Positions 1-63,416 are shown, counted from the first letter of the whole stretch. The stretch is 63,416 nt of DNA, filler included, from Candidatus Woesearchaeota archaeon CG1_02_57_44 (GCA_001871415.1; 4 parts of 4 records of this genome joined end to end with filler, not necessarily neighbours in it), one strand, 5' to 3'. Notes: a model not told the origin generated them from the letters alone. Numbers and translations are program-made.

Positions 1-131
1 AAAATCCGCCACTCGGCGCTAACCGCGGCCTGAAGGCCGCGGTATTACCGCGCCTCGTCATTGCAGGCGGATTTTTGAATTGCAAAGCACGTCCTGAAGG
101 ACGGGGTATTCAACCCCGTGCTTTGCAATAA
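1..131 (-). mobile_element. 138-bp structured non-autonomous element, copy 1 (truncated by contig start); IS200/IS605-end-like
   Basis: Exact reverse complement of 31802-31932. Two branched stem-loop modules, each with an AATACC(C/G)CG(T/G)CCTTCAGG(A/C)CG core. Confidence 0.8.
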
Positions 132-187
132 GAAATAGCGCTCAGGCTCCTGACTGAGAAACACACGTCTAGATACATACAATCGCG

Positions 188-1252
188 CTAAATCAAAAAC
201 TTCCCATTCCTCTGCACGACCTTGCCGTCCGCGATTAATTCACCGCCGACGCGAAGGTCCTTGATCATGTCCCAGTGCAGGGCCGATGCGTTCTTGCCGT
301 TGCAGTCCTCATATGCCTGACCTAAGGCCAGGTGCACCGTACCACCTATCTTCTCGTCGAACAGGATGTTCTTGATGTACTTCTGTATCCTGTAGTTCGT
401 TCCGATGCCAAGCTCGCCGACGTAGCAGGATCCTTTGTCCATCGCGATCATCTGCTTGAGGTACGCCTCGTTCTTTGTCGCTGTTGACTTGACGACCTTG
501 CCGTCCTTGAACTCTAGCGTTATCCCCTCGACCTCGCGCCCGCCGTACACCTGCGGCCATTCATAGACAATGCGCCCGTTCACCGAGTCGGCGACAGGAG
601 CGGTGAAGATCTCGCCGCAGGGCATGTTGTGCTGACCAGCGCCGAGCACGAACTTCATGCCGGCGACGCTCATGGTAAGGTCAGTACCTGCGGCCTTGAT
701 CCTGATAGTCTTCGCCTTCTGCAGTGTCTTCTGTTTCTTGCTATACGTCTGACCAAACGCCTTCCAGTCCAGGTTGGTCGCGTTGTAGACGAAGTCCTCG
801 AATTCAGCGAGCGACATGTCCGCGTCTTGCGCGTACGAAGCTGTGGGATGGATGCACAGCACCCATTTAGTGTGCTTGACACGATATTTTGAGATCGGAC
901 GCATAACCTTTTGCCGCAGCGCCATCTTCTTGGGATCGATGCTGGAGAGCTCGCGCTTGTTCATGCTACCGCCGATGTAGATGACCGCGTCCGTCTTCTT
1001 CATCTCCGCCATCTCCAGCGAAGGGAAGTGCTTCATGTGCATATCACGGGCATTCTTGTAATACAAATATCCCATGCCCTCCAGTCCGACATGCACACGG
1101 GGGAACGCGCCCTTGCGTAGCACCCGGACATAGCAGGCCTTGATGAGCTCCTCAGCGAACGCGCCGCCGACTATCTGCACCGTCTCGCCCTTCTGCACAT
1201 TGGCGCTGTAGTTGACTAGGATGTCCGCAAGATCTTCTACTCGTTTGTCCAT
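188..1252 (-). CDS. Aminopeptidase, M29 (AmpS/AmpT thermophilic metallopeptidase) family
   Basis: Motifs LVNYS, NMPCGEIFTAP, GELGIG, ILFDEKIGGTVHLALG, SALHWDMI. Start placed at ATG 1252 (ORF track starts at 1261). Confidence 0.92.
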   Translation of the reverse strand: MDKRVEDLADILVNYSANVQKGETVQIVGGAFAEELIKACYVRVLRKGAFPRVHVGLEGMGYLYYKNARDMHMKHFPSLEMAEMKKTDAVIYIGGSMNKRELSSIDPKKMALRQKVMRPISKYRVKHTKWVLCIHPTASYAQDADMSLAEFEDFVYNATNLDWKAFGQTYSKKQKTLQKAKTIRIKAAGTDLTMSVAGMKFVLGAGQHNMPCGEIFTAPVADSVNGRIVYEWPQVYGGREVEGITLEFKDGKVVKSTATKNEAYLKQMIAMDKGSCYVGELGIGTNYRIQKYIKNILFDEKIGGTVHLALGQAYEDCNGKNASALHWDMIKDLRVGGELIADGKVVQRNGKFLI

Positions 1253-1326
1253 GGGTATCACGCGGGATGCTGTTTAGCAAAGGACCATCCCTATGCAGGC
1301 ACACATGCCACCCCATATATATACCT

Positions 1327-2982
1327 TTAGTTTGGTCTTCCGCACAGACCGAAGATATGACAGACCCGGATATCCACGCCCTCCCCTCTCATCTGGGTGA
1401 TGGTCTCATTCAGGTACCAGGTATAGGGCATATCATAGACCCTGGGCGCATTGCACGCCCCCGTGCCAAGCAGTATCCACGTATCGCTTTCCGCCAGCGT
1501 GGACAGCAGCTCCATCCGCTTCCTGTCCTTGACATATTCCGGCTCAGCCTCATGCCAGAACAGCAGGACCAGATTTCCTTCAGCAATGGCACTATCCAGC
1601 AATTCCTCGCGTGGAGAGGGCTCGGAGAGCTGACCGAAGTAGTTGAGCACTGGCCAGGAAGTGCTCATAAGCCTGCAGCCCGTCAGGTTCAGCTCCTGCA
1701 GCGTGTCAATGGCGCTGGTATACAGCGATGGATGATAGTGTGTGGTCGCGTCATGCACCTGCCCAAGCGCAACCAAGCTATAGACGAGCATAGCAAGCAC
1801 GACAAGACCTACAGCCCTGAACTTGCGCAGTGCGAGCGCTGAGAAGTACGCCGCTGGAAGGACCAGGGGAAACACATAACGAAGGTCACGCACGATGATG
1901 CCCTTGTACTGGATGATGCCCAGCAGGAGCACGGCGAACATGACCCATGAGACCAAAGGATCCTCCATCCGTATCTCCCCGCTGTCGCCAGCGTGCGCCC
2001 GCCGCGCCATGCCCCTGCTTGCCTTGCGGCCCCCCTCCTCCTTGCCCCGCTCTTCCTCATTGCCCTGCTGCCCATCCTTGCCGCGCCCCTTCTGCTTCCG
2101 ACCCGCAGACAATCCTATGATGAGCCCCCACAGAGCAAAGGGCAGCAGCAATCCAAAAGGCAGGAGCGAATCTATCCATCTTGTCTGCGTCGCCATGTAA
2201 GGTCTGCGAAACGCGATGTTGAGCGCGTAGGCATCAGCCACCCCCATGAGCGGATGGCCCCAGCGGATCCAGCAATACAGAAGCCAGGGAACCATGACAA
2301 TGATCAGAGCGAGCGTTCCGTATAGTAATTGGCGCCAGTTGCGCCAGGAGCCCTTACCATCGTTCCTGCCAGTTTTCCTTGCAGACGTGGTAGGACTTGC
2401 GGACTTCAAATAACGTGCAGACCCGATGAGCCACGGGTCTGGACGAAACAGCAGCAACAGCAATGGCGCGAACATGACCAGATTATACCGTGTCAGCACG
2501 GCAAGTCCCAGCCACATCCCCGCAGCCCACCTGCCTTCCAGCGCGCTGGTAATGAAGAGCAGCAACAGCGCGAGTGAGAGCAGCTCAGAGCCGTTGATGG
2601 TCGCGTTCCAGAGCATATAGGGCGTGAGTGAAAAAGCATAGAGCAGCAACGCAGATATCCTGCTCACGTTGGACAACCGCAGCACTCCCCAGAAGAACAG
2701 CGCTGAGCTCAGGACGATGAGCAGATACTCGCTTGCCCTCTCCCCAAAGACAGAAAGCAGCGCAAGCAACAGGGAGGTCAATGGTGGATCGACAACCTCA
2801 AAGTACGTGCCACCGGAGAACCAGTGTCGGGCGCTCGCGACGAACGCGGCGAAGTCCCAAGACACTCCGAGCGAATGCTGCCAGAGCAGATAAGCCGTCG
2901 AGAGCACAAAGAGCGCGCCTAGCAGCAAGGCGCTTTTATCGCCGCTGCTTCCTTCCGCCCCACCCTTGCCAGCATCATTCAT
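1327..2982 (-). CDS. Polytopic membrane glycosyltransferase, GT-C fold (PMT/GT39/GT87-like)
   Basis: About 11 hydrophobic segments; WD after TM1, PPL loop, SE, GLAVLTRY and RYVFP motifs. GGTGA RBS precedes ATG 2982. Last gene of the ABC operon. Confidence 0.7.
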   Translation of the reverse strand: MNDAGKGGAEGSSGDKSALLLGALFVLSTAYLLWQHSLGVSWDFAAFVASARHWFSGGTYFEVVDPPLTSLLLALLSVFGERASEYLLIVLSSALFFWGVLRLSNVSRISALLLYAFSLTPYMLWNATINGSELLSLALLLLFITSALEGRWAAGMWLGLAVLTRYNLVMFAPLLLLLFRPDPWLIGSARYLKSASPTTSARKTGRNDGKGSWRNWRQLLYGTLALIIVMVPWLLYCWIRWGHPLMGVADAYALNIAFRRPYMATQTRWIDSLLPFGLLLPFALWGLIIGLSAGRKQKGRGKDGQQGNEEERGKEEGGRKASRGMARRAHAGDSGEIRMEDPLVSWVMFAVLLLGIIQYKGIIVRDLRYVFPLVLPAAYFSALALRKFRAVGLVVLAMLVYSLVALGQVHDATTHYHPSLYTSAIDTLQELNLTGCRLMSTSWPVLNYFGQLSEPSPREELLDSAIAEGNLVLLFWHEAEPEYVKDRKRMELLSTLAESDTWILLGTGACNAPRVYDMPYTWYLNETITQMRGEGVDIRVCHIFGLCGRPN

Positions 2983-3028
2983 AGTATCACCGGATATCTT
3001 GCGCATCAATACCCTCGTCCGCACGGGC

Positions 3029-4210
3029 TCATTCATACCGCAGCGATTCCACAGGGACTGTCCGTGACGCGACGAACGCCGGCAACAGGCCCGCACCGAT
3101 GCCGATGAACGCCGCGAAGAAGAGTCCGAAGAGCGTCAGCCCAAGGGTCGGCCGTATGAGCAGCAGCCCGAAACCTGCCGCCTTCGCGATGCCCGCGATG
3201 GCAAACGCCATACCGAATCCGCATATGACACCGATGGTGCCGCCCAGCATGCCGATACCCGCTGACTCGAGCAAAAACATCATCAGGATCCTGCTGTTGC
3301 TCGCGCCGATGGCCTTCATCACCCCTATCTCGCGAGTGCGCTCAAGCACACTGGTGAACATGGCGTTCATTATACCGATGCCTCCCACCACAATCGATAT
3401 CATGCCGATGCCTGCAAGCACGATGCCTATCATGCCGAGCACTCCCTGGATGCGCCGGATGAGCTGCTCAGGTGTGAAGACCTGGAAGTTCCTGTCTGAA
3501 CGCGTCGCGTTCAGACGCTTCTCAATCCTGCCCGCGACTTCAGCGACATCCTGCCCGTCAGCGACGTGCACGATGATGGCGTTCAGTGAATCCTGCTTGT
3601 CGAAGAGCACGCGGGCCGTATCCAAAGGAAGATACATGATACCGTCGGTCTGTTCGCTGCCCGTTGATGCGAAGATGCCGATAACCTTGAAGTCCTCACC
3701 CTGCACAGAGATCTTGTTTCTCACGCGTATCTCCTTGTCGAAGACACGGTTGGCCAGCTGATCCCCTATGACCACGACATGGTTCTCCCCTGACTTGGGA
3801 GGTCTGCCGTCCGCGAAGTCCAGGTTCAGGTCGATGAACAGCTGTTCAGCCTGACGGCTTTCGACCGCCATGATGGTCCGGTAGCTCTTCTCACCATTGT
3901 ACTCGACCTCGCCTATCTGCCCGAGTGCTCCTGCGGCATATGCCACGCCTCGTACGCCGTCGATGGTACCGACATCCTTGTCCGTCAACCCTGACAGACC
4001 GACAGGAGGGCCATTGGCGCCGCCCGGAATGACCCTGATGTTCTGGGCCCCGAAGCCGAGCAGAAGGTCTTCGATCGCGTTCTGCATGCCCTGACTGAGC
4101 GCCATGAGCCCGACGATAGTGGCGACACCGATGATGATGCCTATGAGCGTGAGCCACGCGCGAAGGCTCCGATGCTGCATGCTCCGCAGGGTGTAGGCGA
4201 GAGGGTTCAT
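3029..4210 (-). CDS. ABC transporter permease, MacB/FtsX family
   Basis: RAWLTLIGIIIGV N-terminal TM, large extracellular domain, VGGIGIMNAMFTSVLERTREIGVMKAIGA motif. Confidence 0.93.
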   Translation of the reverse strand: MNPLAYTLRSMQHRSLRAWLTLIGIIIGVATIVGLMALSQGMQNAIEDLLLGFGAQNIRVIPGGANGPPVGLSGLTDKDVGTIDGVRGVAYAAGALGQIGEVEYNGEKSYRTIMAVESRQAEQLFIDLNLDFADGRPPKSGENHVVVIGDQLANRVFDKEIRVRNKISVQGEDFKVIGIFASTGSEQTDGIMYLPLDTARVLFDKQDSLNAIIVHVADGQDVAEVAGRIEKRLNATRSDRNFQVFTPEQLIRRIQGVLGMIGIVLAGIGMISIVVGGIGIMNAMFTSVLERTREIGVMKAIGASNSRILMMFLLESAGIGMLGGTIGVICGFGMAFAIAGIAKAAGFGLLLIRPTLGLTLFGLFFAAFIGIGAGLLPAFVASRTVPVESLRYE

Positions 4211-5388
4211 TTGCGAAGCGCCTCCACAGGAGTCATGCGTGCCGCTTGCAGAGAAGGGACGATGCCGGAGAGGGCGCCGGCAAACGCGGAGAACAATATG
4301 CCTAGTAACAGAAGCCCCGGAGTCACCTTGATGAGCAGAGGGACGCTGCTGCCCTTGGCGCCAAGCTCGACGAGCTTTGCCATGCCTATGCCAAGGGACG
4401 TGCCGATGACGCCGCCGACCGTGCCGACGAGCGTGCTCTCGATGAGGAAGATGACGAAGATGTCACGCCGCCGTGCGCCGATGCTCTTCATGACGCCGAT
4501 GTCGCGCGTGCGCTCCAGCACGCTCGTGAACATGCTGTTGGCGATGCCGATGCCGCCGACCAGCAGCGAGATGGACGCGATACCGACGAGCACGATGCGG
4601 ATGATGCCCAACGCCATGTTTATCTGCCCGGTTATCTGCTCAGGGGTCATCACGTCGAAGTTCTCGTTGTTGCGCGCCCGCTTGAGCGCCTTGTGCGCGG
4701 CGTCGGCCGCCCTGTCCACATCGACGCCGTCCTTGACGCGAAGGTCGATGAACGTGACTCCCTTGGGCGCGCCGCCCAGCGCGCGGGCCTCTTCAATGTC
4801 GATATAGATGGCAGAATCATCCTGCTCATTGCCCACAGACTCAAAGACGCCCGCGACCGTGTAGCTATTGCCGTTGATGTCCAGCTTGCTTCTGACCTTC
4901 ACCGGGTCAGAGAAGACCCCATCACCGATGAGCGAGCCCACATTGATCTCCTTGGTCGAGCCGTCGGCGATGGGCCTGCCCTGGGCCATCTTGATGTCGA
5001 AATCCTCAAAGCGCTTCACCATGTCCTTGGTGGGCATCCCGTAGAGCATCAGCGACTTGGTCTCTTTGCCGTAATCGACCGTGCCGCTTAGGATGTAATA
5101 CGGCGTGACGTATTTCCAGTCGCTCATACGCTCAAGGACTTCGACATCCTTGATAGTGAGCCCTTCGCTCACCCCCGCGCCTGGACCCTGGAAGCCCTTG
5201 GGCATCACAAAGATGCGGTTGGTGCCGAACTGCTCGAACGCGTCCTCAATGGCGTACTGCATACCCTGCGACACAGCGAAGAGGGAGACAACCGCAGCAG
5301 CGCCGACAATGATACCGAGCACGGTCAGCCACGAGCGCAACTTGCGCTGGCGCATGCCCAGAAGAGCGATGCGCAGATGATAGTCCAC
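4207..5388 (-). CDS. ABC transporter permease, MacB/FtsX family (second subunit)
   Basis: RSWLTVLGIIVG and GGIGIANSMFTSVLERTRDIGVMKSIGA motifs; 4-bp ATGA overlap with the downstream permease. Confidence 0.93.
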   Translation of the reverse strand: MDYHLRIALLGMRQRKLRSWLTVLGIIVGAAAVVSLFAVSQGMQYAIEDAFEQFGTNRIFVMPKGFQGPGAGVSEGLTIKDVEVLERMSDWKYVTPYYILSGTVDYGKETKSLMLYGMPTKDMVKRFEDFDIKMAQGRPIADGSTKEINVGSLIGDGVFSDPVKVRSKLDINGNSYTVAGVFESVGNEQDDSAIYIDIEEARALGGAPKGVTFIDLRVKDGVDVDRAADAAHKALKRARNNENFDVMTPEQITGQINMALGIIRIVLVGIASISLLVGGIGIANSMFTSVLERTRDIGVMKSIGARRRDIFVIFLIESTLVGTVGGVIGTSLGIGMAKLVELGAKGSSVPLLIKVTPGLLLLGILFSAFAGALSGIVPSLQAARMTPVEALRK

Positions 5389-5442
5389 AGCTATGGCCTC
5401 CGGTCCGGCCCCTCGGGCAAGTGCATGATCATCATGCCAGGC

Positions 5443-6714
5443 CTACTTCTTCTTCCTGCGCCGCAGCAGCCACCAGACCAGCGCGACGACCAGCACGATG
5501 ATGACAGGCAGGTAGTTTCGCGGAGCCGTGATTATGCCCAAGGCGATCGCCTGCTGCGTCGTGTACAATGTCAGGGGGAGCGTCGCGGTGGTGCTGTACT
5601 CCTGGTCGAACTCGTCCTTGAAGGCGAGCTTGGCCATGACAGGGACCGCGTCGCCCGTGCTCTTGACATGCAGGGTGTATTCCGCGGTCTCGTAGTCATC
5701 GCTCGCCAGGTTGCCAAGGTACAGCTTGGGGCTGGAGATGATGTCAAACGCATCATTGGGCAGCAGCTCCATGATGGCGTAGCGCATCTCTGCGGCACCG
5801 GTGTTGGACACGCTGATCACGAGCTTGCCCTGCTTGCCTTCAATGAGCCCTTCGGTATCGTCTATATTGACCAGGTAGCTGGGCTCATTGCGGATGATGG
5901 CGGAGAGGGTCGCGTTCTTGGTGTAGGCGACGCCGTCGCGGTCCTCGAACATGAACCAGACGAGCATACTCTCCACACCGCTAGTCGCAGTGGTCGACGC
6001 GATGAGCGGGAAGTGCGCGAGAGCGCTCGCGCCCTTGGGCATATCCCCGATGAATTGCTCTGCTGACTCTCCTGAGGGAAGCAAGGAAGTTCCTGCCAGC
6101 GCGAGCGTCGCGCGAAGGTTCTTGATGTAGGCGTTCCTGCTCTTGACCGCCAGGTCAAGCGCGCCCTTCTGGCCAGCCGCGATCGTCTCAGGAGACCAAG
6201 TCACTGATTCGACGCTGAGTATGGGTGTCGGCGTCTTGACCGTGATATTGAACGGGTCTGGCTCGACTGCTGTGCCGCCAAGGATCATGCGTACGCGTAC
6301 CTCCTGGTTCCCTTCAGGGGCCTGAGCATCGACCGCGAGGCGGTACTTGACGACCGCGCCATCAGGGCCATTCTGCAGCCCGATGAGCGAACCGATATCG
6401 ACACGCGCTTTGCTGAGTAATTCGAAGGGAGGACCTGCGAGCAATTCGAGCGAGACATTGCCGCTCTGCTTTGTCCCGAAGTTTTCCACTTTGAAACGCG
6501 CCTCAACAATACTGCCCGCCTGTACCGGGTCAGGGTCCTGGCTGAGCAGCGAGACCTTGATATTGGCGGACTGGCTATAGCTCGCCAGCGCCGGAGTGGC
6601 GCATAGCATCAATGCCAGCAACAAGACGACGTAACCTGCCCCAAGCCGCGTCGCGAGCCCTGATACAACCCGTGTCGCAGAATCGTCTGCAGGAGCATCC
6701 CTCTTGGGCCCCAT
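5443..6714 (-). CDS. COG1361-type S-layer-like/Ig-fold membrane-anchored protein
   Basis: Signal peptide ending PALA, QDPDPV..G motif, three Ig-like repeats, C-terminal TM plus RRRKKK tail. GAGGTGA RBS precedes ATG 6714. Confidence 0.8.
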   Translation of the reverse strand: MGPKRDAPADDSATRVVSGLATRLGAGYVVLLLALMLCATPALASYSQSANIKVSLLSQDPDPVQAGSIVEARFKVENFGTKQSGNVSLELLAGPPFELLSKARVDIGSLIGLQNGPDGAVVKYRLAVDAQAPEGNQEVRVRMILGGTAVEPDPFNITVKTPTPILSVESVTWSPETIAAGQKGALDLAVKSRNAYIKNLRATLALAGTSLLPSGESAEQFIGDMPKGASALAHFPLIASTTATSGVESMLVWFMFEDRDGVAYTKNATLSAIIRNEPSYLVNIDDTEGLIEGKQGKLVISVSNTGAAEMRYAIMELLPNDAFDIISSPKLYLGNLASDDYETAEYTLHVKSTGDAVPVMAKLAFKDEFDQEYSTTATLPLTLYTTQQAIALGIITAPRNYLPVIIVLVVALVWWLLRRRKKK

Positions 6715-6718
6715 CAAA

Positions 6719-7504
6719 TCACCTCTTGGTCTCATGTCGTTGTTTATCATCGTGTTTCCCCTCTTTGTGTGTTGTCTCATCGTGTTTTCCTCCCTTATCG
6801 TTGGACCTGGAGCCGATAGCCCCCGTGTCCTTGACTACTTTCCCGTCCGCCAGCCTGATGACGCGCTCCGCGTATGACAGCAGGGATGGATCGTGCGTGA
6901 CTAGGACGATGGTCTTCTTGTCCTTCTGGTGAAGCTTGGTGAGCAGCTCCATGATATGCTTGCCTGTGGCGCTGTCCAGGTTGCCAGTCGGCTCATCAGC
7001 CAGGATCATGTCAGGGTCATTAGCTAAAGCCCGTGCGATGGCGACCCGCTGTTGCTGACCACCGGACAGCTCGGAGGGCCGATGGTGCATGCGATCGCCA
7101 AGGTCCACCAGATTCAGCAGCTCTCTTGCGCGCGTCAGCTGCTCTGCGTCGGTTTTTCCCTGGAACATCAGGGGAAGCATGACATTCTCCATGGCTGTCA
7201 GTGTGCCGATGAGGTTGAACTGCTGGAAGATGAAGCCGATAGTATGCCCGCGTATCCCCGCAAGCTCTGATTCGCCCATGGCGCTGATATCGTTTCCAGA
7301 GAGGAATATGTGCCCGCTCGTCGGCAGGTCAAGGCAGCCGACCAGGTTCATGCAGGTGCTCTTCCCGCTGCCAGAAGGTCCGGATATGGCGACAAAATCG
7401 CCAGGCATGATGCTGATATTGACTCCTGCGAGCGCGTGCACCTGCGCCTCACCCATGGTGTAGGTCTTGACCACATTGCGCAGCTCGACGATAGGTCGGG
7501 TCAT
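6719..7504 (-). CDS. ABC transporter ATP-binding protein (LolD/MacB-type)
   Basis: Walker [10 protein letters not shown], signature LSGGQQQRV, Walker [13 protein letters not shown]-loop VTHD. Confidence 0.96.
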
Positions 7505-8067
7505 TCTGCCGCCCCCGTGTGCGCGCTGGCGCTTTCGCGCGTTCCCGCGCGTGCCTCGTTCCCACCAGGCGTCCGGCCATGTCCCTTGCGGACGCTTTCC
7601 TTGTCAAGCCATGAAAGCTCCGCCTTGAGCAGCGCTGACGCCCTGCGCCACATCAGTTCATGACTGAGTGTGTCAGGCAGAGCAAAGGTGTCAAGACGCG
7701 CGTATTCAGCAGCGAGCTGTCTTCTGCGCTTGGCAAGGCACGTTTTCAGCTGTGTCTCCGTGAGGTGATGCGCAAATGCCAGGCCGGAATAATAGGCATC
7801 ATAATCAGGGATTCCCTGCGAGAGCGCTGTTTTCAGCTCTATGTGGAAGCGCTTGCGCCCCATAGGCGTCAGGGCGTAATGCTTACTGCCGTCCTGTCCC
7901 TTTTTGACTTGGCCTTGCTTTTGCAGCCTGCCAAGGATGTGGTAGATGGATGAGAACGCCATGCCCGAACACGACTCGGTCAGGTCCGCCATGCGTTTGA
8001 GCTCATAGCCGCTCATGGGCTTCTCCGCGAGGAAGCCTAACACGATGAGATCATGGTCCAACACCAT
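7501..8067 (-). CDS. PadR-family transcriptional regulator
   Basis: IVLGFLAEKPMSGYEL, SSIYHIL.RL, YALT..GR winged helix and C-terminal AELSWL helix. Start at ATG 8067, downstream of a TTTATTAA box. Confidence 0.88.
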   Translation of the reverse strand: MVLDHDLIVLGFLAEKPMSGYELKRMADLTESCSGMAFSSIYHILGRLQKQGQVKKGQDGSKHYALTPMGRKRFHIELKTALSQGIPDYDAYYSGLAFAHHLTETQLKTCLAKRRRQLAAEYARLDTFALPDTLSHELMWRRASALLKAELSWLDKESVRKGHGRTPGGNEARAGTRESASAHTGAAE

Positions 8068-8084
8068 TATTCCAACTTGGAATA
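8068..8084. promoter_or_regulatory. Perfect palindrome TATTCCAA-C-TTGGAATA, probable PadR operator
   Basis: 17-bp inverted repeat between the minus-strand TATA box (~8090-8097) and the PadR start codon. Confidence 0.65.
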
Positions 8085-8213
8085 GCTCATTAATAAAGGT
8101 TGCGACCTCCTCCAAGAGGCCTGCCTCCGACCAAGTCCGCATCCCCCCACGCCTCTTGCGCCCCCTCTATCACGCAGCAACCTTTTTAATTCCCCCCCAT
8201 TCCCGGCGTACTG

Positions 8214-8846
8214 ATGGCAAAGCACACCCACAATCACCACAATCCCCAGATTGTGACGCCCCAAAGGGCCAAGAAAGACCCACAGCGCAGGGCAAAACTC
8301 CTGCTCGGCTGGGCGCTGGGGTTCATCATGGTCAGCAGCACATTCGGCTTTCTCATGGGGAGCAGTTTCAACGGCAACAGCATCACCTATGGTAAATACC
8401 AGTTCCGCCAGGAGCAGGACAACACCTTCACGGTCAAGATAAAGGGAAAGGTGCAGACCTTCTACTTCCTGCCCGACCAGCTCCAGAATGTCAATATCAC
8501 AGGAGACCCTGTAGGTACGCTGCAGACCAGTCAGGCCATAGCCATCAGCTTCGTACCTAACCAGAGCAACGCCCAGGGTGTTGACCTGTTGCGCTACCTG
8601 CTGGAACAAGAGTTTCAGGAGAAGGGGACCTACGTGATCCATGGCGCCACCACATCGCTCCCGGCCTTGCAACAGATCTCCTGCGCCAATGCCAGCTCAT
8701 TTGTGCCCGTCATCGTGATAGCTCCAGGCAATGCGACGAGCATCGATGAATCCGATGATTGCGTGACCATCAGGTCGCCTAGCGCAGCAGGATTCATCCA
8801 GGCCCATGATCGCCTCAAGTACGGGATGTTGGGTGTGATGGAATGA
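8214..8846 (+). CDS. Membrane-anchored hypothetical protein (N-terminal TM, two-Cys C-terminal domain)
   Basis: One TM (LLLGWALGFIMVSSTFGF); C-terminus ISCANAS..PVIVI...CVTI...DRLKYGMLGVM resembles that of the next gene. TATA 31 nt upstream. Confidence 0.75.
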   Translation: MAKHTHNHHNPQIVTPQRAKKDPQRRAKLLLGWALGFIMVSSTFGFLMGSSFNGNSITYGKYQFRQEQDNTFTVKIKGKVQTFYFLPDQLQNVNITGDPVGTLQTSQAIAISFVPNQSNAQGVDLLRYLLEQEFQEKGTYVIHGATTSLPALQQISCANASSFVPVIVIAPGNATSIDESDDCVTIRSPSAAGFIQAHDRLKYGMLGVME

Positions 8847-9766
8847 GCCATGACAATGCGCAGCATGATGAAAGCGGCCAGCAGCGTTCCCATGCTCCTC
8901 CTGAAACAAGCGCAAAGCAACGAACAGAGAAGCACATGAAAGAGCAGTACATTGCTGAACAGGAAACGCCCGAAACGGATGACGATGGATATCTGCCCGT
9001 CAGCATGAGCAAGGTCACGGCTGATGAAGATGCGTCAGTGAGCAAGGAGGACGAGGACAAGCTCCAGGATGACGCAGAGCGGCAACCTTCTGATGACGCG
9101 CCCTCCACGGACACGGACACTCCTGCGATAGACAAGCGCGAGAAAGGAAGCTTCAGCACCGTCATCATCATCCTCGTCATATTCTCCCTTCTCACAGCCA
9201 TCCCATTCCTCATGCACCGCCAGCAACAACCAAGCAACGTGAATGTGCTCACCTACAACAACTATGAGTTCATCCGCATGGAAGCAGAGCAGCTCTGGTA
9301 CACGAAGGTGCAACTGGGCGATACCATCTATGACTTGCAGTTGCACAATTTTCCCAAAGACCTCGAAGATATCCCGGTGAAGGGAAACGTGAATGAATCA
9401 TTCATGAAGCCCTATGTCTATATCGCCTTTGACCCGGTTGCCCAGAACCAGTATCAGGATTCCTATGTCGCCCTGGCAGCAGGCCAGCTCTCGCTGAATC
9501 TCGCGCAGGCCATCAAGATGCAGCCATTGTCCGCGTACACCACCAACGCTTCCACTAGCACCTCGAATTTCACGGACAACCCAGTCATCACCTGCGCAAG
9601 CGATGAACCAGTCATCATCCTGAATAATACTCCTGACGCGTCAGGAGACGCGCCCACACCTGAAGTCGTGCTCGAGGGGACCTGCGTGCAGGTGCATGGG
9701 ACAGGCAATGACATCTTGCGCGCCTCCGAGCGCCTGCTCTACCATTGGTATGGCATCATGCAGTAA
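8843..9766 (+). CDS. Membrane-anchored hypothetical protein, distant paralogue of 8214-8846, with acidic N-terminal extension
   Basis: ATGA overlap; single TM; C-terminus ITC...PVIIL...CVQV.G....ERLLYHWYGIM. Confidence 0.75.
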   Translation: MSHDNAQHDESGQQRSHAPPETSAKQRTEKHMKEQYIAEQETPETDDDGYLPVSMSKVTADEDASVSKEDEDKLQDDAERQPSDDAPSTDTDTPAIDKREKGSFSTVIIILVIFSLLTAIPFLMHRQQQPSNVNVLTYNNYEFIRMEAEQLWYTKVQLGDTIYDLQLHNFPKDLEDIPVKGNVNESFMKPYVYIAFDPVAQNQYQDSYVALAAGQLSLNLAQAIKMQPLSAYTTNASTSTSNFTDNPVITCASDEPVIILNNTPDASGDAPTPEVVLEGTCVQVHGTGNDILRASERLLYHWYGIMQ

Positions 9767-9856
9767 CAGGCTGCACAAGTCCCGCCCCATCCCCTCGCCA
9801 GGCAATGGCAACGCCCAGGCAACAGATCAGCATGCGCAACGCACCGAAGAACTATC

Positions 9857-10588
9857 ATGGAAAACGACCACTACTTCACTGCGGAGCAGAGCGCGCCATT
9901 GCGCACCAGCGTGATCGAGGAATACTTGCTTGGCCAGCCCTTCTCGTTCACGGTCGCGCCCGGCGTCTTCTCCAACCGCAGGATAGACAAGGGCTCGCGT
10001 CTGCTCGTCGAGACATCGGTGATGATGGTGATGCAGGAGCGAAACAATCAGCAAAGCGTCGGAGAATACTCAACCACCAAGCAACCAGCGACAACCGGAC
10101 CCGCAGCGATCAAACCAGCGTCAACCGATGCAACCAAACCCCCTCATCGCCTTCGCGTCCTTGACCTTGGCTGCGGCTACGGCGTGGTCGGCGTTGCATT
10201 CGCGAAGTTCCATCCTGAGACTGAGGTCCTGCTGACAGACATCAACCCGCGCGCGGTCATGCTGGCGAAGGAGAATTGCATCGCGGCAAAATTACAGAAC
10301 ACCAAGACGAAAGTCGTTGATGGGCTGGGAAAGACGGGCAGCAAGAGCCTGTGCGCATTCGACCTCATCCTCCACAATCCCCCGCAGGCAGCGGGCCTGA
10401 AGATGTGCTATCGCCTCATCGAAGAAGCCTGCCAACACCTCGCTCCTGGAGGTTCACTCCTCATCGTCTCCAGGCACAACAAAGGCGGAAGCCGGCTCGC
10501 GGCGCACATGGAATCCTGCCTGGGCAACATGCAGAGCGTCAAGAAAGCAGGGCAGTATCGTGTGTATCAGGGAATCAAAGAGCGATAG
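9857..10588 (+). CDS. Class I SAM-dependent methyltransferase (MTS/RsmC-like)
   Basis: DHYF N-terminus, GVFS...IDKGSRLL, VLDLGCGYG motif I, NPP motif IV. Confidence 0.9.
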   Translation: MENDHYFTAEQSAPLRTSVIEEYLLGQPFSFTVAPGVFSNRRIDKGSRLLVETSVMMVMQERNNQQSVGEYSTTKQPATTGPAAIKPASTDATKPPHRLRVLDLGCGYGVVGVAFAKFHPETEVLLTDINPRAVMLAKENCIAAKLQNTKTKVVDGLGKTGSKSLCAFDLILHNPPQAAGLKMCYRLIEEACQHLAPGGSLLIVSRHNKGGSRLAAHMESCLGNMQSVKKAGQYRVYQGIKER

Positions 10589-10655
10589 AAGTCATCCCGT
10601 CAACATCGACCTGCACCAACAGCGCTTCCAACAATGACAAGCAGGAACGAAAGAC

Positions 10656-11036
10656 CTATCTTCTGCGTATCAGCTCCTCCATCCCACCCGGCGTGGCCGC
10701 GACCAATCGCACGCCGATGCCCGAGGACAACAGTGCCCCCAGCACGGCCATATGCAGCTTGCCTGGCCCGCTGTAGAGGCTGAGCGCGACCTCAAGCTCA
10801 TTGGTGCTGATGCGACGCGCGAGCTCAGCGGTCAATAGAGTTAACGGCGCCGCAAGGTCTGCTTTTATCATGACGCACTGACTTGTGCCAATCACCGAGG
10901 ATATCGCTGCAGAAACAGCAGCATCGTCTCCTGCAGGAAGAACCACTATCACACGCGAGAATTCCTGCCGCATAGCGAGAAGCTGCGCGTGCTTGATCCC
11001 TTTGTCATTGGCCGCGCACACCACAAGCTCTGTCAT
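10656..11036 (-). CDS. Small Rossmann-like hypothetical protein, possibly CARF/Csa3-like
   Basis: Alternating beta/alpha pattern; EVALSLYSGPGKLHMAVLGAL resembles CARF motif II. Start at ATG 11036, downstream of TATATAA. Confidence 0.6.
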   Translation of the reverse strand: MTELVVCAANDKGIKHAQLLAMRQEFSRVIVVLPAGDDAAVSAAISSVIGTSQCVMIKADLAAPLTLLTAELARRISTNELEVALSLYSGPGKLHMAVLGALLSSGIGVRLVAATPGGMEELIRRR

Positions 11037-11068
11037 GGGCAAGGGTAAATCCCTGCCCATTATATAGG

Positions 11069-12766
11069 TTATGCGCGTCTGTCCGGTGAGCTTGCGGCGG
11101 CGACGAATGCCTTATAGAGCGGATTCGGGCGAAGCGGCCTGCTCGTGAATTCCGGATGGAACTGCACACCCACAAAGAACGGGTGCTTGGGCAGTTCCAG
11201 TATCTGCATGATGGGATGCTCCGGATGCTTGCCGGAGAACACCATGCCCGCTTTCTCGAGCTGCGCGATATAGTCAGGATTGACCTCGTAGCGATGCCGG
11301 AAACGCTCGCGCACATGAGAAGCGCCATAGATGGCATGGGCCTTGGTGCCTGATTTGATTTCCACGTCCCTGCCGCCAAGGCGCATGTTGCCGCCGAGGC
11401 CTTCAATCTTTTTTTGCTCAGGCAAGATATCGATGACCGGCTCGCAGTCAGTGTCTAGCTCTGTGCTGCCCGCTTTGCTGATGCCGCAGACATGGCGCGC
11501 GTACTCAAGCACCGCCATCTGAAAGCCGAAACACAGGCCAAGGTACGGTATGTTATGCTCGCGCGCGTATTGGATGCACGCTATCTTTCCTTCGCTGCCG
11601 CGCTTGCCGAATCCGCCAGGGACGATGATGCCGTCGACGTCCTTGAGCGCTTCTGCCGCTGCCTGATCATCCTTGATAGCAGTGGTCTCTATCCATTTGA
11701 TATTGACAGAGCAGCCACTTGCCACGCCCGCGTGCTCGAGTGACTTCAGGATGCTCGCGTAGCTGTCGCGCAGGCCCGTGTACTTGCCAGTCATGCCGAT
11801 GGTGATCTTCTTCTTCGGATGCAGAAGCGATGCCATGAACTCGTGCCATTGCGCCCGGGCAATAGGATTGTCCTTGACCGTGAAGCCCAGGAATTCCGCG
11901 ACGCGCCTGTGCAGTCCCGCCTGCTCGAGCAGGTCGGGGATGAGATAGACGCTGTCCATGTCATGCACCCCGACGACACGCTCCATCGGGACATTCGAAA
12001 AGACGCTTATTTTTTCACGCACTTTCTCTGTCGCTGGATTCGTGCTGCGGCACGCGATGATATGCGGCTGGATGCCCATACCCAACAATGCTTTGATGCC
12101 CAGCTGCGCGGCCTTGCTCTTCTGCTCGCCTAAGAACTGCGGCTCAAGCAGGTAGGTGAGCGCGACATTGCACACATTGCCTGGGCCTTCTTCATAAGCA
12201 AGCTCACGCATGGCTTCGATGAAATACGCGTTCTCGATGTCTCCCGCAGTGCCACCGACCTCGATGAACACCAGGTCCGCGTTACGAAGCATCGCAAGCT
12301 CCCGCATGAAGCGTTTGATCTCTCCCGTGACATGCGGGATGAACTGCACGTCGCGGCCAAGGTACTTACCCTTGCGCTCGCGGTTGAGGATCATAGAGAA
12401 GAGCTTGCCGCCTGTGAGATAGTTCTCTTTGCTCAGGGGACAGTCAAGGAAGCGCTCGTAGGTGCCAAGGTCCATGTCGCTTTCCGTGCCGTCGTCCAGG
12501 ACGAATACCTCTCCGTGCCGGTACGGGTTGAGCGTTCCAGCGTCGACATTGAGATAGCCGTCGAATTTGACCGGAGCGACCACAAGACCACCGTCCTGCA
12601 TCAGTTTTGCCAGCGCGCTGGAGAAGATGCCCTTGCCAAGACCGCTCATGACCGTGCCAAAGACGACGACATACTTGGTCTTCCCTGGCTTGTAGCCATC
12701 AGGCACGGGCGTGTAAAACTCGTGTTCGTCACTCTTCTTTGCAATGGATGTGAATACTTCATTCAT
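11069..12766 (-). CDS. pyrG: CTP synthase
   Basis: GTVMSGLGKG, YLNVDAGTLNPYRHGEVFV, IPHVT.EIK; GATase domain with PGGFG, GLCFG, RHRYEVN and QFHPEF. Confidence 0.98.
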   Translation of the reverse strand: MNEVFTSIAKKSDEHEFYTPVPDGYKPGKTKYVVVFGTVMSGLGKGIFSSALAKLMQDGGLVVAPVKFDGYLNVDAGTLNPYRHGEVFVLDDGTESDMDLGTYERFLDCPLSKENYLTGGKLFSMILNRERKGKYLGRDVQFIPHVTGEIKRFMRELAMLRNADLVFIEVGGTAGDIENAYFIEAMRELAYEEGPGNVCNVALTYLLEPQFLGEQKSKAAQLGIKALLGMGIQPHIIACRSTNPATEKVREKISVFSNVPMERVVGVHDMDSVYLIPDLLEQAGLHRRVAEFLGFTVKDNPIARAQWHEFMASLLHPKKKITIGMTGKYTGLRDSYASILKSLEHAGVASGCSVNIKWIETTAIKDDQAAAEALKDVDGIIVPGGFGKRGSEGKIACIQYAREHNIPYLGLCFGFQMAVLEYARHVCGISKAGSTELDTDCEPVIDILPEQKKIEGLGGNMRLGGRDVEIKSGTKAHAIYGASHVRERFRHRYEVNPDYIAQLEKAGMVFSGKHPEHPIMQILELPKHPFFVGVQFHPEFTSRPLRPNPLYKAFVAAASSPDRRA

Positions 12767-12824
12767 ACGGTTCCCACCGTAAAACCGGGATGCCCCTGCG
12801 GTTCTTATGCTTTGTGTTTGCGGC

Positions 12825-12880
12825 GCGCAGGAGAAAGCACGCAGGAGGAAGAGCGCAGGAGGAAGAGCGCAGGAGCAAGG
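12825..12880. repeat. Four tandem imperfect 14-bp repeats (GCGCAGGAGGAAGA consensus)
   Basis: Units start at 12825, 12839, 12853 and 12867, in the spacer between the M50 protease and pyrG. Confidence 0.8.
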
Positions 12881-12900
12881 ATGACGCAATCAGTCCTGCG

Positions 12901-13458
12901 CTACCTTCCCAGCAGGCCCATCACGAACCCGAAGCCGTCAAGAGGGGGGATGGGTAGCATGTTCAGGACAAAGAGGAACATGTTGATCTGCTTGCTGACA
13001 TGCCAGATGGGCGCCCAGTCCCTGCCGCCCCAGCCACGCTTGAGCGCCTGTCCGGACACGAACCAGAGTAACAGGTTCGCGAGCGGGCCTGCAAGACTCA
13101 CAATGGCGTACGCGAGCGGAGGGGCATTGCCCCAAAGCGACACATAGCCAGGCACGAAGATGATAGGAAAGCCGACCATTTTCAGCACGACCCCGAAGAA
13201 CAGCCAGCCATACGCCGCATGCAGCACGGCGTTCAGGCCAAGCGCCATGCCGACGAACTTGTGCGCGAGCTCATGCAAGACGACCGCAGGAGCCGCTGCC
13301 AAAACCCCCCTCTTGAGCATCAGCAGCTTGTCCTGCCGACGTCTGGTGTATTGCTGGATAGGGTCCCTGCCTGCCGGCGCAGGCACGCTGTCCATGAAGA
13401 GCCAGCCGATGGCGAGCGCCATGACAACGATGGCGAGCAATTCTGATGCGACGAACAT
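12901..13458 (-). CDS. Site-2 protease (M50) family membrane metalloprotease
   Basis: HELAH (HExxH), AGPLAN and NMLPIPPLDG motifs. Confidence 0.92.
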   Translation of the reverse strand: MFVASELLAIVVMALAIGWLFMDSVPAPAGRDPIQQYTRRRQDKLLMLKRGVLAAAPAVVLHELAHKFVGMALGLNAVLHAAYGWLFFGVVLKMVGFPIIFVPGYVSLWGNAPPLAYAIVSLAGPLANLLLWFVSGQALKRGWGGRDWAPIWHVSKQINMFLFVLNMLPIPPLDGFGFVMGLLGR

Positions 13459-13581
13459 GCCATACCGCAGATAGCGTCATAATATAAAGCTTGGCATGCT
13501 GCGTCAATAATCCTCGAAGACCCAAAGCCCCAATGGCTCAAGGGACAAGCATTTTATGCAGATAATGAATTGCGAAGGCAT

Positions 13582-14640
13582 ATGACATATCGACAGCCAC
13601 ATCACACAGGCTCAGGAGATAGCCCTCCCAGACGCGCCATCATCATCGGCGTGACTGGCGATATCGGCTGCAAGCTGGCAGCAGAGCTGCAGCAGCGAGG
13701 GTGGAGCGTCGATGGCACCTATCGCGAGGGCCCAGCAGGCATAGTGCCAGCGTTGCCTGAGGACGTCCGCGGCTGGCCACTGGACCTCTCATCGCTCGAT
13801 GGCCTGCGCGAAGGCCTGTCGATTGACACGCGGCTGGAGATGATAGCGGAGGGCGGCTATGACGCTGTCGTCTATGCCGCAGGCATGGATATCGCAGCGC
13901 CCTTCAGCATGCCTGTACAGAAAGAGGCGGGTCTCGAGGAGCGATTGCTCGCAGCATATAATGTGAACCTGGTCATGGCTGACCTTGCCCTGCGGCGCAT
14001 GGTGGCGACGCTGGAGACACCGCAAGGGCCAAGACCTGTCGTGAATAAGGGCGCAGGGCTCATGCTGCTCGGCTCCGCGGCATCGGAGGGAAATCCCTTC
14101 AATAGCTCGTACGCCGCGGCCAAGCGCGGCATGCATGGGCTGGTCCGATCCGTGTTCCTTGAGCAGCCGCATCTGGAAGATTGGCCTTATAGGCTTGTCC
14201 TCGCTGAGTTCCCTTATGTCGACCTCGGCATGGGGCACAAGGCACTGAGATGGTATGGTAAGATGGCCCCATGGGTGGTGGACAAGGTCAAGCAGCAGGG
14301 ATATATCATGCAGCCAGAGCAACTGATAGCGGGACTAGCGGATGTGCTGGAATCAGGGGACTTCCCCGTGACGATGCTGCCGCAAGGATTCACCACAGCC
14401 GATCTGCACGCGGTGACCATGATTGACCAGATCCCCCGGCGTCTCGGCCCCATCTCACTGGACTGGCTCCGGGAAGGTCTGGTGCGGGCTTATGATAGGT
14501 GGCCGATACGCCAGGTCGGTCAATGGGCGATAGGATCACTGATGTACGGACTGATGGGCAAGAGCCACCATCTCCCTGCAACGTCCTTGAAGAAAGGACG
14601 GCCAGCAGGAAGCAACGGCAATGGTAAGAGCGCCACCTAG
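13582..14640 (+). CDS. SDR-family NAD(P)-dependent oxidoreductase
   Basis: IIIGVTGDIG Rossmann motif, YAAG, catalytic GS...YAAAK. Confidence 0.85.
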   Translation: MTYRQPHHTGSGDSPPRRAIIIGVTGDIGCKLAAELQQRGWSVDGTYREGPAGIVPALPEDVRGWPLDLSSLDGLREGLSIDTRLEMIAEGGYDAVVYAAGMDIAAPFSMPVQKEAGLEERLLAAYNVNLVMADLALRRMVATLETPQGPRPVVNKGAGLMLLGSAASEGNPFNSSYAAAKRGMHGLVRSVFLEQPHLEDWPYRLVLAEFPYVDLGMGHKALRWYGKMAPWVVDKVKQQGYIMQPEQLIAGLADVLESGDFPVTMLPQGFTTADLHAVTMIDQIPRRLGPISLDWLREGLVRAYDRWPIRQVGQWAIGSLMYGLMGKSHHLPATSLKKGRPAGSNGNGKSAT

Positions 14641-14775
14641 CTGAAGCGGCATGGCTGTGTCACGCTCCAGAGGTCACCAGGCTACGTCCCGGAGAAGCGA
14701 TGATACACGGGAGACCACGGCATGGAGACGGGCCACGTAGTAAATTTTAATAAACCCCTGCCTTTCTTGCCCAAA

Positions 14776-15957
14776 ATGGACAAAGAGGGCGTCTCGCCCG
14801 GGGTCAGGGAGCATTCTCAGGCATCAGGCGACGCATCAGGACAGGATGCGCAGGATTGGCCGGAAGTCACGGATGTCTCAGCAAGCGAACAGAGCGACAA
14901 GTCTCACGAGGACGTCAGGAAGACGAGCGCGCATGACGAGCACAAGAGCGCAGCAGATACCCCCAAGCAGGATGGACCTGCGCAACAGGCCACGAGACCA
15001 GACCATACGCAAGCCCATCAGCAACCAGCGGCCCATGCGAAGAAGGAAGAGCCAAAGAGAGAGCCAAGGCCGAAGAGACCTCTCCCGACATTGCGTGGCA
15101 TCTACCAGCATCATCACCACCAACTCTTGCTCATACCCATCCTGCTCCTTATCGGTTCCCTTGTCGTCATCGGCGTCAATTACGCGAGGACAGGCGAACT
15201 CATCGCGAAGGACGTCTCGCTCAAAGGAGGCGTCACGCTCACGGTGTTCAACGCGCCCGACATCGACGTGGACGCGCTGGAGGTCGAGCTGCAGCAGCAC
15301 TTCAAGGCTGATGCGACCGTCAGGGGCCTGCGTGAGGCAGGGACCCAGCGAGGGCTCATCATAGACTCAGGAGAGATAGACCCGACAGCACTCTCCGATT
15401 ACATCGAGGATCGCATGGGCATCACCAAGGATGACTACACCCTTGAGATGATAGGCGCCGCGCTAGGATCCTCGTTCTTCAAGCAGGCGCTCAGCGCGGT
15501 CATCTACGCGTTCCTGTTCATGGCCATCGTCGTGTTCGCCATCTTCCGTTCACCCATGCCATCCTTCTATGTCGTGCTCGCAGCGGTCTCGGACATAGTC
15601 ATGACCTGGGCAACGCTTATCCTGCTGGGGGTCAAGCTCTCCACGGCAGGCATCGCTGGATTCCTGATGCTCATTGGATACAGTGTCGACACGGACATCC
15701 TACTGACCACGCGCGTGCTCAAGCGCAAGCACATCAGCGTGTTCGACGCGACCATGGGCGCTATGAAGACCGGCCTGACCATGACCTTGGCCAGCATGGC
15801 GGCCGTGATCGTGGCGCTCATCGTCACCACTTCCGACACCCTTCATCAGATCATGCTCATCCTGCTCATCGGCCTGATAGCCGATATCATCAACACCTGG
15901 CTGCAGAACGCGGTGCTGCTCAGGATCTATATGAAGAAGACGCATAAGGTGGACTGA
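14776..15957 (+). CDS. secF: Protein translocase subunit SecF with ~100-aa low-complexity N-terminal extension
   Basis: DVSLKGG, IGAALGSSFF.QA, LMLIGYSVDTDILLTTRVLKR. TATA 31 nt before ATG 14776. Confidence 0.93.
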   Translation: MDKEGVSPGVREHSQASGDASGQDAQDWPEVTDVSASEQSDKSHEDVRKTSAHDEHKSAADTPKQDGPAQQATRPDHTQAHQQPAAHAKKEEPKREPRPKRPLPTLRGIYQHHHHQLLLIPILLLIGSLVVIGVNYARTGELIAKDVSLKGGVTLTVFNAPDIDVDALEVELQQHFKADATVRGLREAGTQRGLIIDSGEIDPTALSDYIEDRMGITKDDYTLEMIGAALGSSFFKQALSAVIYAFLFMAIVVFAIFRSPMPSFYVVLAAVSDIVMTWATLILLGVKLSTAGIAGFLMLIGYSVDTDILLTTRVLKRKHISVFDATMGAMKTGLTMTLASMAAVIVALIVTTSDTLHQIMLILLIGLIADIINTWLQNAVLLRIYMKKTHKVD

Positions 15958-16004
15958 TGGGAAAGGCCAAGCAGATGCTCACGAACTGGAGGGTCCTGCT
16001 CCTG
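15957..16004 (+). CDS. secD: 5' fragment of probable SecD, cut by contig end
   Basis: MGKAKQMLTNWRVLLL; ATG overlaps the secF stop (TGATG). WRV+hydrophobic start and position next to secF fit archaeal SecD. Confidence 0.6.
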
Positions 16005-16104
16005 NNNNNNNNNNNNNNNNNNNNNNNNNNNNNNNNNNNNNNNNNNNNTTAATTAATTAANNNNNNNNNNNNNNNNNNNNNNNNNNNNNNNNNNNNNNNN
16101 NNNN
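16005..16104. other. Artificial contig-joining linker (N44-TTAATTAATTAA-N44)
   Basis: Six-frame stop linker; identical at all three gaps. Confidence 0.98.
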
Positions 16105-16137
16105 TTAAATACAATTCCCCAATTTTTCGCCCTAGTT

Positions 16138-16210
16138 GCCCCTGTAGCTTAGTAGGTAGAGCGTGCGGCTGTTAACCGCAAGGTCGGCAGTTCGAGTCTG
16201 CCCGGGGGCG
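16138..16210 (+). tRNA. tRNA-Asn(GTT)
   Basis: Acceptor GCCCCTG/CGGGGGC, anticodon arm TGCGG-CTGTTAA-CCGCA, T arm GGCAG-TTCGAGT-CTGCC. No encoded CCA, no intron. Confidence 0.97.
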
Positions 16211-16241
16211 TGTACCCATTGGATATCGCATCCTCTTGATT

Positions 16242-16315
16242 GGGCCCGTAGCTTAGTCTGGTGGAGTGTCCGACTGATAATCGGATGGTCCGGAGTTCAA
16301 ATCTCCGCGGGCCCA
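16242..16315 (+). tRNA. tRNA-Ile(GAT)
   Basis: Acceptor GGGCCCG/CGGGCCC, anticodon arm TCCGA-CTGATAA-TCGGA, T arm CGGAG-TTCAAAT-CTCCG. Confidence 0.97.
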
Positions 16316-16645
16316 TCATTTTCCATCCCTTTTGTCTGTAAATATATCCCTATCGCAGGCAGCTTCCGCCAGACAACCGGACAAGGGTCATCTGTCGCCA
16401 AGCTGAACGCGGGTCCTGGTAGCGTCGCGCTGGCATGTCACCCTGGATGGTCGCGGCAGCGTGTTACGCTTGTCGCCGGTCACCTCTCGCCATGCTGATT
16501 GCAGGTCCTCACCTTCTTACCCTGCGACGTATTGTCCTATGTGGCAACGCATCCCAGATTGACAGCATGGTCATGGCGGAAGGACACCTCACCAGGTCAT
16601 TTTCAACAGAATCACTTATAAAGGACGACAAAATACAGGGGCATC

Positions 16646-17161
16646 ATGTATACAAAAAACATCATCCTACCCGCGCTGCTCTCTGGCGAGGTCCAGAAAT
16701 TTCATCGCGATCTTGTCGTGGCCCTAGCGCCAACAACTGAGGAATGTTGTGAATATCGGACCACCTTTCGCACAGGGGTGCGGGATGATGCGGTCACTAT
16801 GAGTCCAGTATCTCTTCGTTACAGCCTGCAAGGTCGCGTAGCGAACGCGCTGGGGTCCTGCGACTATCAGGCCCGGCATCAGAGCCCCTGGCTCCTGGCA
16901 GGTGCGGGCACACTGCTTGTCGCCATGGTGCCCTTGCTCAGCGCGCAACCAGATGTTTCCTCAGGCGCAGGAGTCTTCGCAGGAGTGGTCGGCACTGCGG
17001 CCATTGGTTCTGAAGCCATGCGCTATCTGCGTGGCCAATACCCTGAGGTCCGACTGATGGAGCTGGCTGTTTCTGCACCTACCAAAGATGCGCTCGAGCA
17101 GCTATTATGCCCATTATCCTATGTATTCGAGGAATACCAGAATCCGGCCATCCGGGTGTGA
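16646..17161 (+). CDS. Hypothetical protein with a two-TM hairpin
   Basis: 171-aa ORF, two hydrophobic segments, CTTATAA box 31 nt upstream. Confidence 0.6.
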   Translation: MYTKNIILPALLSGEVQKFHRDLVVALAPTTEECCEYRTTFRTGVRDDAVTMSPVSLRYSLQGRVANALGSCDYQARHQSPWLLAGAGTLLVAMVPLLSAQPDVSSGAGVFAGVVGTAAIGSEAMRYLRGQYPEVRLMELAVSAPTKDALEQLLCPLSYVFEEYQNPAIRV

Positions 17162-17292
17162 AGGCAGCTATCCCGGCATTCGGGGTCTTCTTGTTGGCGT
17201 TTGGTGGGCTTGTGCAAGCCACCGCACTATCCTTTTGGATTTGCTGGTACTATGCACAACAAATACCATCGCAACATTCAAATATGGTGGGT

Positions 17293-17443
17293 ATACTTAC
17301 ATTGTAAGTATTCTTTTAGCAAGAATCAAAATATTTTAATATTACTTACATTGTAAGTATCTCATTGCGTTCAATAGTAAAATATATAAGTATTATAGTG
17401 CAAAAAACTGACAATGTAAGTTATTTTACTTACATAATAAGTG
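17293..17443. promoter_or_regulatory. AT-rich promoter with four copies of palindrome ACTTACAWTGTAAGT around a TATA box
   Basis: ATACTTACATTGTAAGTAT 17293-17311; TACTTACATTGTAAGTA 17343-17359; AACTGACAATGTAAGTT 17406-17422; TACTTACATAATAAGTG 17427-17443; TATATAAG at 17383-17390. Confidence 0.85.
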
Positions 17444-17689
17444 CAGCAGGGAAGATTGGGACGGGGTAGCAAGCCAAAGGCAGCGCATTCTCCCAGCTTC
17501 GGCACTGTGCTTATCCCAAGCCTGGTTTTTACCAACCGTGGTCTCTCTGTTCTTGAAGCCATGGTCGTGCACCTCAAAGAAGAACGAGGCATGACCTACC
17601 ATGCGATAGCCGAACTGCTCAACCGTGACGACAGGACCATCTGGACCGTCTACAATCGCGCGTCAAAGAAACAGGGTGGTGCGCAATGA
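17441..17689 (+). CDS. Small helix-turn-helix DNA-binding protein
   Basis: LSVLEAMVVHLKEERGMTYHAIAELLNRDDRTIWTVYNRA is a clear HTH; its stop overlaps the giant gene start (ATGA). Confidence 0.8.
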   Translation: MQQGRLGRGSKPKAAHSPSFGTVLIPSLVFTNRGLSVLEAMVVHLKEERGMTYHAIAELLNRDDRTIWTVYNRASKKQGGAQ

Positions 17690-20600
17690 CGCGCGCTCAT
17701 GCCCCGAACCTCCCAGACGCGGTGCGCGATGGCAACAGAGAACTGGCGCGCGCCCTGTACCTACGCGAGCTTGAGCGTTATCACAATCAGGTGAATGCGC
17801 AACAGAACGCGAGAATCAGATCAGGTTCCGGTGCAGAAACCCAGCAATCATTCAAGCGCCTCGAGCAGGTCTATCAGGTCCTGCAGGATCCTCTGGTATG
17901 GCACCCCTCAGCCGTGGCAGGATATGACAGCACGCTCCTTCTGGATGAGATTTTGGCAGTGGAGACTGCCCGCAAGCGTTTTGCTCAGCACCTGGCAGCC
18001 CCCGGCTGCACGCACAACCTGCCCGGTGCCAGGCAGCGCTTGCAACAAGCGTTGCAAAGAATCAAGCGCGAAAAATTCTCGCAGACAGAAGCGCTGCTAG
18101 ACTTTTCCCTGCAACAGCAAGAGCAGCAGAATGCTGAACTGCTCTATGGCTACCTCTATGAGCGCTATGTCTCGCTCGTCATAGCAGGCTGTGAAGCGAA
18201 CGATTTGCACACGCGCATCGACGACGCACACCAGCGTGTCCTCGCTCACGCAAACCAGCAGGCTCAGCACAAGCTTGAGCACTTCAAGCGCGAACTCACC
18301 GCAATCCACGCGACAGACCAGGACCTCGAAAAGAAGCGCGGGCGCCTGCTCAAGCATTATGAGTCATTTGTCGTCTATGCGGACGCGCCTTTGCCAGTGA
18401 AGAAAAAAGCGTATCGCGCAGTGCGCAATGCCTGGAAACACCCAACTCCCGCACAGCAGGCCACATCAGCGCGGCAGTTCACACCGGCGCAGCAGAACAC
18501 ATCCCCGCAATCCACTGCAGTCGCGGCCATCGTCATAATCCTATTCCTGAGCCTTGGTGCTATCGGCCTGTATCTGGGCGCGCAGCACAGCATGACTGGT
18601 CGCGTCGTAACCCGGCTGGAGCAGGACGCAACGCCGTTCATCACGCTCAATCTCAGCTTCAACACTTCTGATCGCCTGACGTATGACGCGTACGCGACTA
18701 TCCGCATGGTGCCCCTGGGCGAGGGCATAACTGCTGAGACCGAAGTGCCCTTGCGCGTGCTGCTCAAGGATCAGCTGCAACGGTTTGATCTGCGCATAGG
18801 CAACTTCAATATACCTGCCGCTGATGGAACGCCGTTCAGCTACACGGGCAAGGCGCTCGCTCCGCAGGAAGATTTCACTGCGGCCGTCTATCTCGGCGAG
18901 TTCATCACCCCGCAGCCAGGGCGCTACCTTGTCACGGTCACGGCGCAGAGCAATACCACGGGCAGGCAGGTGCTCTTCAAGGCCACGGGCTCAGCAGTCA
19001 TCGCGAGACCTGAAGGCACGCCGTCGCTCACCATCATCGAGCAGCCCAACAGTTCAGCTGCTGCCGAGCGCCCGCTTTTCTTCGCTGTGCGAAGCGACGC
19101 TGAGCAGGGCTTTGTCATCATGGACGGGGTCAGCAATGCGATGAACCCCTCCAGCGACGGCTTCAATCTCCCGTTGCCAGTGCGCTCAGGAAGCCACACC
19201 TACTACGTTCGTGTCATCAAGCAGGGTATCGAAGCAGTATCACAAAGCAGGCAAGTCCTTGTACTGAGAACAGACTACGACGCGCCAGGACTCGTGCTGC
19301 TCAACGAGTCTGTGCTCGCGACAGGCCCGTTCCAGCTGTACCTGCGCATCAGCGGCAATGACGCTGATGTCTGTCAGGTAGGAGATGTCACGAGCAAGTG
19401 CCAGGACGGCGTCAACTCCCTGGTCCTTGACCTGCCGCCAGGCGCGCATACCTTGCAGGTGTCAGTCAATGACACGAGCAACAATCGCAACATCACCACT
19501 GTCAGCGTCTATATCGCGAACAGCACACCGCGGACATTCAGCCAGGCGTCATTCACTGACGCGACCGGCGCATGGCTGCTGTGGGGCACAACAAGTCCAG
19601 CGTCCCAGTCAATCACTATCGACACGGTCAACGCAACCTTCCCTCGGCGGTTGACCTACCGCATCATACGCCTGGAAGGATTGCAAAGCCAGACTGACTA
19701 CACGGTGAGCGCAACGTCATGCTTTGGCAGCGTCTGCATCTCACCTGTCGAGATTGATATGGCGACCCCTGCATCGCTCACCCGTCCAACTATTACCGAT
19801 GTCAATTGCGTGCACGACGGCTCATCACTGTGCAATGATGTGACCGGCGAGCTGCGCGATGTGGTCGTGCGCTGCGTGGACAGCAATGACCTTGACCTGG
19901 TGTCAGCGCTCATCCTCGACGCCCAGGGAAACACGCTGTCTGAGGATTCCCGTTCAGTGAACGGACCATTGGCCCAGGCGCGCTTTTCGATAAGAGAGGA
20001 GTTGCCCGAAGGATATAGTATCGCGGTGCAATGCCGCAACATCGCAGGTGGACGCGACTTCGCAGCATTCGGCAGCGCTGCCGTGCTCAACGCTCAGCTC
20101 AATCTCTCAAGGCCGCCATTGCAGACCGCGGGCATCACCTGCGACAGCGAGGACTGCGACCCGTCGTTTGGTGACGATGTCCATTTCCGCGTGTCCTGTC
20201 CTGGCGCTGACACTGCATCGATGATGCTCAGCACTCCTGATGGCGATATGTCGCTGGCTCTCGAGCAGGCTGGTGTTCAATTCAATTCCCAACCCTATCA
20301 CCTGGCACGTTCAGGCCAGTACGCGATAAACGTGTCCTGCAGCAGCAAAAACACAACCATCACTAACCTATCAACATTCAATCTACCGCGTGGAACGCTC
20401 AACATCACTCTGCTCTCGCCCCCGTCAGACATTGTAGTGAAAGACACATTCCCCTTCACGGCGAGGGTCGCCTGCGTGGGTGGCGAGTGCGGCAATCTGA
20501 CCATAACGCTGGACCCGCAAGCGGCCATCACGCCACCTCGTCAGCCGCCACAGCCCCTGCCGGTCTGGATGATATTCCTGCTGAGCGCAATCACCGGTGC

Positions 20601-23600
20601 TGCCGTCGTAGCATTCTCCGTGCGTCAGCCCCGCCTGGGCATCATCCTGCTGTTCATCGCCCTTGGACTTGCGGGTCAGGGCCTGACAGGGCATGTCATC
20701 GCCACGCTCGAGCCTGGAAATGGCGGCTCCATTACCCTCGCGTTCCATGAGAATAACAGCATCCCTGTGGGGAGCCGCGTGGAGATATTGCTCGCCGACC
20801 AGACCGGCGTGCTGCAGCTGATAAACAAGAGCATCCTTGATTTCCAGGACCAGGTCAACGCGTCCTACGGTGAGGTCATAACCGATGGCTCACCCTGGGG
20901 TTTTGAGGACCATGTGTTCACGCCCGCAGATATCACCCTGCTGCTCAATGACTACCTTAACCTCAGCCTTCCACCAGGAATATACACTATTGCCATGGAA
21001 GCCTATTATAACAATGGCTCCTGGCGGCGCAGCCTGGCCAATGCCTCAGCGCCGTTCAGCATCGGCCTTGCCAAGGGCGCGGTAAGCACCCAGCCCGGAG
21101 CGCATCCGTTCTGGACGCCTGATCAAAATCCCGTGACGTGCGAACTCGCTGGCGATCATTGCGATGTCACCTGGGAAGTCAACGCGACAAGCAGAGGAAC
21201 GTATGAGTTCTACCTCATCGTCGCAGGAACCCAGGGGCAGAACGTGCAGGAAGGCGCGGCGTCTGTACTCAGCCAACGCGTCAATATCACGGTGTCGCGC
21301 ACAGCAGAGGATCATCTGCCCCCAACGATTCTTGACCTTGGAAATTCCACAGGCCAGGACATTCGCATCACCTGGCGAACTGATGAGCAAGCTACGACGA
21401 ACGTCAATTGGGGTCGCTCGACCGCCATGGGCTCCATCGAGCAGGGCACACGCGGCAAGATGCATGTATTCTCACTTCCCAGGACGGTCGGCCTGACATG
21501 GTATAATATCACCAGCTGTGATGACCAAAACAACTGCATAACCCTGGGACCATTCAGCGTCAACGCAAAGCCCCTGACCCGGCCTCAGGTCAGCCTGCCC
21601 CCGCAGGCCGAGCGCGCGCTGCAAAAAGACCAGAGTTTCGCGTATGAGGTGAGCTCAGACTCTGACCTGCAGGACTGCCGGCTGTATATCGACGGAAACC
21701 TGACAGAGCTTACCACAGAAGTGCGCAAGGGCTCTCGTCAGGTCCTGCGCACGACATTGCAGCCAGGCAGATACAACTGGAGCGTGTCCTGCCTGGATGC
21801 CGCTGGCATGGAAGCGAACACGAGCGGAGTAAGGACAATCTTCGCTCTGCAGGGCTTTGACGGTGAGACGACAGCGATAGCGGACGTGCCAACGCTTGAC
21901 TCCGTCTCAAATCTACGCCTGGAAAAACTGGGCAATGGTCGCGTACGATTCAAGGAGCCAGTCAATCTGAGCGAAGGACTTGATTTCGAAAGCATGGTGC
22001 ATCTGGAACACAACCGCATCGAAATCAACACCAGTGCAGCACCGGCACTGAATGTCTCGGCCGAGCTGACGCTCAAAGACGTGACATTCGCCAATCCGCT
22101 CATCCTTATGGACAACGCGCCCTGCCCGACAGACGTCTGCTCGCAGCCCTGGCTGATAGGCAATGACCTTTACTTCAATGTCTCGCACTTCACAACATTC
22201 AGCGCGACTGAGCAGACAAATCTCACCATCTGGTGGAGCAACAGCACGGACAAGTGGGGCGCAAGTCAGGTGACGTTCTATGCAAACTACACCAATGTGT
22301 CCAGCAGCCAACCCGTCCTGGGCGACGGTGTCTACTGTCAGGTGCGTGTCAATACCACTGGTGACTTTGGCGCATGGACCAACATGACCTGGGACGCATC
22401 CAACCTCTACTGGAGAAACACCCAGACGATCGATGTCGATGGGCAGGACCAGGTGCTCTGCGACGGCACGGCTACCGGGCATGCGCGCCTGAACGCGACC
22501 GACCGCTTCAACCTGACCGCGCAGGGCGGTGTGCAAAGCGGTGTCGCCCCCGTGGTCACGCTCATCCGCCCGGACAATGGCGCAGTCATCGCGAAGAACT
22601 ACACCTGGTTGAACTTCAGCGCATCAGACCCTGAGTCAGACGTCTATACGCTGCGCGTCTATGTCGGCAATGCAACGGACCCTATCCCCAATCGCCTGGT
22701 CTACATCAACAAGACGAACGCAGCGATCAGCGCCTTCAACTACAATCTGACGGCGTTGCCGATCCAGAATGGAACAGGCGGCCCTATCATGCTGCTGCAC
22801 TTTGACAACCTATCGGAGATGAAGGAGAACGGGACCGCAGTGTATGACTGGGCCAGCAAGAACGCGGTCTACGGCAGCTGCAACCAGAGCGGCTATGGGC
22901 TCATCTGCGGCACGTGGAACAACACCGGCAAGTTCGCCGGCAACTACGCGTTCAATGGGTCCAACCAAGCGTGGCTCTTGCCGCTCGCGTCCAACAGGAT
23001 GAACAATGTCAGCATCACCATCTGGGCCAACCTGGAGACGACCAGCCAGAAGGGCGCCTTTGTGAAAGTTGGCTCAGGCAACAATGGATACGGCATCGGC
23101 GTAGGAGGCGACAACTTTGATGGCACAGGAAATGACCTTATCGCCCTCTACGAGGGCGTCGCATGGTATGACTCCAATGTCAACATCGGCACGGGCTGGC
23201 ATCATATCGCCATGGTGCTCAACGCGACGGACATGCTGCAGCTATACATCGACGGGATTATCGCCGCGTCCTGGCAGACAGGAGGAGGCACCACCCCCAC
23301 CATGCAGATCCGCGCAGGGGGTTACACCGCGGACGGCCCGTATCTCCGCTTCTTCCAAGGCAGGCTCGATGAGTTCGCCATGTGGAACCGTACGCTCACA
23401 CCAGAGGAGATACGGCAGATGGCAAGAGCGCCGGCAGGCACCTACTACTGGCGGACCAACGCCACGGATACGACCGGCAATAGCAATACCTCCACGAGAA
23501 GCTTCGTCCTGGGAAGCACAGGAAGCAACGGCACAGGCACATGCCTCGCCTTGAACAATTGCGTGCTGGGTGACGCCTGCGACATCACCACGAGCTGCGA

Positions 23601-26600
23601 TCTCTACGGTCGCCTGAGATTCACCCGGTTCAACATCAGCAACAGCGCGACCGTCACGGTGCGGCCATATGACCTGCGCGGCTATGACCCCGCGACAGGT
23701 CTTGCCAATACGAGCATGGGTTGGAACTATACCGGCTTATTAGACATCGAGGCGCAGAGCATCATCATCGCGAGCGGAGCCACCCTGACCGCCAATGGCT
23801 CAGGCTATCCGCTCAATGCATCCAATACCGTCGGCCTCGGCCCGGGGGTAGGACAGTACTACAGCACGCAGACCACGGGAGGAGGCGCGGGCCATGGCGG
23901 CATCGGCGGCATCGGCGATCTCAACAATAAACTGGTCTCTACCGGAGGCAACAGCTATGGCCTCGCAGCGGCCCCCACGACCTTGGGCAGCTCAGGATCA
24001 GGCACCGGGAGCCAGCAGGGATCAGGCGGAGGAGCAATCAAGCTCAACGCCACGAGCGTGACCATCTCCGGCAGCGTCCAGGCATCCGGCCAGCCGGGCA
24101 TCGATCGCGCGTCTGGCGGGAGCGGAGGAAGCATCTGGATAGTGGCAGGCGCATTGACCGGAAGCGGCAGCCTCAATGCAAGCGGTGGCGAGAATCAGGC
24201 CAATGCCAACTACGGCGGCGGGGGCAGCGGAGGACGCATCGCAGTGCATACCTCATCCTATGCCTTTACCGGCAGCTACGTCGCGTATGGCGGACAGGGC
24301 GACAGCAACAGCCACGCAGGCCAGAACGGCACGGTCATCGTGCTCGACCCTGCGACCATGGATGTTTTGCTGCCGGGCACGTTCACCTTCAGCGCCAATG
24401 AAGGAATCAACCTATCCCTGCTGCCCAAGACCGACGGGGTCTATCAGTTCCGCAATCTCAATATCACGGGCACGGCTGTCGCGCTCTCCAACTGGACCAA
24501 CATGACCAATGGCAGGGGGCCCACTATCCTCACGAGCGGCAATACCACGATACTCGGCGCGCTGGTCGCGGACCAGCGGGGATACAGAGCCAGCGACACC
24601 AGCGCCAGCGACGGCTATGGCCCGGGGAGAGGTGTCTACTACAGCACCTGGGGGCGCGGCGGAGGCGCAGGCCACGCCGGATTCGGCGCTGCGGGCGACC
24701 GGGACAATGAGGTGCCATCCGCAGGAGGCAATATCTATGGCAGCGCCCTGGAGCCCACGCAGCCCGGCAGCTCCGGCGCAGGAGTCTCTGTGCATGTCAA
24801 CACCTACGCGGGCGGCGGTGGCGGCGTCATCCTGCTCAATGTGTCAGAGAGGCTGGTGTTGCAGGGATCGCTGAGCGCCAGCGGAGAGCCGGCGACGAGC
24901 AGCACCTACGGCGGCGGGTCCGGAGGAAGCATCTGGCTCATCGCCGACAGCATGGACGGCAATGGGAATATCACGGCAGCAGGAGGAAACGGCGGCGGAT
25001 CCAGCAGCTACGGAGGTCCCGGCGCAGGAGGACGCATCGCTATCCATTACACGACCCGCTATAATTTCTCCGGCCTGTTCAATACCAGCGCAGGCGCCGC
25101 GTACGCCAATACACGGGGCGCCATGAACGGCACGGTGCTCGTCATCCAGCGGTCGACCGGCAACGCCATATTGCCTGAACATTTCATCTTCGACCCTCTC
25201 AGCGGCATCAGCAAGACGCTCACGCCGAGCACAGACGGCACCTACTATTTTGGTGAGCTGAACATCTCCGGCGTTGCATGGGCATTGACCAACTGGACCA
25301 ACACGACCAATGGCAGAGGCCCGGTCATCATGGTCAGCGGCAACAGCACCCTCTTAGGCCGTCTGCTCTCCGATGGACTTGGCTACGGCAGGTATGACAC
25401 CAGCGCGAGCGATGGGTATGGTCCCGGTGGCGGCATGTACAGCAGCACCACCGGCAGGGGCGGCGGCGCTGGGCACGCAGGGTACGGTGGCGTGGGTGAC
25501 AAGGATAATGCCCTGACCACGCTCGGCGGGAACATCTACGGCACTCCCCTGGAGCCAACGCAACCCGGGAGCAGCGGCGGCGGAGTGCACACCCATGGAA
25601 ACTCGTACTCCGGGCGCGGGGGCGGCGCATTCATCCTCAACGTGACCGGCCGCCTTATCATGGATGGAGCGCTGGCCGCTGACGGCCAGTCCGCGACCAG
25701 TACCCAATATGGCGGCGGCGCGGGCGGCAGCATCTGGCTCATCGCAGACAGCGTGGATGGCCGGGGCACTATCACTGCCACAGGGGGCAGGGGCGGCGGA
25801 TCAACCAGCTATGGCGGATCAGGATCTGGTGGACGCATAGCCATCCACTACACCACGCGATACAACTTCACCGGCAGCTTCAACACCACCGCCAACCCGG
25901 GATATCCAAATACCGGAGGGGCCATGAACGGCACGGTGCTGGTCATCCAGCGCACGACAGCAGACGCTATCCTCCCCGAACATTTCCTCTTCGACGCACT
26001 CAGGGGCATCGATGTTACGCTCGCGCCCGCCACGGATGGAGAATACCATTTCGGCACCCTGAACATCACCGGTATCGCATGGGCCCTGCCGAACTGGACC
26101 AACCCGACCGACGGCAAAGGGCCTGCCATCATCTCGACGGGCGACGTGACCGTGACCGGCCAGCTGCTGGGCGACAGGACAGGATACTTCAATGCCACCA
26201 CCGCCGCAACCCATGGATACGGTCCTTCGCTCGCGGCCTATTACGTGACCAGTGGCAGGGGTGGGGGCGCCGGCCACGGCGGCTATGGCGGCAACGGCGA
26301 CACCAGCAATCCCACGGTCACCAAGGGCGGAAGCATGGTCGGCTCACCACTGCGTCCGGTGCAGCCGGGCAGCAGCGGAGCCGGTATCGGTGTGCACGGC
26401 TCAACCGCGGCAGGCAGAGGCGGAGGCGCGATAATCATCAATACCACCCAGACCCTGACGATGGCCGGCAACATCAGCATGACAGCGGCCAGCGCAGGGG
26501 CGAGTCAGTATGGCGGCGGAGCGGGCGGCAGCATCTGGCTCATTGCGGACAGCGTTGCCGGCAGCGGCATGCTGATGGCCTCTGGCGGAAACGGGGGAGC

Positions 26601-29600
26601 CAGCAGTGGCATGGGCGGCGGCGGCGCAGGAGGAAGGATAGCCATCCACTACGCCAGCTCCTATGGCTTCACCGGCACCTTCAACACCACCGGAGGCATC
26701 GCCAGCACGAATTCATGGGGCGGCGATAACGGCACGGTGATCGCCATCAATCCTGCGACAAGAGATGCGTTCCTGCCCGCTGACTTCATATTCTCTGCCA
26801 CCGACGGCTGGGATGACACGCTGCAGGAGGATACGACTGGGCGCTTCAGCTTCGGAGCGCTCACCCTCCGGGAGAACGCCACGGTCTGGTCATACGGCAA
26901 CTGGACCAACACGACCAATGGCCGCGGTGTCCGCATCTTCGCCTCCTCCATCGGTGTAGAGGACTACGCGCGGATGCTGGCAACAGGCCAGGGCTACAGG
27001 AATGAGACGACCGCCGCGGCGGAGGGACTGGGCCCCGGACGTGGAGGCTACCGGGGGACGAGCGGCGCTGGAGGCGGGGCAGGCCACGGCGCGATGGCGT
27101 TGTTTGGGGACACTGATTCCCGGCTGGAGTCACCAGGCGGCGCGATCTATGGCATCGCCATCGAGCCGACAGAGCTGGGCTCATCGGGAGGAGGCACCGG
27201 CATACACAGCACCAATGTGGCAGGCAGAGGCGGGGGCGCGTGGTACCTGAACGCCTCTGGCGCCATCGAGGTCAACGGGACCATCGCTGCCGACGGCCTC
27301 AATGGCACGTATCGCTATGGCGGCGGCGCGGGTGGAAGCGTCTGGCTCATTGCCCAGACCATCAACGGGACGGGCAACGTGACCGCGGACGGCGGCGGGT
27401 CTGTCGGCGACAGCAACTACGGCGGCGGAGGCGCAGGCGGTCGCATCGCCATCCATTACTCGTCCGGCGCAGCGCCCCTGGGCATTGGGGTCTCTGCTAC
27501 CGGCGGCATGGGAGGAGGCGCACGCCCCTCGGACAATGGCACTGTGCTCATCGTCAACAGGCAGACCAGCGACGCCATCATCGCGGGGCCCTTCAACCTG
27601 GAGGCAACCTCCGGCATAGACAGCGCGCTTGCCCCATCCACAGACGGCGTCTATCACTTCCATAACCTGAACGTCACGGGCTCCTCGGTGGTGGTCTTCA
27701 TGTCCAATTGGACCAACAGGACCAATGGGCGCGGTCCTGCGCTGGTCCTGTCGGGCAATCTCACTGTCGACAGTGCGGCGATGCTCACCGCGGACCGCCA
27801 CGGCTACTTCAACATGTCGACCGCCACCATGGCTTCAGCTTTCCCCGGCGGAGGCAACCGGTCAGGATCCGACGGGGGCGGCGGCGGCGCGCTGGGAGGC
27901 GTCGGTGGTGTGGGGTACACATCAGAAGGGAACTCCAATGGGGGTGAACCGCATGGCGATATCATCAGGCCGACCAGCCTCGGCGGTATGGGCGGCGGCA
28001 CTGCGGTGCATTCCTCGAATTATCTGGGCAGGGGCGCTGGCGCGATGCAGCTGAATGTCAGCGGCATCGCGAGGATCTCCGGCACCCTGAGCGCGTCAGG
28101 CCAGCACGCCACCTACCGCTACGGCGGCGGATCGGGCGGCAGCATATGGCTCATAGCAGGCTCGGTGCTGGGCTCGGGCATGATCAACGCCACCGGAGGC
28201 AATGGCGGCGGTGACACAGGCATCGGCGGAGGCGGCAGCGGCGGTCGCATCGCGATATACTCGTCCAACAATTCCTATACCGGTTCACTGCTCGTAGAGG
28301 GAGGTCTTGGCTCAGGCAACAGCTACCCCGGTCAGCGAGGCACCATCTACCTCTGCACCAACCTGTCAGGGCAATGCCCCGGAGGAGTCAGTCCCACGCT
28401 GAACTCATCATACGACATCAACACGACGGTCAATCTCAGCAGGACGATTACTGCATGGTCGAGCAGCAGCATGCTGTGGAATGATTCCTCATCCAACCTC
28501 AGCAATGTCGGCTACTACACGGTTGGCGGCCTGAGCGCCAGCAGCCCGTACCAGATCCTCAATAATTCCGACCTGCGCCTGCCGGTCACCACTGACGGTG
28601 GCGGAGCGTTGGCTACCTTCAACGTGTCGCTCGCCCTTGCCGCAAGCATCCAGGTGGAGCCAAAGCCCAATTCGGCGCCATGGGTGTCGATCACCGCTCC
28701 TGCCAACAACTCAGGGACGTCAAGCGCATCGGTCTTCTTCTCCTGCAACGCAACGGATGATACAAGCCTTGCCAACATCAGCCTGTACATATGGAACCGG
28801 ACAGGCCTTGTACATACCAATACGACTCCCATTGAAGGCGCAGGCAATGCGACCAACTGGACCGTGGCGCTGCCTGCCGCCGAGCTCTACACCTGGAACT
28901 GCCTCGGCCAGGACACGGGAAGCGCCCAGAACTTCTCCATCTATAACTACACCTTCCTGTTCCCGGGCAACATCACCGCGTCAGGCTTCACGGCGCCCTC
29001 CTCTGCGACCGTCGACACACTATTCAACGTCACCGCGAACATCACCTGCGCCGGCGGCTACTGCCATAACATCACACTCACCCTGCAGGACCTGAATGCC
29101 TCCACCTGGAACGCGTCATGGGCCTATCGCCACCAGGTCAATGTCTCGCTATCCTATGGCACAGGCCCCAGGAACTACACGGTGCGCCTGGACCTGAACG
29201 CAACCAGCATCGGCTCTACCTTCGACTGGTCTGACGCCTGCACTGACCTTCGCATACTCAACAGCACCATGGACGGCCACCTGCCCTACTACATCCAATC
29301 CTGCGACAGCTCGGCCCAGACGGCCGTTGTCTATGTGCGCGTCCCTGACAATCTCACGACGCAGGGCACGATCCTCAATCTCTACTACGGCAGCGGTAAT
29401 CCGGTCAATGTCTCGGACCTGAACGCCACCTTCGACACGCTTGGCAACTGGTATGAGCATTGGGCGTACAACGACACCGCGGACTGCAGCGGCCCCGAGA
29501 ACTGGACCAGGATACACTACGACCAGGGTCTCTGGCCGATCGCTGCCGATGTCCAGTCAGACACCTGGAGCGGGGACAACACGGATTACCGGCTGCGAAG

Positions 29601-31595
29601 GCCCATCTACCTGCCGACCGTCTCCGGCTCTGTCATCCACGCGGTCAGCGACGACGGCATCTGGGTCTACAGCGGCGACGGGCAGCTTGTCGGCAATGCC
29701 GGCGGGACCTCCTGCCACGCGGGCGGGACCTCCAACCAGGACTGGAACATCACGAAGAACCTGACCGTGGGCGTCAATGTCATCGGGCTGTGGTGCTCAG
29801 AGGCAGGCGGTGGCGAGAACTGCCAGGTCACGTCCTGGGATGTGCCGGGCGCCTATCGGATGCAGAACATCCCGACGCCACCGTCGGTGAGCTTCCTCGG
29901 TGCCACGGCGGAGGGCGCGGTCAGCTCTGAGACCACCCAGACACCGTCGTATCTCGTGCAGGGGCCCCGGGGGACCGACAATCCTGCCACCATAACCCTG
30001 GAGAGCGGGCAGGTCTACCAGGTCAACTGGACGCTCAACGCCTCTGGCAGCATCGGCGATGTCATGACCTACGCGGTGCTGGCCAACGTCACCCTGCTCC
30101 AGCAGGACGGCACCTACGCTGTCGCGACAGTCAGCACGCAGACAGCCAACGTATCGGCCCCTGTCCCGGACATATCGATCATGGGCCCTGGCGATCTGCG
30201 CGGATCAAACACCCCGAACGTCACGTTCTGGTACAATGTCTCAACAACAGCACCAAACAATTGCTCGCTCTTCATCAACGGCATCAGGAACGCGACCACG
30301 GACAGCCCAAGCATAGACACGCCACTCTCCTGGTCTGTGATCAACCTACCGGTCGGTCCACTCAATTGGAGCGTCAACTGCACCGCTGACACTGAAGCCA
30401 ACAGCAGCGTCTTTTCGCTCACCATCTTCAACCAGCCGCATACCTACGCCGGCCAGACCACCAACCTCAGCCAGGTGCAGGATATACGCGCGGTCGGCAA
30501 CCTGACCGCCGAGGTCCCCCAGACCGCATTGATCAAGTGGAACGAGCCGGTCAATCTCATCAATGGCACCAACTTCGCGCTGCAGGTCAATATGTCGCCC
30601 AACCAGGTCGCGCTGAACAGCTCAGGTATCCTGCTCCTCAACACCTCCGCGCAGCTGACGCTCTTTAACCTGACCTTCGCGTCGGCGGCGATATTCCACG
30701 ACGGACAGGCCTGCACCGCGACGACGTGCAGTGACAAGATCTATTCGGGAGGCAATCTCACCTTCAATGTCACCGGGTTCTCCAGCTACAGCGCGGCCGA
30801 GGAGGCCAACCTCACCATCTGGGACGATACTGACACGCTGGACATCAACCGCAACCGCAACATCAGCTTCTATGCCAACTACACCAACATCACGAGCGGA
30901 GCGTTCATCAACGCTTCAGGGACCTACTGCGAGATCGCGTTCAACCTCACTGGCGATTGGAGCTCCTATGAGAAGATGAACATGAGCACACTCGTCGCGC
31001 TCTACAACTACACCCGGCAATTCACGCAGACCGGTGTCTATTCGTACAATATCCTCTGCAATGCCAGCGTCATGGGGCACGCCATCCTCAACGCGACCGA
31101 CGGCCTCGCGGTCAATAACACGGCACCATGGGTCGTCCTGCACCTGCCTGTCAATGGTAGCAATGTCACGCTCTCGCATGTGCGGCTTAATATCACGGCT
31201 AATGATACGGATGGTGATGTCTATCTGTTGCAGGTGTGGGCCGGCAATGCTTCGCCCTATGGGCTTGTCTTTCAGAACGTGACCGGGGGCCTGCAGAATA
31301 TCACGTACAACTTGACGGCGGTGCCGGTGGCGCCGGGTGAGGATGATCTGGTGCTTCTCTTGCATTTTGACAACTTGTCCAACCTTGGAGAGAATGGCAC
31401 ACGCATGGTGGATTCCAGCGGGAAGGGCAACAACGCCACCTGCGTGCAGACGGGGTATGGCCTGCACTGCCCAGCCTACAATAATGCGAGCAAGTTTGCG
31501 GGTGGTTATGCGTTTAATGGCATCAATCAGTCTTTGGTTGTTGCTGATGATGATACGTTGAATATGAGCAGGCTTTCGGTGGCTGCGTGGGTGTG
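17686..31595 (+). CDS. Giant (>4630 aa, 3'-truncated) membrane-anchored surface protein/adhesin with Ig-like, LamG, six Gly-rich repeats and a DUF2341-like domain
   Basis: Uninterrupted 13.9-kb ORF. TMs at ~18520-18580 and ~20560-20700. LamG motifs (LLHFD, WHHIA, FQGRLDEFAMWNRTLT) at ~22790-23430 and from ~31345. Six GG(S/A)GGS(I/V)W repeats. WAYRHQVNV...VYVRVP...LYYG at ~29100-29400. Very dense N-x-S/T sequons. Confidence 0.9.
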
Positions 31596-31695
31596 NNNNN
31601 NNNNNNNNNNNNNNNNNNNNNNNNNNNNNNNNNNNNNNNTTAATTAATTAANNNNNNNNNNNNNNNNNNNNNNNNNNNNNNNNNNNNNNNNNNNN
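31596..31695. other. Artificial contig-joining linker
   Basis: N44-TTAATTAATTAA-N44. Confidence 0.98.
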
Positions 31696-31712
31696 CGAGA
31701 GGTAAGGGCGCG

Positions 31713-31799
31713 ATGGTCCTGTCACCAGAGACGCAAGCGGAATTTCAGCGCCTTGTCGAAGGACACCGTCGTCTGCTTGAGGCGATAGGGAAGCTGTAG
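31713..31799 (+). CDS. 28-aa microprotein MVLSPETQAEFQRLVEGHRRLLEAIGKL
   Basis: GAGGT RBS upstream; amphipathic helix; below the ORF-track cutoff. Confidence 0.6.
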   Translation: MVLSPETQAEFQRLVEGHRRLLEAIGKL

Positions 31800-31801
31800 T
31801 G

Positions 31802-31939
31802 TTATTGCAAAGCACGGGGTTGAATACCCCGTCCTTCAGGACGTGCTTTGCAATTCAAAAATCCGCCTGCAATGACGAGGCGCGGTAATACCGCGGCCTT
31901 CAGGCCGCGGTTAGCGCCGAGTGGCGGATTTTTGTTATT
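31802..31939 (+). mobile_element. 138-bp structured non-autonomous element, copy 2 (complete)
   Basis: TTAT-TGCAAAGCAC...GTGCTTTGCA-ATT-CAAAAATCCGCC...GGCGGATTTTTG-TTAT; starts 2 nt after the microprotein stop. Confidence 0.85.
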
Positions 31940-32026
31940 ATTTTCTTCGGGGTTCATTCCCAGGTTGATGCTATTTCTATTTGTTTTCAGAAAAGCATAA
32001 AAGCAACCTGCCTGAGAGCGCAGGGA

Positions 32027-32188
32027 ATGGCACAGGAAGACGGGCGCATCGGGTTTCTCAAGGAGCAGATCACCAAGTTCGAGCAACTCAAAGCAAAAAG
32101 TGAGGCGCCGGAGCGTGTACAGGGTGTGATTGACGCATACAAGGAAGAGCTGCAGGAACTGTCGAGCGGGCTTGAAAACTGGGCATAA
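32027..32188 (+). CDS. 53-aa helical hypothetical protein (MAQEDGRIGFLKEQITKFEQLK...ENWA)
   Basis: Open frame with coiled-coil-like pattern and host-like codon use; CATAAAA box ~30 nt upstream. Confidence 0.6.
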   Translation: MAQEDGRIGFLKEQITKFEQLKAKSEAPERVQGVIDAYKEELQELSSGLENWA

Positions 32189-32253
32189 TTTCACTGCTCA
32201 TAATGACATAAATTATTTATAGAATCCATCCTGCAATGCCACGTGGTGATACT

Positions 32254-32760
32254 ATGAATAAAATGGCAACAGGAACATTGCTTGCGCTGCTCCTTGTCGC
32301 AGCGACGCTCATGGTGGCCGTTCTTGCTGGGCCATCGTCCTCTGCGGGCAAGGGCGGTGGAAAGTCAGTCGCGGCCTGCAATGACCGCATCGACAATGAT
32401 GGCGATGGGCTCATCGACCTCGCTGATCCGGGCTGCACCGACAAGAAGGATAATGATGAATATAATGCGCCTGCTATCTATTGCGGTGACGGGGTCTGCA
32501 ATGGCGCAGAGACCTGCTCTTCCTGCAGCGCTGACTGCGGGGTCTGCGACAGCTGCTCTGATACAGACTTCGGCACTAATATCTATGTGCAAGGCACGGT
32601 CTCGGGTGCCCTAGATGGCAGCCCTTATAGCTATGCTGACCAGTGCACTGACGCGAGCACCCTCACAGAGTACTACTGCATTGCCGGCCATGCATACACT
32701 GATACCTGGAGTTGCCAGACCAACACCACCAGCGTGTGCAGCAACGGCGCCTGCGTCTAA
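32254..32760 (+). CDS. Secreted Cys-rich protein with CxDxxDNDGDGxIDxxDPGC (Ca/metal-binding) motif
   Basis: GGTGA RBS, signal peptide, CNDRIDNDGDGLIDLADPGC, CGDGVC..ETC..C..DC, C-terminal CSNGACV. Confidence 0.82.
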   Translation: MNKMATGTLLALLLVAATLMVAVLAGPSSSAGKGGGKSVAACNDRIDNDGDGLIDLADPGCTDKKDNDEYNAPAIYCGDGVCNGAETCSSCSADCGVCDSCSDTDFGTNIYVQGTVSGALDGSPYSYADQCTDASTLTEYYCIAGHAYTDTWSCQTNTTSVCSNGACV

Positions 32761-33114
32761 GCGGCTATTTGCTTTTCCTTTTTTCTTCTCTTTTTCTCCC
32801 CCTTTCTCAGGGTTCCGGCTCCTTCACCAGGATCCGTCAGCTTCATGCGGGCGCTGCGGACGCATCCGGACCACTTCTTCGTGTCTCCTGTCCGCGGCAA
32901 GACGTGATTGCTGATGGTACGGGCTCTTGGAGGCCAATACGCCAGCGTCAGGGAGACATCCTTGCCGGGTAACCATCGCGCACGGACACAGGAGCATCCT
33001 AGACCGCCCCAGACCATGGCATGGATGCGGTTCGCCTGAGCCTAGCCAGAGGCAATATTAATCTACTATCTATTCCAAAATGCTGTTTCAATATAAAGCA
33101 ATGAGGTGAATACC

Positions 33115-33633
33115 GTGGATCATCGTGGGCGTATCGCCATGTATGGATCGCTCCTGATTATAGCACTCTTGGTCATGGGCGTCAGCCATGCGGGCAAGAG
33201 TTCAGGGGGCGCCACCAAGCAGAAGGCAGAATGCAGCGACCGGATAGACAATGACGGCGACGGGTTCATCGACCTGGCCGACCCAGGATGCGACAGCAGG
33301 AACGACAACAATGAATACAATCCCCCTGCCATCATCTGCGGCGATGGTGTGTGCAATACCGTCGAATCCTGCTCAAGCTGCGCGGTCGATTGCGGGCAAT
33401 GCGACTCCTGCACCGACTATGATAATGGTTGGGTCCCTGAGGTCCCGAGCTTTGTGTCAGGCTATGCGGACGGCTCGTCCTACAACATTGCGGACCAATG
33501 CCTCGACATGACCACCCTTGCGGAGCAGTACTGCGTCGGCGCTCAGGCGTTCAGCGGGACGATCAGCTGCGGGAGCGGCGGCAATGCGACCACCAACGCG
33601 ACCACCATGTGCAGCAACGGCGCTTGCGTGTAG
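33115..33633 (+). CDS. Secreted Cys-rich protein, tandem paralogue of 32254-32760
   Basis: GAGGTGA RBS before GTG 33115; same Cys skeleton (CSDRIDNDGDGFIDLADPGC...CSNGACV). Confidence 0.82.
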   Translation: MDHRGRIAMYGSLLIIALLVMGVSHAGKSSGGATKQKAECSDRIDNDGDGFIDLADPGCDSRNDNNEYNPPAIICGDGVCNTVESCSSCAVDCGQCDSCTDYDNGWVPEVPSFVSGYADGSSYNIADQCLDMTTLAEQYCVGAQAFSGTISCGSGGNATTNATTMCSNGACV

Positions 33634-33808
33634 CGGCGTGCAGTGATATCCTCGCAGCCCGTGCTCAGCGGGCATGCTATTTTTCTTCTCTTCTTCTGAG
33701 CTGTCTCGGACAAGGCCCTCCTGATGCATCACCTGGCACCTGTCGCACGGTCTTTGTTCGCATGGCTATTGCATAACTTTTTATACTGCCCACTGCCTTG
33801 AGGATGTC

Positions 33809-35155
33809 ATGCTCCGCATCATCGCCCTTGGCGGCTACGCTGAGATGGGCCGCAACATGACTGCTGTCTTCTGGAACGACCAGGGTGTCATCCTGGACTG
33901 TGGTCTGCACCTGGAAAACTACATCCGGCTCACTGAGGAAGATGACCTGAAGGTCATGAGCACCAAGCTTCTACAGCAGGAAGGTGCCATCGCTGATCTG
34001 ACTCCCCTTGGCAAGGACCGAAAGAAGATACTCGCCATCGTCCCCAGCCACGCGCACCTGGACCACATCGGCGGCCTGCCGTATCTGGAATCCAAGTTCG
34101 ACGCGCCCATCATCTGCACGCCCTTCACCGCTGCGGTATTGCGGGGCATGGTCGGGGACAATAAAAGTGGAAGGGGAGGGAACGGGCGAGGTGAGCTTCG
34201 CAATGACATCATCACGGTGCAGCCGGGCGCAAGCCACAAGCTGACAGAAGACATCACCATCGAGTTCATCCGCGCCACGCACAGCACGCCGCATACAGCG
34301 ACCATCGCCATCCACACGCCTGACGGGGTCGTCATCTACGCCAATGACTTCAAGTTCGACCTGCACCCCACGTTGGGCCCGAAGCCCGATTTCGCACGGC
34401 TCAAGGCGCTGGGCAAGGCAGGCGTCAAGGCCTTCATCTGCGAGTCCACCTACAGCAATCTGGAGCAGCGTATGCCCTCGGAGAGCATCGCCAAGCAGAT
34501 GCTCGAAGACATCCTGCTCGGCCTTGACCATAAGAACAAGGCCATCATCGTCACCACGTTCAGCAGCCACATCGCGCGCCTCCGGGCCATCTGCGACTGC
34601 GCCAAGAAGATACACCGCACGCCGCTCATCGTGGGCAGATCGCTCTCACGCTACATCGCGGCAGCAGAGGAGTGCGGCATCACGAGCTTCAAGGACGCGG
34701 AAGTAGTGCGCTACTCCAGCAAGGCAGCGCGGCGGCTTCGCAAGGTGCTCGCAGAAGGCAAGGAGAAGTATGTCCTGGTGGTCACCGGGCATCAGGGCGA
34801 GCCGCGGGCAATACTGTCCAGGATGGTCTCTGAGCAGATAGACTGGCGCTTTGACCCGAATGACTGCGTCATCTTTAGCTGCAAGGTCATCCCCACACCA
34901 ACCAATGAAGCCAACCGGGCAAGGCTCGAATCCAGGCTACGGGATTTCAATGTCCGCTTCTTCAAAGACATCCATGTATCAGGACACGCCGCCCGCGAAG
35001 ACCTGCGTGAGATGCTCACCATGCTCAAGCCGGAGCACCTGTTCGCCAGCCATGGCGATAAGAAGATGCAGGCAGGGCTTGCCAGCCTAGCGGCAGAAGA
35101 GCATATGCAAAAAGTGCACCTCCTGGCCAATGGTGGTCAGATGGAGCTCGCATAG
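33809..35155 (+). CDS. rnj: Ribonuclease J (beta-CASP metallo-beta-lactamase)
   Basis: GGYAEMGRNMTA, SHAHLDHIG, THS, DFKFD, TTFSSHIARL, HVSGHA. Confidence 0.95.
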   Translation: MLRIIALGGYAEMGRNMTAVFWNDQGVILDCGLHLENYIRLTEEDDLKVMSTKLLQQEGAIADLTPLGKDRKKILAIVPSHAHLDHIGGLPYLESKFDAPIICTPFTAAVLRGMVGDNKSGRGGNGRGELRNDIITVQPGASHKLTEDITIEFIRATHSTPHTATIAIHTPDGVVIYANDFKFDLHPTLGPKPDFARLKALGKAGVKAFICESTYSNLEQRMPSESIAKQMLEDILLGLDHKNKAIIVTTFSSHIARLRAICDCAKKIHRTPLIVGRSLSRYIAAAEECGITSFKDAEVVRYSSKAARRLRKVLAEGKEKYVLVVTGHQGEPRAILSRMVSEQIDWRFDPNDCVIFSCKVIPTPTNEANRARLESRLRDFNVRFFKDIHVSGHAAREDLREMLTMLKPEHLFASHGDKKMQAGLASLAAEEHMQKVHLLANGGQMELA

Positions 35156-35190
35156 AAGATTTTATAAAACCAGTATCATTCCACCGAGGC

Positions 35191-35937
35191 ATGAAACTCA
35201 CTCTTGCGGAGCCCTCTCTGCTCAAGGATAGCGTCTCTCTGATATCAGAACTGGTCAATGAGGCCAGTATCAAGGTCACTAAGGAAGGCCTTGAGGTCAT
35301 CGCCATGGACCCCGCAAATGTGGCCATGGTGGTCTTCAAGCTGCTCTCCCCCACATTCTCCGAGTACAATATCAAGTCTGATACCACCCTTGGCGTCAAC
35401 ATGGCCAACTTCAAGCAGATACTGCGCAGGGCAAGGCCCAGCGATGTGCTCACGCTTGAGATGGCTGACAAGGCGCGCCTGCAGATAAAGCTCAAGGGCG
35501 CGTCCACCCGGACATTCTCGCTTCCTATCCTTGAGATGGGCGATGCTGAGCAGAAGGTCCCTGACCTGAAGTTTCCGGTGGTCATCAAGACCATGGCCTC
35601 GGTGCTCTCCGATGCCATTGATGACGCTGACGTGGTCGCAGAGGCGGTCAGCTTCATCGCGCAGGAGAAGAAGTTCACCATCTCAGCCGAGGGCGACCTG
35701 TCTGACGCCACGGTCGAGATACCTGCCAGCGAGCAGACCAAGATAACCATGGAATCCGACAAGCCGCTCAAGAGCAAGTACTCGCTCGAATACCTCAAGA
35801 AGATGGCCGGCGGCTCCAAGCTCGCGGACGAGGTCACTATCAGCTTTAACAAGGACTACCCGCTGCGCCTGGACTATCTCTCTCTCAATAAGCTGCAGCT
35901 CAGCTTCATCCTCGCTCCGAGGGTGGAGCATGACTAG
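35191..35937 (+). CDS. pcn: PCNA / DNA polymerase sliding clamp
   Basis: AMDPANVAMV, YSLEYLKKM, DYPL and C-terminal FILAPRVE. Confidence 0.97.
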   Translation: MKLTLAEPSLLKDSVSLISELVNEASIKVTKEGLEVIAMDPANVAMVVFKLLSPTFSEYNIKSDTTLGVNMANFKQILRRARPSDVLTLEMADKARLQIKLKGASTRTFSLPILEMGDAEQKVPDLKFPVVIKTMASVLSDAIDDADVVAEAVSFIAQEKKFTISAEGDLSDATVEIPASEQTKITMESDKPLKSKYSLEYLKKMAGGSKLADEVTISFNKDYPLRLDYLSLNKLQLSFILAPRVEHD

Positions 35938-36035
35938 GCGGGGAGCGCGCTTTGTCCTGATTCTTCTCGTATCTTCTGTGTTATTCTCCTGTTTATACAC
36001 ATGTTTTTTATCTCTCACCTTTATTCCTCCGGCCT

Positions 36036-37412
36036 ATGCCTATCGAGGACTATGAGCCCATCGTACAGCAGTGCGCGCGGCGTTATGCTAGGGATCCTGA
36101 ACTGAGAAGCGAGTATGCACAGCTTGTCCGCATTGCCATCTGGCTCGCGTTGGAGAAGGATCCTTCGCTTCCAGAGAATCATGCAATTGTCATCGGCCGT
36201 AGTGCCATCTTTCATATGCTCGAGAAGCAAGAGAGACAGAAGCGGACACCGCCAGGAGGGGCTCTGCTTGAGCTGCAGGCGCCCCTCTTCGAGACAGGGG
36301 GGCTTACTGTCGAGGATTCTGTGGGTAGGTCAGATTGTCCGGGGCATGGACTTCTGCTCGCAGAAATGCACGAGCAGCTTCGTTCGCGATTCGGCAGGTA
36401 CTATTCTCAGGGTATTGCGCAGTCAGGGCTGCGTGGCATCCCGCAGGCCATCGTGCGCACAACCCTCGAGCAGGTCGCGGGCATCGACCCCCACAATACG
36501 GACTCCTACGCAAATTTCCAATTCTTTGCTGAACATGGTCTGCATCCATTGCTTCGAGCGTTCTTCCGTGGCAGCTACCATGTCGCATTGTCTGCATGCT
36601 ATCCTGATTTTTATGTCCCCTGGATGGGTAGTAATGTCCCTCCTGATTACTGGTCAGGACGTTATTCCATTCAGCATGCGACAAAAGCCATGCAATGGTT
36701 TTGCGATCTTCACGACCTCACCACTGTTGGACAGGCACGCTCTGTCGTCACTATGTCCAACCTCAAAGCCTCGGGTCTTGGAGGACTCGCTGCCCATTAT
36801 CATGAAAATACCGCCCGTCTCATCCAGCTTGTGTTCTCAGAGGCCAGACCTTGGCGTCTCAAGCATGTCCCTCATGGATTTTGGGATTCAGATGACAACC
36901 GCTTTGATGCGTTGGATGATTTTCTGCAGCATGTTGGCTGCGGTTCCATTGTCGGGTTGACCCCTGAAGCAACCTATGACAAAGAACTTAAGAAACGCGT
37001 CTCCCGTCGCACCTTGACAGGTTTTCACCTCTCCAACCTGCTGGCCTCCCAATATGACGGCCGGCAATACGATATGTTCCATGATATTTTCCCTGGGCAG
37101 ATTCTTCCTTGGACACTGGCGCAAGTACGCATCTCTTCCTGGCCGGATGCACAAGAAGTCGGCGTCAATGCCATGCGCTGGGTGGTTGAGGATTACCTTG
37201 GCCTATCTTGCGAGGAATTGCCAGCTGTGTTGACTGATCGCCTAATGAAAGCGCTTGGTTTCTCTGGCATCATGCGAAACCCTGTCTTCGGGTTCGAGAA
37301 TTCCCCTTTTCGTATAGCCGACGCGCTCTATCCCGGCACATTTACACCTGATGATTTCAGCCGCTTTCGGCCATGCAGCAGGATACCTGACTGCGGTTAT
37401 CTCTCTTCTTGA
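36036..37412 (+). CDS. Sigma70 region 2/3-like N-terminal domain fused to DUF4046-like repeats (paralogue A)
   Basis: YEPIVQQCARRY...EYAQLVRIAIWLALEK...KR...LELQAPL...LTVEDSVG, then repeated PW...VPxx(Y/F)W units. Codons more T-rich than the neighbours. Confidence 0.7.
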   Translation: MPIEDYEPIVQQCARRYARDPELRSEYAQLVRIAIWLALEKDPSLPENHAIVIGRSAIFHMLEKQERQKRTPPGGALLELQAPLFETGGLTVEDSVGRSDCPGHGLLLAEMHEQLRSRFGRYYSQGIAQSGLRGIPQAIVRTTLEQVAGIDPHNTDSYANFQFFAEHGLHPLLRAFFRGSYHVALSACYPDFYVPWMGSNVPPDYWSGRYSIQHATKAMQWFCDLHDLTTVGQARSVVTMSNLKASGLGGLAAHYHENTARLIQLVFSEARPWRLKHVPHGFWDSDDNRFDALDDFLQHVGCGSIVGLTPEATYDKELKKRVSRRTLTGFHLSNLLASQYDGRQYDMFHDIFPGQILPWTLAQVRISSWPDAQEVGVNAMRWVVEDYLGLSCEELPAVLTDRLMKALGFSGIMRNPVFGFENSPFRIADALYPGTFTPDDFSRFRPCSRIPDCGYLSS

Positions 37413-37428
37413 TGCTCTATAGTTGAAG

Positions 37429-37592
37429 GGCTCTCTCCTGAATCTCGTTTGACATATGCCAGCAGCGGGCTTGGGCAGCGTTCCCACCAGTGACACATTG
37501 ACATCCCCGGAGGGGGCATCCCCCTGTCAATGCGCAAAATCCAACACATCAGCCTTCGCAATTGCTGCTGGCTGGACTCTTAGGACAGAGCC
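37429..37592. mobile_element. 164-bp MITE-like element with GGCTCT(C/G)TCCT/AGGACAGAGCC terminal inverted repeats, copy A
   Basis: Closely similar to 49574-49736; nested stems GCCAGCAGC/GCTGCTGGC and TTGACA/TGTCAA. Confidence 0.8.
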
Positions 37593-37790
37593 GATCCGCA
37601 CATATCGGACAATTCAAGTGTACGATAAAAACGTACGACTGAAAGCCTGACTTTTTGTCACTGTTTGGAGTGTCGACAAATTGTCGATGTTTCCAGGGTT
37701 AGAAATATGAGTCGTACCCATTTTGGGTACAGTTGAAAAGGAGGGGGACAAATTGTCCCTATGAACGTAATGCGGGTTATTTGATCCGCC
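37592..37790 (+). repeat. Array of 6-7 different short AT-cored palindromes with ~26-bp period
   Basis: Palindrome centres at 37602, 37628, 37654, 37680 (exact 26-bp steps), then 37722, 37752 and ~37780; semi-conserved 3' tail YRNYTS(R/C)A in units 1-5. Confidence 0.75.
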
Positions 37791-38101
37791 TCAGAATCCC
37801 TGTGACAAATCCTTCTGTGTCTTTTATTCTACCTCTCACACAGTAATTGACAGAATTAGATAGGATACATAGTTTGTTCGCCTCTATTGTACAAATGTCA
37901 TCAAATTTCGAAAAACATTTTTACATTAGCCCTTTTCAACGCTTAAAGCCTTGAATAAGACTAAGCAGGCGCAGGATGAGTGAGGGCACGTCTGTATCGC
38001 CCACTCATTCCTCTCTTTGCTCCTCATAGCGGGTCTTGTCTCCTCTCTTGCTGATATTTTCAAAAGTTTTTTTATGTATCTTTTTTTACTGTTGCTTTCG
38101 T

Positions 38102-39490
38102 ATGCAGGTCGAAGACTATGAACCCATAGCGCAGCAGTGCGCCAGGCGTTACGCCTCAGATGATGCTGAACGCGAAGAGCTGGCGCAGCTTGCGCGTATC
38201 GGCATCTGGTTGGCTCTGGAAAACGATGCCTCGTTGCCAAGAGCGCATGCGGTCACTGTAGGGCTCGACGCTATCCGTGCCAGTTTCCGGAAGCAGAGCG
38301 CTAGGATGAGGACGCCTCCTGGCGGAACGCTTCTTGAATTGCAGGAGCCGATATCTGATGATGGCTCGCTGACGCTTGAGGACGTTGTCGGCAAGGATGA
38401 TGGTCCTGGTCAGGATGAGCTGCTCGCTGAGTTGCACGTCCAGCTGCGCTCTAGGTTCTGCGCAAGGTATATGATGAATATCAAGCAATCTGGGCTCAGG
38501 GGTATTCCGCAGGCCATCGTCCGCGCGACCATCGAGCAGGTAGCAGGGCTTTCTCCTGACGACACCAATGCCTATGCGAACAGCCAGTTCTTCATCGACC
38601 ATCATCTGCGTCCCTTGCTGAAGATATTCTTCAATGACAGTTATCATGATGCACTGAGCGCTGCATATCCTGATACTTATGTCCCCTGGATGGGCAAGCA
38701 AGTGCCTGACGGCTACTGGTCTGGACGAGGTGGCAAAGCGCACGCGAGGAAAGCAATGCGATGGTTCTGTAACGCGAAAGGCATCAAGTCCACGGAAGAT
38801 GTACGCGATGTGTCTATCCAGGATTTTGTTGATGAAGGCCTCGGTGGGCTCATCTTTCATTACCGCTACAACATCAATCGCGTCATGCAACTGGTCTTTC
38901 CAGAGAGCAGGCCCTGGCGGCTCAAGAGCGTTCCTGCTGGCTTCTGGGATACACTGGACAACCGCAGAGACGCCCTCGATGATTTCCTTCAGCACATCGG
39001 CTGTGGCTCTATCATCGGTCTCACGCCTGAGGAGACCTATGACCGCGGTCTTAAAAAGAGAGTATCAGGGTCAGCTCTCAAGGATTTTCATCTTTCTTAC
39101 CTTCTGCTGTACCAATACAGGGGCAGGCAATACAACTTATTTCACGACCACTTCCCTGAGCAGATCCTGCCATGGACCTTGGCGAATGTGCGACTGGCAA
39201 ATTGGCCTGATGCCGTAGAGGTGGGGGTCAATGCGATGCGATGGGCTCTGGAGGACTACCTCGTGGTCACTGTCGAAGAAGTCCCTCAGGTCCTTACTAC
39301 GCGGCTGATACGTGGGCTTGGTTTGACCGGTATCTTCACGAATCAGGTATTCGGGTTCGATAGTTCTCCATTCAAGGTCGCGGATACGCTCTATCCGGGG
39401 ATTTTCACGCCGTATGACTTCCGAAGAAAGCGGCCAGGCATACGAGTGCCTGACTGCGGGTATCTGCACATGATACAGCACGAGTCATGA
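38102..39490 (+). CDS. Sigma70 region 2/3-like plus DUF4046-like repeat protein (paralogue B)
   Basis: Colinear with paralogue A over the full length (MQVEDYEPIAQQCARRY...LELQEPISDDGSLTLEDVVG...PDCGYL). Start placed at ATG 38102 by alignment. Confidence 0.7.
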   Translation: MQVEDYEPIAQQCARRYASDDAEREELAQLARIGIWLALENDASLPRAHAVTVGLDAIRASFRKQSARMRTPPGGTLLELQEPISDDGSLTLEDVVGKDDGPGQDELLAELHVQLRSRFCARYMMNIKQSGLRGIPQAIVRATIEQVAGLSPDDTNAYANSQFFIDHHLRPLLKIFFNDSYHDALSAAYPDTYVPWMGKQVPDGYWSGRGGKAHARKAMRWFCNAKGIKSTEDVRDVSIQDFVDEGLGGLIFHYRYNINRVMQLVFPESRPWRLKSVPAGFWDTLDNRRDALDDFLQHIGCGSIIGLTPEETYDRGLKKRVSGSALKDFHLSYLLLYQYRGRQYNLFHDHFPEQILPWTLANVRLANWPDAVEVGVNAMRWALEDYLVVTVEEVPQVLTTRLIRGLGLTGIFTNQVFGFDSSPFKVADTLYPGIFTPYDFRRKRPGIRVPDCGYLHMIQHES

Positions 39491-39547
39491 TCCGCTCCTG
39501 CTCGTCCATACACACTTTTATAAGCCAAAAGCAATGCCTCAAGACGT

Positions 39548-42226
39548 ATGACCGACTATTACGCCATGAGCGCTGACGCGGCCATGCGTGACCTTGGCAG
39601 CACGCCCTCCGGACTGAGCCACGGCGAGGCGCTGCGCAGGCTTGGCGAATACGGGCCAAACGCGCTCAGGCGCGGCAGGCGCACCAGCATGCTCGCGCTC
39701 TTCTTTCAGCAGTTTTCCAATGCGCTGAGCATCCTGCTCGTGTTCGCGGGTGTCCTGTCATTGTTCCTCGGCGAGCACGTGGAAAGCGTCGCCATCTTCG
39801 TCATACTGCTCCTGAATGCCCTCCTTGGTTTTGTGCAGGAATACCGCGCTGAGCGCGCCATGGAGAAGCTTCAGGAGCTGTCCGCCAAGAGCGCGCGGGT
39901 GCTGCGCGACGGCAAGGAACATAAGATAGAAGCCGCACATGTTGTCCCTGGCGATCTGCTCATCCTGGAGGCCGGAGATATCGTCCCCGCGGACGCAAGA
40001 CTCATCTCTGTCGCGAGCATGCAGATAGACGAAGCAGCACTCACTGGAGAATCCGTTCCCAGCAAGAAGATCATCCTGCCCTATCCGGAGGGCACCAGCA
40101 TCACGGATCAGGAGAACATGGCGTTCATGGGGACCAGCGTCACCTATGGCAAAGGCAAGGCGATCGTCACGGCCACAGGCATGAGCACGGAGTTCGGCAA
40201 GATAGCAGAGTCGCTGGAAGACGAGGACGTCCCGCAGACGCCATTGCAGAAGAAATTCCAGGCGCTCGCCGGGCAGATAGGAAAGCTCGCGGTCGTGCTC
40301 ATCATCATCGTGCTCATCGCGGGCACCCTGCACAAGACGGTCAGCTTCCTTGACATGCTGCTCTTCGCGCTGGTGCTGGCGGTAGCCACCATCCCTGTCG
40401 CCTTGCCCACCATCGTCACCATCGGGCTATCGCTCGGAGCCAAACGCCTCGCAAAGAAGAATCTATTGGTCAAGCGATTGCCCGCAGCCGAGAGCCTCGG
40501 CGCGGCGACCATCATCGTCTCTGACAAGACCGGCACCATCACCAAGAACCAGATGACCGTGACCACCATCTATGATGGACATAAGAGCATCTCGGTGACG
40601 GGCACCGGGTATGTTCCTGAAGGGACATTCTCCTCACCTGCTCCTGAGATACTGCTTCGTATCAGCATGCTCTGCAACAACGCCAAGCTTACGGAATTGC
40701 AGGGCAAGCATGGCATCATCGGCGATCCCACTGAAGGCGCGCTCATCGTGCTGGCTCGCAAAGCAGGTCTTGATGATGGAATCTACGAACAGTATCCGCA
40801 GGAGCGGGAACTTCCCTTCGACTCTGATCGCAAGATGATGAGTGTCATCTGCCGGCAGGGCAAGACGCTTGAGGCGTATGTCAAAGGCGCGCCTGATCTG
40901 CTCTTGGCTGCCTGCGATCGCATATGGGACAAGGGCTCGGTTCGGAAGATGACTGATGCTGACCGCAAGCGCATCCTTGACGCCAACCAGCGCATGGGCG
41001 AGCAGGCGCTGCGCGTGCTCGGGTTCGCCTATCGCCCCCTGCATGGGCACAGGACGGCACACCGAGAGGGCGCGGAGGCAGGAGACGACGAATTCACTCC
41101 TGCCAGCGTCGAGCGCGAGCTCATCTTCGTAGGCCTCGCGGGCATGATAGACCCTCCGCGCGACGAGGTCGCAGGCGCCATCGCAAAATGCCACAGCGCG
41201 GGCATCAGGGTCATGGTGGTCACGGGTGATCATTCTGTGACAGCCAAGGCCGTCGGCGAGCGCATCGGGCTCATGCAGGAAGGTGACGCAGTCATCACAG
41301 GCGAGGACGTCGAGCGCATGAGTGACCAGGAACTGCGGCATGCGCTGGCGTCGGTACGCATCATCGCCCGCGCCATGCCCTTGCAGAAGCTTCGCATCGT
41401 CACCGCGCTTCAGCAGGAAGGGCACATCGTGGCCATGACCGGCGACGGGGTCAATGACGCGCCCGCGCTCAAGAAGGCGGACATCGGCATCGCCATGGGC
41501 ATCACCGGCACCGACGTGGCCAAGGAAGTCGCCAAGGCGGTGCTGGTGGACGATAACTTCGCCACCATCGTCAATGCCATCGAAGAAGGCAGGGCAGTCT
41601 ATGACAAGATGATACTCTCCGCGCGCTACCTGCTATCGTGCAACAGCGGCGAGATCGGAGTGGTTCTGTTCTCCATCCTGCTAGGCATGCCCTTGCCATT
41701 GATACCCCTGCAGGTGCTCATGATTAACCTGTTGACTGATACGTTCCCTGCCATGGGGCTTGGTATGGAGAAAGGAGAAGATGATATCATGCGTCACAAG
41801 CCGCGTGATCCCCATGCACCGCCGCTCTCGCGCCCGACGCTGTATTCTATCCTATTCTTCGGGCTCATCATGGCGACGGGCACCTTGCTCGTGTTCAACG
41901 CCTACAGGTCTGACCTGACGCTCGCGCGCACCATGGCGTTCACCACGCTCGTGCTCTTCCAGATGTTCGCGGTCATCTCCGGCAGGACATTGCATCCGTC
42001 GCTCGCGCGGCTCAATCCGTTCACCAATCTCTGGCTCACGGGGGCTGTAGTGTTGTCTGTTGGCCTGCAGGTGCTGGTCGTGTACCTGGCGCCATTGCAG
42101 CAGTTGTTTGGCACGGTAGCGCTCAGCTCTCAGCATTGGCTCGTCATCGTCAGCGTGAGCAGCATCGGGCTCTTGCTCATGGAGCTGAGCAAATTCGCGC
42201 TGGGAAGGAGCGAAGCGAGGGCGTGA
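39548..42226 (+). CDS. P-type ATPase, P2A (Ca2+-type) subfamily
   Basis: TGES, DKTGT phosphorylation site, KGAPD, DPPR, TGDGVNDAPALKKADIG. TM4 reads PVAL instead of PEGL. Confidence 0.95.
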   Translation: MTDYYAMSADAAMRDLGSTPSGLSHGEALRRLGEYGPNALRRGRRTSMLALFFQQFSNALSILLVFAGVLSLFLGEHVESVAIFVILLLNALLGFVQEYRAERAMEKLQELSAKSARVLRDGKEHKIEAAHVVPGDLLILEAGDIVPADARLISVASMQIDEAALTGESVPSKKIILPYPEGTSITDQENMAFMGTSVTYGKGKAIVTATGMSTEFGKIAESLEDEDVPQTPLQKKFQALAGQIGKLAVVLIIIVLIAGTLHKTVSFLDMLLFALVLAVATIPVALPTIVTIGLSLGAKRLAKKNLLVKRLPAAESLGAATIIVSDKTGTITKNQMTVTTIYDGHKSISVTGTGYVPEGTFSSPAPEILLRISMLCNNAKLTELQGKHGIIGDPTEGALIVLARKAGLDDGIYEQYPQERELPFDSDRKMMSVICRQGKTLEAYVKGAPDLLLAACDRIWDKGSVRKMTDADRKRILDANQRMGEQALRVLGFAYRPLHGHRTAHREGAEAGDDEFTPASVERELIFVGLAGMIDPPRDEVAGAIAKCHSAGIRVMVVTGDHSVTAKAVGERIGLMQEGDAVITGEDVERMSDQELRHALASVRIIARAMPLQKLRIVTALQQEGHIVAMTGDGVNDAPALKKADIGIAMGITGTDVAKEVAKAVLVDDNFATIVNAIEEGRAVYDKMILSARYLLSCNSGEIGVVLFSILLGMPLPLIPLQVLMINLLTDTFPAMGLGMEKGEDDIMRHKPRDPHAPPLSRPTLYSILFFGLIMATGTLLVFNAYRSDLTLARTMAFTTLVLFQMFAVISGRTLHPSLARLNPFTNLWLTGAVVLSVGLQVLVVYLAPLQQLFGTVALSSQHWLVIVSVSSIGLLLMELSKFALGRSEARA

Positions 42227-42264
42227 TCTGATAGATTGACTTTATGAGGGCCCTGCCCTGCGCA

Positions 42265-42516
42265 TCATTTCTTGTAACTGTCGTTGGTCTCCATGACCTT
42301 GCGCATGCTCTCTTCCACTTTCGCGCTCATATTGTAGCCAAGCTTCTTGCAGTGCTTCCTGAAGTCAGCGGCGACCTTCTTGTCGATGGTGAAGTTCAGG
42401 CGCTGCTTCGTCTGCAGCCTACCTGTCTTCTCAAACTCCAAAAGGGCGTCAAATACGGGCTTGTCGCGCAAGGCGATAGCTTTTGCCAATCTCTGGAACT
42501 CATCTGATGGCGTCAT
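42265..42516 (-). CDS. Small ribbon-helix-helix-like protein, putative antitoxin
   Basis: KQRLNFTIDKKVAADFRKHCKKLGYNMSAKVEE beta-alpha-alpha pattern; overlaps the Fic gene end. Confidence 0.7.
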   Translation of the reverse strand: MTPSDEFQRLAKAIALRDKPVFDALLEFEKTGRLQTKQRLNFTIDKKVAADFRKHCKKLGYNMSAKVEESMRKVMETNDSYKK

Positions 42517-42841
42517 GGAGCATCTCCTCTATCTTTCGTATGCTTGTCACCTTTTTCAGTATCATCTTTGTGACCATCTCCAGTACCTTATCATCAAAGG
42601 TCGCATGACCTTCGTACTCCGCGTATGTCTTGATGAGAAGGGCCGCTGTCCTCTTGTTGCCTTCTTCGAACACATGGTCTAAGAGGATGGCACGCGCCAG
42701 ATATGCTAGTGCTTTCTGCCAATTCGATGTCTGTCGAGCGTAGGTGATGGCGAAATCAAGACTTGCTTCATTGTGCAGGCTGCCCTGGTCAAACTGTTGG
42801 TTGAGCGCGATTATGTCTTTTTTTGTCAGGGCAAACGTCAA
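42500..42841 (-). CDS. Fic/Doc-family toxin
   Basis: HVFEEGNKRTA matches the Doc-type HxFx(D/E)GNKR motif; 113 aa; TTG start ~26 nt after CTTAAATA. Confidence 0.88.
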   Translation of the reverse strand: MTFALTKKDIIALNQQFDQGSLHNEASLDFAITYARQTSNWQKALAYLARAILLDHVFEEGNKRTAALLIKTYAEYEGHATFDDKVLEMVTKMILKKVTSIRKIEEMLHDAIR

Positions 42842-42848
42842 TTTGTAG

Positions 42849-42865
42849 TGTGTATAAATGTGTAT
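42849..42865. promoter_or_regulatory. Direct repeat TGTGTAT x2 (10-bp period), probable RHH operator
   Basis: Copies at 42849-42855 and 42859-42865, between the TATA box and the toxin start. Confidence 0.5.
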
Positions 42866-42917
42866 CTATTTAAGGATTTCGCATAGTGGCAGATAGTCTA
42901 TGCATCATTCCATTGCA

Positions 42918-44165
42918 TCACTCGAAGCGCAGCGCGTCCACGGGCTTGAGCCGCGAGGCCTGGTACGCGGGGATGATCCCTGCCAGCACACCGACGCCGA
43001 TAGAGACGGCCAACGCGACCAGCATGGCGTGCAACGATACGGTCGCGCCCGACCTGAAGAATCCCACATTGCCCATGAGCGCAGGCAGCATGCCAGAGAG
43101 GATGGTGCCGAAGAAGATACCCAGCAGACCGCCGACAAGGCCGATGAGGCCGGCGTTCAGCAGGAAGATGAGCATGATGTCCTTGTTCCTCGCGCCGATG
43201 GCCTTCATGATGCCTATCTCCTTGGTCTTCTCCATCACGGACGTGAACATGGTGTTCGCGATGCCGACAGAGCCGACTATCAGGGACACGGCAGCAATGG
43301 CCATCAGGAACATGTTCATGGTCTGCATGGTCGCTGCCCGTGTCTCCTGCGCCTGCGCGCGTGATGTGATCGTGAAGTCCTTCGTCTTGTCGGTCACGTG
43401 CCTGGCGAGCATCATCTTATTGTCTATCTTAGCTATCGTCTCGTCGAGCAGGTCCTGGTCGCGTATCCTGACGATGATGGTATCGTACACGCCGTTGGTC
43501 TTGTCGTCTATCACCTGATAGGCCATCTGCAGCGGCATGTAGATGGAAGTGCTCTGGTCATCGAGGATGCCCACCACACGGAACGCGCTGTTGCCGATGG
43601 TTATCATCTGATTGATGCCGACGGGATGGGTGAAGTAGGAAGACGCGAGACGGCTGCCGATGACGACCACATTCTGGTCGGCCGGCCCGAGCATCCTGCC
43701 TTCGAGCAGGGTCTCCGTGGTTATCTGCGACCAGAACCGCTGGTCCACGCCTGTCAGCGATATGGTCCCTGTCTTGTCCTGGTAGGTGACCTTGACAGAG
43801 CCACGAATCTGTGTATCGATGGTCATGATGTCTGGCATCCCTCGCAGCGCCTGCACGTCGGTACGGGTCAGGGCGGGAGCGTCGGCAGACTGGGTCGAGC
43901 TTGCGTCGAAACCGCCTCCTTCTCTTCCGGGGCCGCGCATCGTAAAAATATTGCCTCCGCGTGAATGGCCGGCGGTAATGGTGAGCAGATCTCCGCCGAG
44001 ACTGGAGAGCTGCTGGTTGATGTTGCTCTGCAACCCTGATCCCAGAGAGCCTATGGCTATGACCGCGGCGACGCCGATGACGATGCCAAGGATGGTCAGC
44101 CAACTTCGCAGCTTGCTGTGCACGACCATGTCAAAGGCGTGCCTGACGCATTTGATAAGCTTCAT
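42918..44165 (-). CDS. ABC transporter permease, MacB/FtsX family
   Basis: KLRSWLTILGIVIGV; GIANTMFTSVMEKTKEIGIMKAIGA; PVDALRFE end. Confidence 0.93.
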   Translation of the reverse strand: MKLIKCVRHAFDMVVHSKLRSWLTILGIVIGVAAVIAIGSLGSGLQSNINQQLSSLGGDLLTITAGHSRGGNIFTMRGPGREGGGFDASSTQSADAPALTRTDVQALRGMPDIMTIDTQIRGSVKVTYQDKTGTISLTGVDQRFWSQITTETLLEGRMLGPADQNVVVIGSRLASSYFTHPVGINQMITIGNSAFRVVGILDDQSTSIYMPLQMAYQVIDDKTNGVYDTIIVRIRDQDLLDETIAKIDNKMMLARHVTDKTKDFTITSRAQAQETRAATMQTMNMFLMAIAAVSLIVGSVGIANTMFTSVMEKTKEIGIMKAIGARNKDIMLIFLLNAGLIGLVGGLLGIFFGTILSGMLPALMGNVGFFRSGATVSLHAMLVALAVSIGVGVLAGIIPAYQASRLKPVDALRFE

Positions 44166-44257
44166 CGCGGGCGCTCCGACGCTGTCTGCCGTCGATGGAT
44201 GTGGGTCATGCTTTGTTCCTCAGGTCTGGCGATCTGTTCCCCGCGTATATGCGCCTG

Positions 44258-45760
44258 CTACTTCTTCTGCGCGCTCTTGCTCTGCAGCGAAGCGAGCAGC
44301 TTCTTCTTGCGGTGGCCGCGATACCAGAGGGCGCCGATGACGAGCAGCACGATGAACAGATGCCACTTGTACTCCTGCAGGAAGGTCTGCTGCTGCACGA
44401 CCCGGCCCCTGGTGCCGAAGCTGCCAGCAGCCGCCATGGCTGCGGCGCTGCCTGTGCTGTTTGCTGACGATGCGGTGTTCATGGGCACTTCCTTGATGAC
44501 GCTGTGGCGCTGGCCCATGGTGTCGGTGTAGTCTATCTGCACCCTGATGCTGGATCCTGACGCTACCGCGGCGGTCATAGAGGAGTTCACGTCGCCCATG
44601 TCTGCACGGGCGAACGCACGCGCTCCTTGGGCCGACGGGTCTGTCGTCGCGCTGTCTGCGCTCTGAGGCGCGATGCTTGTCGTCGAGGTTCCTGTGGTTC
44701 CGGCAAATGCGCCGCGTTGTCGTCCGCCGCTGAGCGTGAAGCTCGCGATGGTGTAGTCGCCGGTGTTCAGATTGCCGAGGATGGCAGCGTCAGAGCCGGT
44801 CACGGTCCAGCTTGGTTGCAGGGGGATGCGCACCGCGACGCTGTATGCTGGATTGGACCCTATGTTGGCGATGCTGAACGACGTGCTCCCGGAGGCGCTC
44901 TCCGAGAACGAGACGTCAAAGTCCGTCCCTCCGCCGACATAGATGCCCGCGATGCTGTCCATCTCCTGGGTGGCGCCGCTCGTTGGATCGCGGTAGGTGA
45001 ACGTCAGGTCCATCTTGTAGAGACCTGCCACGGCATTGCGGTCGGCGATGACCTGATACGCCACCTCCGCGCTCTCGCCGATGGGGATGCTCTTTATGTG
45101 CTTGGTGTTGTCGCTGCCGACAGGCAGGATGATATCGTCGGCATTGGCCCACCTGAAGGTGACGTCCTGCAGAGGCGTGTTGCCGACATTGTTGATGACG
45201 AACTTCATCGTCGTCAGCATACCGGGCAGCAGGCTGGTCTGGTCGATGTAGATGACTTCGGCTATCTGCTGGCCTTCCACATCGACGCTGAAATTTCTCA
45301 CGGTGGACGCGCTGGAGCTGTTCTGGTAGTACTTGACTTTCAGGTCATAGCTGCCTGCCGGCGCGCTGTTGTCTACCAGCATGCTGTATTTGAGAATCTT
45401 GATATTGTCATTGTATTGATATCCCTTGATCGCTCCTGTTGACTGAATGGCGCTTGATCCGGGGACGAGGACGAACGGATATTCCGGCAGGAGTTCGACG
45501 AGCAGGTCATCGATGGGCACGCCGCCGGAGTTCTGCACTCCCAGGCGCACATCCACAATGCCGCCCACGAGCGCGGGGTCAGGGACCTGATTGACCATGG
45601 ACAGCGTGATCGCGGAGGTGCCTGCGAGACTGCCGCTTGACGAGCTGGACGCGGCGAGCGCCGCAGGCATGAGCAGGGGGGCTATCAAGACTGCCATGAT
45701 GAGCAGGAGCATCAGGATGGCTGTCGGCATGGTCCGTCGTCTCAGGGGATTCTGTGTCAT
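44258..45760 (-). CDS. COG1361-type S-layer-like/Ig-fold membrane-anchored protein
   Basis: Signal peptide ending PAALA, NQVPDPA..G, IANIGSNPA, GNLNTGDYT, C-terminal TM plus basic tail. GGTGA RBS precedes 45760. Confidence 0.82.
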   Translation of the reverse strand: MTQNPLRRRTMPTAILMLLLIMAVLIAPLLMPAALAASSSSSGSLAGTSAITLSMVNQVPDPALVGGIVDVRLGVQNSGGVPIDDLLVELLPEYPFVLVPGSSAIQSTGAIKGYQYNDNIKILKYSMLVDNSAPAGSYDLKVKYYQNSSSASTVRNFSVDVEGQQIAEVIYIDQTSLLPGMLTTMKFVINNVGNTPLQDVTFRWANADDIILPVGSDNTKHIKSIPIGESAEVAYQVIADRNAVAGLYKMDLTFTYRDPTSGATQEMDSIAGIYVGGGTDFDVSFSESASGSTSFSIANIGSNPAYSVAVRIPLQPSWTVTGSDAAILGNLNTGDYTIASFTLSGGRQRGAFAGTTGTSTTSIAPQSADSATTDPSAQGARAFARADMGDVNSSMTAAVASGSSIRVQIDYTDTMGQRHSVIKEVPMNTASSANSTGSAAAMAAAGSFGTRGRVVQQQTFLQEYKWHLFIVLLVIGALWYRGHRKKKLLASLQSKSAQKK

Positions 45761-45808
45761 TCGCGTATCACCTTGGCTGCGTTCTACGATCGTCATATCA
45801 TATTCATG

Positions 45809-46504
45809 TCACTTATGGTGGAGCACCAGTCCATCTTTGAGCGTTATCCGTGTCCTGGCGAATTCCGCCCAGTGAAGATCGTGCGTCACCATGATGACCG
45901 TCTTTCCCTGCTCTTTCCAGAGCCGTTGCATCATAGTCAGTATCTGTTTTCCTGTCTCGCTGTCCAGCGCGCCGGTAGGTTCATCAGCGAGGATTATCTC
46001 CGGATCCGCGGCGAGGCAACGGGCGATAGACACCCGCTGCTGCTGGCCTCCGGAGAGCTGGCTTGGCAGATGGTATATCTTGTCCGCCAGGCCCACGAGG
46101 TCTAATATCTCCAGCGCGCGCTCATGCGCCTTGCGGTCAGGGATCTCCAGGAACTCCAGGGGCAGCAGGACATTCTGCAACGCTGTCATGCTCTGGATGA
46201 GGTTGTATTGCTGGAAGATGAACCCGATGGTCTGGCCGCGGAATGTCGCCAGGTCTGATTCGCTCAGTTGAGCGATGTCATTTCCCTTGAGCAGGACCTT
46301 TCCTTTTGTGGGAAGGTCCAGGCAGCCGATGAGATTCATCATGGTGGATTTGCCGCTGCCCGACGCGCCGATGATGGCCACGAAATCACCTGTATCGATG
46401 CTGATGCTCACGCCCCGCAGGGCAGGAACCTGCACCTGCCCCATCTTGTATATCTTCCAGACATCATCGAGCTGGAGGATGGGGGATGCTTGTTTGGGTA
46501 TCAT
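45809..46504 (-). CDS. ABC transporter ATP-binding protein
   Basis: [33 protein letters not shown]. Confidence 0.96.
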
Positions 46505-46763
46505 GGTGTAGGTTAATGACCTGTGTGGTTTACTGGTGTGTGATTGCTGTATGGCATGCTGACAATGTCACGGAGAAAATATAGACAGATGGTTTATAAG
46601 TAGAATGGACGGGAAGTGTGAATATCATATTCCTCCTCTTGATGGCAATAAATGTAGTAAACGGTACCATTGATCCGGAGAACATGGAGGATACGAAAGG
46701 CACTAAACACCTTGAGATGCACAGGAATGGATTGCTTGGCCAGAAGCATTGGCTTTTCTTACC

Positions 46764-47039
46764 TTACAGCTCAAACTCATCTATCACTCCCTGGATGATA
46801 GCGTACTTCTCCAGGAACGCGAACCCCTTGTCTGTCAGGGTCACATACTTGCGCTTCTTCCTGTCGAGCTCCTCGCGGATGAAGCCCTTCTCCAGCAGCT
46901 CGGTGTAGTATTCCGAGAAGCTCTGCGATGACACATTGGTGTAGCGCAGCAGGGGCGTCACCTTGATCGCATTCTTGTTGTCGCGCACCAACCGCAGGAT
47001 GGTATAGACTATCTCCAGGCGGTCACGCTTCCTTGGCAT
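46764..47039 (-). CDS. Archaeal winged-helix transcriptional regulator
   Basis: RKRDRLEIVYTIL...TPLLRYTNVS...Y.ELLEKGFI...LTDKG..FL; GAGGT RBS; overlaps the upstream membrane gene. Confidence 0.85.
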   Translation of the reverse strand: MPRKRDRLEIVYTILRLVRDNKNAIKVTPLLRYTNVSSQSFSEYYTELLEKGFIREELDRKKRKYVTLTDKGFAFLEKYAIIQGVIDEFEL

Positions 47040-47721
47040 GGGCATACCTCTTGCGCACGCGGAAGGACACTGACGCGAACACGGCGATAGACAGGGCATA
47101 GAAGAGTGCCTGCGATGACGGAGGCAGCAGCCAGCGCGCTGTCAGCAGCACATTGCAGAGCCAGAAGATGAACAACAGGATATAGGTCACCTTGTTGTGG
47201 GAATGCATCCTGGTATCTAGCAGGATCGCGACTATAGCGCCGAGCATGATGACGCTCTGTATGATCAGCAACAAAGGATACGACCTTGAGAGCCAAGCGA
47301 CGAACGCCAGCACGGCGGAGACGATGTGCAAAGCAAGTTGCAGCCAGTCCGGCTCTTTTATACGACGGTACATGGCGGCCAGCACCGTAGAGAACGCTGC
47401 CATGGTACTGCTGTAGAAGACGACGGCCATGGCGACGGACATCCACTGGCGCGGCCAGGGGATGAGGAACTCCTGACGCAGGAGGGGCATGATGACCAAT
47501 ACGCTTCGCACCAGATACGCGATGCCGAAATAGAGGAAGATGTTGCTGAAGTGGAAGATGCCCTTGTGCTTGGACAAGGAGGCGATGTCCTTGAGACGGA
47601 CATAGACATAGGCGCACAGCCCAAGGATGATGAGCAGATACAGCAGTTCCAGGGTGATTGCCGGCAGTGGCGGGCCCATGTGCGGGCCATAGTAATGGAG
47701 CATGCTCATGCCTGGCATCAT
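47023..47721 (-). CDS. Seven-TM membrane protein, possible sensor co-transcribed with the wHTH regulator
   Basis: About 7 hydrophobic helices; His/Met-rich N-terminus; TTTATATA box upstream. Confidence 0.75.
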   Translation of the reverse strand: MMPGMSMLHYYGPHMGPPLPAITLELLYLLIILGLCAYVYVRLKDIASLSKHKGIFHFSNIFLYFGIAYLVRSVLVIMPLLRQEFLIPWPRQWMSVAMAVVFYSSTMAAFSTVLAAMYRRIKEPDWLQLALHIVSAVLAFVAWLSRSYPLLLIIQSVIMLGAIVAILLDTRMHSHNKVTYILLFIFWLCNVLLTARWLLPPSSQALFYALSIAVFASVSFRVRKRYAHAKEA

Positions 47722-47842
47722 GCATCAGAGCAGTCCATGATATATAAAGCATGTGGACGGGCAGTGTATACTTGGGGTTCTTCAGGGATATAAAGCAGCA
47801 GGGTATCAAGGTTTCTGTGCCAAATGCGCACGGAGGGAAAGC

Positions 47843-48703
47843 ATGGGAATAAAAGAAATGAGCTCGAGCAAGAAGGTCATCGTGGCATTGGGTGTCGTTG
47901 GACTGACCGCGGCTGCCGCGGTGGCGAGCGTCGCCGCCATGCCTTGGCATGGACAACAGGGCATCGGGGCCAGCACCGCGGTGCAAGACGCCATCCAGGC
48001 GAATGATTACAATGCCTTTGTCGATGCGGTCAGCGCGGTCAATCCAGACGCGGTCAGCCACATCACAGAGGATCAGTTCGCGATGATGGCTGAGCGCAGC
48101 GATGCGCACGACGCAATGCAGGCAGCCATCGAGGCCGACGATTACGACGCGTTCTTCACGGCGCTCTCGCAGGAGAATCCTATCGCGGCCAGGCACCTGA
48201 CGCAAGAGCAGTTCCAGCAGCGCGTTGATGCGCATACTACGCACACTGCTGTGGAAGCGGCACTTGAGGCGGGGGACTATGATGCCTGGGTTGCGGCGGT
48301 ATCAGCGCTGCCGCACGCGCCGGACATAGCCAACATCGTCACCGAAGACGACTTCAATACGCTGGTCGCGTTGCACCAGGCGCGAGAGTCAGGCGACACA
48401 GACACGGCCAAGCAGCTATTGCAGGAACTACCACGCAATGAGCGCATGTTCGCCGGAGGTCCCGGTGAAGGCAAGGGCGTCGGCGGATTCGGGATGGGAG
48501 GCTTTGGTATGGGTATGCAGGGCGCTGACGCTGGTCGAGGATCCGACATGAGGCCTGACGACGCCGGCTTTGGAGCAGGTATCGGACGCGATGGAGGCCA
48601 TGGCATCGCAGGCGGCTCAGGCCAGGGAAGAGGCATGGGCATGCGCGGTCGATATGGCGGCGGTCTGGGCAATGGTCAGGGGGCAGGCCCTGACAGCTCC
48701 TGA
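47843..48703 (+). CDS. Secreted protein with three ~43-aa helical repeats and a Gly/Met-rich tail
   Basis: Signal peptide; repeats AVQDAIQANDYNAF / AMQAAIEADDYDAF / AVEAALEAGDYDAW; GFGMG tail; GGAGG RBS. Confidence 0.8.
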   Translation: MGIKEMSSSKKVIVALGVVGLTAAAAVASVAAMPWHGQQGIGASTAVQDAIQANDYNAFVDAVSAVNPDAVSHITEDQFAMMAERSDAHDAMQAAIEADDYDAFFTALSQENPIAARHLTQEQFQQRVDAHTTHTAVEAALEAGDYDAWVAAVSALPHAPDIANIVTEDDFNTLVALHQARESGDTDTAKQLLQELPRNERMFAGGPGEGKGVGGFGMGGFGMGMQGADAGRGSDMRPDDAGFGAGIGRDGGHGIAGGSGQGRGMGMRGRYGGGLGNGQGAGPDSS

Positions 48704-48705
48704 TT

Positions 48706-48725
48706 ACCCCCTTTTTTCTTTTTTT
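48706..48725 (+). terminator. Oligo-T archaeal-type terminator
   Basis: CCCCCTTTTTTCTTTTTTT directly after the stop at 48703. Confidence 0.5.
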
Positions 48726-48861
48726 ATTGCAAAGCACGGGGTTGAATACCCCGTCCTTCAGGACGTGCTTTGCAATTCAAAAATCCGCCTGCTATGACGA
48801 GGCGCGGTAATACCGCGGCCTTCAGGCCGCGGTTAGCGCCGAGTGGCGGATTTTTGTTATT
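48724..48861 (+). mobile_element. 138-bp structured non-autonomous element, copy 3 (complete)
   Basis: Identical to copy 2 except one substitution (GCTATG vs GCAATG) in an unpaired segment. Confidence 0.85.
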
Positions 48862-48942
48862 CTATCTTCTCATCTGCGACGACATGCCTATTGACATAGA
48901 ACTGACTGCAGCTTCGTTAATCACTGGTCAGTCGAGCCTTTC

Positions 48943-49527
48943 TCACAGATGGATGCTGATGCCCAGGGTCTTGAGCAGGTAATCATACAGGATCAGAATC
49001 AGCACGATGATGCCAAGGAGCACCACCAGCTGCAGCCTGCCGTGATGCTTGTGCCAGTGCTTCCTCTCGTGGTGGCTGGAGACATCCATAAGCTCGTCAC
49101 CGAGGAAGATGGACAGGAATGTGCCGATGACCGACAACAGGATGATTATCCACATGGGCCAGGGATGCGTGATGATGTGGTAGAACAAGCTGAGGATGAG
49201 CGTCTTCTGGTAGATGGCCGGCGCAAAGAGCATAGCGCCGATATTGACAAGGAGCGCGATGACCCAGACGATGATCTCCGTGTATATCATGCGCATGCCG
49301 GTCAGCAGCCGGATGGGGAAGTCCAGCAGGAATCCTGCGTCAGCGACCGGCGTGCAGAAGACGAAGAATGACCAGGTGAGGATGGTGATAACAAGACCGT
49401 TCTGCATGCCGAAGTAGCGAGCGGTATAGGCAAGGTAGATGATGATGATACCTACCACGACCATGTATTTGTTGAGCCCATGCATCCAGGTCTCCTTCTC
49501 AAGGAATCCTTTCAGGATGTTGCGCAT
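48943..49527 (-). CDS. Conserved-looking hypothetical membrane protein (5-6 TM, His-rich loop)
   Basis: WSFFVFCTPVADAGFLLDFPIRLL, GDELMDV, HHERKHWHKHH. Start at ATG 49527; the longer ORF runs through the MITE. Confidence 0.75.
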   Translation of the reverse strand: MRNILKGFLEKETWMHGLNKYMVVVGIIIIYLAYTARYFGMQNGLVITILTWSFFVFCTPVADAGFLLDFPIRLLTGMRMIYTEIIVWVIALLVNIGAMLFAPAIYQKTLILSLFYHIITHPWPMWIIILLSVIGTFLSIFLGDELMDVSSHHERKHWHKHHGRLQLVVLLGIIVLILILYDYLLKTLGISIHL

Positions 49528-49573
49528 GTGAGGCTTAATCGGGCTCTGGCATAATAAGCTTTTCTTTTGGTCT

Positions 49574-49736
49574 GGCTCTGTCCTGAATCTCCTTTGACTA
49601 TGCCAGCAGCGGGCTTCGGCGGTGTTCCCACCAGTGACGGATTGACATCCCCGAAGGGGGCATCCCCCTGTCAATGCGCACAATGCAACACATCATCCTT
49701 CGCAATTGCTGCTGGCTGGACTCTTAGGACAGAGCC
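49574..49736. mobile_element. 163-bp MITE-like element, copy B, with 8/9 target-site duplication
   Basis: Perfect 11-bp TIR GGCTCTGTCCT/AGGACAGAGCC; flanks TTTTGGTCT (49565-49573) and CTTTGGTCT (49737-49745). Confidence 0.85.
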
Positions 49737-49798
49737 CTTTGGTCTGACGCATATGCTTCGGTTGCTCGCGTCGGTGAGCGCATGGCATCGCCTGTATG

Positions 49799-50962
49799 CT
49801 ACAACGATGGCTGCCGCATCAGCCGCTTCACTATGCTAATGTAGATGGGACTGACCAGCAAGGACAGCGCGATGACCGCGATGAGCATCTGGTACATGTC
49901 TGGGGGTATGAGTTCGCTCTGCACACCGACGGTCGCCAGGATGAAGCTGAATTCTCCTACCTGCGCGAGCAATGCCCCTCCATACAGCGATGCCTTCCGC
50001 CGGAAGCCCAGGGATTCCAGCACCATGGAGTTGATTATGGTATTGAGCAGGAGCACAGCAGCCAACAGTAAGGATACTTCTCTGACATGCGCCATCACAA
50101 ACGGGATGTCTATCAGCATGCCGATGCTGATGAAGAACAGGGAGACGAACACAGTATAGAATGGGTGCAAAGAGGTATGCACCCATGAGGTCTCCTTCGC
50201 CTTGGCGACCAGGATCCCCGCCAGGAAGGCGCCCAGCGCAGTGGAGAGATTGAATAGCCCGGTGAGCGTCGCCAGACCAAGGGCGAGGACCATCGCCGCG
50301 AAGAGCTGCAGTTCCGAGTCCTTCCTGACCGCAGGCGGCAAGGGCAGCGATATCTGCCTCTTGCTTATCATCCACCAGACCAGGAGGAGGACCAGGAGCA
50401 ACCCGACGCCCTGCAGGGCTATCTCCGCCAGCGAGACGTGCGCCCGGTTCAGCAGGGAGATGATGAGCAGCATGGGCACTATCGCGAGATCCTGGACAAG
50501 CAGTATGCTCAGGACCGTCCTGCCTGTCCGGGTGTGGAGCTCCTTATTCTCGACCAGCAGCTTGACCAGCACGGCGGTGCTGCTGAGCGCGATGACAAAT
50601 CCGATGAGGACGATGCGTGCTGTCGTCCAACCGTAGGCGTCACCGATCACCCACGCGACCATCACGCTGAGGAGCACCTGCGCCAGTGTGCCGTACACGG
50701 CGCCTTTCCATCCCCTGATGAGGTTATCAAGCGGCAGCTCCATGCCGATGAAGAATAGCAGCATCACCACGCCGACAGAGCCGAGATGTCCGATGAATTC
50801 CTGGTCCGTGAGCATCCGCAGGCCATGCGGACCGAGCATCGCGCCCATCATGATGTATGCTATTATCACCGGTTGGCGAAATCCACGCATCAGCATGCCA
50901 GCCACGAGGGCGACGAGCCCTATGCTTGTCAGCCCCAGCAGCAGAGGGTCTATTCCGAGCAT
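49799..50962 (-). CDS. Cation:proton antiporter, CPA2 (KefC-like membrane domain, no TrkA domain)
   Basis: GVVMLLFFIGME, ALSSTAV, LLVQDL, LGAFLAG, FFISIG, QVGEFSF. Confidence 0.92.
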   Translation of the reverse strand: MLGIDPLLLGLTSIGLVALVAGMLMRGFRQPVIIAYIMMGAMLGPHGLRMLTDQEFIGHLGSVGVVMLLFFIGMELPLDNLIRGWKGAVYGTLAQVLLSVMVAWVIGDAYGWTTARIVLIGFVIALSSTAVLVKLLVENKELHTRTGRTVLSILLVQDLAIVPMLLIISLLNRAHVSLAEIALQGVGLLLVLLLVWWMISKRQISLPLPPAVRKDSELQLFAAMVLALGLATLTGLFNLSTALGAFLAGILVAKAKETSWVHTSLHPFYTVFVSLFFISIGMLIDIPFVMAHVREVSLLLAAVLLLNTIINSMVLESLGFRRKASLYGGALLAQVGEFSFILATVGVQSELIPPDMYQMLIAVIALSLLVSPIYISIVKRLMRQPSL

Positions 50963-51029
50963 ACCCCTGTAGAGGGTGTTGGCTACTTAAACATAACCTT
51001 TTTATGCCTGAGGGCGCTGCTGGTTTTGC

Positions 51030-53432
51030 ATGCCAAAAGGACTGATCGTCTATCCGACGTATCGCATCGAAGACGGAAAGCCGTTCATCTACCTCTACGG
51101 CCGTCTTGAAGACGGCAGAAGCTTCGTGAGCAAGCACGCGTTCGCTCCCTACTTCTTCATCCGGCAGAGCGATGCTGAGAAGGCCAGCGGTACTTGTCCC
51201 TTCCCCATAGAGCAGACCGCCTTGACGGACATGAACGGTAATCCTGTGGCCAAGATAACGGTCAATACCCCCCATGATGTCAAACCGCTGCGCTCGCAGC
51301 TGGAGGACCTTGGTGTCGCGACCTTCGAGGCGGATATCCGTTTCGCCTATCGCTTCCTCATTGATCATGACCTGCATGGCATCGCGGAGCTTGATGGGAA
51401 AGAGGAGGCAGGGCAGCGCACAAGTGTCGTATTCCGGGATCCTGCCATATCGCCTGCCGCCGGCAGCATAGCCCCCACGGTGCTGGCCATAGACATCGAG
51501 ACCAAGCGCGACGGCACAGAGCTCTATGCCATCAGCCTGGCCATGAAGGGCGCCGGTGGTGCTGCGGGTGGGGCGTCGTCGAGCGGCCCGGATGGAACGA
51601 AGGACTATGCCAGGGTACTCTACCTCGGCCAGGTCGATCATCCTGACGCGGAGTGCTTTGGCACGCTACGGGCGCTGCTGGAGCGCTTCAGCGCGCTGAT
51701 CCTTGAGCTGGACCCGGACATCATCACGGGATGGAATGTCATTGACTTTGACCTCAAGATGCTCGAGCAGTTCTACCGCACTGCCGGATTGCCCTTTGCC
51801 ATCGGCAGGACTGAGCAGCCCTGCAAGCTCTTCCTTGAGCAGTCATTCTTCTCTGACAGCCGCGTGGATATGCCCGGGCGCATGGTGCTCGACGGCATCT
51901 GGCTGCTCAAGACATCAGGCGTCAAGCTTCCCAACTACAAGCTGGAGACCGCGGCCGCACGGCTGCTGGGCAAGGAGAAGCTCATCACCGGCGACTCACG
52001 CTTCCTGGAGATAGAGCGGCTTCGGCAGGAGGATCCCAAGGCGCTTGTCGACTACAACCTGAAGGACTCGCAGCTGGTGCTTGACATCATCCAGACCACG
52101 CACGCCTTGCAGCTCACGGTGCAGCGCAGCATGCTCACGCGCATGGCCATGGACCGCATCAGGAGCAGCATCGCGTCGCTGGACTCCCTGTATCTCCATG
52201 AGGTACGCAAGCGTGGCATGGTGTCGCCGACCAACATCATCGGCGAGCGCGACGAGCGCATCAAGGGCGGCTATGTCCGGGAGAGCAAGCCCGGCATCTA
52301 CGAGAACATCGCGGTCTTCGACTTCAAGTCGCTGTATCCGAGCATCATCAGGACATTCAACATTGATCCTGCGGCGTACCTGGGGCAGCATGACGAGCTG
52401 GGTGAGGTCAGTGGGGGAGGAGATGCTGGTGGGGAAGATAGGTCGCACGGCGGCATCATCGCGCCCAATGGCGCGGTGTTCTCGCGCGAGCCAGGGATAT
52501 TGCCGGAGCTCATCCAGCGGCTATGGGCGCAGCGCGACGAGGCCAAGAAGCGAAAGGACAAGAACGCGAGCAATGCCATCAAGCTCCTCATGAACAGTTT
52601 TTTCGGGGTACTCGCGAATCCCGCCTGCAGGTTCTATAACATCAATGTCGCCAACGCCATTACGCACTTCGGCCAGGAGCTCATTAAGCTCTGCGCCGAC
52701 CACATGAACGAGATGGGCTATGAGGTCATCTACGGCGACACGGACAGCGTGTTTGTAGACCTGAAGGCGGCAGATTTTGACGCCGCGCACGAGGAGGCGA
52801 AACAGGCGCTTGCCGGCACCATGGGATTCCTGACCAAGACCATCACGAAACGTTGGGGTGTGCAGTCATATCTTGACCTGGAGTTTGAGCATGTGTTCAA
52901 GAAGCTGCTCATGCCCCACCTGCGCGGGACAGAGAAAGGCGCGAAGAAACGCTACGCAGGCATCATCGTCAGGGATGGCAGGGAGCAGATGTATTACACT
53001 GGCCTGGAAGTCGTGCGTTCAGACTGGACGGACCTTGCCAAGCAGTTCCAGGTGCAATTGCTGGAGCGGATATTCGCGGGCGAAGAGATAAAAGAGTTCG
53101 TGAAGGACTACTTCGAGAAGCTGCAGTCAGGGCAATTCGATGACCTGCTGATATATCGCAAGGCGATCAGGAAACCTGTCGAGGAATACACCAAGACCAC
53201 GCCGCCGCACATCCAGGCCGCGCGCAAAGCAGGCAGGACAGGAGTGGGTATCATGGAATATGTCTGGACCCGGACAGGACCAGAAGCTGCTGAGGCGCGT
53301 GAGCATCCCTTCGACTATATCCATTATTCTGAGAAGCAGCTGCGGCCCATCGCTGATTCCGTGCTCAGCTTCATCGGTCTCTCCTACGAGGACATTGTCA
53401 GCGGCAAGCAGAAATCGCTGTTTGATTACTGA
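51030..53432 (+). CDS. polB: Family B DNA polymerase (Pol II-like) with 3'-5' exonuclease
   Basis: ExoI DIET, GWNVIDFD, YNLKD; DFKSLYPSII, KLLMNSFFG, YGDTDS, KKRYAG; C-terminal PIP-like QKSLFDY. Confidence 0.96.
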   Translation: MPKGLIVYPTYRIEDGKPFIYLYGRLEDGRSFVSKHAFAPYFFIRQSDAEKASGTCPFPIEQTALTDMNGNPVAKITVNTPHDVKPLRSQLEDLGVATFEADIRFAYRFLIDHDLHGIAELDGKEEAGQRTSVVFRDPAISPAAGSIAPTVLAIDIETKRDGTELYAISLAMKGAGGAAGGASSSGPDGTKDYARVLYLGQVDHPDAECFGTLRALLERFSALILELDPDIITGWNVIDFDLKMLEQFYRTAGLPFAIGRTEQPCKLFLEQSFFSDSRVDMPGRMVLDGIWLLKTSGVKLPNYKLETAAARLLGKEKLITGDSRFLEIERLRQEDPKALVDYNLKDSQLVLDIIQTTHALQLTVQRSMLTRMAMDRIRSSIASLDSLYLHEVRKRGMVSPTNIIGERDERIKGGYVRESKPGIYENIAVFDFKSLYPSIIRTFNIDPAAYLGQHDELGEVSGGGDAGGEDRSHGGIIAPNGAVFSREPGILPELIQRLWAQRDEAKKRKDKNASNAIKLLMNSFFGVLANPACRFYNINVANAITHFGQELIKLCADHMNEMGYEVIYGDTDSVFVDLKAADFDAAHEEAKQALAGTMGFLTKTITKRWGVQSYLDLEFEHVFKKLLMPHLRGTEKGAKKRYAGIIVRDGREQMYYTGLEVVRSDWTDLAKQFQVQLLERIFAGEEIKEFVKDYFEKLQSGQFDDLLIYRKAIRKPVEEYTKTTPPHIQAARKAGRTGVGIMEYVWTRTGPEAAEAREHPFDYIHYSEKQLRPIADSVLSFIGLSYEDIVSGKQKSLFDY

Positions 53433-53526
53433 GCGAAGGCATCGTCTTACCGACGCGTCGGACGCTCTGCAATCCGTTCGCATCTCGTCTGCATCTCATC
53501 TGCGCCATCTTTCGTGCCGCTTTTCT

Positions 53527-53999
53527 TCATATCGCCGGTGAAGGTGAACTGTTCCTCGCGAACAAAGAGGTCAGAGGCGCAGGCACGAGCGTACCCCTCT
53601 TCCTATCATGATCCGTCGGGTACTGCGCATCGAACAGATGCTCGACGCGGTTCTGATAGAATACCACGCTACCGATATTCATGACATGGTATCTGCCGTC
53701 TCTGCGACGGACCGCATGATGCAGGCCTGTCTGTAGTGCACGTTGTATGGTCAGCGCGGAACTGGTGCAGTGCGAGGACGTGGCGATGCCTCTCTTCTGC
53801 AGATAGAGGTCAGTCTCGTATATCGACGCGGCCAGGTCCCCGCCGTCCATGGGTGTCTCCTGCAGGCACCAGGCCAGCAGGTCTGTCGCGGTCACGGTCT
53901 GGATGGCGCCTACAGCATCGCGCATCGCTGCAGCGTGCATACCTTCCAGCGCCAGCGGGGCGCCGAAGGTGCAATACACTTCAGAGCTCCTCTGGAAGG
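53527..53999 (-). CDS. Hypothetical protein, 5'-truncated by contig end
   Basis: Frame open into the gap; C...H...FDAQY pattern might be a papain/transglutaminase-like triad (weak). Confidence 0.5.
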
Positions 54000-54099
54000 N
54001 NNNNNNNNNNNNNNNNNNNNNNNNNNNNNNNNNNNNNNNNNNNTTAATTAATTAANNNNNNNNNNNNNNNNNNNNNNNNNNNNNNNNNNNNNNNNNNNN
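54000..54099. other. Artificial contig-joining linker
   Basis: N44-TTAATTAATTAA-N44. Confidence 0.98.
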
Positions 54100-54833
54100 T
54101 CGGCCGAGGTGCTTCCGCCGCCGGCGCAGATGACCTTGCAGCGCCCTGCGGCAAGCACGGCTTCTTTGAGCGCTTCTGCCTTGTTGTCTGCCTTTGGATA
54201 GTTGACCTTAACGAAGTCAGCGCCAAGGCACGCGATGGTGCCTGTCGCGCCCGCTATCAGGTGCGGATCCTTCTCCGCGGTGACCGCCTTGCCCCGAGGA
54301 TACGCCCAGATGACGACCAGCAGGCCATGCTGGTGCGCCTCAGCGATGAGATTCGCCGCTTGGCTGAGCATGACGCTCTCCTGCTCTGAGCCGATATAGA
54401 TGGTATAACCGACCCCGACGATCCGCAACCCCGCTTCCTTCAGCGCGAGCACTTGCTTTATGCTCCAGAGCTGCCTGCTGACAGGTTCCATCTGCTCGGT
54501 GGGTACGATGCCTGTCTTGCTGTTGAGCTTCACCACATAGTTGATGTCAGGATAGTCCCTGCCATAGTGGGAGATGAGCCCGTACTGCGTGGCGAACACG
54601 CCGATGACGCTCTTGCTGGCTATCCTGAACAGATGCTCTGGATCGTTGTCATCGGCAGGGATGCCCTTGCCGTAGAAATCATCATTCAGGTGCTCGACCT
54701 TCTGGTCGCCGGCCATGAGCATGAGCTTGCCCGTGCCGCGCGTGGCCTGCAGAAAATTCTGTATGTAGTTCTCTTTCGCCGCTTCCGGCACATCGGCCGG
54801 GACCTTGACGTCTTGCTTGGACAATGGTTTCAT
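54100..54833 (-). CDS. Class I (DhnA-type) fructose-bisphosphate aldolase, 3'-truncated
   Basis: GDQKVEH, KLNSKT, GYTIYIGSE, WAYPRG, LGADFVKV (Schiff-base Lys), AGG; downstream of glpX. Confidence 0.88.
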
Positions 54834-54972
54834 GGTGCATCCCTCCTTTTCCAGTACAGTCATACGCTCAGTGGCGCATCATGCTGGGGGCGCAAGCCTA
54901 AGTACCCAAGGCCACATCGGATAGTCGCGCTCGGATAGTTACGCTGTCGTCCCCCTCTCATTTCAACCCTGC

Positions 54973-55917
54973 TCAGGTCTCCTGGTGCACGGCCTTGATG
55001 ATGCGGACCGTGCCTGACTTGGCGCGCATGATGATGGTCTCGGTGTGCACAGTCTTGCCAACGAACCTGACGCCCTGCATCATGGGCCCGTCCATGACTC
55101 CTGTCGCAAGGAACAGGCAGTCATTGCCTTTGACCAGGTCATCGATGAGCATCTTCTTGTCAGGTTCCTTGATGCCCATGGCTATCGCGCGCTTGCGCTC
55201 GTCATCATTGCGGAACCTGAATCTGCATTGTATCTCGCCACCAAGGCACTTGAGCGCCGCGGCAGCGAGCACGCCTTCAGGAGCGGCTCCGACGCCGAGC
55301 AGCAAATCGATGCCGATCTCTTCCATGCTGGGCATGATGGCACCGGCCACATCACCATCAGAGATGAGCGAGATGCGCGCGCCCACAGCGCGGATATCCT
55401 TGATGAGCTGATCATGGCGGGGCCTGTCTAATACCACGATAGTGACATCCTTGACCGGCTTGCCCAATGCCTTTGCAACGGCTTCGATATTCTTTGCCAC
55501 TGGCCAGTCCAGGTCCACCTTGCCCACACACGCAGGACCGACAGCTATCTTGTCCATGTAGGTGTCAGGCGCGTGCAGAAGCGTTCCCTTGGGTGACGCG
55601 GCAAGCACAGCCATGGCATATCCCCTGCCATAGGCAACACTGTTGGTGCATTCTAGAGGATCCACAGCAAAATCAACATCAGCCGTCCCTTCGCCTGAAC
55701 CGACTTCCTCTCCAATAAAGAGCATGGGGGCCTCATCGCGCTCTCCTTCGCCAATGACGATGGTCCCTTTGACGTCCAGGGAATTCAGGCGCTTGCGCAT
55801 CGCCGATACCGCAGCTTGATCTGCGGCATTCTTGTCACCATGCCCCATATGGTGAGCCGCAGCTATGGCCGCGTCTTCCGTGACCCTGGCGAAATCCAGC
55901 ATGTATCCGCGGTGCAT
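54973..55917 (-). CDS. glpX: Fructose-1,6-bisphosphatase class II
   Basis: RVTEDAA, ADQAAV.AMR, IGEGERDEAPML, AVDPLECT, YMDKIAVG, DGDV, APEGV. Confidence 0.95.
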   Translation of the reverse strand: MHRGYMLDFARVTEDAAIAAAHHMGHGDKNAADQAAVSAMRKRLNSLDVKGTIVIGEGERDEAPMLFIGEEVGSGEGTADVDFAVDPLECTNSVAYGRGYAMAVLAASPKGTLLHAPDTYMDKIAVGPACVGKVDLDWPVAKNIEAVAKALGKPVKDVTIVVLDRPRHDQLIKDIRAVGARISLISDGDVAGAIMPSMEEIGIDLLLGVGAAPEGVLAAAALKCLGGEIQCRFRFRNDDERKRAIAMGIKEPDKKMLIDDLVKGNDCLFLATGVMDGPMMQGVRFVGKTVHTETIIMRAKSGTVRIIKAVHQET

Positions 55918-56022
55918 ACTGATGGCCGAGCATGCGCTACCTTAAAAAGTTTTTGACATCAAAGGGGCAAGATACCATCTTTTATCGCAATGTTTTTTAA
56001 GCACCCGGACCACACTGACCCT

Positions 56023-56598
56023 ATGAAGCAAAAGGCGATACTGCTGTTCGGCCCGCCGGGTTGCGGCAAAGGTACGCAAGGAAAGCTGCTGGCAGAGGAG
56101 CCGGGTTATTTCCACTTCTCCACGGGCGATATGTTCCGCTCATTGGAGATCTCTACTCCGACCGGGGCCAAGGTCAAAGGATTCATGGACAAAAGAGAGC
56201 TGGTCCCTGATGAGGTGACGCTGCAGCTCGTGCAGGAGACGATTGGACGCTACATACAGGAGGGACGTATGAAGTCCTCTGACACCATCCTGCTGGATGG
56301 CCTGCCGAGAAATGAGGCGCAGGTTCCATTGGTCAACGCGCTGATGGACGTGACGGCCATACTCTATTTTGACGTCCCAAAGCCAGAGCTGCTCGTGGAC
56401 CGCATGACCACCCGTGCGCAGAAGGAAGGCAGGACAGACGACAAGAATCCTGATGTCGTGATGCGCGGCATCCAGATCTACTATGAGCAGACACAGAAAG
56501 TGCTCAAGCTCTATCCAGACGGCCTGGTGCACCGCATCGACGCTATGGGAAGCATCGAGGATGTGCACAACACCGTGCTGCGGATTCTCAAGTTTTAG
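56023..56598 (+). CDS. adk: Adenylate kinase, bacterial-type short-LID
   Basis: GPPGCGKGTQ, STGDMFR, LVPDE, LDGLPR...Q, GRTDD. TATA 30 nt upstream. Confidence 0.9.
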   Translation: MKQKAILLFGPPGCGKGTQGKLLAEEPGYFHFSTGDMFRSLEISTPTGAKVKGFMDKRELVPDEVTLQLVQETIGRYIQEGRMKSSDTILLDGLPRNEAQVPLVNALMDVTAILYFDVPKPELLVDRMTTRAQKEGRTDDKNPDVVMRGIQIYYEQTQKVLKLYPDGLVHRIDAMGSIEDVHNTVLRILKF

Positions 56599-56684
56599 TC
56601 CGAGAGAAGCAGCAGTAGAGGAGAGTAATCCCTGATCAGACAATAGTCTATTAAAAGACGCGTCTCGCAATGCAAGCAGTGTGA

Positions 56685-56996
56685 TTACCGCGACAATACC
56701 GTGATGTTCTCGCGCGCAAACCCGAGCTCTTCGAGCACAGGCGTTATCTTTGGGCGATAGTCCCCTTGCAGCTCGATACGATTGTCCTTCATGCTGCCAC
56801 CGCACGCGAACTTGCTCTTGAGCGCTTTGAGGATATCCCTGCTCTGGATACCCTTGTCGGCAAAACCCTCTATGACCGTGTACTTCTTGCCGAACTTCTT
56901 TTTTATCATAGAAACGGTGATTTCCTGGTCTTCTTTGACTATCTCCTCAAAGGAGACTAAGTCTTTTGGCAGGCCGGTGACCGGGTCTATCTCCAT
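56685..56996 (-). CDS. sui1: Translation initiation factor SUI1/aIF-1
   Basis: TGLPKDL, KKFGKKYTVIEG, LKSKFACGGS, IELQGD. Confidence 0.93.
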   Translation of the reverse strand: MEIDPVTGLPKDLVSFEEIVKEDQEITVSMIKKKFGKKYTVIEGFADKGIQSRDILKALKSKFACGGSMKDNRIELQGDYRPKITPVLEELGFARENITVLSR

Positions 56997-57191
56997 GTGT
57001 TTTGTTTACCTCAGAGAGCATAAATTCGTAGGAACAATTTAAAGGTTTCGCTGTCAAGGGACGCTTTTCTTCACATTTGCCGCAAATCCCCTATGATTAT
57101 CAGAAAACACTATCTTCAAGGAATCTAATACTCACTGTTCCATCATACGGAACAATGGACGATCGCACCCCCCTTCACGCGTCGTCCACCC

Positions 57192-57680
57192 TTACGCATG
57201 TCTATCCAGTCTGCTTCCGATGCCACTGGCCGGTTTTGCTTTCAGGCAATTAGCATCCAGTGCATTCTTCTGCCCGGCACGGGGCTGATCATAAGCGTCC
57301 AGGCCTGGCGAGGTCTGTGTGAGATACTGTTCCAGGAATCCTGGCTGCACAAAGCTAGACGCCAGGTCAATGGCACCTTCAGGAAATCTGATGACCGCGT
57401 GGCAGACATCGCTACCACGCGTGGTGAACGCGGCCAATCTTGCGAATTGCTGACCCCCTGCACTAGAGAGAGTAACGACCGCGTCAATGGCATCGGTGAG
57501 AGCGCCCTCATGGCGGAAGGTGCATTCACCTACATGGCTGCCGCCTTGCTGCGCCCGTTGCAGGATGGCCTGAAGATCTGTTGGCAGGGGCTGCTCATAG
57601 AAGTGCAATCGCACCGGATACTCGTTTCCCGCATGCTGCATCAGCTGGGCCAGATAGTCGGTCGCCAGATAGTCGGTCAT
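57192..57680 (-). CDS. Hypothetical protein
   Basis: Open frame with TTTATATA box ~30 nt before ATG 57680; no recognisable motif. Confidence 0.5.
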   Translation of the reverse strand: MTDYLATDYLAQLMQHAGNEYPVRLHFYEQPLPTDLQAILQRAQQGGSHVGECTFRHEGALTDAIDAVVTLSSAGGQQFARLAAFTTRGSDVCHAVIRFPEGAIDLASSFVQPGFLEQYLTQTSPGLDAYDQPRAGQKNALDANCLKAKPASGIGSRLDRHA

Positions 57681-57828
57681 GTGCTGCGTCAGCAACAGGC
57701 AATATATAAATATTTCGAATTTGTAACCACTCAATAATGACTAACTTAGGGGAAAGGGGTTCTGGTAGCATCAAACAAAGGATGTGCACTTCACATCAGG
57801 GGCCAGCGTACCTGCCCCTCTGCAGGCA

Positions 57829-58551
57829 TCAGGATACACCGCCGGCATACAACACCTTATCATCGAGCCTTACCGTGACTATCCCAGGCTTGGTATCGAC
57901 CAGTACGCTACCGCGGACCGTATCCTCTGTGACGACTTCCACGCAGAGCGTCTTGGCTATCTCTCTTCGCACATCTATCTGCACCTGCGGCGGGTAGGAC
58001 TCCATGACAGCGACATCGACGCTGAGCGAGTCACAGGGCCTTTGCTTTTGCGCGCGGACCATGTACACAAGCATGCCCGCGCCGCTATCATAGGATAATG
58101 AGACGCTCCCCCTATCAGAAGCAGGCGCTCCTGCACCGGGGTCAGCGCCAGCAGCGTCCCGCGCCCCAGGATCCGCCAGGGGGTCATCAGCATTGGTGCA
58201 GACGAAGGAGCATCCGACAGGAGCATCATCGCGTCCAGCAACATCGTCCCACTCCCAGTGCCCCATACACATGATGAGCAGCTCATTCGCGTGCGCACGC
58301 GCGCAGCATGGCTGCAATGCCTCAAGCGTCAGACCTTGACAAGCAGCATCAGGTCCAGATACCGGAGGTGTGATGGCAGAGCCATTGCCATCCGTTACTG
58401 GCGCCGTGCCAGGTTCTCCCGTCATATGCGAAAATGCAGCACATGCCGCAAGCAGCAGACAGGAGATGACAATAAGTGAGAACATGAGACTCCGCGTCCG
58501 ATTGCGTTGATTCGTGACTTGTCGCATACTGACACCTTTGTGCTGAGACAT
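57829..58551 (-). CDS. Secreted/lipoprotein-like hypothetical protein with Cys-rich domain and C-terminal beta domain
   Basis: Hydrophobic signal with LAAC; C-terminal RPC...ESYPPQV...LCVEVV is PrcB-C-like (weak). Confidence 0.6.
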   Translation of the reverse strand: MSQHKGVSMRQVTNQRNRTRSLMFSLIVISCLLLAACAAFSHMTGEPGTAPVTDGNGSAITPPVSGPDAACQGLTLEALQPCCARAHANELLIMCMGHWEWDDVAGRDDAPVGCSFVCTNADDPLADPGARDAAGADPGAGAPASDRGSVSLSYDSGAGMLVYMVRAQKQRPCDSLSVDVAVMESYPPQVQIDVRREIAKTLCVEVVTEDTVRGSVLVDTKPGIVTVRLDDKVLYAGGVS

Positions 58552-58645
58552 CCTCTATAACAGTGATGCCCCATCTATATATAATCCTTGATGACCGCAA
58601 TCCTGATTGCAGATATACACTCGCACGTCCTGACAAGCCAACCAT

Positions 58646-60019
58646 TCAGAGATTCGGCTGCGTGCTGCCCGCGATGAGCGCCGCGTATTCCTGCTCCGTG
58701 AGGATGCGTTTGGCCAGCGCTATCTCCTTGACCGTCCTGCCTGAGGCAAGGCTTTCCTTCACGAGCTCAGCGACCTTGTCATAGCCGAGCCGCGGATTCA
58801 GGATAGTGGCTAGTCCAGCGCTGCGCTCGAAATGGCCCTGACAGGTCTGCACATTCGCGGCTACACCTCTGACGCATCGCGCATCCAGAGATGAGCACGT
58901 ACGCGCCATGACCTGCAGCATGCTGACCAGGCAATGCCCGACGAGCGGCATATGCGTGTTCAGCTCAAGCTGTCCAGCCGCGCAGGCCAGCGCGACGCTG
59001 TGATCCAGACCCAGGCAATAGAGGCACGCTTGGTTCGCCGCCTCGCAGATACTGGGATTTATCTTGCCCGGCATGATGCTGCTGCCAGGTTCCACAGGAG
59101 GCAATGCGATATCTGCCATGCCCGTGTTCGGTCCGCTGGAGAGCAGGCGAAGGTCATTGACGATCTTCTGCACATCAACGCACAGCATGCGCATCGCGCC
59201 GGAGAGCGCGCCAAGGTCGGTGAGGAATTGCGTGGCTTCAATGCCGTCGACCGCCTGCGTGTAATCTTCATCAGTCAGCGAGCGAAGGTGCGCGATGATC
59301 GCCTGCCGGAATCCTGGCTTGGTGTTGACTCCTGTGCCGGCCGCGTTGCCGCCGACGCCAAGCTCCAGGAGGCCCTGACGCGCCACCCGCAGCCGGGCGA
59401 TATCCTTCTCTAGCGCACGCGCGTACGCGCCGAATTCCTGGCCGAGCGTTATCGGCACCGCGTCCTGCAGATGCGTCCTCGCGGATTTATTGACTGAGGA
59501 ATAAGCTGCGGCTTTGCCCTCCAGGGCTGCCGCGAGTCCCTGCACACGGGTGAGCAGCGTATCTGTCAACACGACGCACGCGATGCGAATAGCGCTGGGC
59601 ACGATATTGTTGGTGCTCTGTCCCTTATTGACGTCATCATTCGGATGCACGGCCCGGCTTCCCTTTTCCGCGCCCATGCCCGCGCTGGCGATATTGGCTA
59701 TGACCTCATTGACGTTCATGTTGCTGCTCGTGCCACTGCCTGCCTGGAACACGTCGATGGGGAACCAGGCATCGTGCTGCCCATCGCGGATGCTCTCGCA
59801 GGCCTGGATGATGGCGCGCGTGGTTGTGGCGTCCAGCAGACCAAGATCGTGGTTGGCGAGCGCGCACGCCTGCTTGAGCAATGCCATGGCGTGGACGATA
59901 GGCAGATCAAAAGGCCGCCCCAGACCATCAAAATTGTTTAGGCTGCGCATGGTATGGATGCCATAGAGCGCGTCGTCCGGCACCTGCAAGCTTCCCAATG
60001 AGTCTTTCTCCGTGCGCAT
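58646..60019 (-). CDS. Class II fumarate hydratase / aspartate ammonia-lyase
   Basis: RTEKDSLG, QAGSGTSSNMNVNEV, HPNDDVN..QS.N, RTHLQDA.P, signature GSSIMPGKINP. Confidence 0.93.
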   Translation of the reverse strand: MRTEKDSLGSLQVPDDALYGIHTMRSLNNFDGLGRPFDLPIVHAMALLKQACALANHDLGLLDATTTRAIIQACESIRDGQHDAWFPIDVFQAGSGTSSNMNVNEVIANIASAGMGAEKGSRAVHPNDDVNKGQSTNNIVPSAIRIACVVLTDTLLTRVQGLAAALEGKAAAYSSVNKSARTHLQDAVPITLGQEFGAYARALEKDIARLRVARQGLLELGVGGNAAGTGVNTKPGFRQAIIAHLRSLTDEDYTQAVDGIEATQFLTDLGALSGAMRMLCVDVQKIVNDLRLLSSGPNTGMADIALPPVEPGSSIMPGKINPSICEAANQACLYCLGLDHSVALACAAGQLELNTHMPLVGHCLVSMLQVMARTCSSLDARCVRGVAANVQTCQGHFERSAGLATILNPRLGYDKVAELVKESLASGRTVKEIALAKRILTEQEYAALIAGSTQPNL

Positions 60020-60178
60020 GAGTCATATCCTCCGTCGCTGCTGATGAGCGCGGTCAAGACCCTGTGTTCCAGGGCATCCAGACGCGACAGCGATGCTACC
60101 AGGGTGTGCGCTGTTCATTGATAATGTTTACGCAACAGAATACCAGGGACCGCAAGGGATACATTCAAGAACGCGCTT

Positions 60179-61015
60179 ATGATTCTCGATAGAGACGACA
60201 CAATGGATTACGACGCCTATATGGCAGGCATACGTGACGGTATTGAAGGAGGGAGGATCATCTTCAAGAACGATCCTGGCTACGATCCGTCTGGCCATCT
60301 GCCCCCGGGCCTGCTGGAGCAGAAGAACACCAGGCCCCTCAATGCACTGACCCGCGCTGCGATAGCGTCATCGCCGCATCAAGAAGGTTTCCGATTCCTC
60401 GAATTCGGTGCTGGCGCAGGAGTGGCGGCGTTGGAGGTGAAGCGCTGCTATGAAGGTGCGCAGGTGACGACGGTCGGCAAGCAGCCATTCCATCCATCCT
60501 ATGCCTTGCAGGTCTCTGCCATGGACATGTCCGATGCCATCCGTGCGAGAGCGACAGCACTGACAGGGATGCCCAGGGATTCGTTATGGATAATGGATCA
60601 ATTACTCGGAGCGCAGATGGATAGGCTAGACCTGCATATCGCGCTCGCGGCGCAGGAGCAGGGCGAGCAGTTTTTTTTCTGGCAGCGACAGATAGACAAG
60701 CAATATGTCGGCTGCTTTCCCTTCACCTTCGATGAGCCGACGCGATCTTTTGACATCATCCATGACGGCTTCGGAGTGCTTCGCTATACTCCCGGACGAG
60801 AGACGATAGAAGCGCTCCTTGAATACCTTCATCCAGCAGGGACGCTCATCATCCAGGACGCGGAGTCTTGGAGATACCACGACTATCGTCCACGATCAGC
60901 CACCCAGGTAGGTGATGCCTTGATCGTCACAGGCAATGACGATGTGACGAATCATCTGCTTGCGCTGCAGACAGGATTGCTGCAACCAGAGCATCAAGTC
61001 CCGCAGCTTCGATGA
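60179..61015 (+). CDS. Putative class I SAM-dependent methyltransferase
   Basis: FLEFGAGAG motif I, FDII, L.P.GTLII. Confidence 0.6.
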   Translation: MILDRDDTMDYDAYMAGIRDGIEGGRIIFKNDPGYDPSGHLPPGLLEQKNTRPLNALTRAAIASSPHQEGFRFLEFGAGAGVAALEVKRCYEGAQVTTVGKQPFHPSYALQVSAMDMSDAIRARATALTGMPRDSLWIMDQLLGAQMDRLDLHIALAAQEQGEQFFFWQRQIDKQYVGCFPFTFDEPTRSFDIIHDGFGVLRYTPGRETIEALLEYLHPAGTLIIQDAESWRYHDYRPRSATQVGDALIVTGNDDVTNHLLALQTGLLQPEHQVPQLR

Positions 61016-61079
61016 AGAGAAGCAGCCGCCAGATACTATGCATACGGAAAGCAGCTCCCATAGCCTCATGCGACAGTGC

Positions 61080-61952
61080 TCAGGGCAGACGGATACGCGT
61101 TCCTGCGAGCCGGACCAGACCTTCACGCTGCAGTCGCGCCGCGATGGCCGAGACGTCTTTTCCAGGCCATTGCCGCCGCAGCTCGTCAAGCAGGCATTCT
61201 CCCTGCGCAGCGAGCATACGTACAATCGCCCCGCGCACCTGTCGGTCTGATCCTTCGAATCTGCTCTGCCGTGACAGTGGCTTGATGCCCGTGCTGCTGC
61301 TGGTGGCGACCATGGCGCCATAGTCCATGAGTGCGTTATGCCAGTCCCTGCTGTGCCCGCGAGGTATGCATCTGAGGGCTATCTCTTCCAGCTGCCCGGC
61401 AGAAACATCCTCGCCGAGGACCAGCTCGTGCAGGAGCACGCGTCGCACATTCGTGTCGATGACCGCGACATCTTGATTGAATGCGAATGCCAGTATCGCG
61501 CGAGCCGTATAGACACCGATGCCAGGCAGCGCGATAAGCGCCGTTTCATCCATAGGCACCTTGCCCTGATGCAACGCGAGTATCTGCCGGCACGCGCCTC
61601 GAAGACGAAGAGCCCTGCTGTTGTACCCTAACCCGGACCATAGTTTCAGCACGCTCGCAGGCCTGCAGCGGGCGCAGCGCTCCAGCGTGGGCAATCGCTT
61701 CATCCAGCGTCGCCAGTAAGCAATGACCCGCTCCACCTGCGTCTGCTGCAGCATGACCTCGCTGACCAGGATGGCGTAGGGATCAGTAGTATTTCGCCAG
61801 GGAAGGTCTCGCCCCTGACGACGGTAATGGCCAAGGACCTTTCTGCGCAGGGCCGCGATGACGACGGTGCTTGGTGCCGCAGAATCTGGCGCATCTGACG
61901 ATGCGCCGCATCTTGCTGCAGGCCGCGCGGCACGTGACGACGCGCTACCCAT
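61080..61952 (-). CDS. mutY: MutY-like A/G-specific adenine glycosylase (HhH-GPD), lacking Fe-S cysteines
   Basis: RDLPWR, SEVMLQQTQV, WSGLGYNSRA, LPGIG.YTA, DTNVRR, ALMDYGA. Start placed at ATG 61952, overlapping the dus stop. Confidence 0.88.
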   Translation of the reverse strand: MGSASSRAARPAARCGASSDAPDSAAPSTVVIAALRRKVLGHYRRQGRDLPWRNTTDPYAILVSEVMLQQTQVERVIAYWRRWMKRLPTLERCARCRPASVLKLWSGLGYNSRALRLRGACRQILALHQGKVPMDETALIALPGIGVYTARAILAFAFNQDVAVIDTNVRRVLLHELVLGEDVSAGQLEEIALRCIPRGHSRDWHNALMDYGAMVATSSSTGIKPLSRQSRFEGSDRQVRGAIVRMLAAQGECLLDELRRQWPGKDVSAIAARLQREGLVRLAGTRIRLP

Positions 61953-62871
61953 CCAGACCCTCCATGATGGTGACGACGTTGTCCGCGTCCGCCGCGACCA
62001 TGATAGCTTCGCGCACACGCGCGCCACTAGGAATACCTTTGGAGAACTGCATGGCATGCGCCTTGAGCTGTTTGAGGTCTAGCGCGTGCCGCTTCCAGAA
62101 GAAGGTATAGCGCTGGAACTGCTCTCGTCGCGGTATCGGCTCGCAGGCACCTTCCCGCAGACAGGCGCGCACATCCGCGAAGAGTCCAGGATTGCCCATG
62201 GCGCCTCTGGCCAACAATATCGCGTCGACACCGCTCTCCTGCATGCGCTGCAGGAACTGCTCGGCGCTGAACACATCGCCGTTGCCGATGACCGGGATAC
62301 TGACCGCGTCTTTCACCTGCCGGATGATGTCCCAGTCAGCAGCGCCCCTATATCCCTGCTGCTGCGTTCTGCCATGGACAGCGATAGCAGAAGCACCAGC
62401 ATCTTCGATCCTGCGCGCGACTTCGACCGCGTTGATGTGCATGCGGTCATAGCCCGCGCGTATCTTGACCGTGATGGGCTTGTCCACAGTGTCAACCAGC
62501 CTACTGACCAGCGACGCTATCTTGTCAGGATCGCGCAGCAGCGCGCTGCCCGCGCCGGTCTTGATGACCTTCCACGCCGGGCATCCGCAGTTGATGTCTA
62601 TCGCATCGAAGCGGTACGCGAGCGCCTGCGCAGCGGCAGTAATTTCTTGTTCATTGCTGCCGAATAGCTGCACAGCGACAGGTGATTCTTCAGGCGCGAT
62701 GTCCAGCATCCGCAGGCTGGCCATATTGCCCCGGACAATAGCCGCGCTACTGACGAATTCCGTGGTCGTCATGCCCGCACCGTAGCTGCTGCATAGCGCC
62801 CGGAACGCGACGTCGGTGACGCCTGCCATGGGACTGAGCAGAGCAGGGGATTTAAGCGCAAAAAACTTCAT
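61945..62871 (-). CDS. dusB: tRNA-dihydrouridine synthase (DusB-like)
   Basis: SPMAGVTD, VQLFG, DINCGCP, GSALL, TVKIR.G, VHGRT, GNGDV, ARGAMGNP. Confidence 0.93.
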   Translation of the reverse strand: MKFFALKSPALLSPMAGVTDVAFRALCSSYGAGMTTTEFVSSAAIVRGNMASLRMLDIAPEESPVAVQLFGSNEQEITAAAQALAYRFDAIDINCGCPAWKVIKTGAGSALLRDPDKIASLVSRLVDTVDKPITVKIRAGYDRMHINAVEVARRIEDAGASAIAVHGRTQQQGYRGAADWDIIRQVKDAVSIPVIGNGDVFSAEQFLQRMQESGVDAILLARGAMGNPGLFADVRACLREGACEPIPRREQFQRYTFFWKRHALDLKQLKAHAMQFSKGIPSGARVREAIMVAADADNVVTIMEGLDG

Positions 62872-63416
62872 AACCATCCGGGGGCCATTCTTCCTTAAAT
62901 GCGTTGCGCAGTCTGTGGGGTTCTTCAAGACAATACGGCAAATGCCATTTCACAGAGCGGATCTGACCGGCACTGATAGCATAGAAGACAAGGGCACCTG
63001 AAAGAATAGACCAGCAAAGAAAAGTATGCATGAGGCGATAACAAAAATCCGCCACTCGGCGCTAACCGCGGCCTGAAGGCCGCGGTATTACCGCGCCTCG
63101 TCATTGCAGGCGGATTTTTGAATTCGCCTCATGCATACTTTTCTTTGCTGGTCTATTCTTTCAGGTGCCCTTGTCTTCTATGCTATCAGTGCCGGTCAGA
63201 TCCGCTCTGTGAAATGGCATTTGCCGTATTGTCTTGAAGAACCCCACAGACTGCGCAACGCATTTAAGGAAGAATGGCCCCCGGATGGTTATGAAGTTTT
63301 TTGCGCTTAAATCCCCTGCTCTGCTCAGTCCCATGGCAGGCGTCACCGACGTCGCGTTCCGGGCGCTATGCAGCAGCTACGGTGCGGGCATGACGACCAC
63401 GGAATTCGTCAGTAGC
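62746..63416. repeat. 293-bp perfect inverted repeat (62746-63038 / 63124-63416) with an 85-bp spacer; fold-back at contig end
   Basis: 63124-63416 is the reverse complement of 62746-63038 and includes a mirrored dus 5' end (ATG at 63291). Confidence 0.92.
63038..63124 (-). mobile_element. 138-bp element, copy 4 (only the second module present)
   Basis: 63044-63124 is identical to 1-81; the ATAA (TTAT) boundary is at 63038-63041. Confidence 0.8.

Follow-up and report, generated by a model that had tools for sequence, protein, structure and literature searches.

The window is a stretch of 63,416 nucleotides made of several contigs, joined end to end, of Candidatus Woesearchaeota archaeon CG1_02_57_44 (GCA_001871415.1), a tiny DPANN archaeon from groundwater. 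Two paralogous genes, A and B, lie downstream of the PCNA gene, and A, the spacer, and B are all on one contig (C49). The contig is of an archaeal, Woesearchaeota-like type; the genes for RNase J and PCNA share it with A and B, indicating an archaeal setting. The locus contains the following features.

35191..35937, directly upstream of A: PCNA gene (PCNA_N, 1.7e-15; PCNA_C, 7e-12).
35992-35999, plus strand: second TATA-like sequence upstream of A, TTTATACA; putative archaeal promoter element, read from the sequence.
36003..36011, plus strand: TATA-like sequence GTTTTTTAT, 25-33 nt upstream of the ATG of A; likewise a putative archaeal promoter element.
36036..37412, plus strand: paralogue A, an ORF of 458 aa with a sigma2-like head, an acidic linker, and four DUF4046-like repeats.
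37429..37592, no strand assigned: MITE of 164 nt with terminal inverted repeats GGCTCT(C/G)TCCT...AGGACAGAGCC.
37620..37759, no strand assigned: palindrome cluster between the MITE and B.
37620-37636: weaker palindrome GTACGATAAAAACGTAC.
37673-37687: perfect palindrome TCGACAAATTGTCGA.
37714-37730: perfect palindrome GTACCCATTTTGGGTAC.
37745-37759: perfect palindrome GGGACAAATTGTCCC.
38066..38075, plus strand: TATA-like sequence GTTTTTTTAT, 27-36 nt upstream of the ATG of B and preceded by AAAAG; putative archaeal promoter element.
38102..39490, plus strand: paralogue B, 462 aa, built like A and with a Sigma70_r2 match; the model of B has a pLDDT of 81.

The start codon of B was assigned to ATG 38102 rather than to the upstream TTG 38036 on the basis of the alignment with A and the family. 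Ordinary archaeal TATA-type promoters appear to drive both genes. The original prediction of two colinear paralogues right after pcna was borne out; both are intact and share 63% identity across 456 residues. Its description of their codons as more T-rich than those of the neighbours also holds, and their composition looks foreign. The GC3 values are 0.547 for A and 0.611 for B, against 0.780 for RNase J, 0.783 for PCNA, and 0.775 for a P-type ATPase, while the third-position T is 0.31 in A and 0.26 in B against 0.11-0.15 in the same three genes. In a ranking by composition of the 927 ORFs of at least 250 aa in the genome, A falls within the bottom 2.7% and B within the bottom 14.7%. The identity between A and B is 69%, 76%, and 40% at the first, second, and third codon positions, respectively, and both frames are intact. 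The dN value is 0.33, and the synonymous sites are saturated (dS is undefined under NG86, hence no dN/dS figure). As part of the explanation that I favor, A and B would be an old, lineage-specific tandem duplicate within a rare DPANN (Woesearchaeota/Nanoarchaeota) protein family.

The original prediction had suggested that the spacer may form, together with A and B, one three-part system of proteins, palindromes, and MITE. The MITE is a short, non-coding, multi-copy element with terminal inverted repeats of 11-13 nt. It was found in at least nine places of this genome (seven full-length and two partial copies), the eight other copies lying at unrelated sites with 87-95% identity. Target duplications of 9 bp, judged by eye, flank the six other full-length copies (three perfect, two at 8/9, and one at 7/9); none borders the copy in the A-B spacer (3/9). 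The read depth over the MITE is raised 4-8-fold. All the contigs listed from four sequencing runs end inside the MITE, and none of those listed spans the A-B junction. The MITE is a dispersed passenger, an unrelated insertion and no specific partner of A and B.

Nowhere else in the 1.53 Mb of the genome do three perfect palindromes (stem of at least 7 bp) fall within 100 bp as they do in this cluster; palindromes of this kind number 624 genome-wide, or 0.41 per kb. Two of the palindromes have a common core, GACAAATTGTC. The search for a second operator site led to the sole other copy of GGGACAAATTGTCCC, at C32:561, which was rejected because it is part of a coding frame. In Rfam, nothing matched positions 35900-39600 at E<=1. 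The system had been predicted to show itself by homologues linked to palindrome arrays, and at the six homologue loci neither a palindrome cluster nor an adjoining PCNA gene is present (0/6). Since no cluster lies beside the six homologues, a three-part system is not supported. The family does not conserve the cluster, which could at most be an operator-like region of this locus.

The proteins themselves divide into the following parts.

36036..36245, plus strand: A, aa 1-70, sigma-70 region-2-like domain (Pfam stretch 3-67); it aligns with that of B, whose model superposes on sigma domain 2.
36429..37394, plus strand: A, aa 132-453, four-repeat DUF4046-like array (from alignments; repeat homology at the family level).
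38102..38311, plus strand: B, aa 1-70, sigma-70 region-2 domain (VIA-align superposition of residues 1-67).
38330..38395, plus strand: B, aa 77-98, region-3.2-like acidic motif LLELQEPISDDGSLTLEDVVGK (profile alignment to SigA VSLETPIGEE..LGDFI).
38495..38731, plus strand: B, repeat R1, aa 132-210, ending in YVPW...VPDGYW.
38732..38953, plus strand: B, repeat R2, aa 211-284, ending in RPW...VPAGFW.
38954..39205, plus strand: B, repeat R3, aa 285-368, ending in ILPW...NW.
39206..39436, plus strand: B, repeat R4, aa 369-445, ending in YPGIFTPYDF.

The original prediction had read the N-terminus as sigma70 region 2, a reading to be given up if no sigma2 helical bundle appeared in a model. It was found that the head does model as sigma domain 2. 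In VIA-align, residues 1-67 of B superpose on the N-terminal domain of SigE with Z 8.3 and an rmsd of 2.7 A over 67 aligned residues, and on sigma70 (1sig) and SigB with Z 8.2 each; 14 of the 15 top rows are sigma factors, and the matches to sigma domain 2 range over Z 8.3-6.6, rmsd 2.2-2.8 A, and 63-68 residues. With the whole B model, Foldseek found no match in the PDB at E<=0.001. By hmmscan against Pfam Sigma70_r2 (PF04542), B obtains 23.4 bits and A 16.7, both below the cut-off of 24, while in a six-frame search of the genome B reaches 27.0 bits, above the cut-off, and A 20.9. Seventeen of 27 relatives match Sigma70_r2 at E<=0.1 and nine pass 24 bits (best 31.7), as do three of six genome-derived homologues. 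When PDB sequences were searched with a family profile, 28 of 33 matches were sigma factors, all within profile positions ~5-120, with a best E-value of 0.005. In alignments with SigA, the near-invariant head residues R15, Q29, W36, and R70 fall on the A-x-R-Y, D-L-x-Q-x-G, and R-x-P signatures. Weaker signals came from NCBIfam (weak matches for B alone, to the SigF and SigB/F/G models) and from PHROGs (P0004 against a sigma-factor phrog, E 7e-4; the remainder was noise). The assignment of the head as a sigma-70 region-2 module is thus supported by the model and the profiles.

The head is followed by a motif of the type SLDxP...D..G, which aligns with region 3.2 of SigA (SLExPIGEE...LxDFI) at a weak 4-6 bits per domain. 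The region-3-like motif of the original prediction may thus correspond to region 3.2. The linker of B (aa 71-131) is modelled as disordered with low confidence, the pLDDT falling below 50 at 73-81, 96-104, and 121-131. The region-2 fold and its signature positions are common to A/B and the bacterial sigma-70 groups 3/4 (SigF/SigB/FliA-like, ECF), and the subsequent acidic motif may be a further common feature. A/B differ from bacterial sigma-70 in three respects. First, they have an array of ~320 residues of repeats instead of region 4. Second, the aromatic Y/W cluster of region 2.3, which melts the -10 element in group-1 sigmas, is not conserved across the family alignment. Third, their host is an archaeon in whose genome no bacterial core polymerase was found. 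Region 4 (PF04545/PF08281) gave no match at E<=1 in A or B, and of the nine places matching PF08281 genome-wide none lies within C49:4341-7792. Region 4 is the helix-turn-helix by which sigma factors read the -35 element; without it, A and B are not sigma factors in the defined sense. Two other genes of this genome are sigma-like and do carry both regions 2 and 4. By BLASTP, their products are not detectably similar to A/B or to the A/B head, and descent of the head from these genes was rejected for want of significant similarity.

The repeat unit has ~80 residues and five helices, and four units occupy the place of region 4 (array model pLDDT 87.5). R1-R4 are homologous to one another, with HHalign probabilities of 84.5-98.8% and E-values of 6.9e-6 to 6.3e-17 for all six pairs; each repeat against the sigma2 slice gives 0.3-1.5%. 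The tail had been predicted to be DUF4046-like. With the DUF4046 model (PF13255; gathering score 22.8 bits), A, B, P0003, and P0004 were all without a match at E<=1 in hmmscan, and a six-frame search of this genome gave none. PF13255.12 is precomputed for the same four proteins in the protein database, and 10 of 30 repeat-bearing relatives found by phmmer match DUF4046 at 27.6-73.6 bits. The ESM Atlas neighbours of the repeats are DUF4046 clusters (feature score 0.92; TM 0.55-0.67 over 211-277 residues). By feature, structure, and transitive sequence matches, A/B and the DUF4046 proteins appear to have the repeat unit in common, and the prediction stands in the sense that the A/B repeats are related to DUF4046, as a distant member or a sister. 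The DUF4046 proteins are mostly from Bacillota, with phage and amoebozoan members, and the bacterial ones are repeat-only proteins of 200-390 aa, unlike A/B. A full-text literature search on DUF4046 found nothing. Foldseek of the repeat array against the PDB gave nothing at E<=0.001, and a fold assignment by VIA-align was rejected because the best hits were too weak (YqeY, Z 4.0; TetR N-terminal HTH and FF domains, Z 3-4).

The repeat occurs in about 1,400 cluster representatives (50% identity) of bacteria, phages, and archaea, most of whose architectures have no sigma part. Repeat-only proteins were found in 11 further genomes of the phylum and also in bacteria and phages. Elsewhere the repeats are fused to transposase-type HTHs (P0056, P0103), sigma4/HTH (P0090), ARID (P0101), Sigma70_r2 (P0025, P0088), and DUF559; P0092 is a Vsr endonuclease by the name given at its source. 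The repeat region of the family has a median pI of 9.0 and a net charge of +6, and A and B as a whole are acidic (pI 6.0-6.1). The fusion partners and the family charge are circumstantial evidence that the repeats may recognize DNA or other nucleic acids.

Is a sigma-like gene an oddity in this lineage? The original prediction had set the finding against the rule that archaea use TBP/TFB and not sigma factors. This contrast fails here, since Sigma70_r2 is above the Pfam cut-off in 129 of the 301 genomes searched in the phylum. Sigma-70 genes in DPANN have been in print before (Castelle 2021, PMC8204110); in the passage on these genes, the sigma-70-like genes of fam00359 are described as particularly prevalent in Woesearchaeota, with anti-sigma factors not found and the role unclear. 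The lineage and the puzzle of the role are the same for A/B, and the sigma2-plus-repeat architecture does not appear in that passage. This architecture is rare (6-7 of the 301 genomes), and no description of it was found in the literature. Across many lineages, conservation of the family extends over the full length, at 24-36% identity. A homologue in G073 is an internal ORF of 414 aa with a shorter N-terminus and no Sigma70_r2 match at E<=0.001. The genes around the homologues have no link to transcription, and their order is not conserved from locus to locus. A conserved partner ORF was sought among the ~100-aa ORFs upstream in four loci and rejected, as these are unrelated outside one genus.

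Bacterial sigma domain 2 docks on the clamp helices of beta-prime, and the clamp coiled-coil of Rpo1N (A') is the homologue of these helices. In this genome, a single Rpb1_1-type gene was found, whose nearest relatives are A' subunits of Woesearchaeota/Nanoarchaeota (70-77% identity), and a bacterial-type largest polymerase subunit was not found in the 82% complete assembly. A complex prediction for residues 1-400 of Rpo1N and 1-130 of B scored 0.37 against 0.00 for the best of three controls, which is classed as weak support. The runs agree in at least 52% of the contacts, with a partner pLDDT of at least 59. In the calibration, 116 of 157 solved complexes reached the mark, as did 2 of 215 mismatched pairs; only 18 of the 157 solved complexes and both passing mismatches lie at 0.60 or under. 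As sigma2/clamp-helix complexes have already been solved, the pass may reflect likeness only.

The reading that I favor, tentatively, is that A and B are a sigma-70-derived family acting as an accessory transcription factor on the clamp of the archaeon's own RNA polymerase. The family would derive from a bacterial-type sigma-70 factor, having kept sigma domain 2 and the acidic region-3.2-like linker and having lost region 4, with four DUF4046-related repeats instead. The sigma2 head may bind the Rpo1N (A') clamp coiled-coil, and the repeat array may recognize the target, either DNA or a partner protein. Several results count against this reading: the hmmscan scores of A and B below the Pfam cut-off, the missing region 4, the unconserved region-2.3 aromatics, the weak complex score, the want of a solved structural relative for the repeat array, the acidity of A and B as a whole, the unconserved neighbourhoods of the homologues, and the want of BLASTP similarity between the head and the two other sigma-like proteins. 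TFE and Spt4/5 bind the Rpo1N clamp coiled-coil, which is homologous to the sigma2 site on beta-prime. By analogy, this is the site proposed for the A/B head, although TFE and Spt4/5 have no sequence or fold relation to A/B and the analogy rests on one weak docking prediction.

Sigma factors are a textbook divide between bacterial and archaeal/eukaryotic transcription initiation. Since this family joins the polymerase-docking half of sigma to a different repeat module, it lends itself to a clear-cut test. Binding of the head to the archaeal clamp would mean that an initiation module of bacterial type is able to function with an archaeal polymerase; failure to bind would mean that sigma2 has taken on another role, apart from transcription. 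In both cases DUF4046 would gain its first functional handle.

In a rather unlikely reading, A/B bind nucleic acids independently of polymerase: the DUF4046-like array would be the working part, acting on DNA or RNA in mobile-element, repair, or homing contexts, and the sigma2 head would be co-opted for generic DNA or protein binding. The repeats are mostly found without a sigma part, as in the repeat-only proteins of the phylum, bacteria, and phages; their partners include transposase-type HTHs, DUF559 (Vsr endonuclease by source), and ARID; and the -10-melting aromatics are not conserved. On the other hand, regions 2.2 and 3.2 of sigma contact polymerase and not duplex DNA, and it is the region-2.2 signature and the region-3.2-like acidic motif that selection has kept family-wide. 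The weakly positive clamp docking prediction also argues against this reading.

It is improbable that A and B go further and are working promoter-specificity factors, docking on the clamp via sigma2, with the linker in the cleft and the four-repeat array reading the promoter instead of a helix-turn-helix. If this were true, transcription in DPANN would be a hybrid of the TBP/TFB and sigma types, and with DUF4046 a new kind of DNA reader built from tandem repeats would come to light.

What of the palindromes? A and/or B might bind them as an operator and control B or a spacer-encoded RNA. The uniqueness of the cluster, its shared core, and its position upstream of B agree with such self-regulation. 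It is nonetheless quite improbable: the cluster is 340-480 nt from the start of B and far from the TATA-like element, it is missing at the homologue loci, the other copy of one palindrome is in a coding frame, and the four-repeat array shows no sign of being dimeric, as palindromic sites would suggest.

Very unlikely is an effector or decoy whose sigma2 head competes with the sigma factors of a bacterial neighbour or host for its RNA polymerase. It is established that sigma2 is built to bind bacterial beta-prime, and the 82% of this archaeon's genome that is assembled lacks a bacterial-type polymerase. According to PMC8204110, DPANN archaea are thought to be symbionts, which also counts in favor of this reading. 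However, the first helix of B begins at residue 3 and sigma2 lies at the very start, leaving no N-terminal signal peptide or delivery domain. Nothing supports a bacterial-polymerase target, evidence for a bacterial partner was not found, PADLOC and PHROGs gave no match to an anti-phage or effector family, and the chromosomes of this phylum commonly carry sigma-like genes.

Finally, the atypical codon composition, the adjoining MITE, and the patchy distribution might suggest a decaying or functionless relic of horizontal transfer, which is hardly credible given the intact frames, the concentration of substitutions at third positions with saturated synonymous sites and a dN of 0.33, and the end-to-end conservation of the family across many lineages.

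The paralogues A and B each consist of a sigma-70 region-2 head, an acidic linker and four DUF4046-like repeats. They lie in tandem behind genes for a nuclease and PCNA, and a MITE is present between them. The features, in window coordinates, are as follows.

33809..35155, same strand as A and upstream of it: RNase J-type beta-CASP nuclease
35191..35937, same strand as A and upstream of it: PCNA
36036..37412, + strand: paralogue A, ORF of 458 aa
37429-37592: MITE of 164 nt, found at eight other places in the source genome at 87-95% identity
38102..39490, + strand: paralogue B, 462 aa from the ATG at 38102 (the ORF listing begins at a TTG at 38036)
49574-49736 (G000:C49:17879-18041, same contig): second MITE copy, 93% identical, with near-perfect 9-bp duplication flanks

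When B is aligned with A and all the relatives, the ATG and not the TTG emerges as its start. The interval of the original prediction runs from the first base of ORF A to the last base of ORF B; the ORF downstream of B is, as read by eye, presumably P-type ATPase-like. The window is stitched from at least four contigs, and linkage across the N runs (16005-16104, 31596-31695 and 54000-54099) is not real. A, B and the spacer between them lie wholly on contig C49 (22.3 kb; genome 1.53 Mb, 82% complete). The sole Rpb1-type gene in this 82% complete genome encodes an archaeal A′ subunit, whose closest relatives (70-77% identity) are named Candidatus Woesearchaeota or Nanoarchaeota. Thus, the host is a DPANN archaeon, and A and B are physically linked to archaeal markers.

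Over 456 residues, A and B share 63% identity, and their alignment has one gap, of one residue. Their dN is 0.33 and their synonymous sites are saturated; purifying selection has acted on both since an old duplication. The T-rich codons that had been remarked on were found again: T occupies 26-31% of third positions in A and B versus 11-15% in three neighbours, and GC3 is 0.547 (A) and 0.611 (B) versus 0.775-0.783. Among 927 long ORFs of the genome, A falls within the bottom 2.7% and B within the bottom 14.7% for GC3. A GTTTTTTAT-type TATA-like element precedes the ATG of both genes by about 25-35 nt, and their transcription probably depends on the normal TBP/TFB machinery.

Is the head a true sigma domain? 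In a Pfam scan, Sigma70_r2 scored 23.4 bits for B and 16.7 bits for A against a cut-off of 24 bits, while a six-frame search of the genome gave 27.0 bits for B, above the cut-off, and 20.9 bits for A. A match at E<=0.1 was found in 17 of the 27 relatives scanned; in nine the score exceeded the cut-off, reaching 31.7 bits. Of the ten without a match, four (P0020, P0021, P0026 and P0028) lack the head, since their alignments begin at query residue 98 or later. When a 24-member family profile was compared with all PDB sequences, 28 of the 33 matches were sigma factors, all matches falling within the first ~120 positions, with weak E-values (best 0.005). As a sequence assignment, the sigma identity of the head is settled at the family level, and the signature positions A-x-R-Y, D-L-x-Q-x-G and R-x-P are kept in the alignments. 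An AlphaFold model (mean pLDDT 81) was also compared with 48,161 PDB representatives. In this comparison, residues 1-67 fit sigma domain 2, with Z 8.3 (rmsd 2.7 Å, 67 residues) for the SigE N-terminal domain and Z 8.2 for both E. coli sigma70 and SigB; helical models commonly give values below 8. Sigma factors fill 14 of the 15 top rows. The remaining row is 3les, an engineered scaffold whose aligned residue numbers coincide with those of 3ugo, the Taq sigma-A entry. The weight of the fold assignment comes from this uniform list together with the sequence signal, and the proposed region 2 at the N-terminus is thereby supported. The acidic linker is poorly modelled, and its motif (consensus SLDxP...D..G; LLELQEPISDDGSLTLEDVVGK in B) aligns weakly with SigA region 3.2. 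No region 4 was detected in A or B by the Pfam scan or the genome-wide profile search, as had been predicted, and the repeats stand in its place.

Residues 132-445 comprise four units, 74-84 residues long, with five or six helices per unit in the model; the closing loop is P-W in three units and Y-P-G in the fourth. In profile-profile comparisons of family-alignment slices, all six pairs of units matched at 84.5-98.8% probability, versus 0.3-1.5% for each repeat slice against the sigma2 slice. Neither A nor B is hit by the current Pfam model of DUF4046, although precomputed protein-database annotation lists PF13255 for both. An exhaustive phmmer search showed the repeat region to be common to 1,418 cluster representatives, and DUF4046 was matched in 10 of 30 scanned repeat-bearing relatives (27.6-73.6 bits). 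In the ESM Atlas, the region falls among DUF4046 clusters (feature score 0.92, TM 0.55-0.67 over 211-277 residues), mostly from Bacillota with some phage and amoebozoan members. These three lines make the link to DUF4046 sound at the level of a distant member or sister of that family, in agreement with the original prediction. The best match outside the family is P0005, from a Chloroflexota MAG. Structure comparisons with the PDB found no solved relative of the array, and a full-text literature search found no paper on DUF4046.

The family profile matches 18 of the 301 phylum genomes searched. End-to-end copies, conserved at 24-36% identity, are present in six: two in the source genome and one each in G293, G294, G057, G140 and G129. 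In G073, the repeats follow a shorter N-terminus in which sigma2 is not detectable, and 11 further genomes have repeat-only matches. The neighbours of the homologues differ in every genus (glycosyltransferase and UvrA; dCTP deaminase; NUDIX and ScpA; HerA-like ATPase; thymidylate kinase). At the six loci compared, PCNA is adjacent to none of the homologues. The small ORFs upstream of some of them are unrelated, except within one genus. Sigma70_r2 by itself exceeds the Pfam cut-off in 129 of the 301 genomes (the unpublished G243 included), often as part of long frames that stay open for 400-1,000 aa, and in none of four classical archaeal control genomes. Castelle et al. 2021 (PMC8204110) report sigma-70 genes in DPANN, particularly Woesearchaeota, identify no anti-sigma factors, and leave the role of these genes open. 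The source genome itself has two further sigma-like genes, one of 255 aa and one of 557 aa, the latter with a second weak region-4 match.

G000:C40, locus L030:1165-1932, - strand: Sigma70_r2 and Sigma70_r4_2 over Pfam cut-offs
G000:C53, locus L033:700-2373: Sigma70_r2 and Sigma70_r4_2 over Pfam cut-offs

An ORF about 550 bp from the C40 gene is, by eye, presumably RNA polymerase subunit Rpo7. Whereas these two sigma-like proteins have both regions 2 and 4, A and B have region 2 followed by DUF4046-like repeats. Sigma-like genes are known and common in the phylum; the rare part is the sigma2-plus-DUF4046 architecture, of which no description was found in the literature searched. A and B thus combine two known kinds of protein, the DPANN sigma-like proteins and the DUF4046 repeat proteins. 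Their interest lies mainly in the separation of the docking module of sigma from the DNA-reading module of sigma in an archaeon, which makes the open question on DPANN sigma-like genes directly testable.

The region-2.2 helix of sigma contacts the beta-prime clamp helices, and the archaeal A′ clamp coiled-coil is homologous to that site. The head may dock on the A′ (Rpo1N) clamp coiled-coil of the archaeon's own polymerase. A complex prediction for Rpo1N 1-400 with B 1-130 scored 0.37 versus 0.00 for the best control; contact agreement between runs was 52% or more, and partner pLDDT was at least 59. This is a weak pass of a mark reached by 116 of 157 solved complexes and 2 of 215 mismatched pairs. 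Of the solved pairs, only 18 reached it with scores of 0.60 or less, the range in which both passing mismatches fell. The predictor may owe this pass to solved sigma/clamp complexes that it has memorised. A targeting module is the probable role of the repeats. In other proteins they are fused to transposase-type HTHs, sigma4/HTH, ARID and a Vsr-type endonuclease. The family median pI of the repeat region is basic (9.0), although A and B are acidic overall. I tentatively regard A and B as polymerase-associated accessory factors. A nucleic-acid-binding role independent of the polymerase, in which the repeats would act without the docking of the head, seems less likely, and the remaining alternatives have low probability.

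The six other full-length MITE copies carry terminal inverted repeats and are flanked by 9-bp target duplications; around the copy between A and B, no matching duplication is present. Among the contigs listed from four groundwater runs, all break inside this MITE, over which read depth rises 4-8-fold. In each of the four runs, depth is consistent on either side of it (29.6/34.9, 7.6/5.7, 6.8/4.8 and 4.1/4.8), so A and B come from a single population; the evidence for their strict adjacency is the original assembly. Three perfect palindromes of 15-17 nt and a weaker fourth lie downstream of the MITE, the three within 87 nt, 340-480 nt from the start of B. The cluster is real: of 624 such palindromes in the 1.53-Mb genome, three occur in a 100-bp stretch only here. 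It matches no Rfam family, and no such cluster lies beside the six homologues. The observations of the original prediction stand, and its interpretation is partly supported: for the sigma nature of the head and the DUF4046-like nature of the repeats, but not for the tie between palindromes and gene pair.

The only other copy in the genome of one palindrome, GGGACAAATTGTCCC, is inside a coding frame at G000:C32:381-1226, an AT-rich 281-aa ORF at the contig start. By eye, I take its N-terminus to be Bro-N-like and the ORFs after it to be a ribosomal-protein/RNA polymerase subunit D cluster. A spacer piece of about 130 nt (37835-37965), with no second copy in the genome, has a relative of about 91-94% identity with different flanks on contigs of groundwater runs X2, X3 and X4; this piece is possibly another small element, mobile or else conserved and non-coding. 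On a contig other than C49, a single ORF of 4,653 aa occupies 17686-31647 (+ strand). In a lower-GC patch at 42265-42841, two small ORFs of 83 and 113 aa overlap on the minus strand. The 113-aa ORF has an HxFxEGNKR-like motif, by eye reminiscent of Fic/Doc toxins, and judged by sequence the two may be a toxin-antitoxin pair.

Follow-up and report, generated by a model that had tools for sequence, protein, structure and literature searches.

An intergenic array of short palindromic units in the genome of Candidatus Woesearchaeota archaeon CG1_02_57_44 (positions 37,594 to 37,790) consists of six clear units and one weak unit of a dyad-symmetric module of Bro-N genes. Positions are those of the window, which is the whole stretch of DNA that was analyzed: 63,416 nucleotides, filler included, from four records of this genome joined end to end. 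By sequence comparison, units 1 to 6 each match a different natural class of the Bro-N dyad, and the units either derive from the dyads of Bro-N genes or are constrained like them. The case for the array rests on this sequence content, not on the density of palindromes. Our evidence base is one array from one population, analyzed in silico. The array lies on contig C49 (window positions 31,696 to 53,999) of a 1.53-Mb assembly (G000) with 77 contigs that is rated 82% complete, and DNA from this genome was found in groundwater and aquifer metagenome runs.

The first-pass annotation had described seven palindromic units with different palindromes and a semi-conserved tail. All seven palindromes are present as described. 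Unit 1 (inner 15-mer at 37,595 to 37,609; TCCG and CGGA around 7 nt, centered at 37,602) reads SAHIG, and the nearest natural class, SAKIG, matches at 13 of 15 positions. Unit 2 (37,621 to 37,635; GTACG and CGTAC around 7 nt, centered at 37,628) reads YDKNV. It matches the dyad of class YDKIV at 14/15, and its inner 15-mer is one base short of a palindrome with 6-bp arms. Unit 3 (37,647 to 37,661; TGAC and GTCA around 5 nt, centered at 37,654) reads LTFCH and is nearest to protein class VTFCH (4/5 at the protein level); at the DNA level, it matches the natural classes at 11–12 of 15 positions. Unit 4 is a perfect dyad (37,673 to 37,687; TCGACAA and TTGTCGA around 1 nt, centered at 37,680) that reads STNCR, and its opposite strand reads STICR, which matches a natural dyad at 15/15. 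Unit 5 is also perfect (37,714 to 37,730; GTACCCA and TGGGTAC around 3 nt, centered at 37,722) and has both outer arms. The pentapeptide that it would encode, YPFWV, exists naturally (P0181), its best match at the DNA level (13/15) is to another class, and the region is 92% identical over 25 nt to a Bro-N gene of another genome (G026). The third perfect dyad, unit 6 (37,745 to 37,759; GGGACAA and TTGTCCC around 1 nt, centered at 37,752), reads GTNCP and is the same as the dyad in this genome's own Bro-N gene (G000:C32:561-575). Across units 1, 2, 4, 5, and 6, the inner 15-mers match a natural DNA class at 13–15 of 15 positions. Unit 7 (37,772 to 37,789) is a weak dyad (6/8) that was missed by the covariance model described below, and its membership is doubtful.

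The palindromes do vary in sequence, but cores are shared by units 2 and 5, by units 3, 4, and 6, and by units 1 and 7. The tail is real as well, but it is actually the outer arm of a ~29-bp dyad, so the orientation of the units is ambiguous (the two strands match about equally). Symmetry is partly lost in units 1–3 (5–10 of 16 mirrored positions), whereas units 4–6 have perfect inner dyads. As had been reported, the centers of the first four units are exactly 26 bp apart. This period is the sum of a 15-nt inner dyad and an 11-nt junction, and the junction resembles the right arm of one class fused with the left arm of the next. The flanks of the units are more decayed than the cores. The flanks of the units have no homology outside the dyad, or ~10 nt of it at most. 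The array is intergenic, with stop codons in all frames and a 26-bp period, and contains copies of the module rather than a gene; its sequence was found nowhere else in the genome. A 7-mer, GATCCGC, forms a direct repeat that brackets the array (37,593 to 37,599 and 37,784 to 37,790) and has 110 plus-strand copies in the genome.

To what extent do the palindromes themselves exceed chance? We compared positions 37,592 to 37,790 to 5,000 dinucleotide shuffles. Three or more palindromes with 7-bp arms were found in just 1 of the 5,000 shuffles, and three or more with 6-bp arms were found in 0.6% of them. On the other hand, at least four palindromes with 5-bp arms occurred in 8% of shuffles, and at least 11 with 4-bp arms occurred in 4.8%. 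So the expectation that shuffled sequence would lack such palindromes was borne out for the longest arms and not for the shortest: as bare palindromes, only units 4–6 exceed chance, and those with 4–5-bp arms are near chance. Also, 18 loci across the genome have at least three non-overlapping palindromes with 7-bp arms within 200 nt, so the density of palindromes is not exceptional by itself. (Some clusters of three such palindromes, each spanning 98 nt, lie at a constant offset from contig ends, at 119–216, for instance on C9, C37, C49, C52, C63, C64, C66, and C74. These are probably another family of palindromic repeats that breaks the assembly.)

The sequences of the units are much more distinctive. 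The motif GAC[AT]5GTC has five copies in 1.53 Mb, of which three are within the array, and both of the genome's copies of GTAC[CG]N7[CG]GTAC are within the array. The 11-mer core that is shared by units 4 and 6 has a single additional copy in the genome, at C32:563, and this position lies within the sole Bro-N gene of the assembly (C32:381-1226). That gene is a 281-amino-acid open reading frame with a match to PF02498 (E = 2.9e-9, above the family cut-off), and it is outside the window, as the first-pass annotation had implied in noting that the window has no such gene. The codons for its GTNCP are identical to the 15-mer of unit 6. The exact 15-mer occurs only in the array and in this open reading frame, and a chance match to a 15-mer is expected ~0.0014 times in 1.53 Mb. 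The stretch shared by the array and the gene is ~29 nt at unit 6, with the plus strand of the window being sense-like, and no other part of any Bro-N gene is left at the array. The Bro-N gene lies in an A+T-rich, single-gene island, and the adjoining open reading frames resemble ribosomal proteins by eye. Closely upstream of the island are two tandem copies of a 120-nt G+C-rich repeat (C32:1-204, L024).

We also scanned both strands of the whole genome with 60 natural modules, using gapless identity over 36 nt. Excluding self matches, 14 places in the genome reached 24/36, and six of these correspond to units 2, 3, 4, and 5, all within ~200 bases. With the outer arms included in this way, units 2–5 score 24–27 of 36: unit 2 scores 24 on the plus strand and 26 on the minus strand, unit 3 scores 24, and unit 5 scores 27 on either strand. 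A covariance model of the module hit only the array in the window, and only the Bro-N gene and the array in the genome. Unit 5 gave the best match and was the only unit hit at full length (22.7 bits, E = 0.003), and units 4 and 6 were hit in the core only.

The Bro-N family is large. More than 7,998 relatives were scored, and the best 120 of these are 78–98% identical. Their labels place them in several archaeal phyla and, in one case, in a proteobacterium, and DinD and antirepressor appear among their names. The family is present in 192 of the 401 genomes that we sampled from the order, with up to seven matches per genome. (The nearest genomes in our collection are related at the level of "same order" only, and all are small, at 0.6–2.1 Mb.) Among the best 120 homologs, as read by eye, GTNCP is kept in 109. 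The first-pass annotation had proposed that the units, if translated, resemble a short hypervariable segment of Bro-N proteins. This was correct: natural variants of the segment include SEKIGQLK, YDKIVQLK, VTNCH.LK, STNCRQLK, YPFWVRLK, and GTNCP. It had also guessed that the segment would itself be encoded by a palindrome. We analyzed the DNA of 89 Bro-N genes from the order (including two from G209 and G315, on which no claim rests). Every one of them has a palindrome at these codons, and its perfect arms are 4–13 bp long. Five to nine of nine mirrored positions are paired, and at least seven are paired in 78 of the 89 genes. The center of the dyad is the middle base of a codon in 72/89 genes, and the outer arms are of the type TTGAAC.. 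/ ..GTTGAA.

To see how far the pairing extends, we aligned 57 of the 82 distinct 41-mers from Bro-N genes without gaps. The alignment leaves out 14 sequences from a class that is centered one base earlier in the codon, 3 that were mis-centered, and 8 near-duplicates. Across the alignment, 83.9% of cells are paired, as compared to 60.3% if shuffled or 33–43% (about 35%) if the partner is slid. Changes on both sides account for 140 cells, versus 53 in shuffled alignments (0 of 500 shuffles). The dyad extends ~14 positions each way, or ~29 bp in total, and G-U pairs are nearly absent (6 cells). Synonymous sites covary too: the glutamate codon GAA occurs with the leucine codon TTG, and GAG with CTG; similarly, the leucine codon CTG occurs with the glutamine codon CAG, and TTG with CAA. 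Pairing that is limited to Watson-Crick pairs, together with the covariation of synonymous sites, implies selection at the level of DNA. Selection on the protein could not give this pattern, and selection on RNA would tolerate G-U pairs, so the constraint appears to be on double-stranded (or hairpinned) DNA. We conclude from these covariation patterns that selection on the DNA itself maintains the dyad of Bro-N genes.

The effect of the dyad is visible in the proteins. Among 150 representatives, clustered at 50% identity, the hypervariable pentapeptide has mirrored pairs of residues (G..P, V..H, S..R, Y..V, S..G, and T..C), which are those expected from reverse-complementary codons. To relate the variants to the history of the genes, we removed the segment from 86 genes and built a tree from the remainder (FastTree on 117 columns, weakly resolved). 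The 26 classes require 29 changes on this tree, versus ~60 if shuffled. The classes are nearly monophyletic; VTNCH, VTNCN, and one STFCV are found in more than one clade of this weakly resolved tree. In 15 genomes with at least two sampled copies, none of the 21 pairs share a class, versus 1.8 expected, which is not significant and is subject to biased sampling.

A second family has a coding dyad as well, in a similar position, with variable arms and near the start of the conserved domain. We found it at L160:387-426 (G331), where the segment reads TIRNFRIV, and at L161:418-457 (G023), where it reads TVSKMEIV. The open reading frame at L160 matches RhuM in Pfam; the shorter one at L161 is similar by eye and does not have a Pfam match. 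Because these open reading frames also carry a coding dyad, the phenomenon seems to reach beyond Bro-N. Full-text literature searches, with coverage that stops at subscription journals, turned up neither an array like this one nor any report of Bro-N or RhuM genes with a coding dyad.

The array lies in a 690-bp gap between two tandem paralogs on the plus strand, and genes for PCNA and an RNase J-type protein are closely upstream of the region. The upstream flanking gene (36,036 to 37,412) encodes 458 amino acids, the downstream one (38,102 to 39,490) encodes 462 amino acids counting from the ATG at 38,102, and the two products are 63% identical. Both have a weak N-terminal match to Sigma70_r2 (sigma-70 region 2-like), which is the sole match for the upstream protein. 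The flanking-gene family is rare: it has 4 clusters among 5.8 billion proteins (with a precomputed label of PF13255) and 7 loci in species genomes. Homologs of the local proteins are labelled Woesearchaeota or Nanoarchaeota. The array is absent from 7 loci with homologs of the flanking gene, so it is not tied to that gene family. Given the nearby PCNA and a broad minimum in GC skew, we considered a replication origin, and we dropped this idea because there are no repeated origin boxes. Elsewhere in the window, on a different contig from the array's, positions 17,686 to 31,647 form a single open reading frame of 4,653 amino acids.

Within the gap, a MITE-like repeat is followed by the array and then by a promoter-like block. 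The MITE-like repeat (37,429 to 37,593; 165 bp with 11-bp terminal inverted repeats) abuts the array and has eight more copies, full or partial, elsewhere in the genome, at 88–95% identity (two on C40 and one each on C53, C29, C74, C25, C76, and at C49:17879). Six of the other copies have target duplications of 8–9 bp, two of them imperfect. The copy that abuts the array lacks one, suggesting that this site was rearranged afterwards.

The promoter-like block (37,823 to 37,964) has BRE/TATA-like boxes on both strands. This ~140-nt block is conserved at 79% identity in G018 and G361, at 70% in G279, and in part in G260, so that it is found in 5 of the 401 genomes of the order, counting G000, and it spans different families. 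The loci with the block include L033, L041, L042, L043, and L143; the last of these is a metagenome contig with the block at 93% identity and a gene attached. In G018 and G279, the block is directly upstream of a gene for ~500 amino acids with no Pfam family, and the contig from G361 stops at the block. A homolog of this gene was not found in G000, and the block in G000 looks like a remnant of another mobile gene. We checked if the array could be the decayed 5' end of such a gene, and there is no homology. A metagenome scan with a pattern from the conserved block identified two identical copies of the locus (L150 and L154), the copy with the block and its gene (L143), and 12 unrelated sequences. 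A scan for consensus promoters and terminators gave matches at the level of shuffled sequence.

The first-pass annotation had raised the possibility that units are gained, lost, or swapped between samples. Instead, the array is identical in contigs from four DNA runs and in two metagenome records, although contigs drop rare variants. No joints or variants within the array were seen in the contigs from the four DNA runs. One 199-nt contig from another sample, at a depth of 2, is a possible diverged copy of the array in which unit 6 is degraded.

The annotation had also anticipated homologs of the units, both in frame in Bro-N genes and in other intergenic arrays. The in-frame dyads exist, but we found no second array. 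The flanks and promoters of 30 Bro-N loci contain no array and no repeated dyad, and five whole genomes with multiple copies of Bro-N contain no clustered matches to the module. Since none of the 30 promoters has a further copy of the dyad, classical autoregulation is not evident. Of ten low-scoring matches that we inspected, four are in Bro-N genes, two are in open reading frames of the second family, and four are noise-like. A scan of viral contigs with the pattern of unit 5 gave two matches, which is about the chance estimate, and neither is in a Bro-N gene. One IMG/VR contig, L134, has the inner dyad of unit 5 twice, and a degenerate third copy, within 80 nt of non-coding sequence at about 1,440–1,560; because the number of matches is at the chance level, these dyads may be unrelated to the array.

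What might bind such a dyad? Bro-N domains are described as DNA-binding. The AF2 model of the Bro-N protein is confident (pLDDT of 90.9), and its best structural matches are chains of DdrC (E = 1.5e-5, TM of 0.39–0.50), from entries whose titles describe a full-length dimer and a DNA-binding protein. A search of the PDB by sequence did not find a relative. The predicted homodimer scored 0.72, versus 0.00 for the best control; at least 71% of contacts are common to the runs, and the partner has a pLDDT of 80 or more. Of 30 proteins whose structures were solved as pairs of one chain, 20 reached a score of 0.72; of 23 that were solved as single chains, 1 did. This score may reflect likeness to the solved DdrC dimer rather than being independent evidence. 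Residues 61–65 are not among the listed residues of the predicted interface. Overall, a dimeric DNA binder is a plausible role for the Bro-N protein, judging from these models.

We tentatively favor the view that Bro-N-type proteins of several classes bind the array as dimers, with the units serving as a panel of operator-like sites. The array packs together six, or perhaps seven, copies of the ~29-bp dyad-symmetric module that lies within the coding sequence of Bro-N (DinD-like) genes in DPANN archaea. The dyad, with its conserved outer arms, variable triplet, and A/T-rich center, has the look of a site for a symmetric dimer, and we infer that it is bound by one, most simply by the Bro-N protein. 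The panel would bind the resident Bro-N protein as well as those arriving on mobile elements, and would titrate or sense them. Binding might sequester these proteins, regulate promoters on the array's right-hand side, or have some other effect. Every step in this proposal beyond the DNA-level dyad is an inference. Several observations argue against an operator panel: there is a single array, units 1–3 are partly asymmetric, unit 7 is doubtful, unit 6 is degraded in the possible diverged copy, and the surroundings resemble debris from mobile elements, given that the MITE lacks a target duplication and the promoter block has lost its gene. A more elaborate version, which we consider a long shot, is that the gene dyad is a private operator, or "address," that also spells the hypervariable loop, and that the array is a host-held panel of six addresses for resident and invading Bro-N. 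Each lineage's lock and key would then be a pair in the same nucleotides.

The main rival, which we favor only slightly less, is that the array is a recombination scar without a function of its own, or in other words, a fossil record of Bro-N-carrying mobile DNAs that recombined at the outer arms of their dyads. Each event, whether by microhomology or by an unknown site-specific enzyme, would leave an inner dyad and one shared arm, in keeping with the 26-bp period and with junctions that look like the fused outer arms of successive classes. Because the gene classes to which the units belong are old and differ from one unit to the next, the units are unlikely to have diverged in place. The other mobile debris in the neighborhood, the decay of the flanks relative to the cores, the imperfection of units 1–3, and the direct repeat that brackets the array also fit a scar. 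However, no tyrosine-family recombinase was found in the assembly, which is incomplete, and a scar does not readily explain why nothing else of a Bro-N gene survives at the array, why perfect 15-nt dyads are kept in three units, or why there is no second example in the genomes that we searched. It seems improbable that the array acts instead as RNA. In this scenario, it would be transcribed, most likely leftward from the promoter-like block, to give a structured small RNA whose units pair with Bro-N mRNAs at the dyad and that is an antisense regulator or a sponge. In three other genomes, the block immediately precedes a gene on the minus strand, so leftward transcription toward the array would be expected here, and because the plus strand is sense-like to Bro-N at unit 6, a minus-strand RNA would be antisense. 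Also, the minus strand has two sites with a hairpin followed by T's, and both strands have better fold energies than shuffled sequences do (z = -3.4 and -2.4). But the near-absence of G-U pairs from the gene dyads points to DNA, the units are not in a consistent orientation, and the promoter was assigned from a reading of the consensus alone. Furthermore, Rfam covariance models have no match in positions 35,000 to 40,000, even with E values up to 1.

The first-pass annotation had suggested that the array is a library of donor cassettes. If so, these would be silent cassettes that rewrite the hypervariable segment of Bro-N by gene conversion. The units are variant copies of exactly that segment, and the few classes that appear in more than one clade would be consistent with switching. 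We now think that a donor library is highly unlikely, because the classes follow the gene tree and the array is invariant in the samples that were checked. The strong retention of GTNCP by close homologs also argues against this, as do the short homology beyond the dyad and the failure to find a reverse transcriptase or a tyrosine recombinase in the 82%-complete assembly. Either of the annotation's other two suggestions, a decoy panel of operators or a record of sequential acquisition, may be correct. As for the possibility that the hairpins are clustered by chance, or that they serve the flanking genes as ordinary terminators or regulatory elements and have nothing to do with Bro-N, the 18 similarly dense loci in the genome and the near-chance symmetry of units 1–3 would allow for it. 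Set against these are the rarity of the motifs, the 15-mer that unit 6 shares with the Bro-N gene, the way in which matches to the module and to its covariance model concentrate in the array, and the lack of such a region at seven homologs of the flanking genes. Given these sequence comparisons, this explanation is already very unlikely, and we give it hardly any credence.

Few genes are shared as widely among the DPANN archaea as the Bro-N (DinD-like) genes. What is new here is a dyad, maintained at the DNA level, at one fixed site in the coding sequence of these genes, with many discrete classes. The intergenic collection of six classes is a first hint as to the interaction partners of the dyads. 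If the dyads are addresses that are bound by proteins, then the family would provide a natural set of orthogonal protein-DNA pairs and would reveal a novel way in which selfish genes and their hosts interact. A panel of addresses, if that is what the array is, would track a mobile gene family in a sequence-specific way that does not depend on CRISPR. If the array is a scar, then it points to an unknown recombination reaction at the dyads.

It is useful to compare the array to known systems. The first-pass annotation had called it an "inverse CRISPR" array. Like CRISPR arrays, it has regularly spaced short units that resemble sequences from mobile elements. Unlike in CRISPR arrays, the units are palindromic and there are no conserved repeats between them (only one 11-mer occurs twice), and Pfam searches of ten neighboring open reading frames did not identify any cas genes. 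So, the term is just a figure of speech. The array is also reminiscent of the attC sites of integrons: both have tandem palindromic sites whose symmetry is kept while the sequence varies, and the array's junctions look like fused arms. However, attC sites are far longer than the units of the array, and the array has a period of 26 bp with no cassette genes between the sites. The tyrosine recombinase family (PF00589) was not found in our 82%-complete assembly, but was present in 14/14 control genomes.

The array does not resemble a diversity-generating retroelement, as it shares only ~29 nt with the gene; again in the 82%-complete assembly, reverse transcriptases (PF00078) were not found. Silent cassette loci such as pilS, vls, and the tprK donor sites serve antigenic variation. 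The array resembles these loci in having short variant copies of a hypervariable segment that are kept outside of the gene. It differs from them in lacking flanking homology, in that close relatives do not show switching, and in that the target would be an intracellular protein of the DNA-binding type. Like the array, REP/BIME elements and MITEs are palindromic, short, and intergenic, and there is a true MITE next to the array. The array itself, however, has a single copy in the genome and is made of dissimilar units, whereas the adjoining 165-bp element is present in multiple copies.

Clusters of operators or decoys likewise have several dyad sites close together, in intergenic DNA and beside promoter-like sequence, and the Bro-N protein, as the candidate binder, has a predicted dimeric form. 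The array is unusual in that each site is of a different specificity class and copies the coding dyad of a mobile family, and in this case, binding is putative.

For coding sequences, the nearest analogs in print are the coding palindromes of Nematomorpha and the template switching that maintains hairpins. Mitochondrial genes of Nematomorpha contain coding palindromes, which are long perfect repeats (PMC6649704), and template switching keeps hairpins paired (PMC8794818). As in Bro-N genes, these are inverted repeats within coding sequence whose arms change together (PMC6649704, PMC8794818). Compared to the Nematomorpha palindromes (PMC6649704), the Bro-N dyad is distinguished by its length of ~29 bp, its one fixed site in a huge prokaryotic family, its many classes, and the intergenic array.
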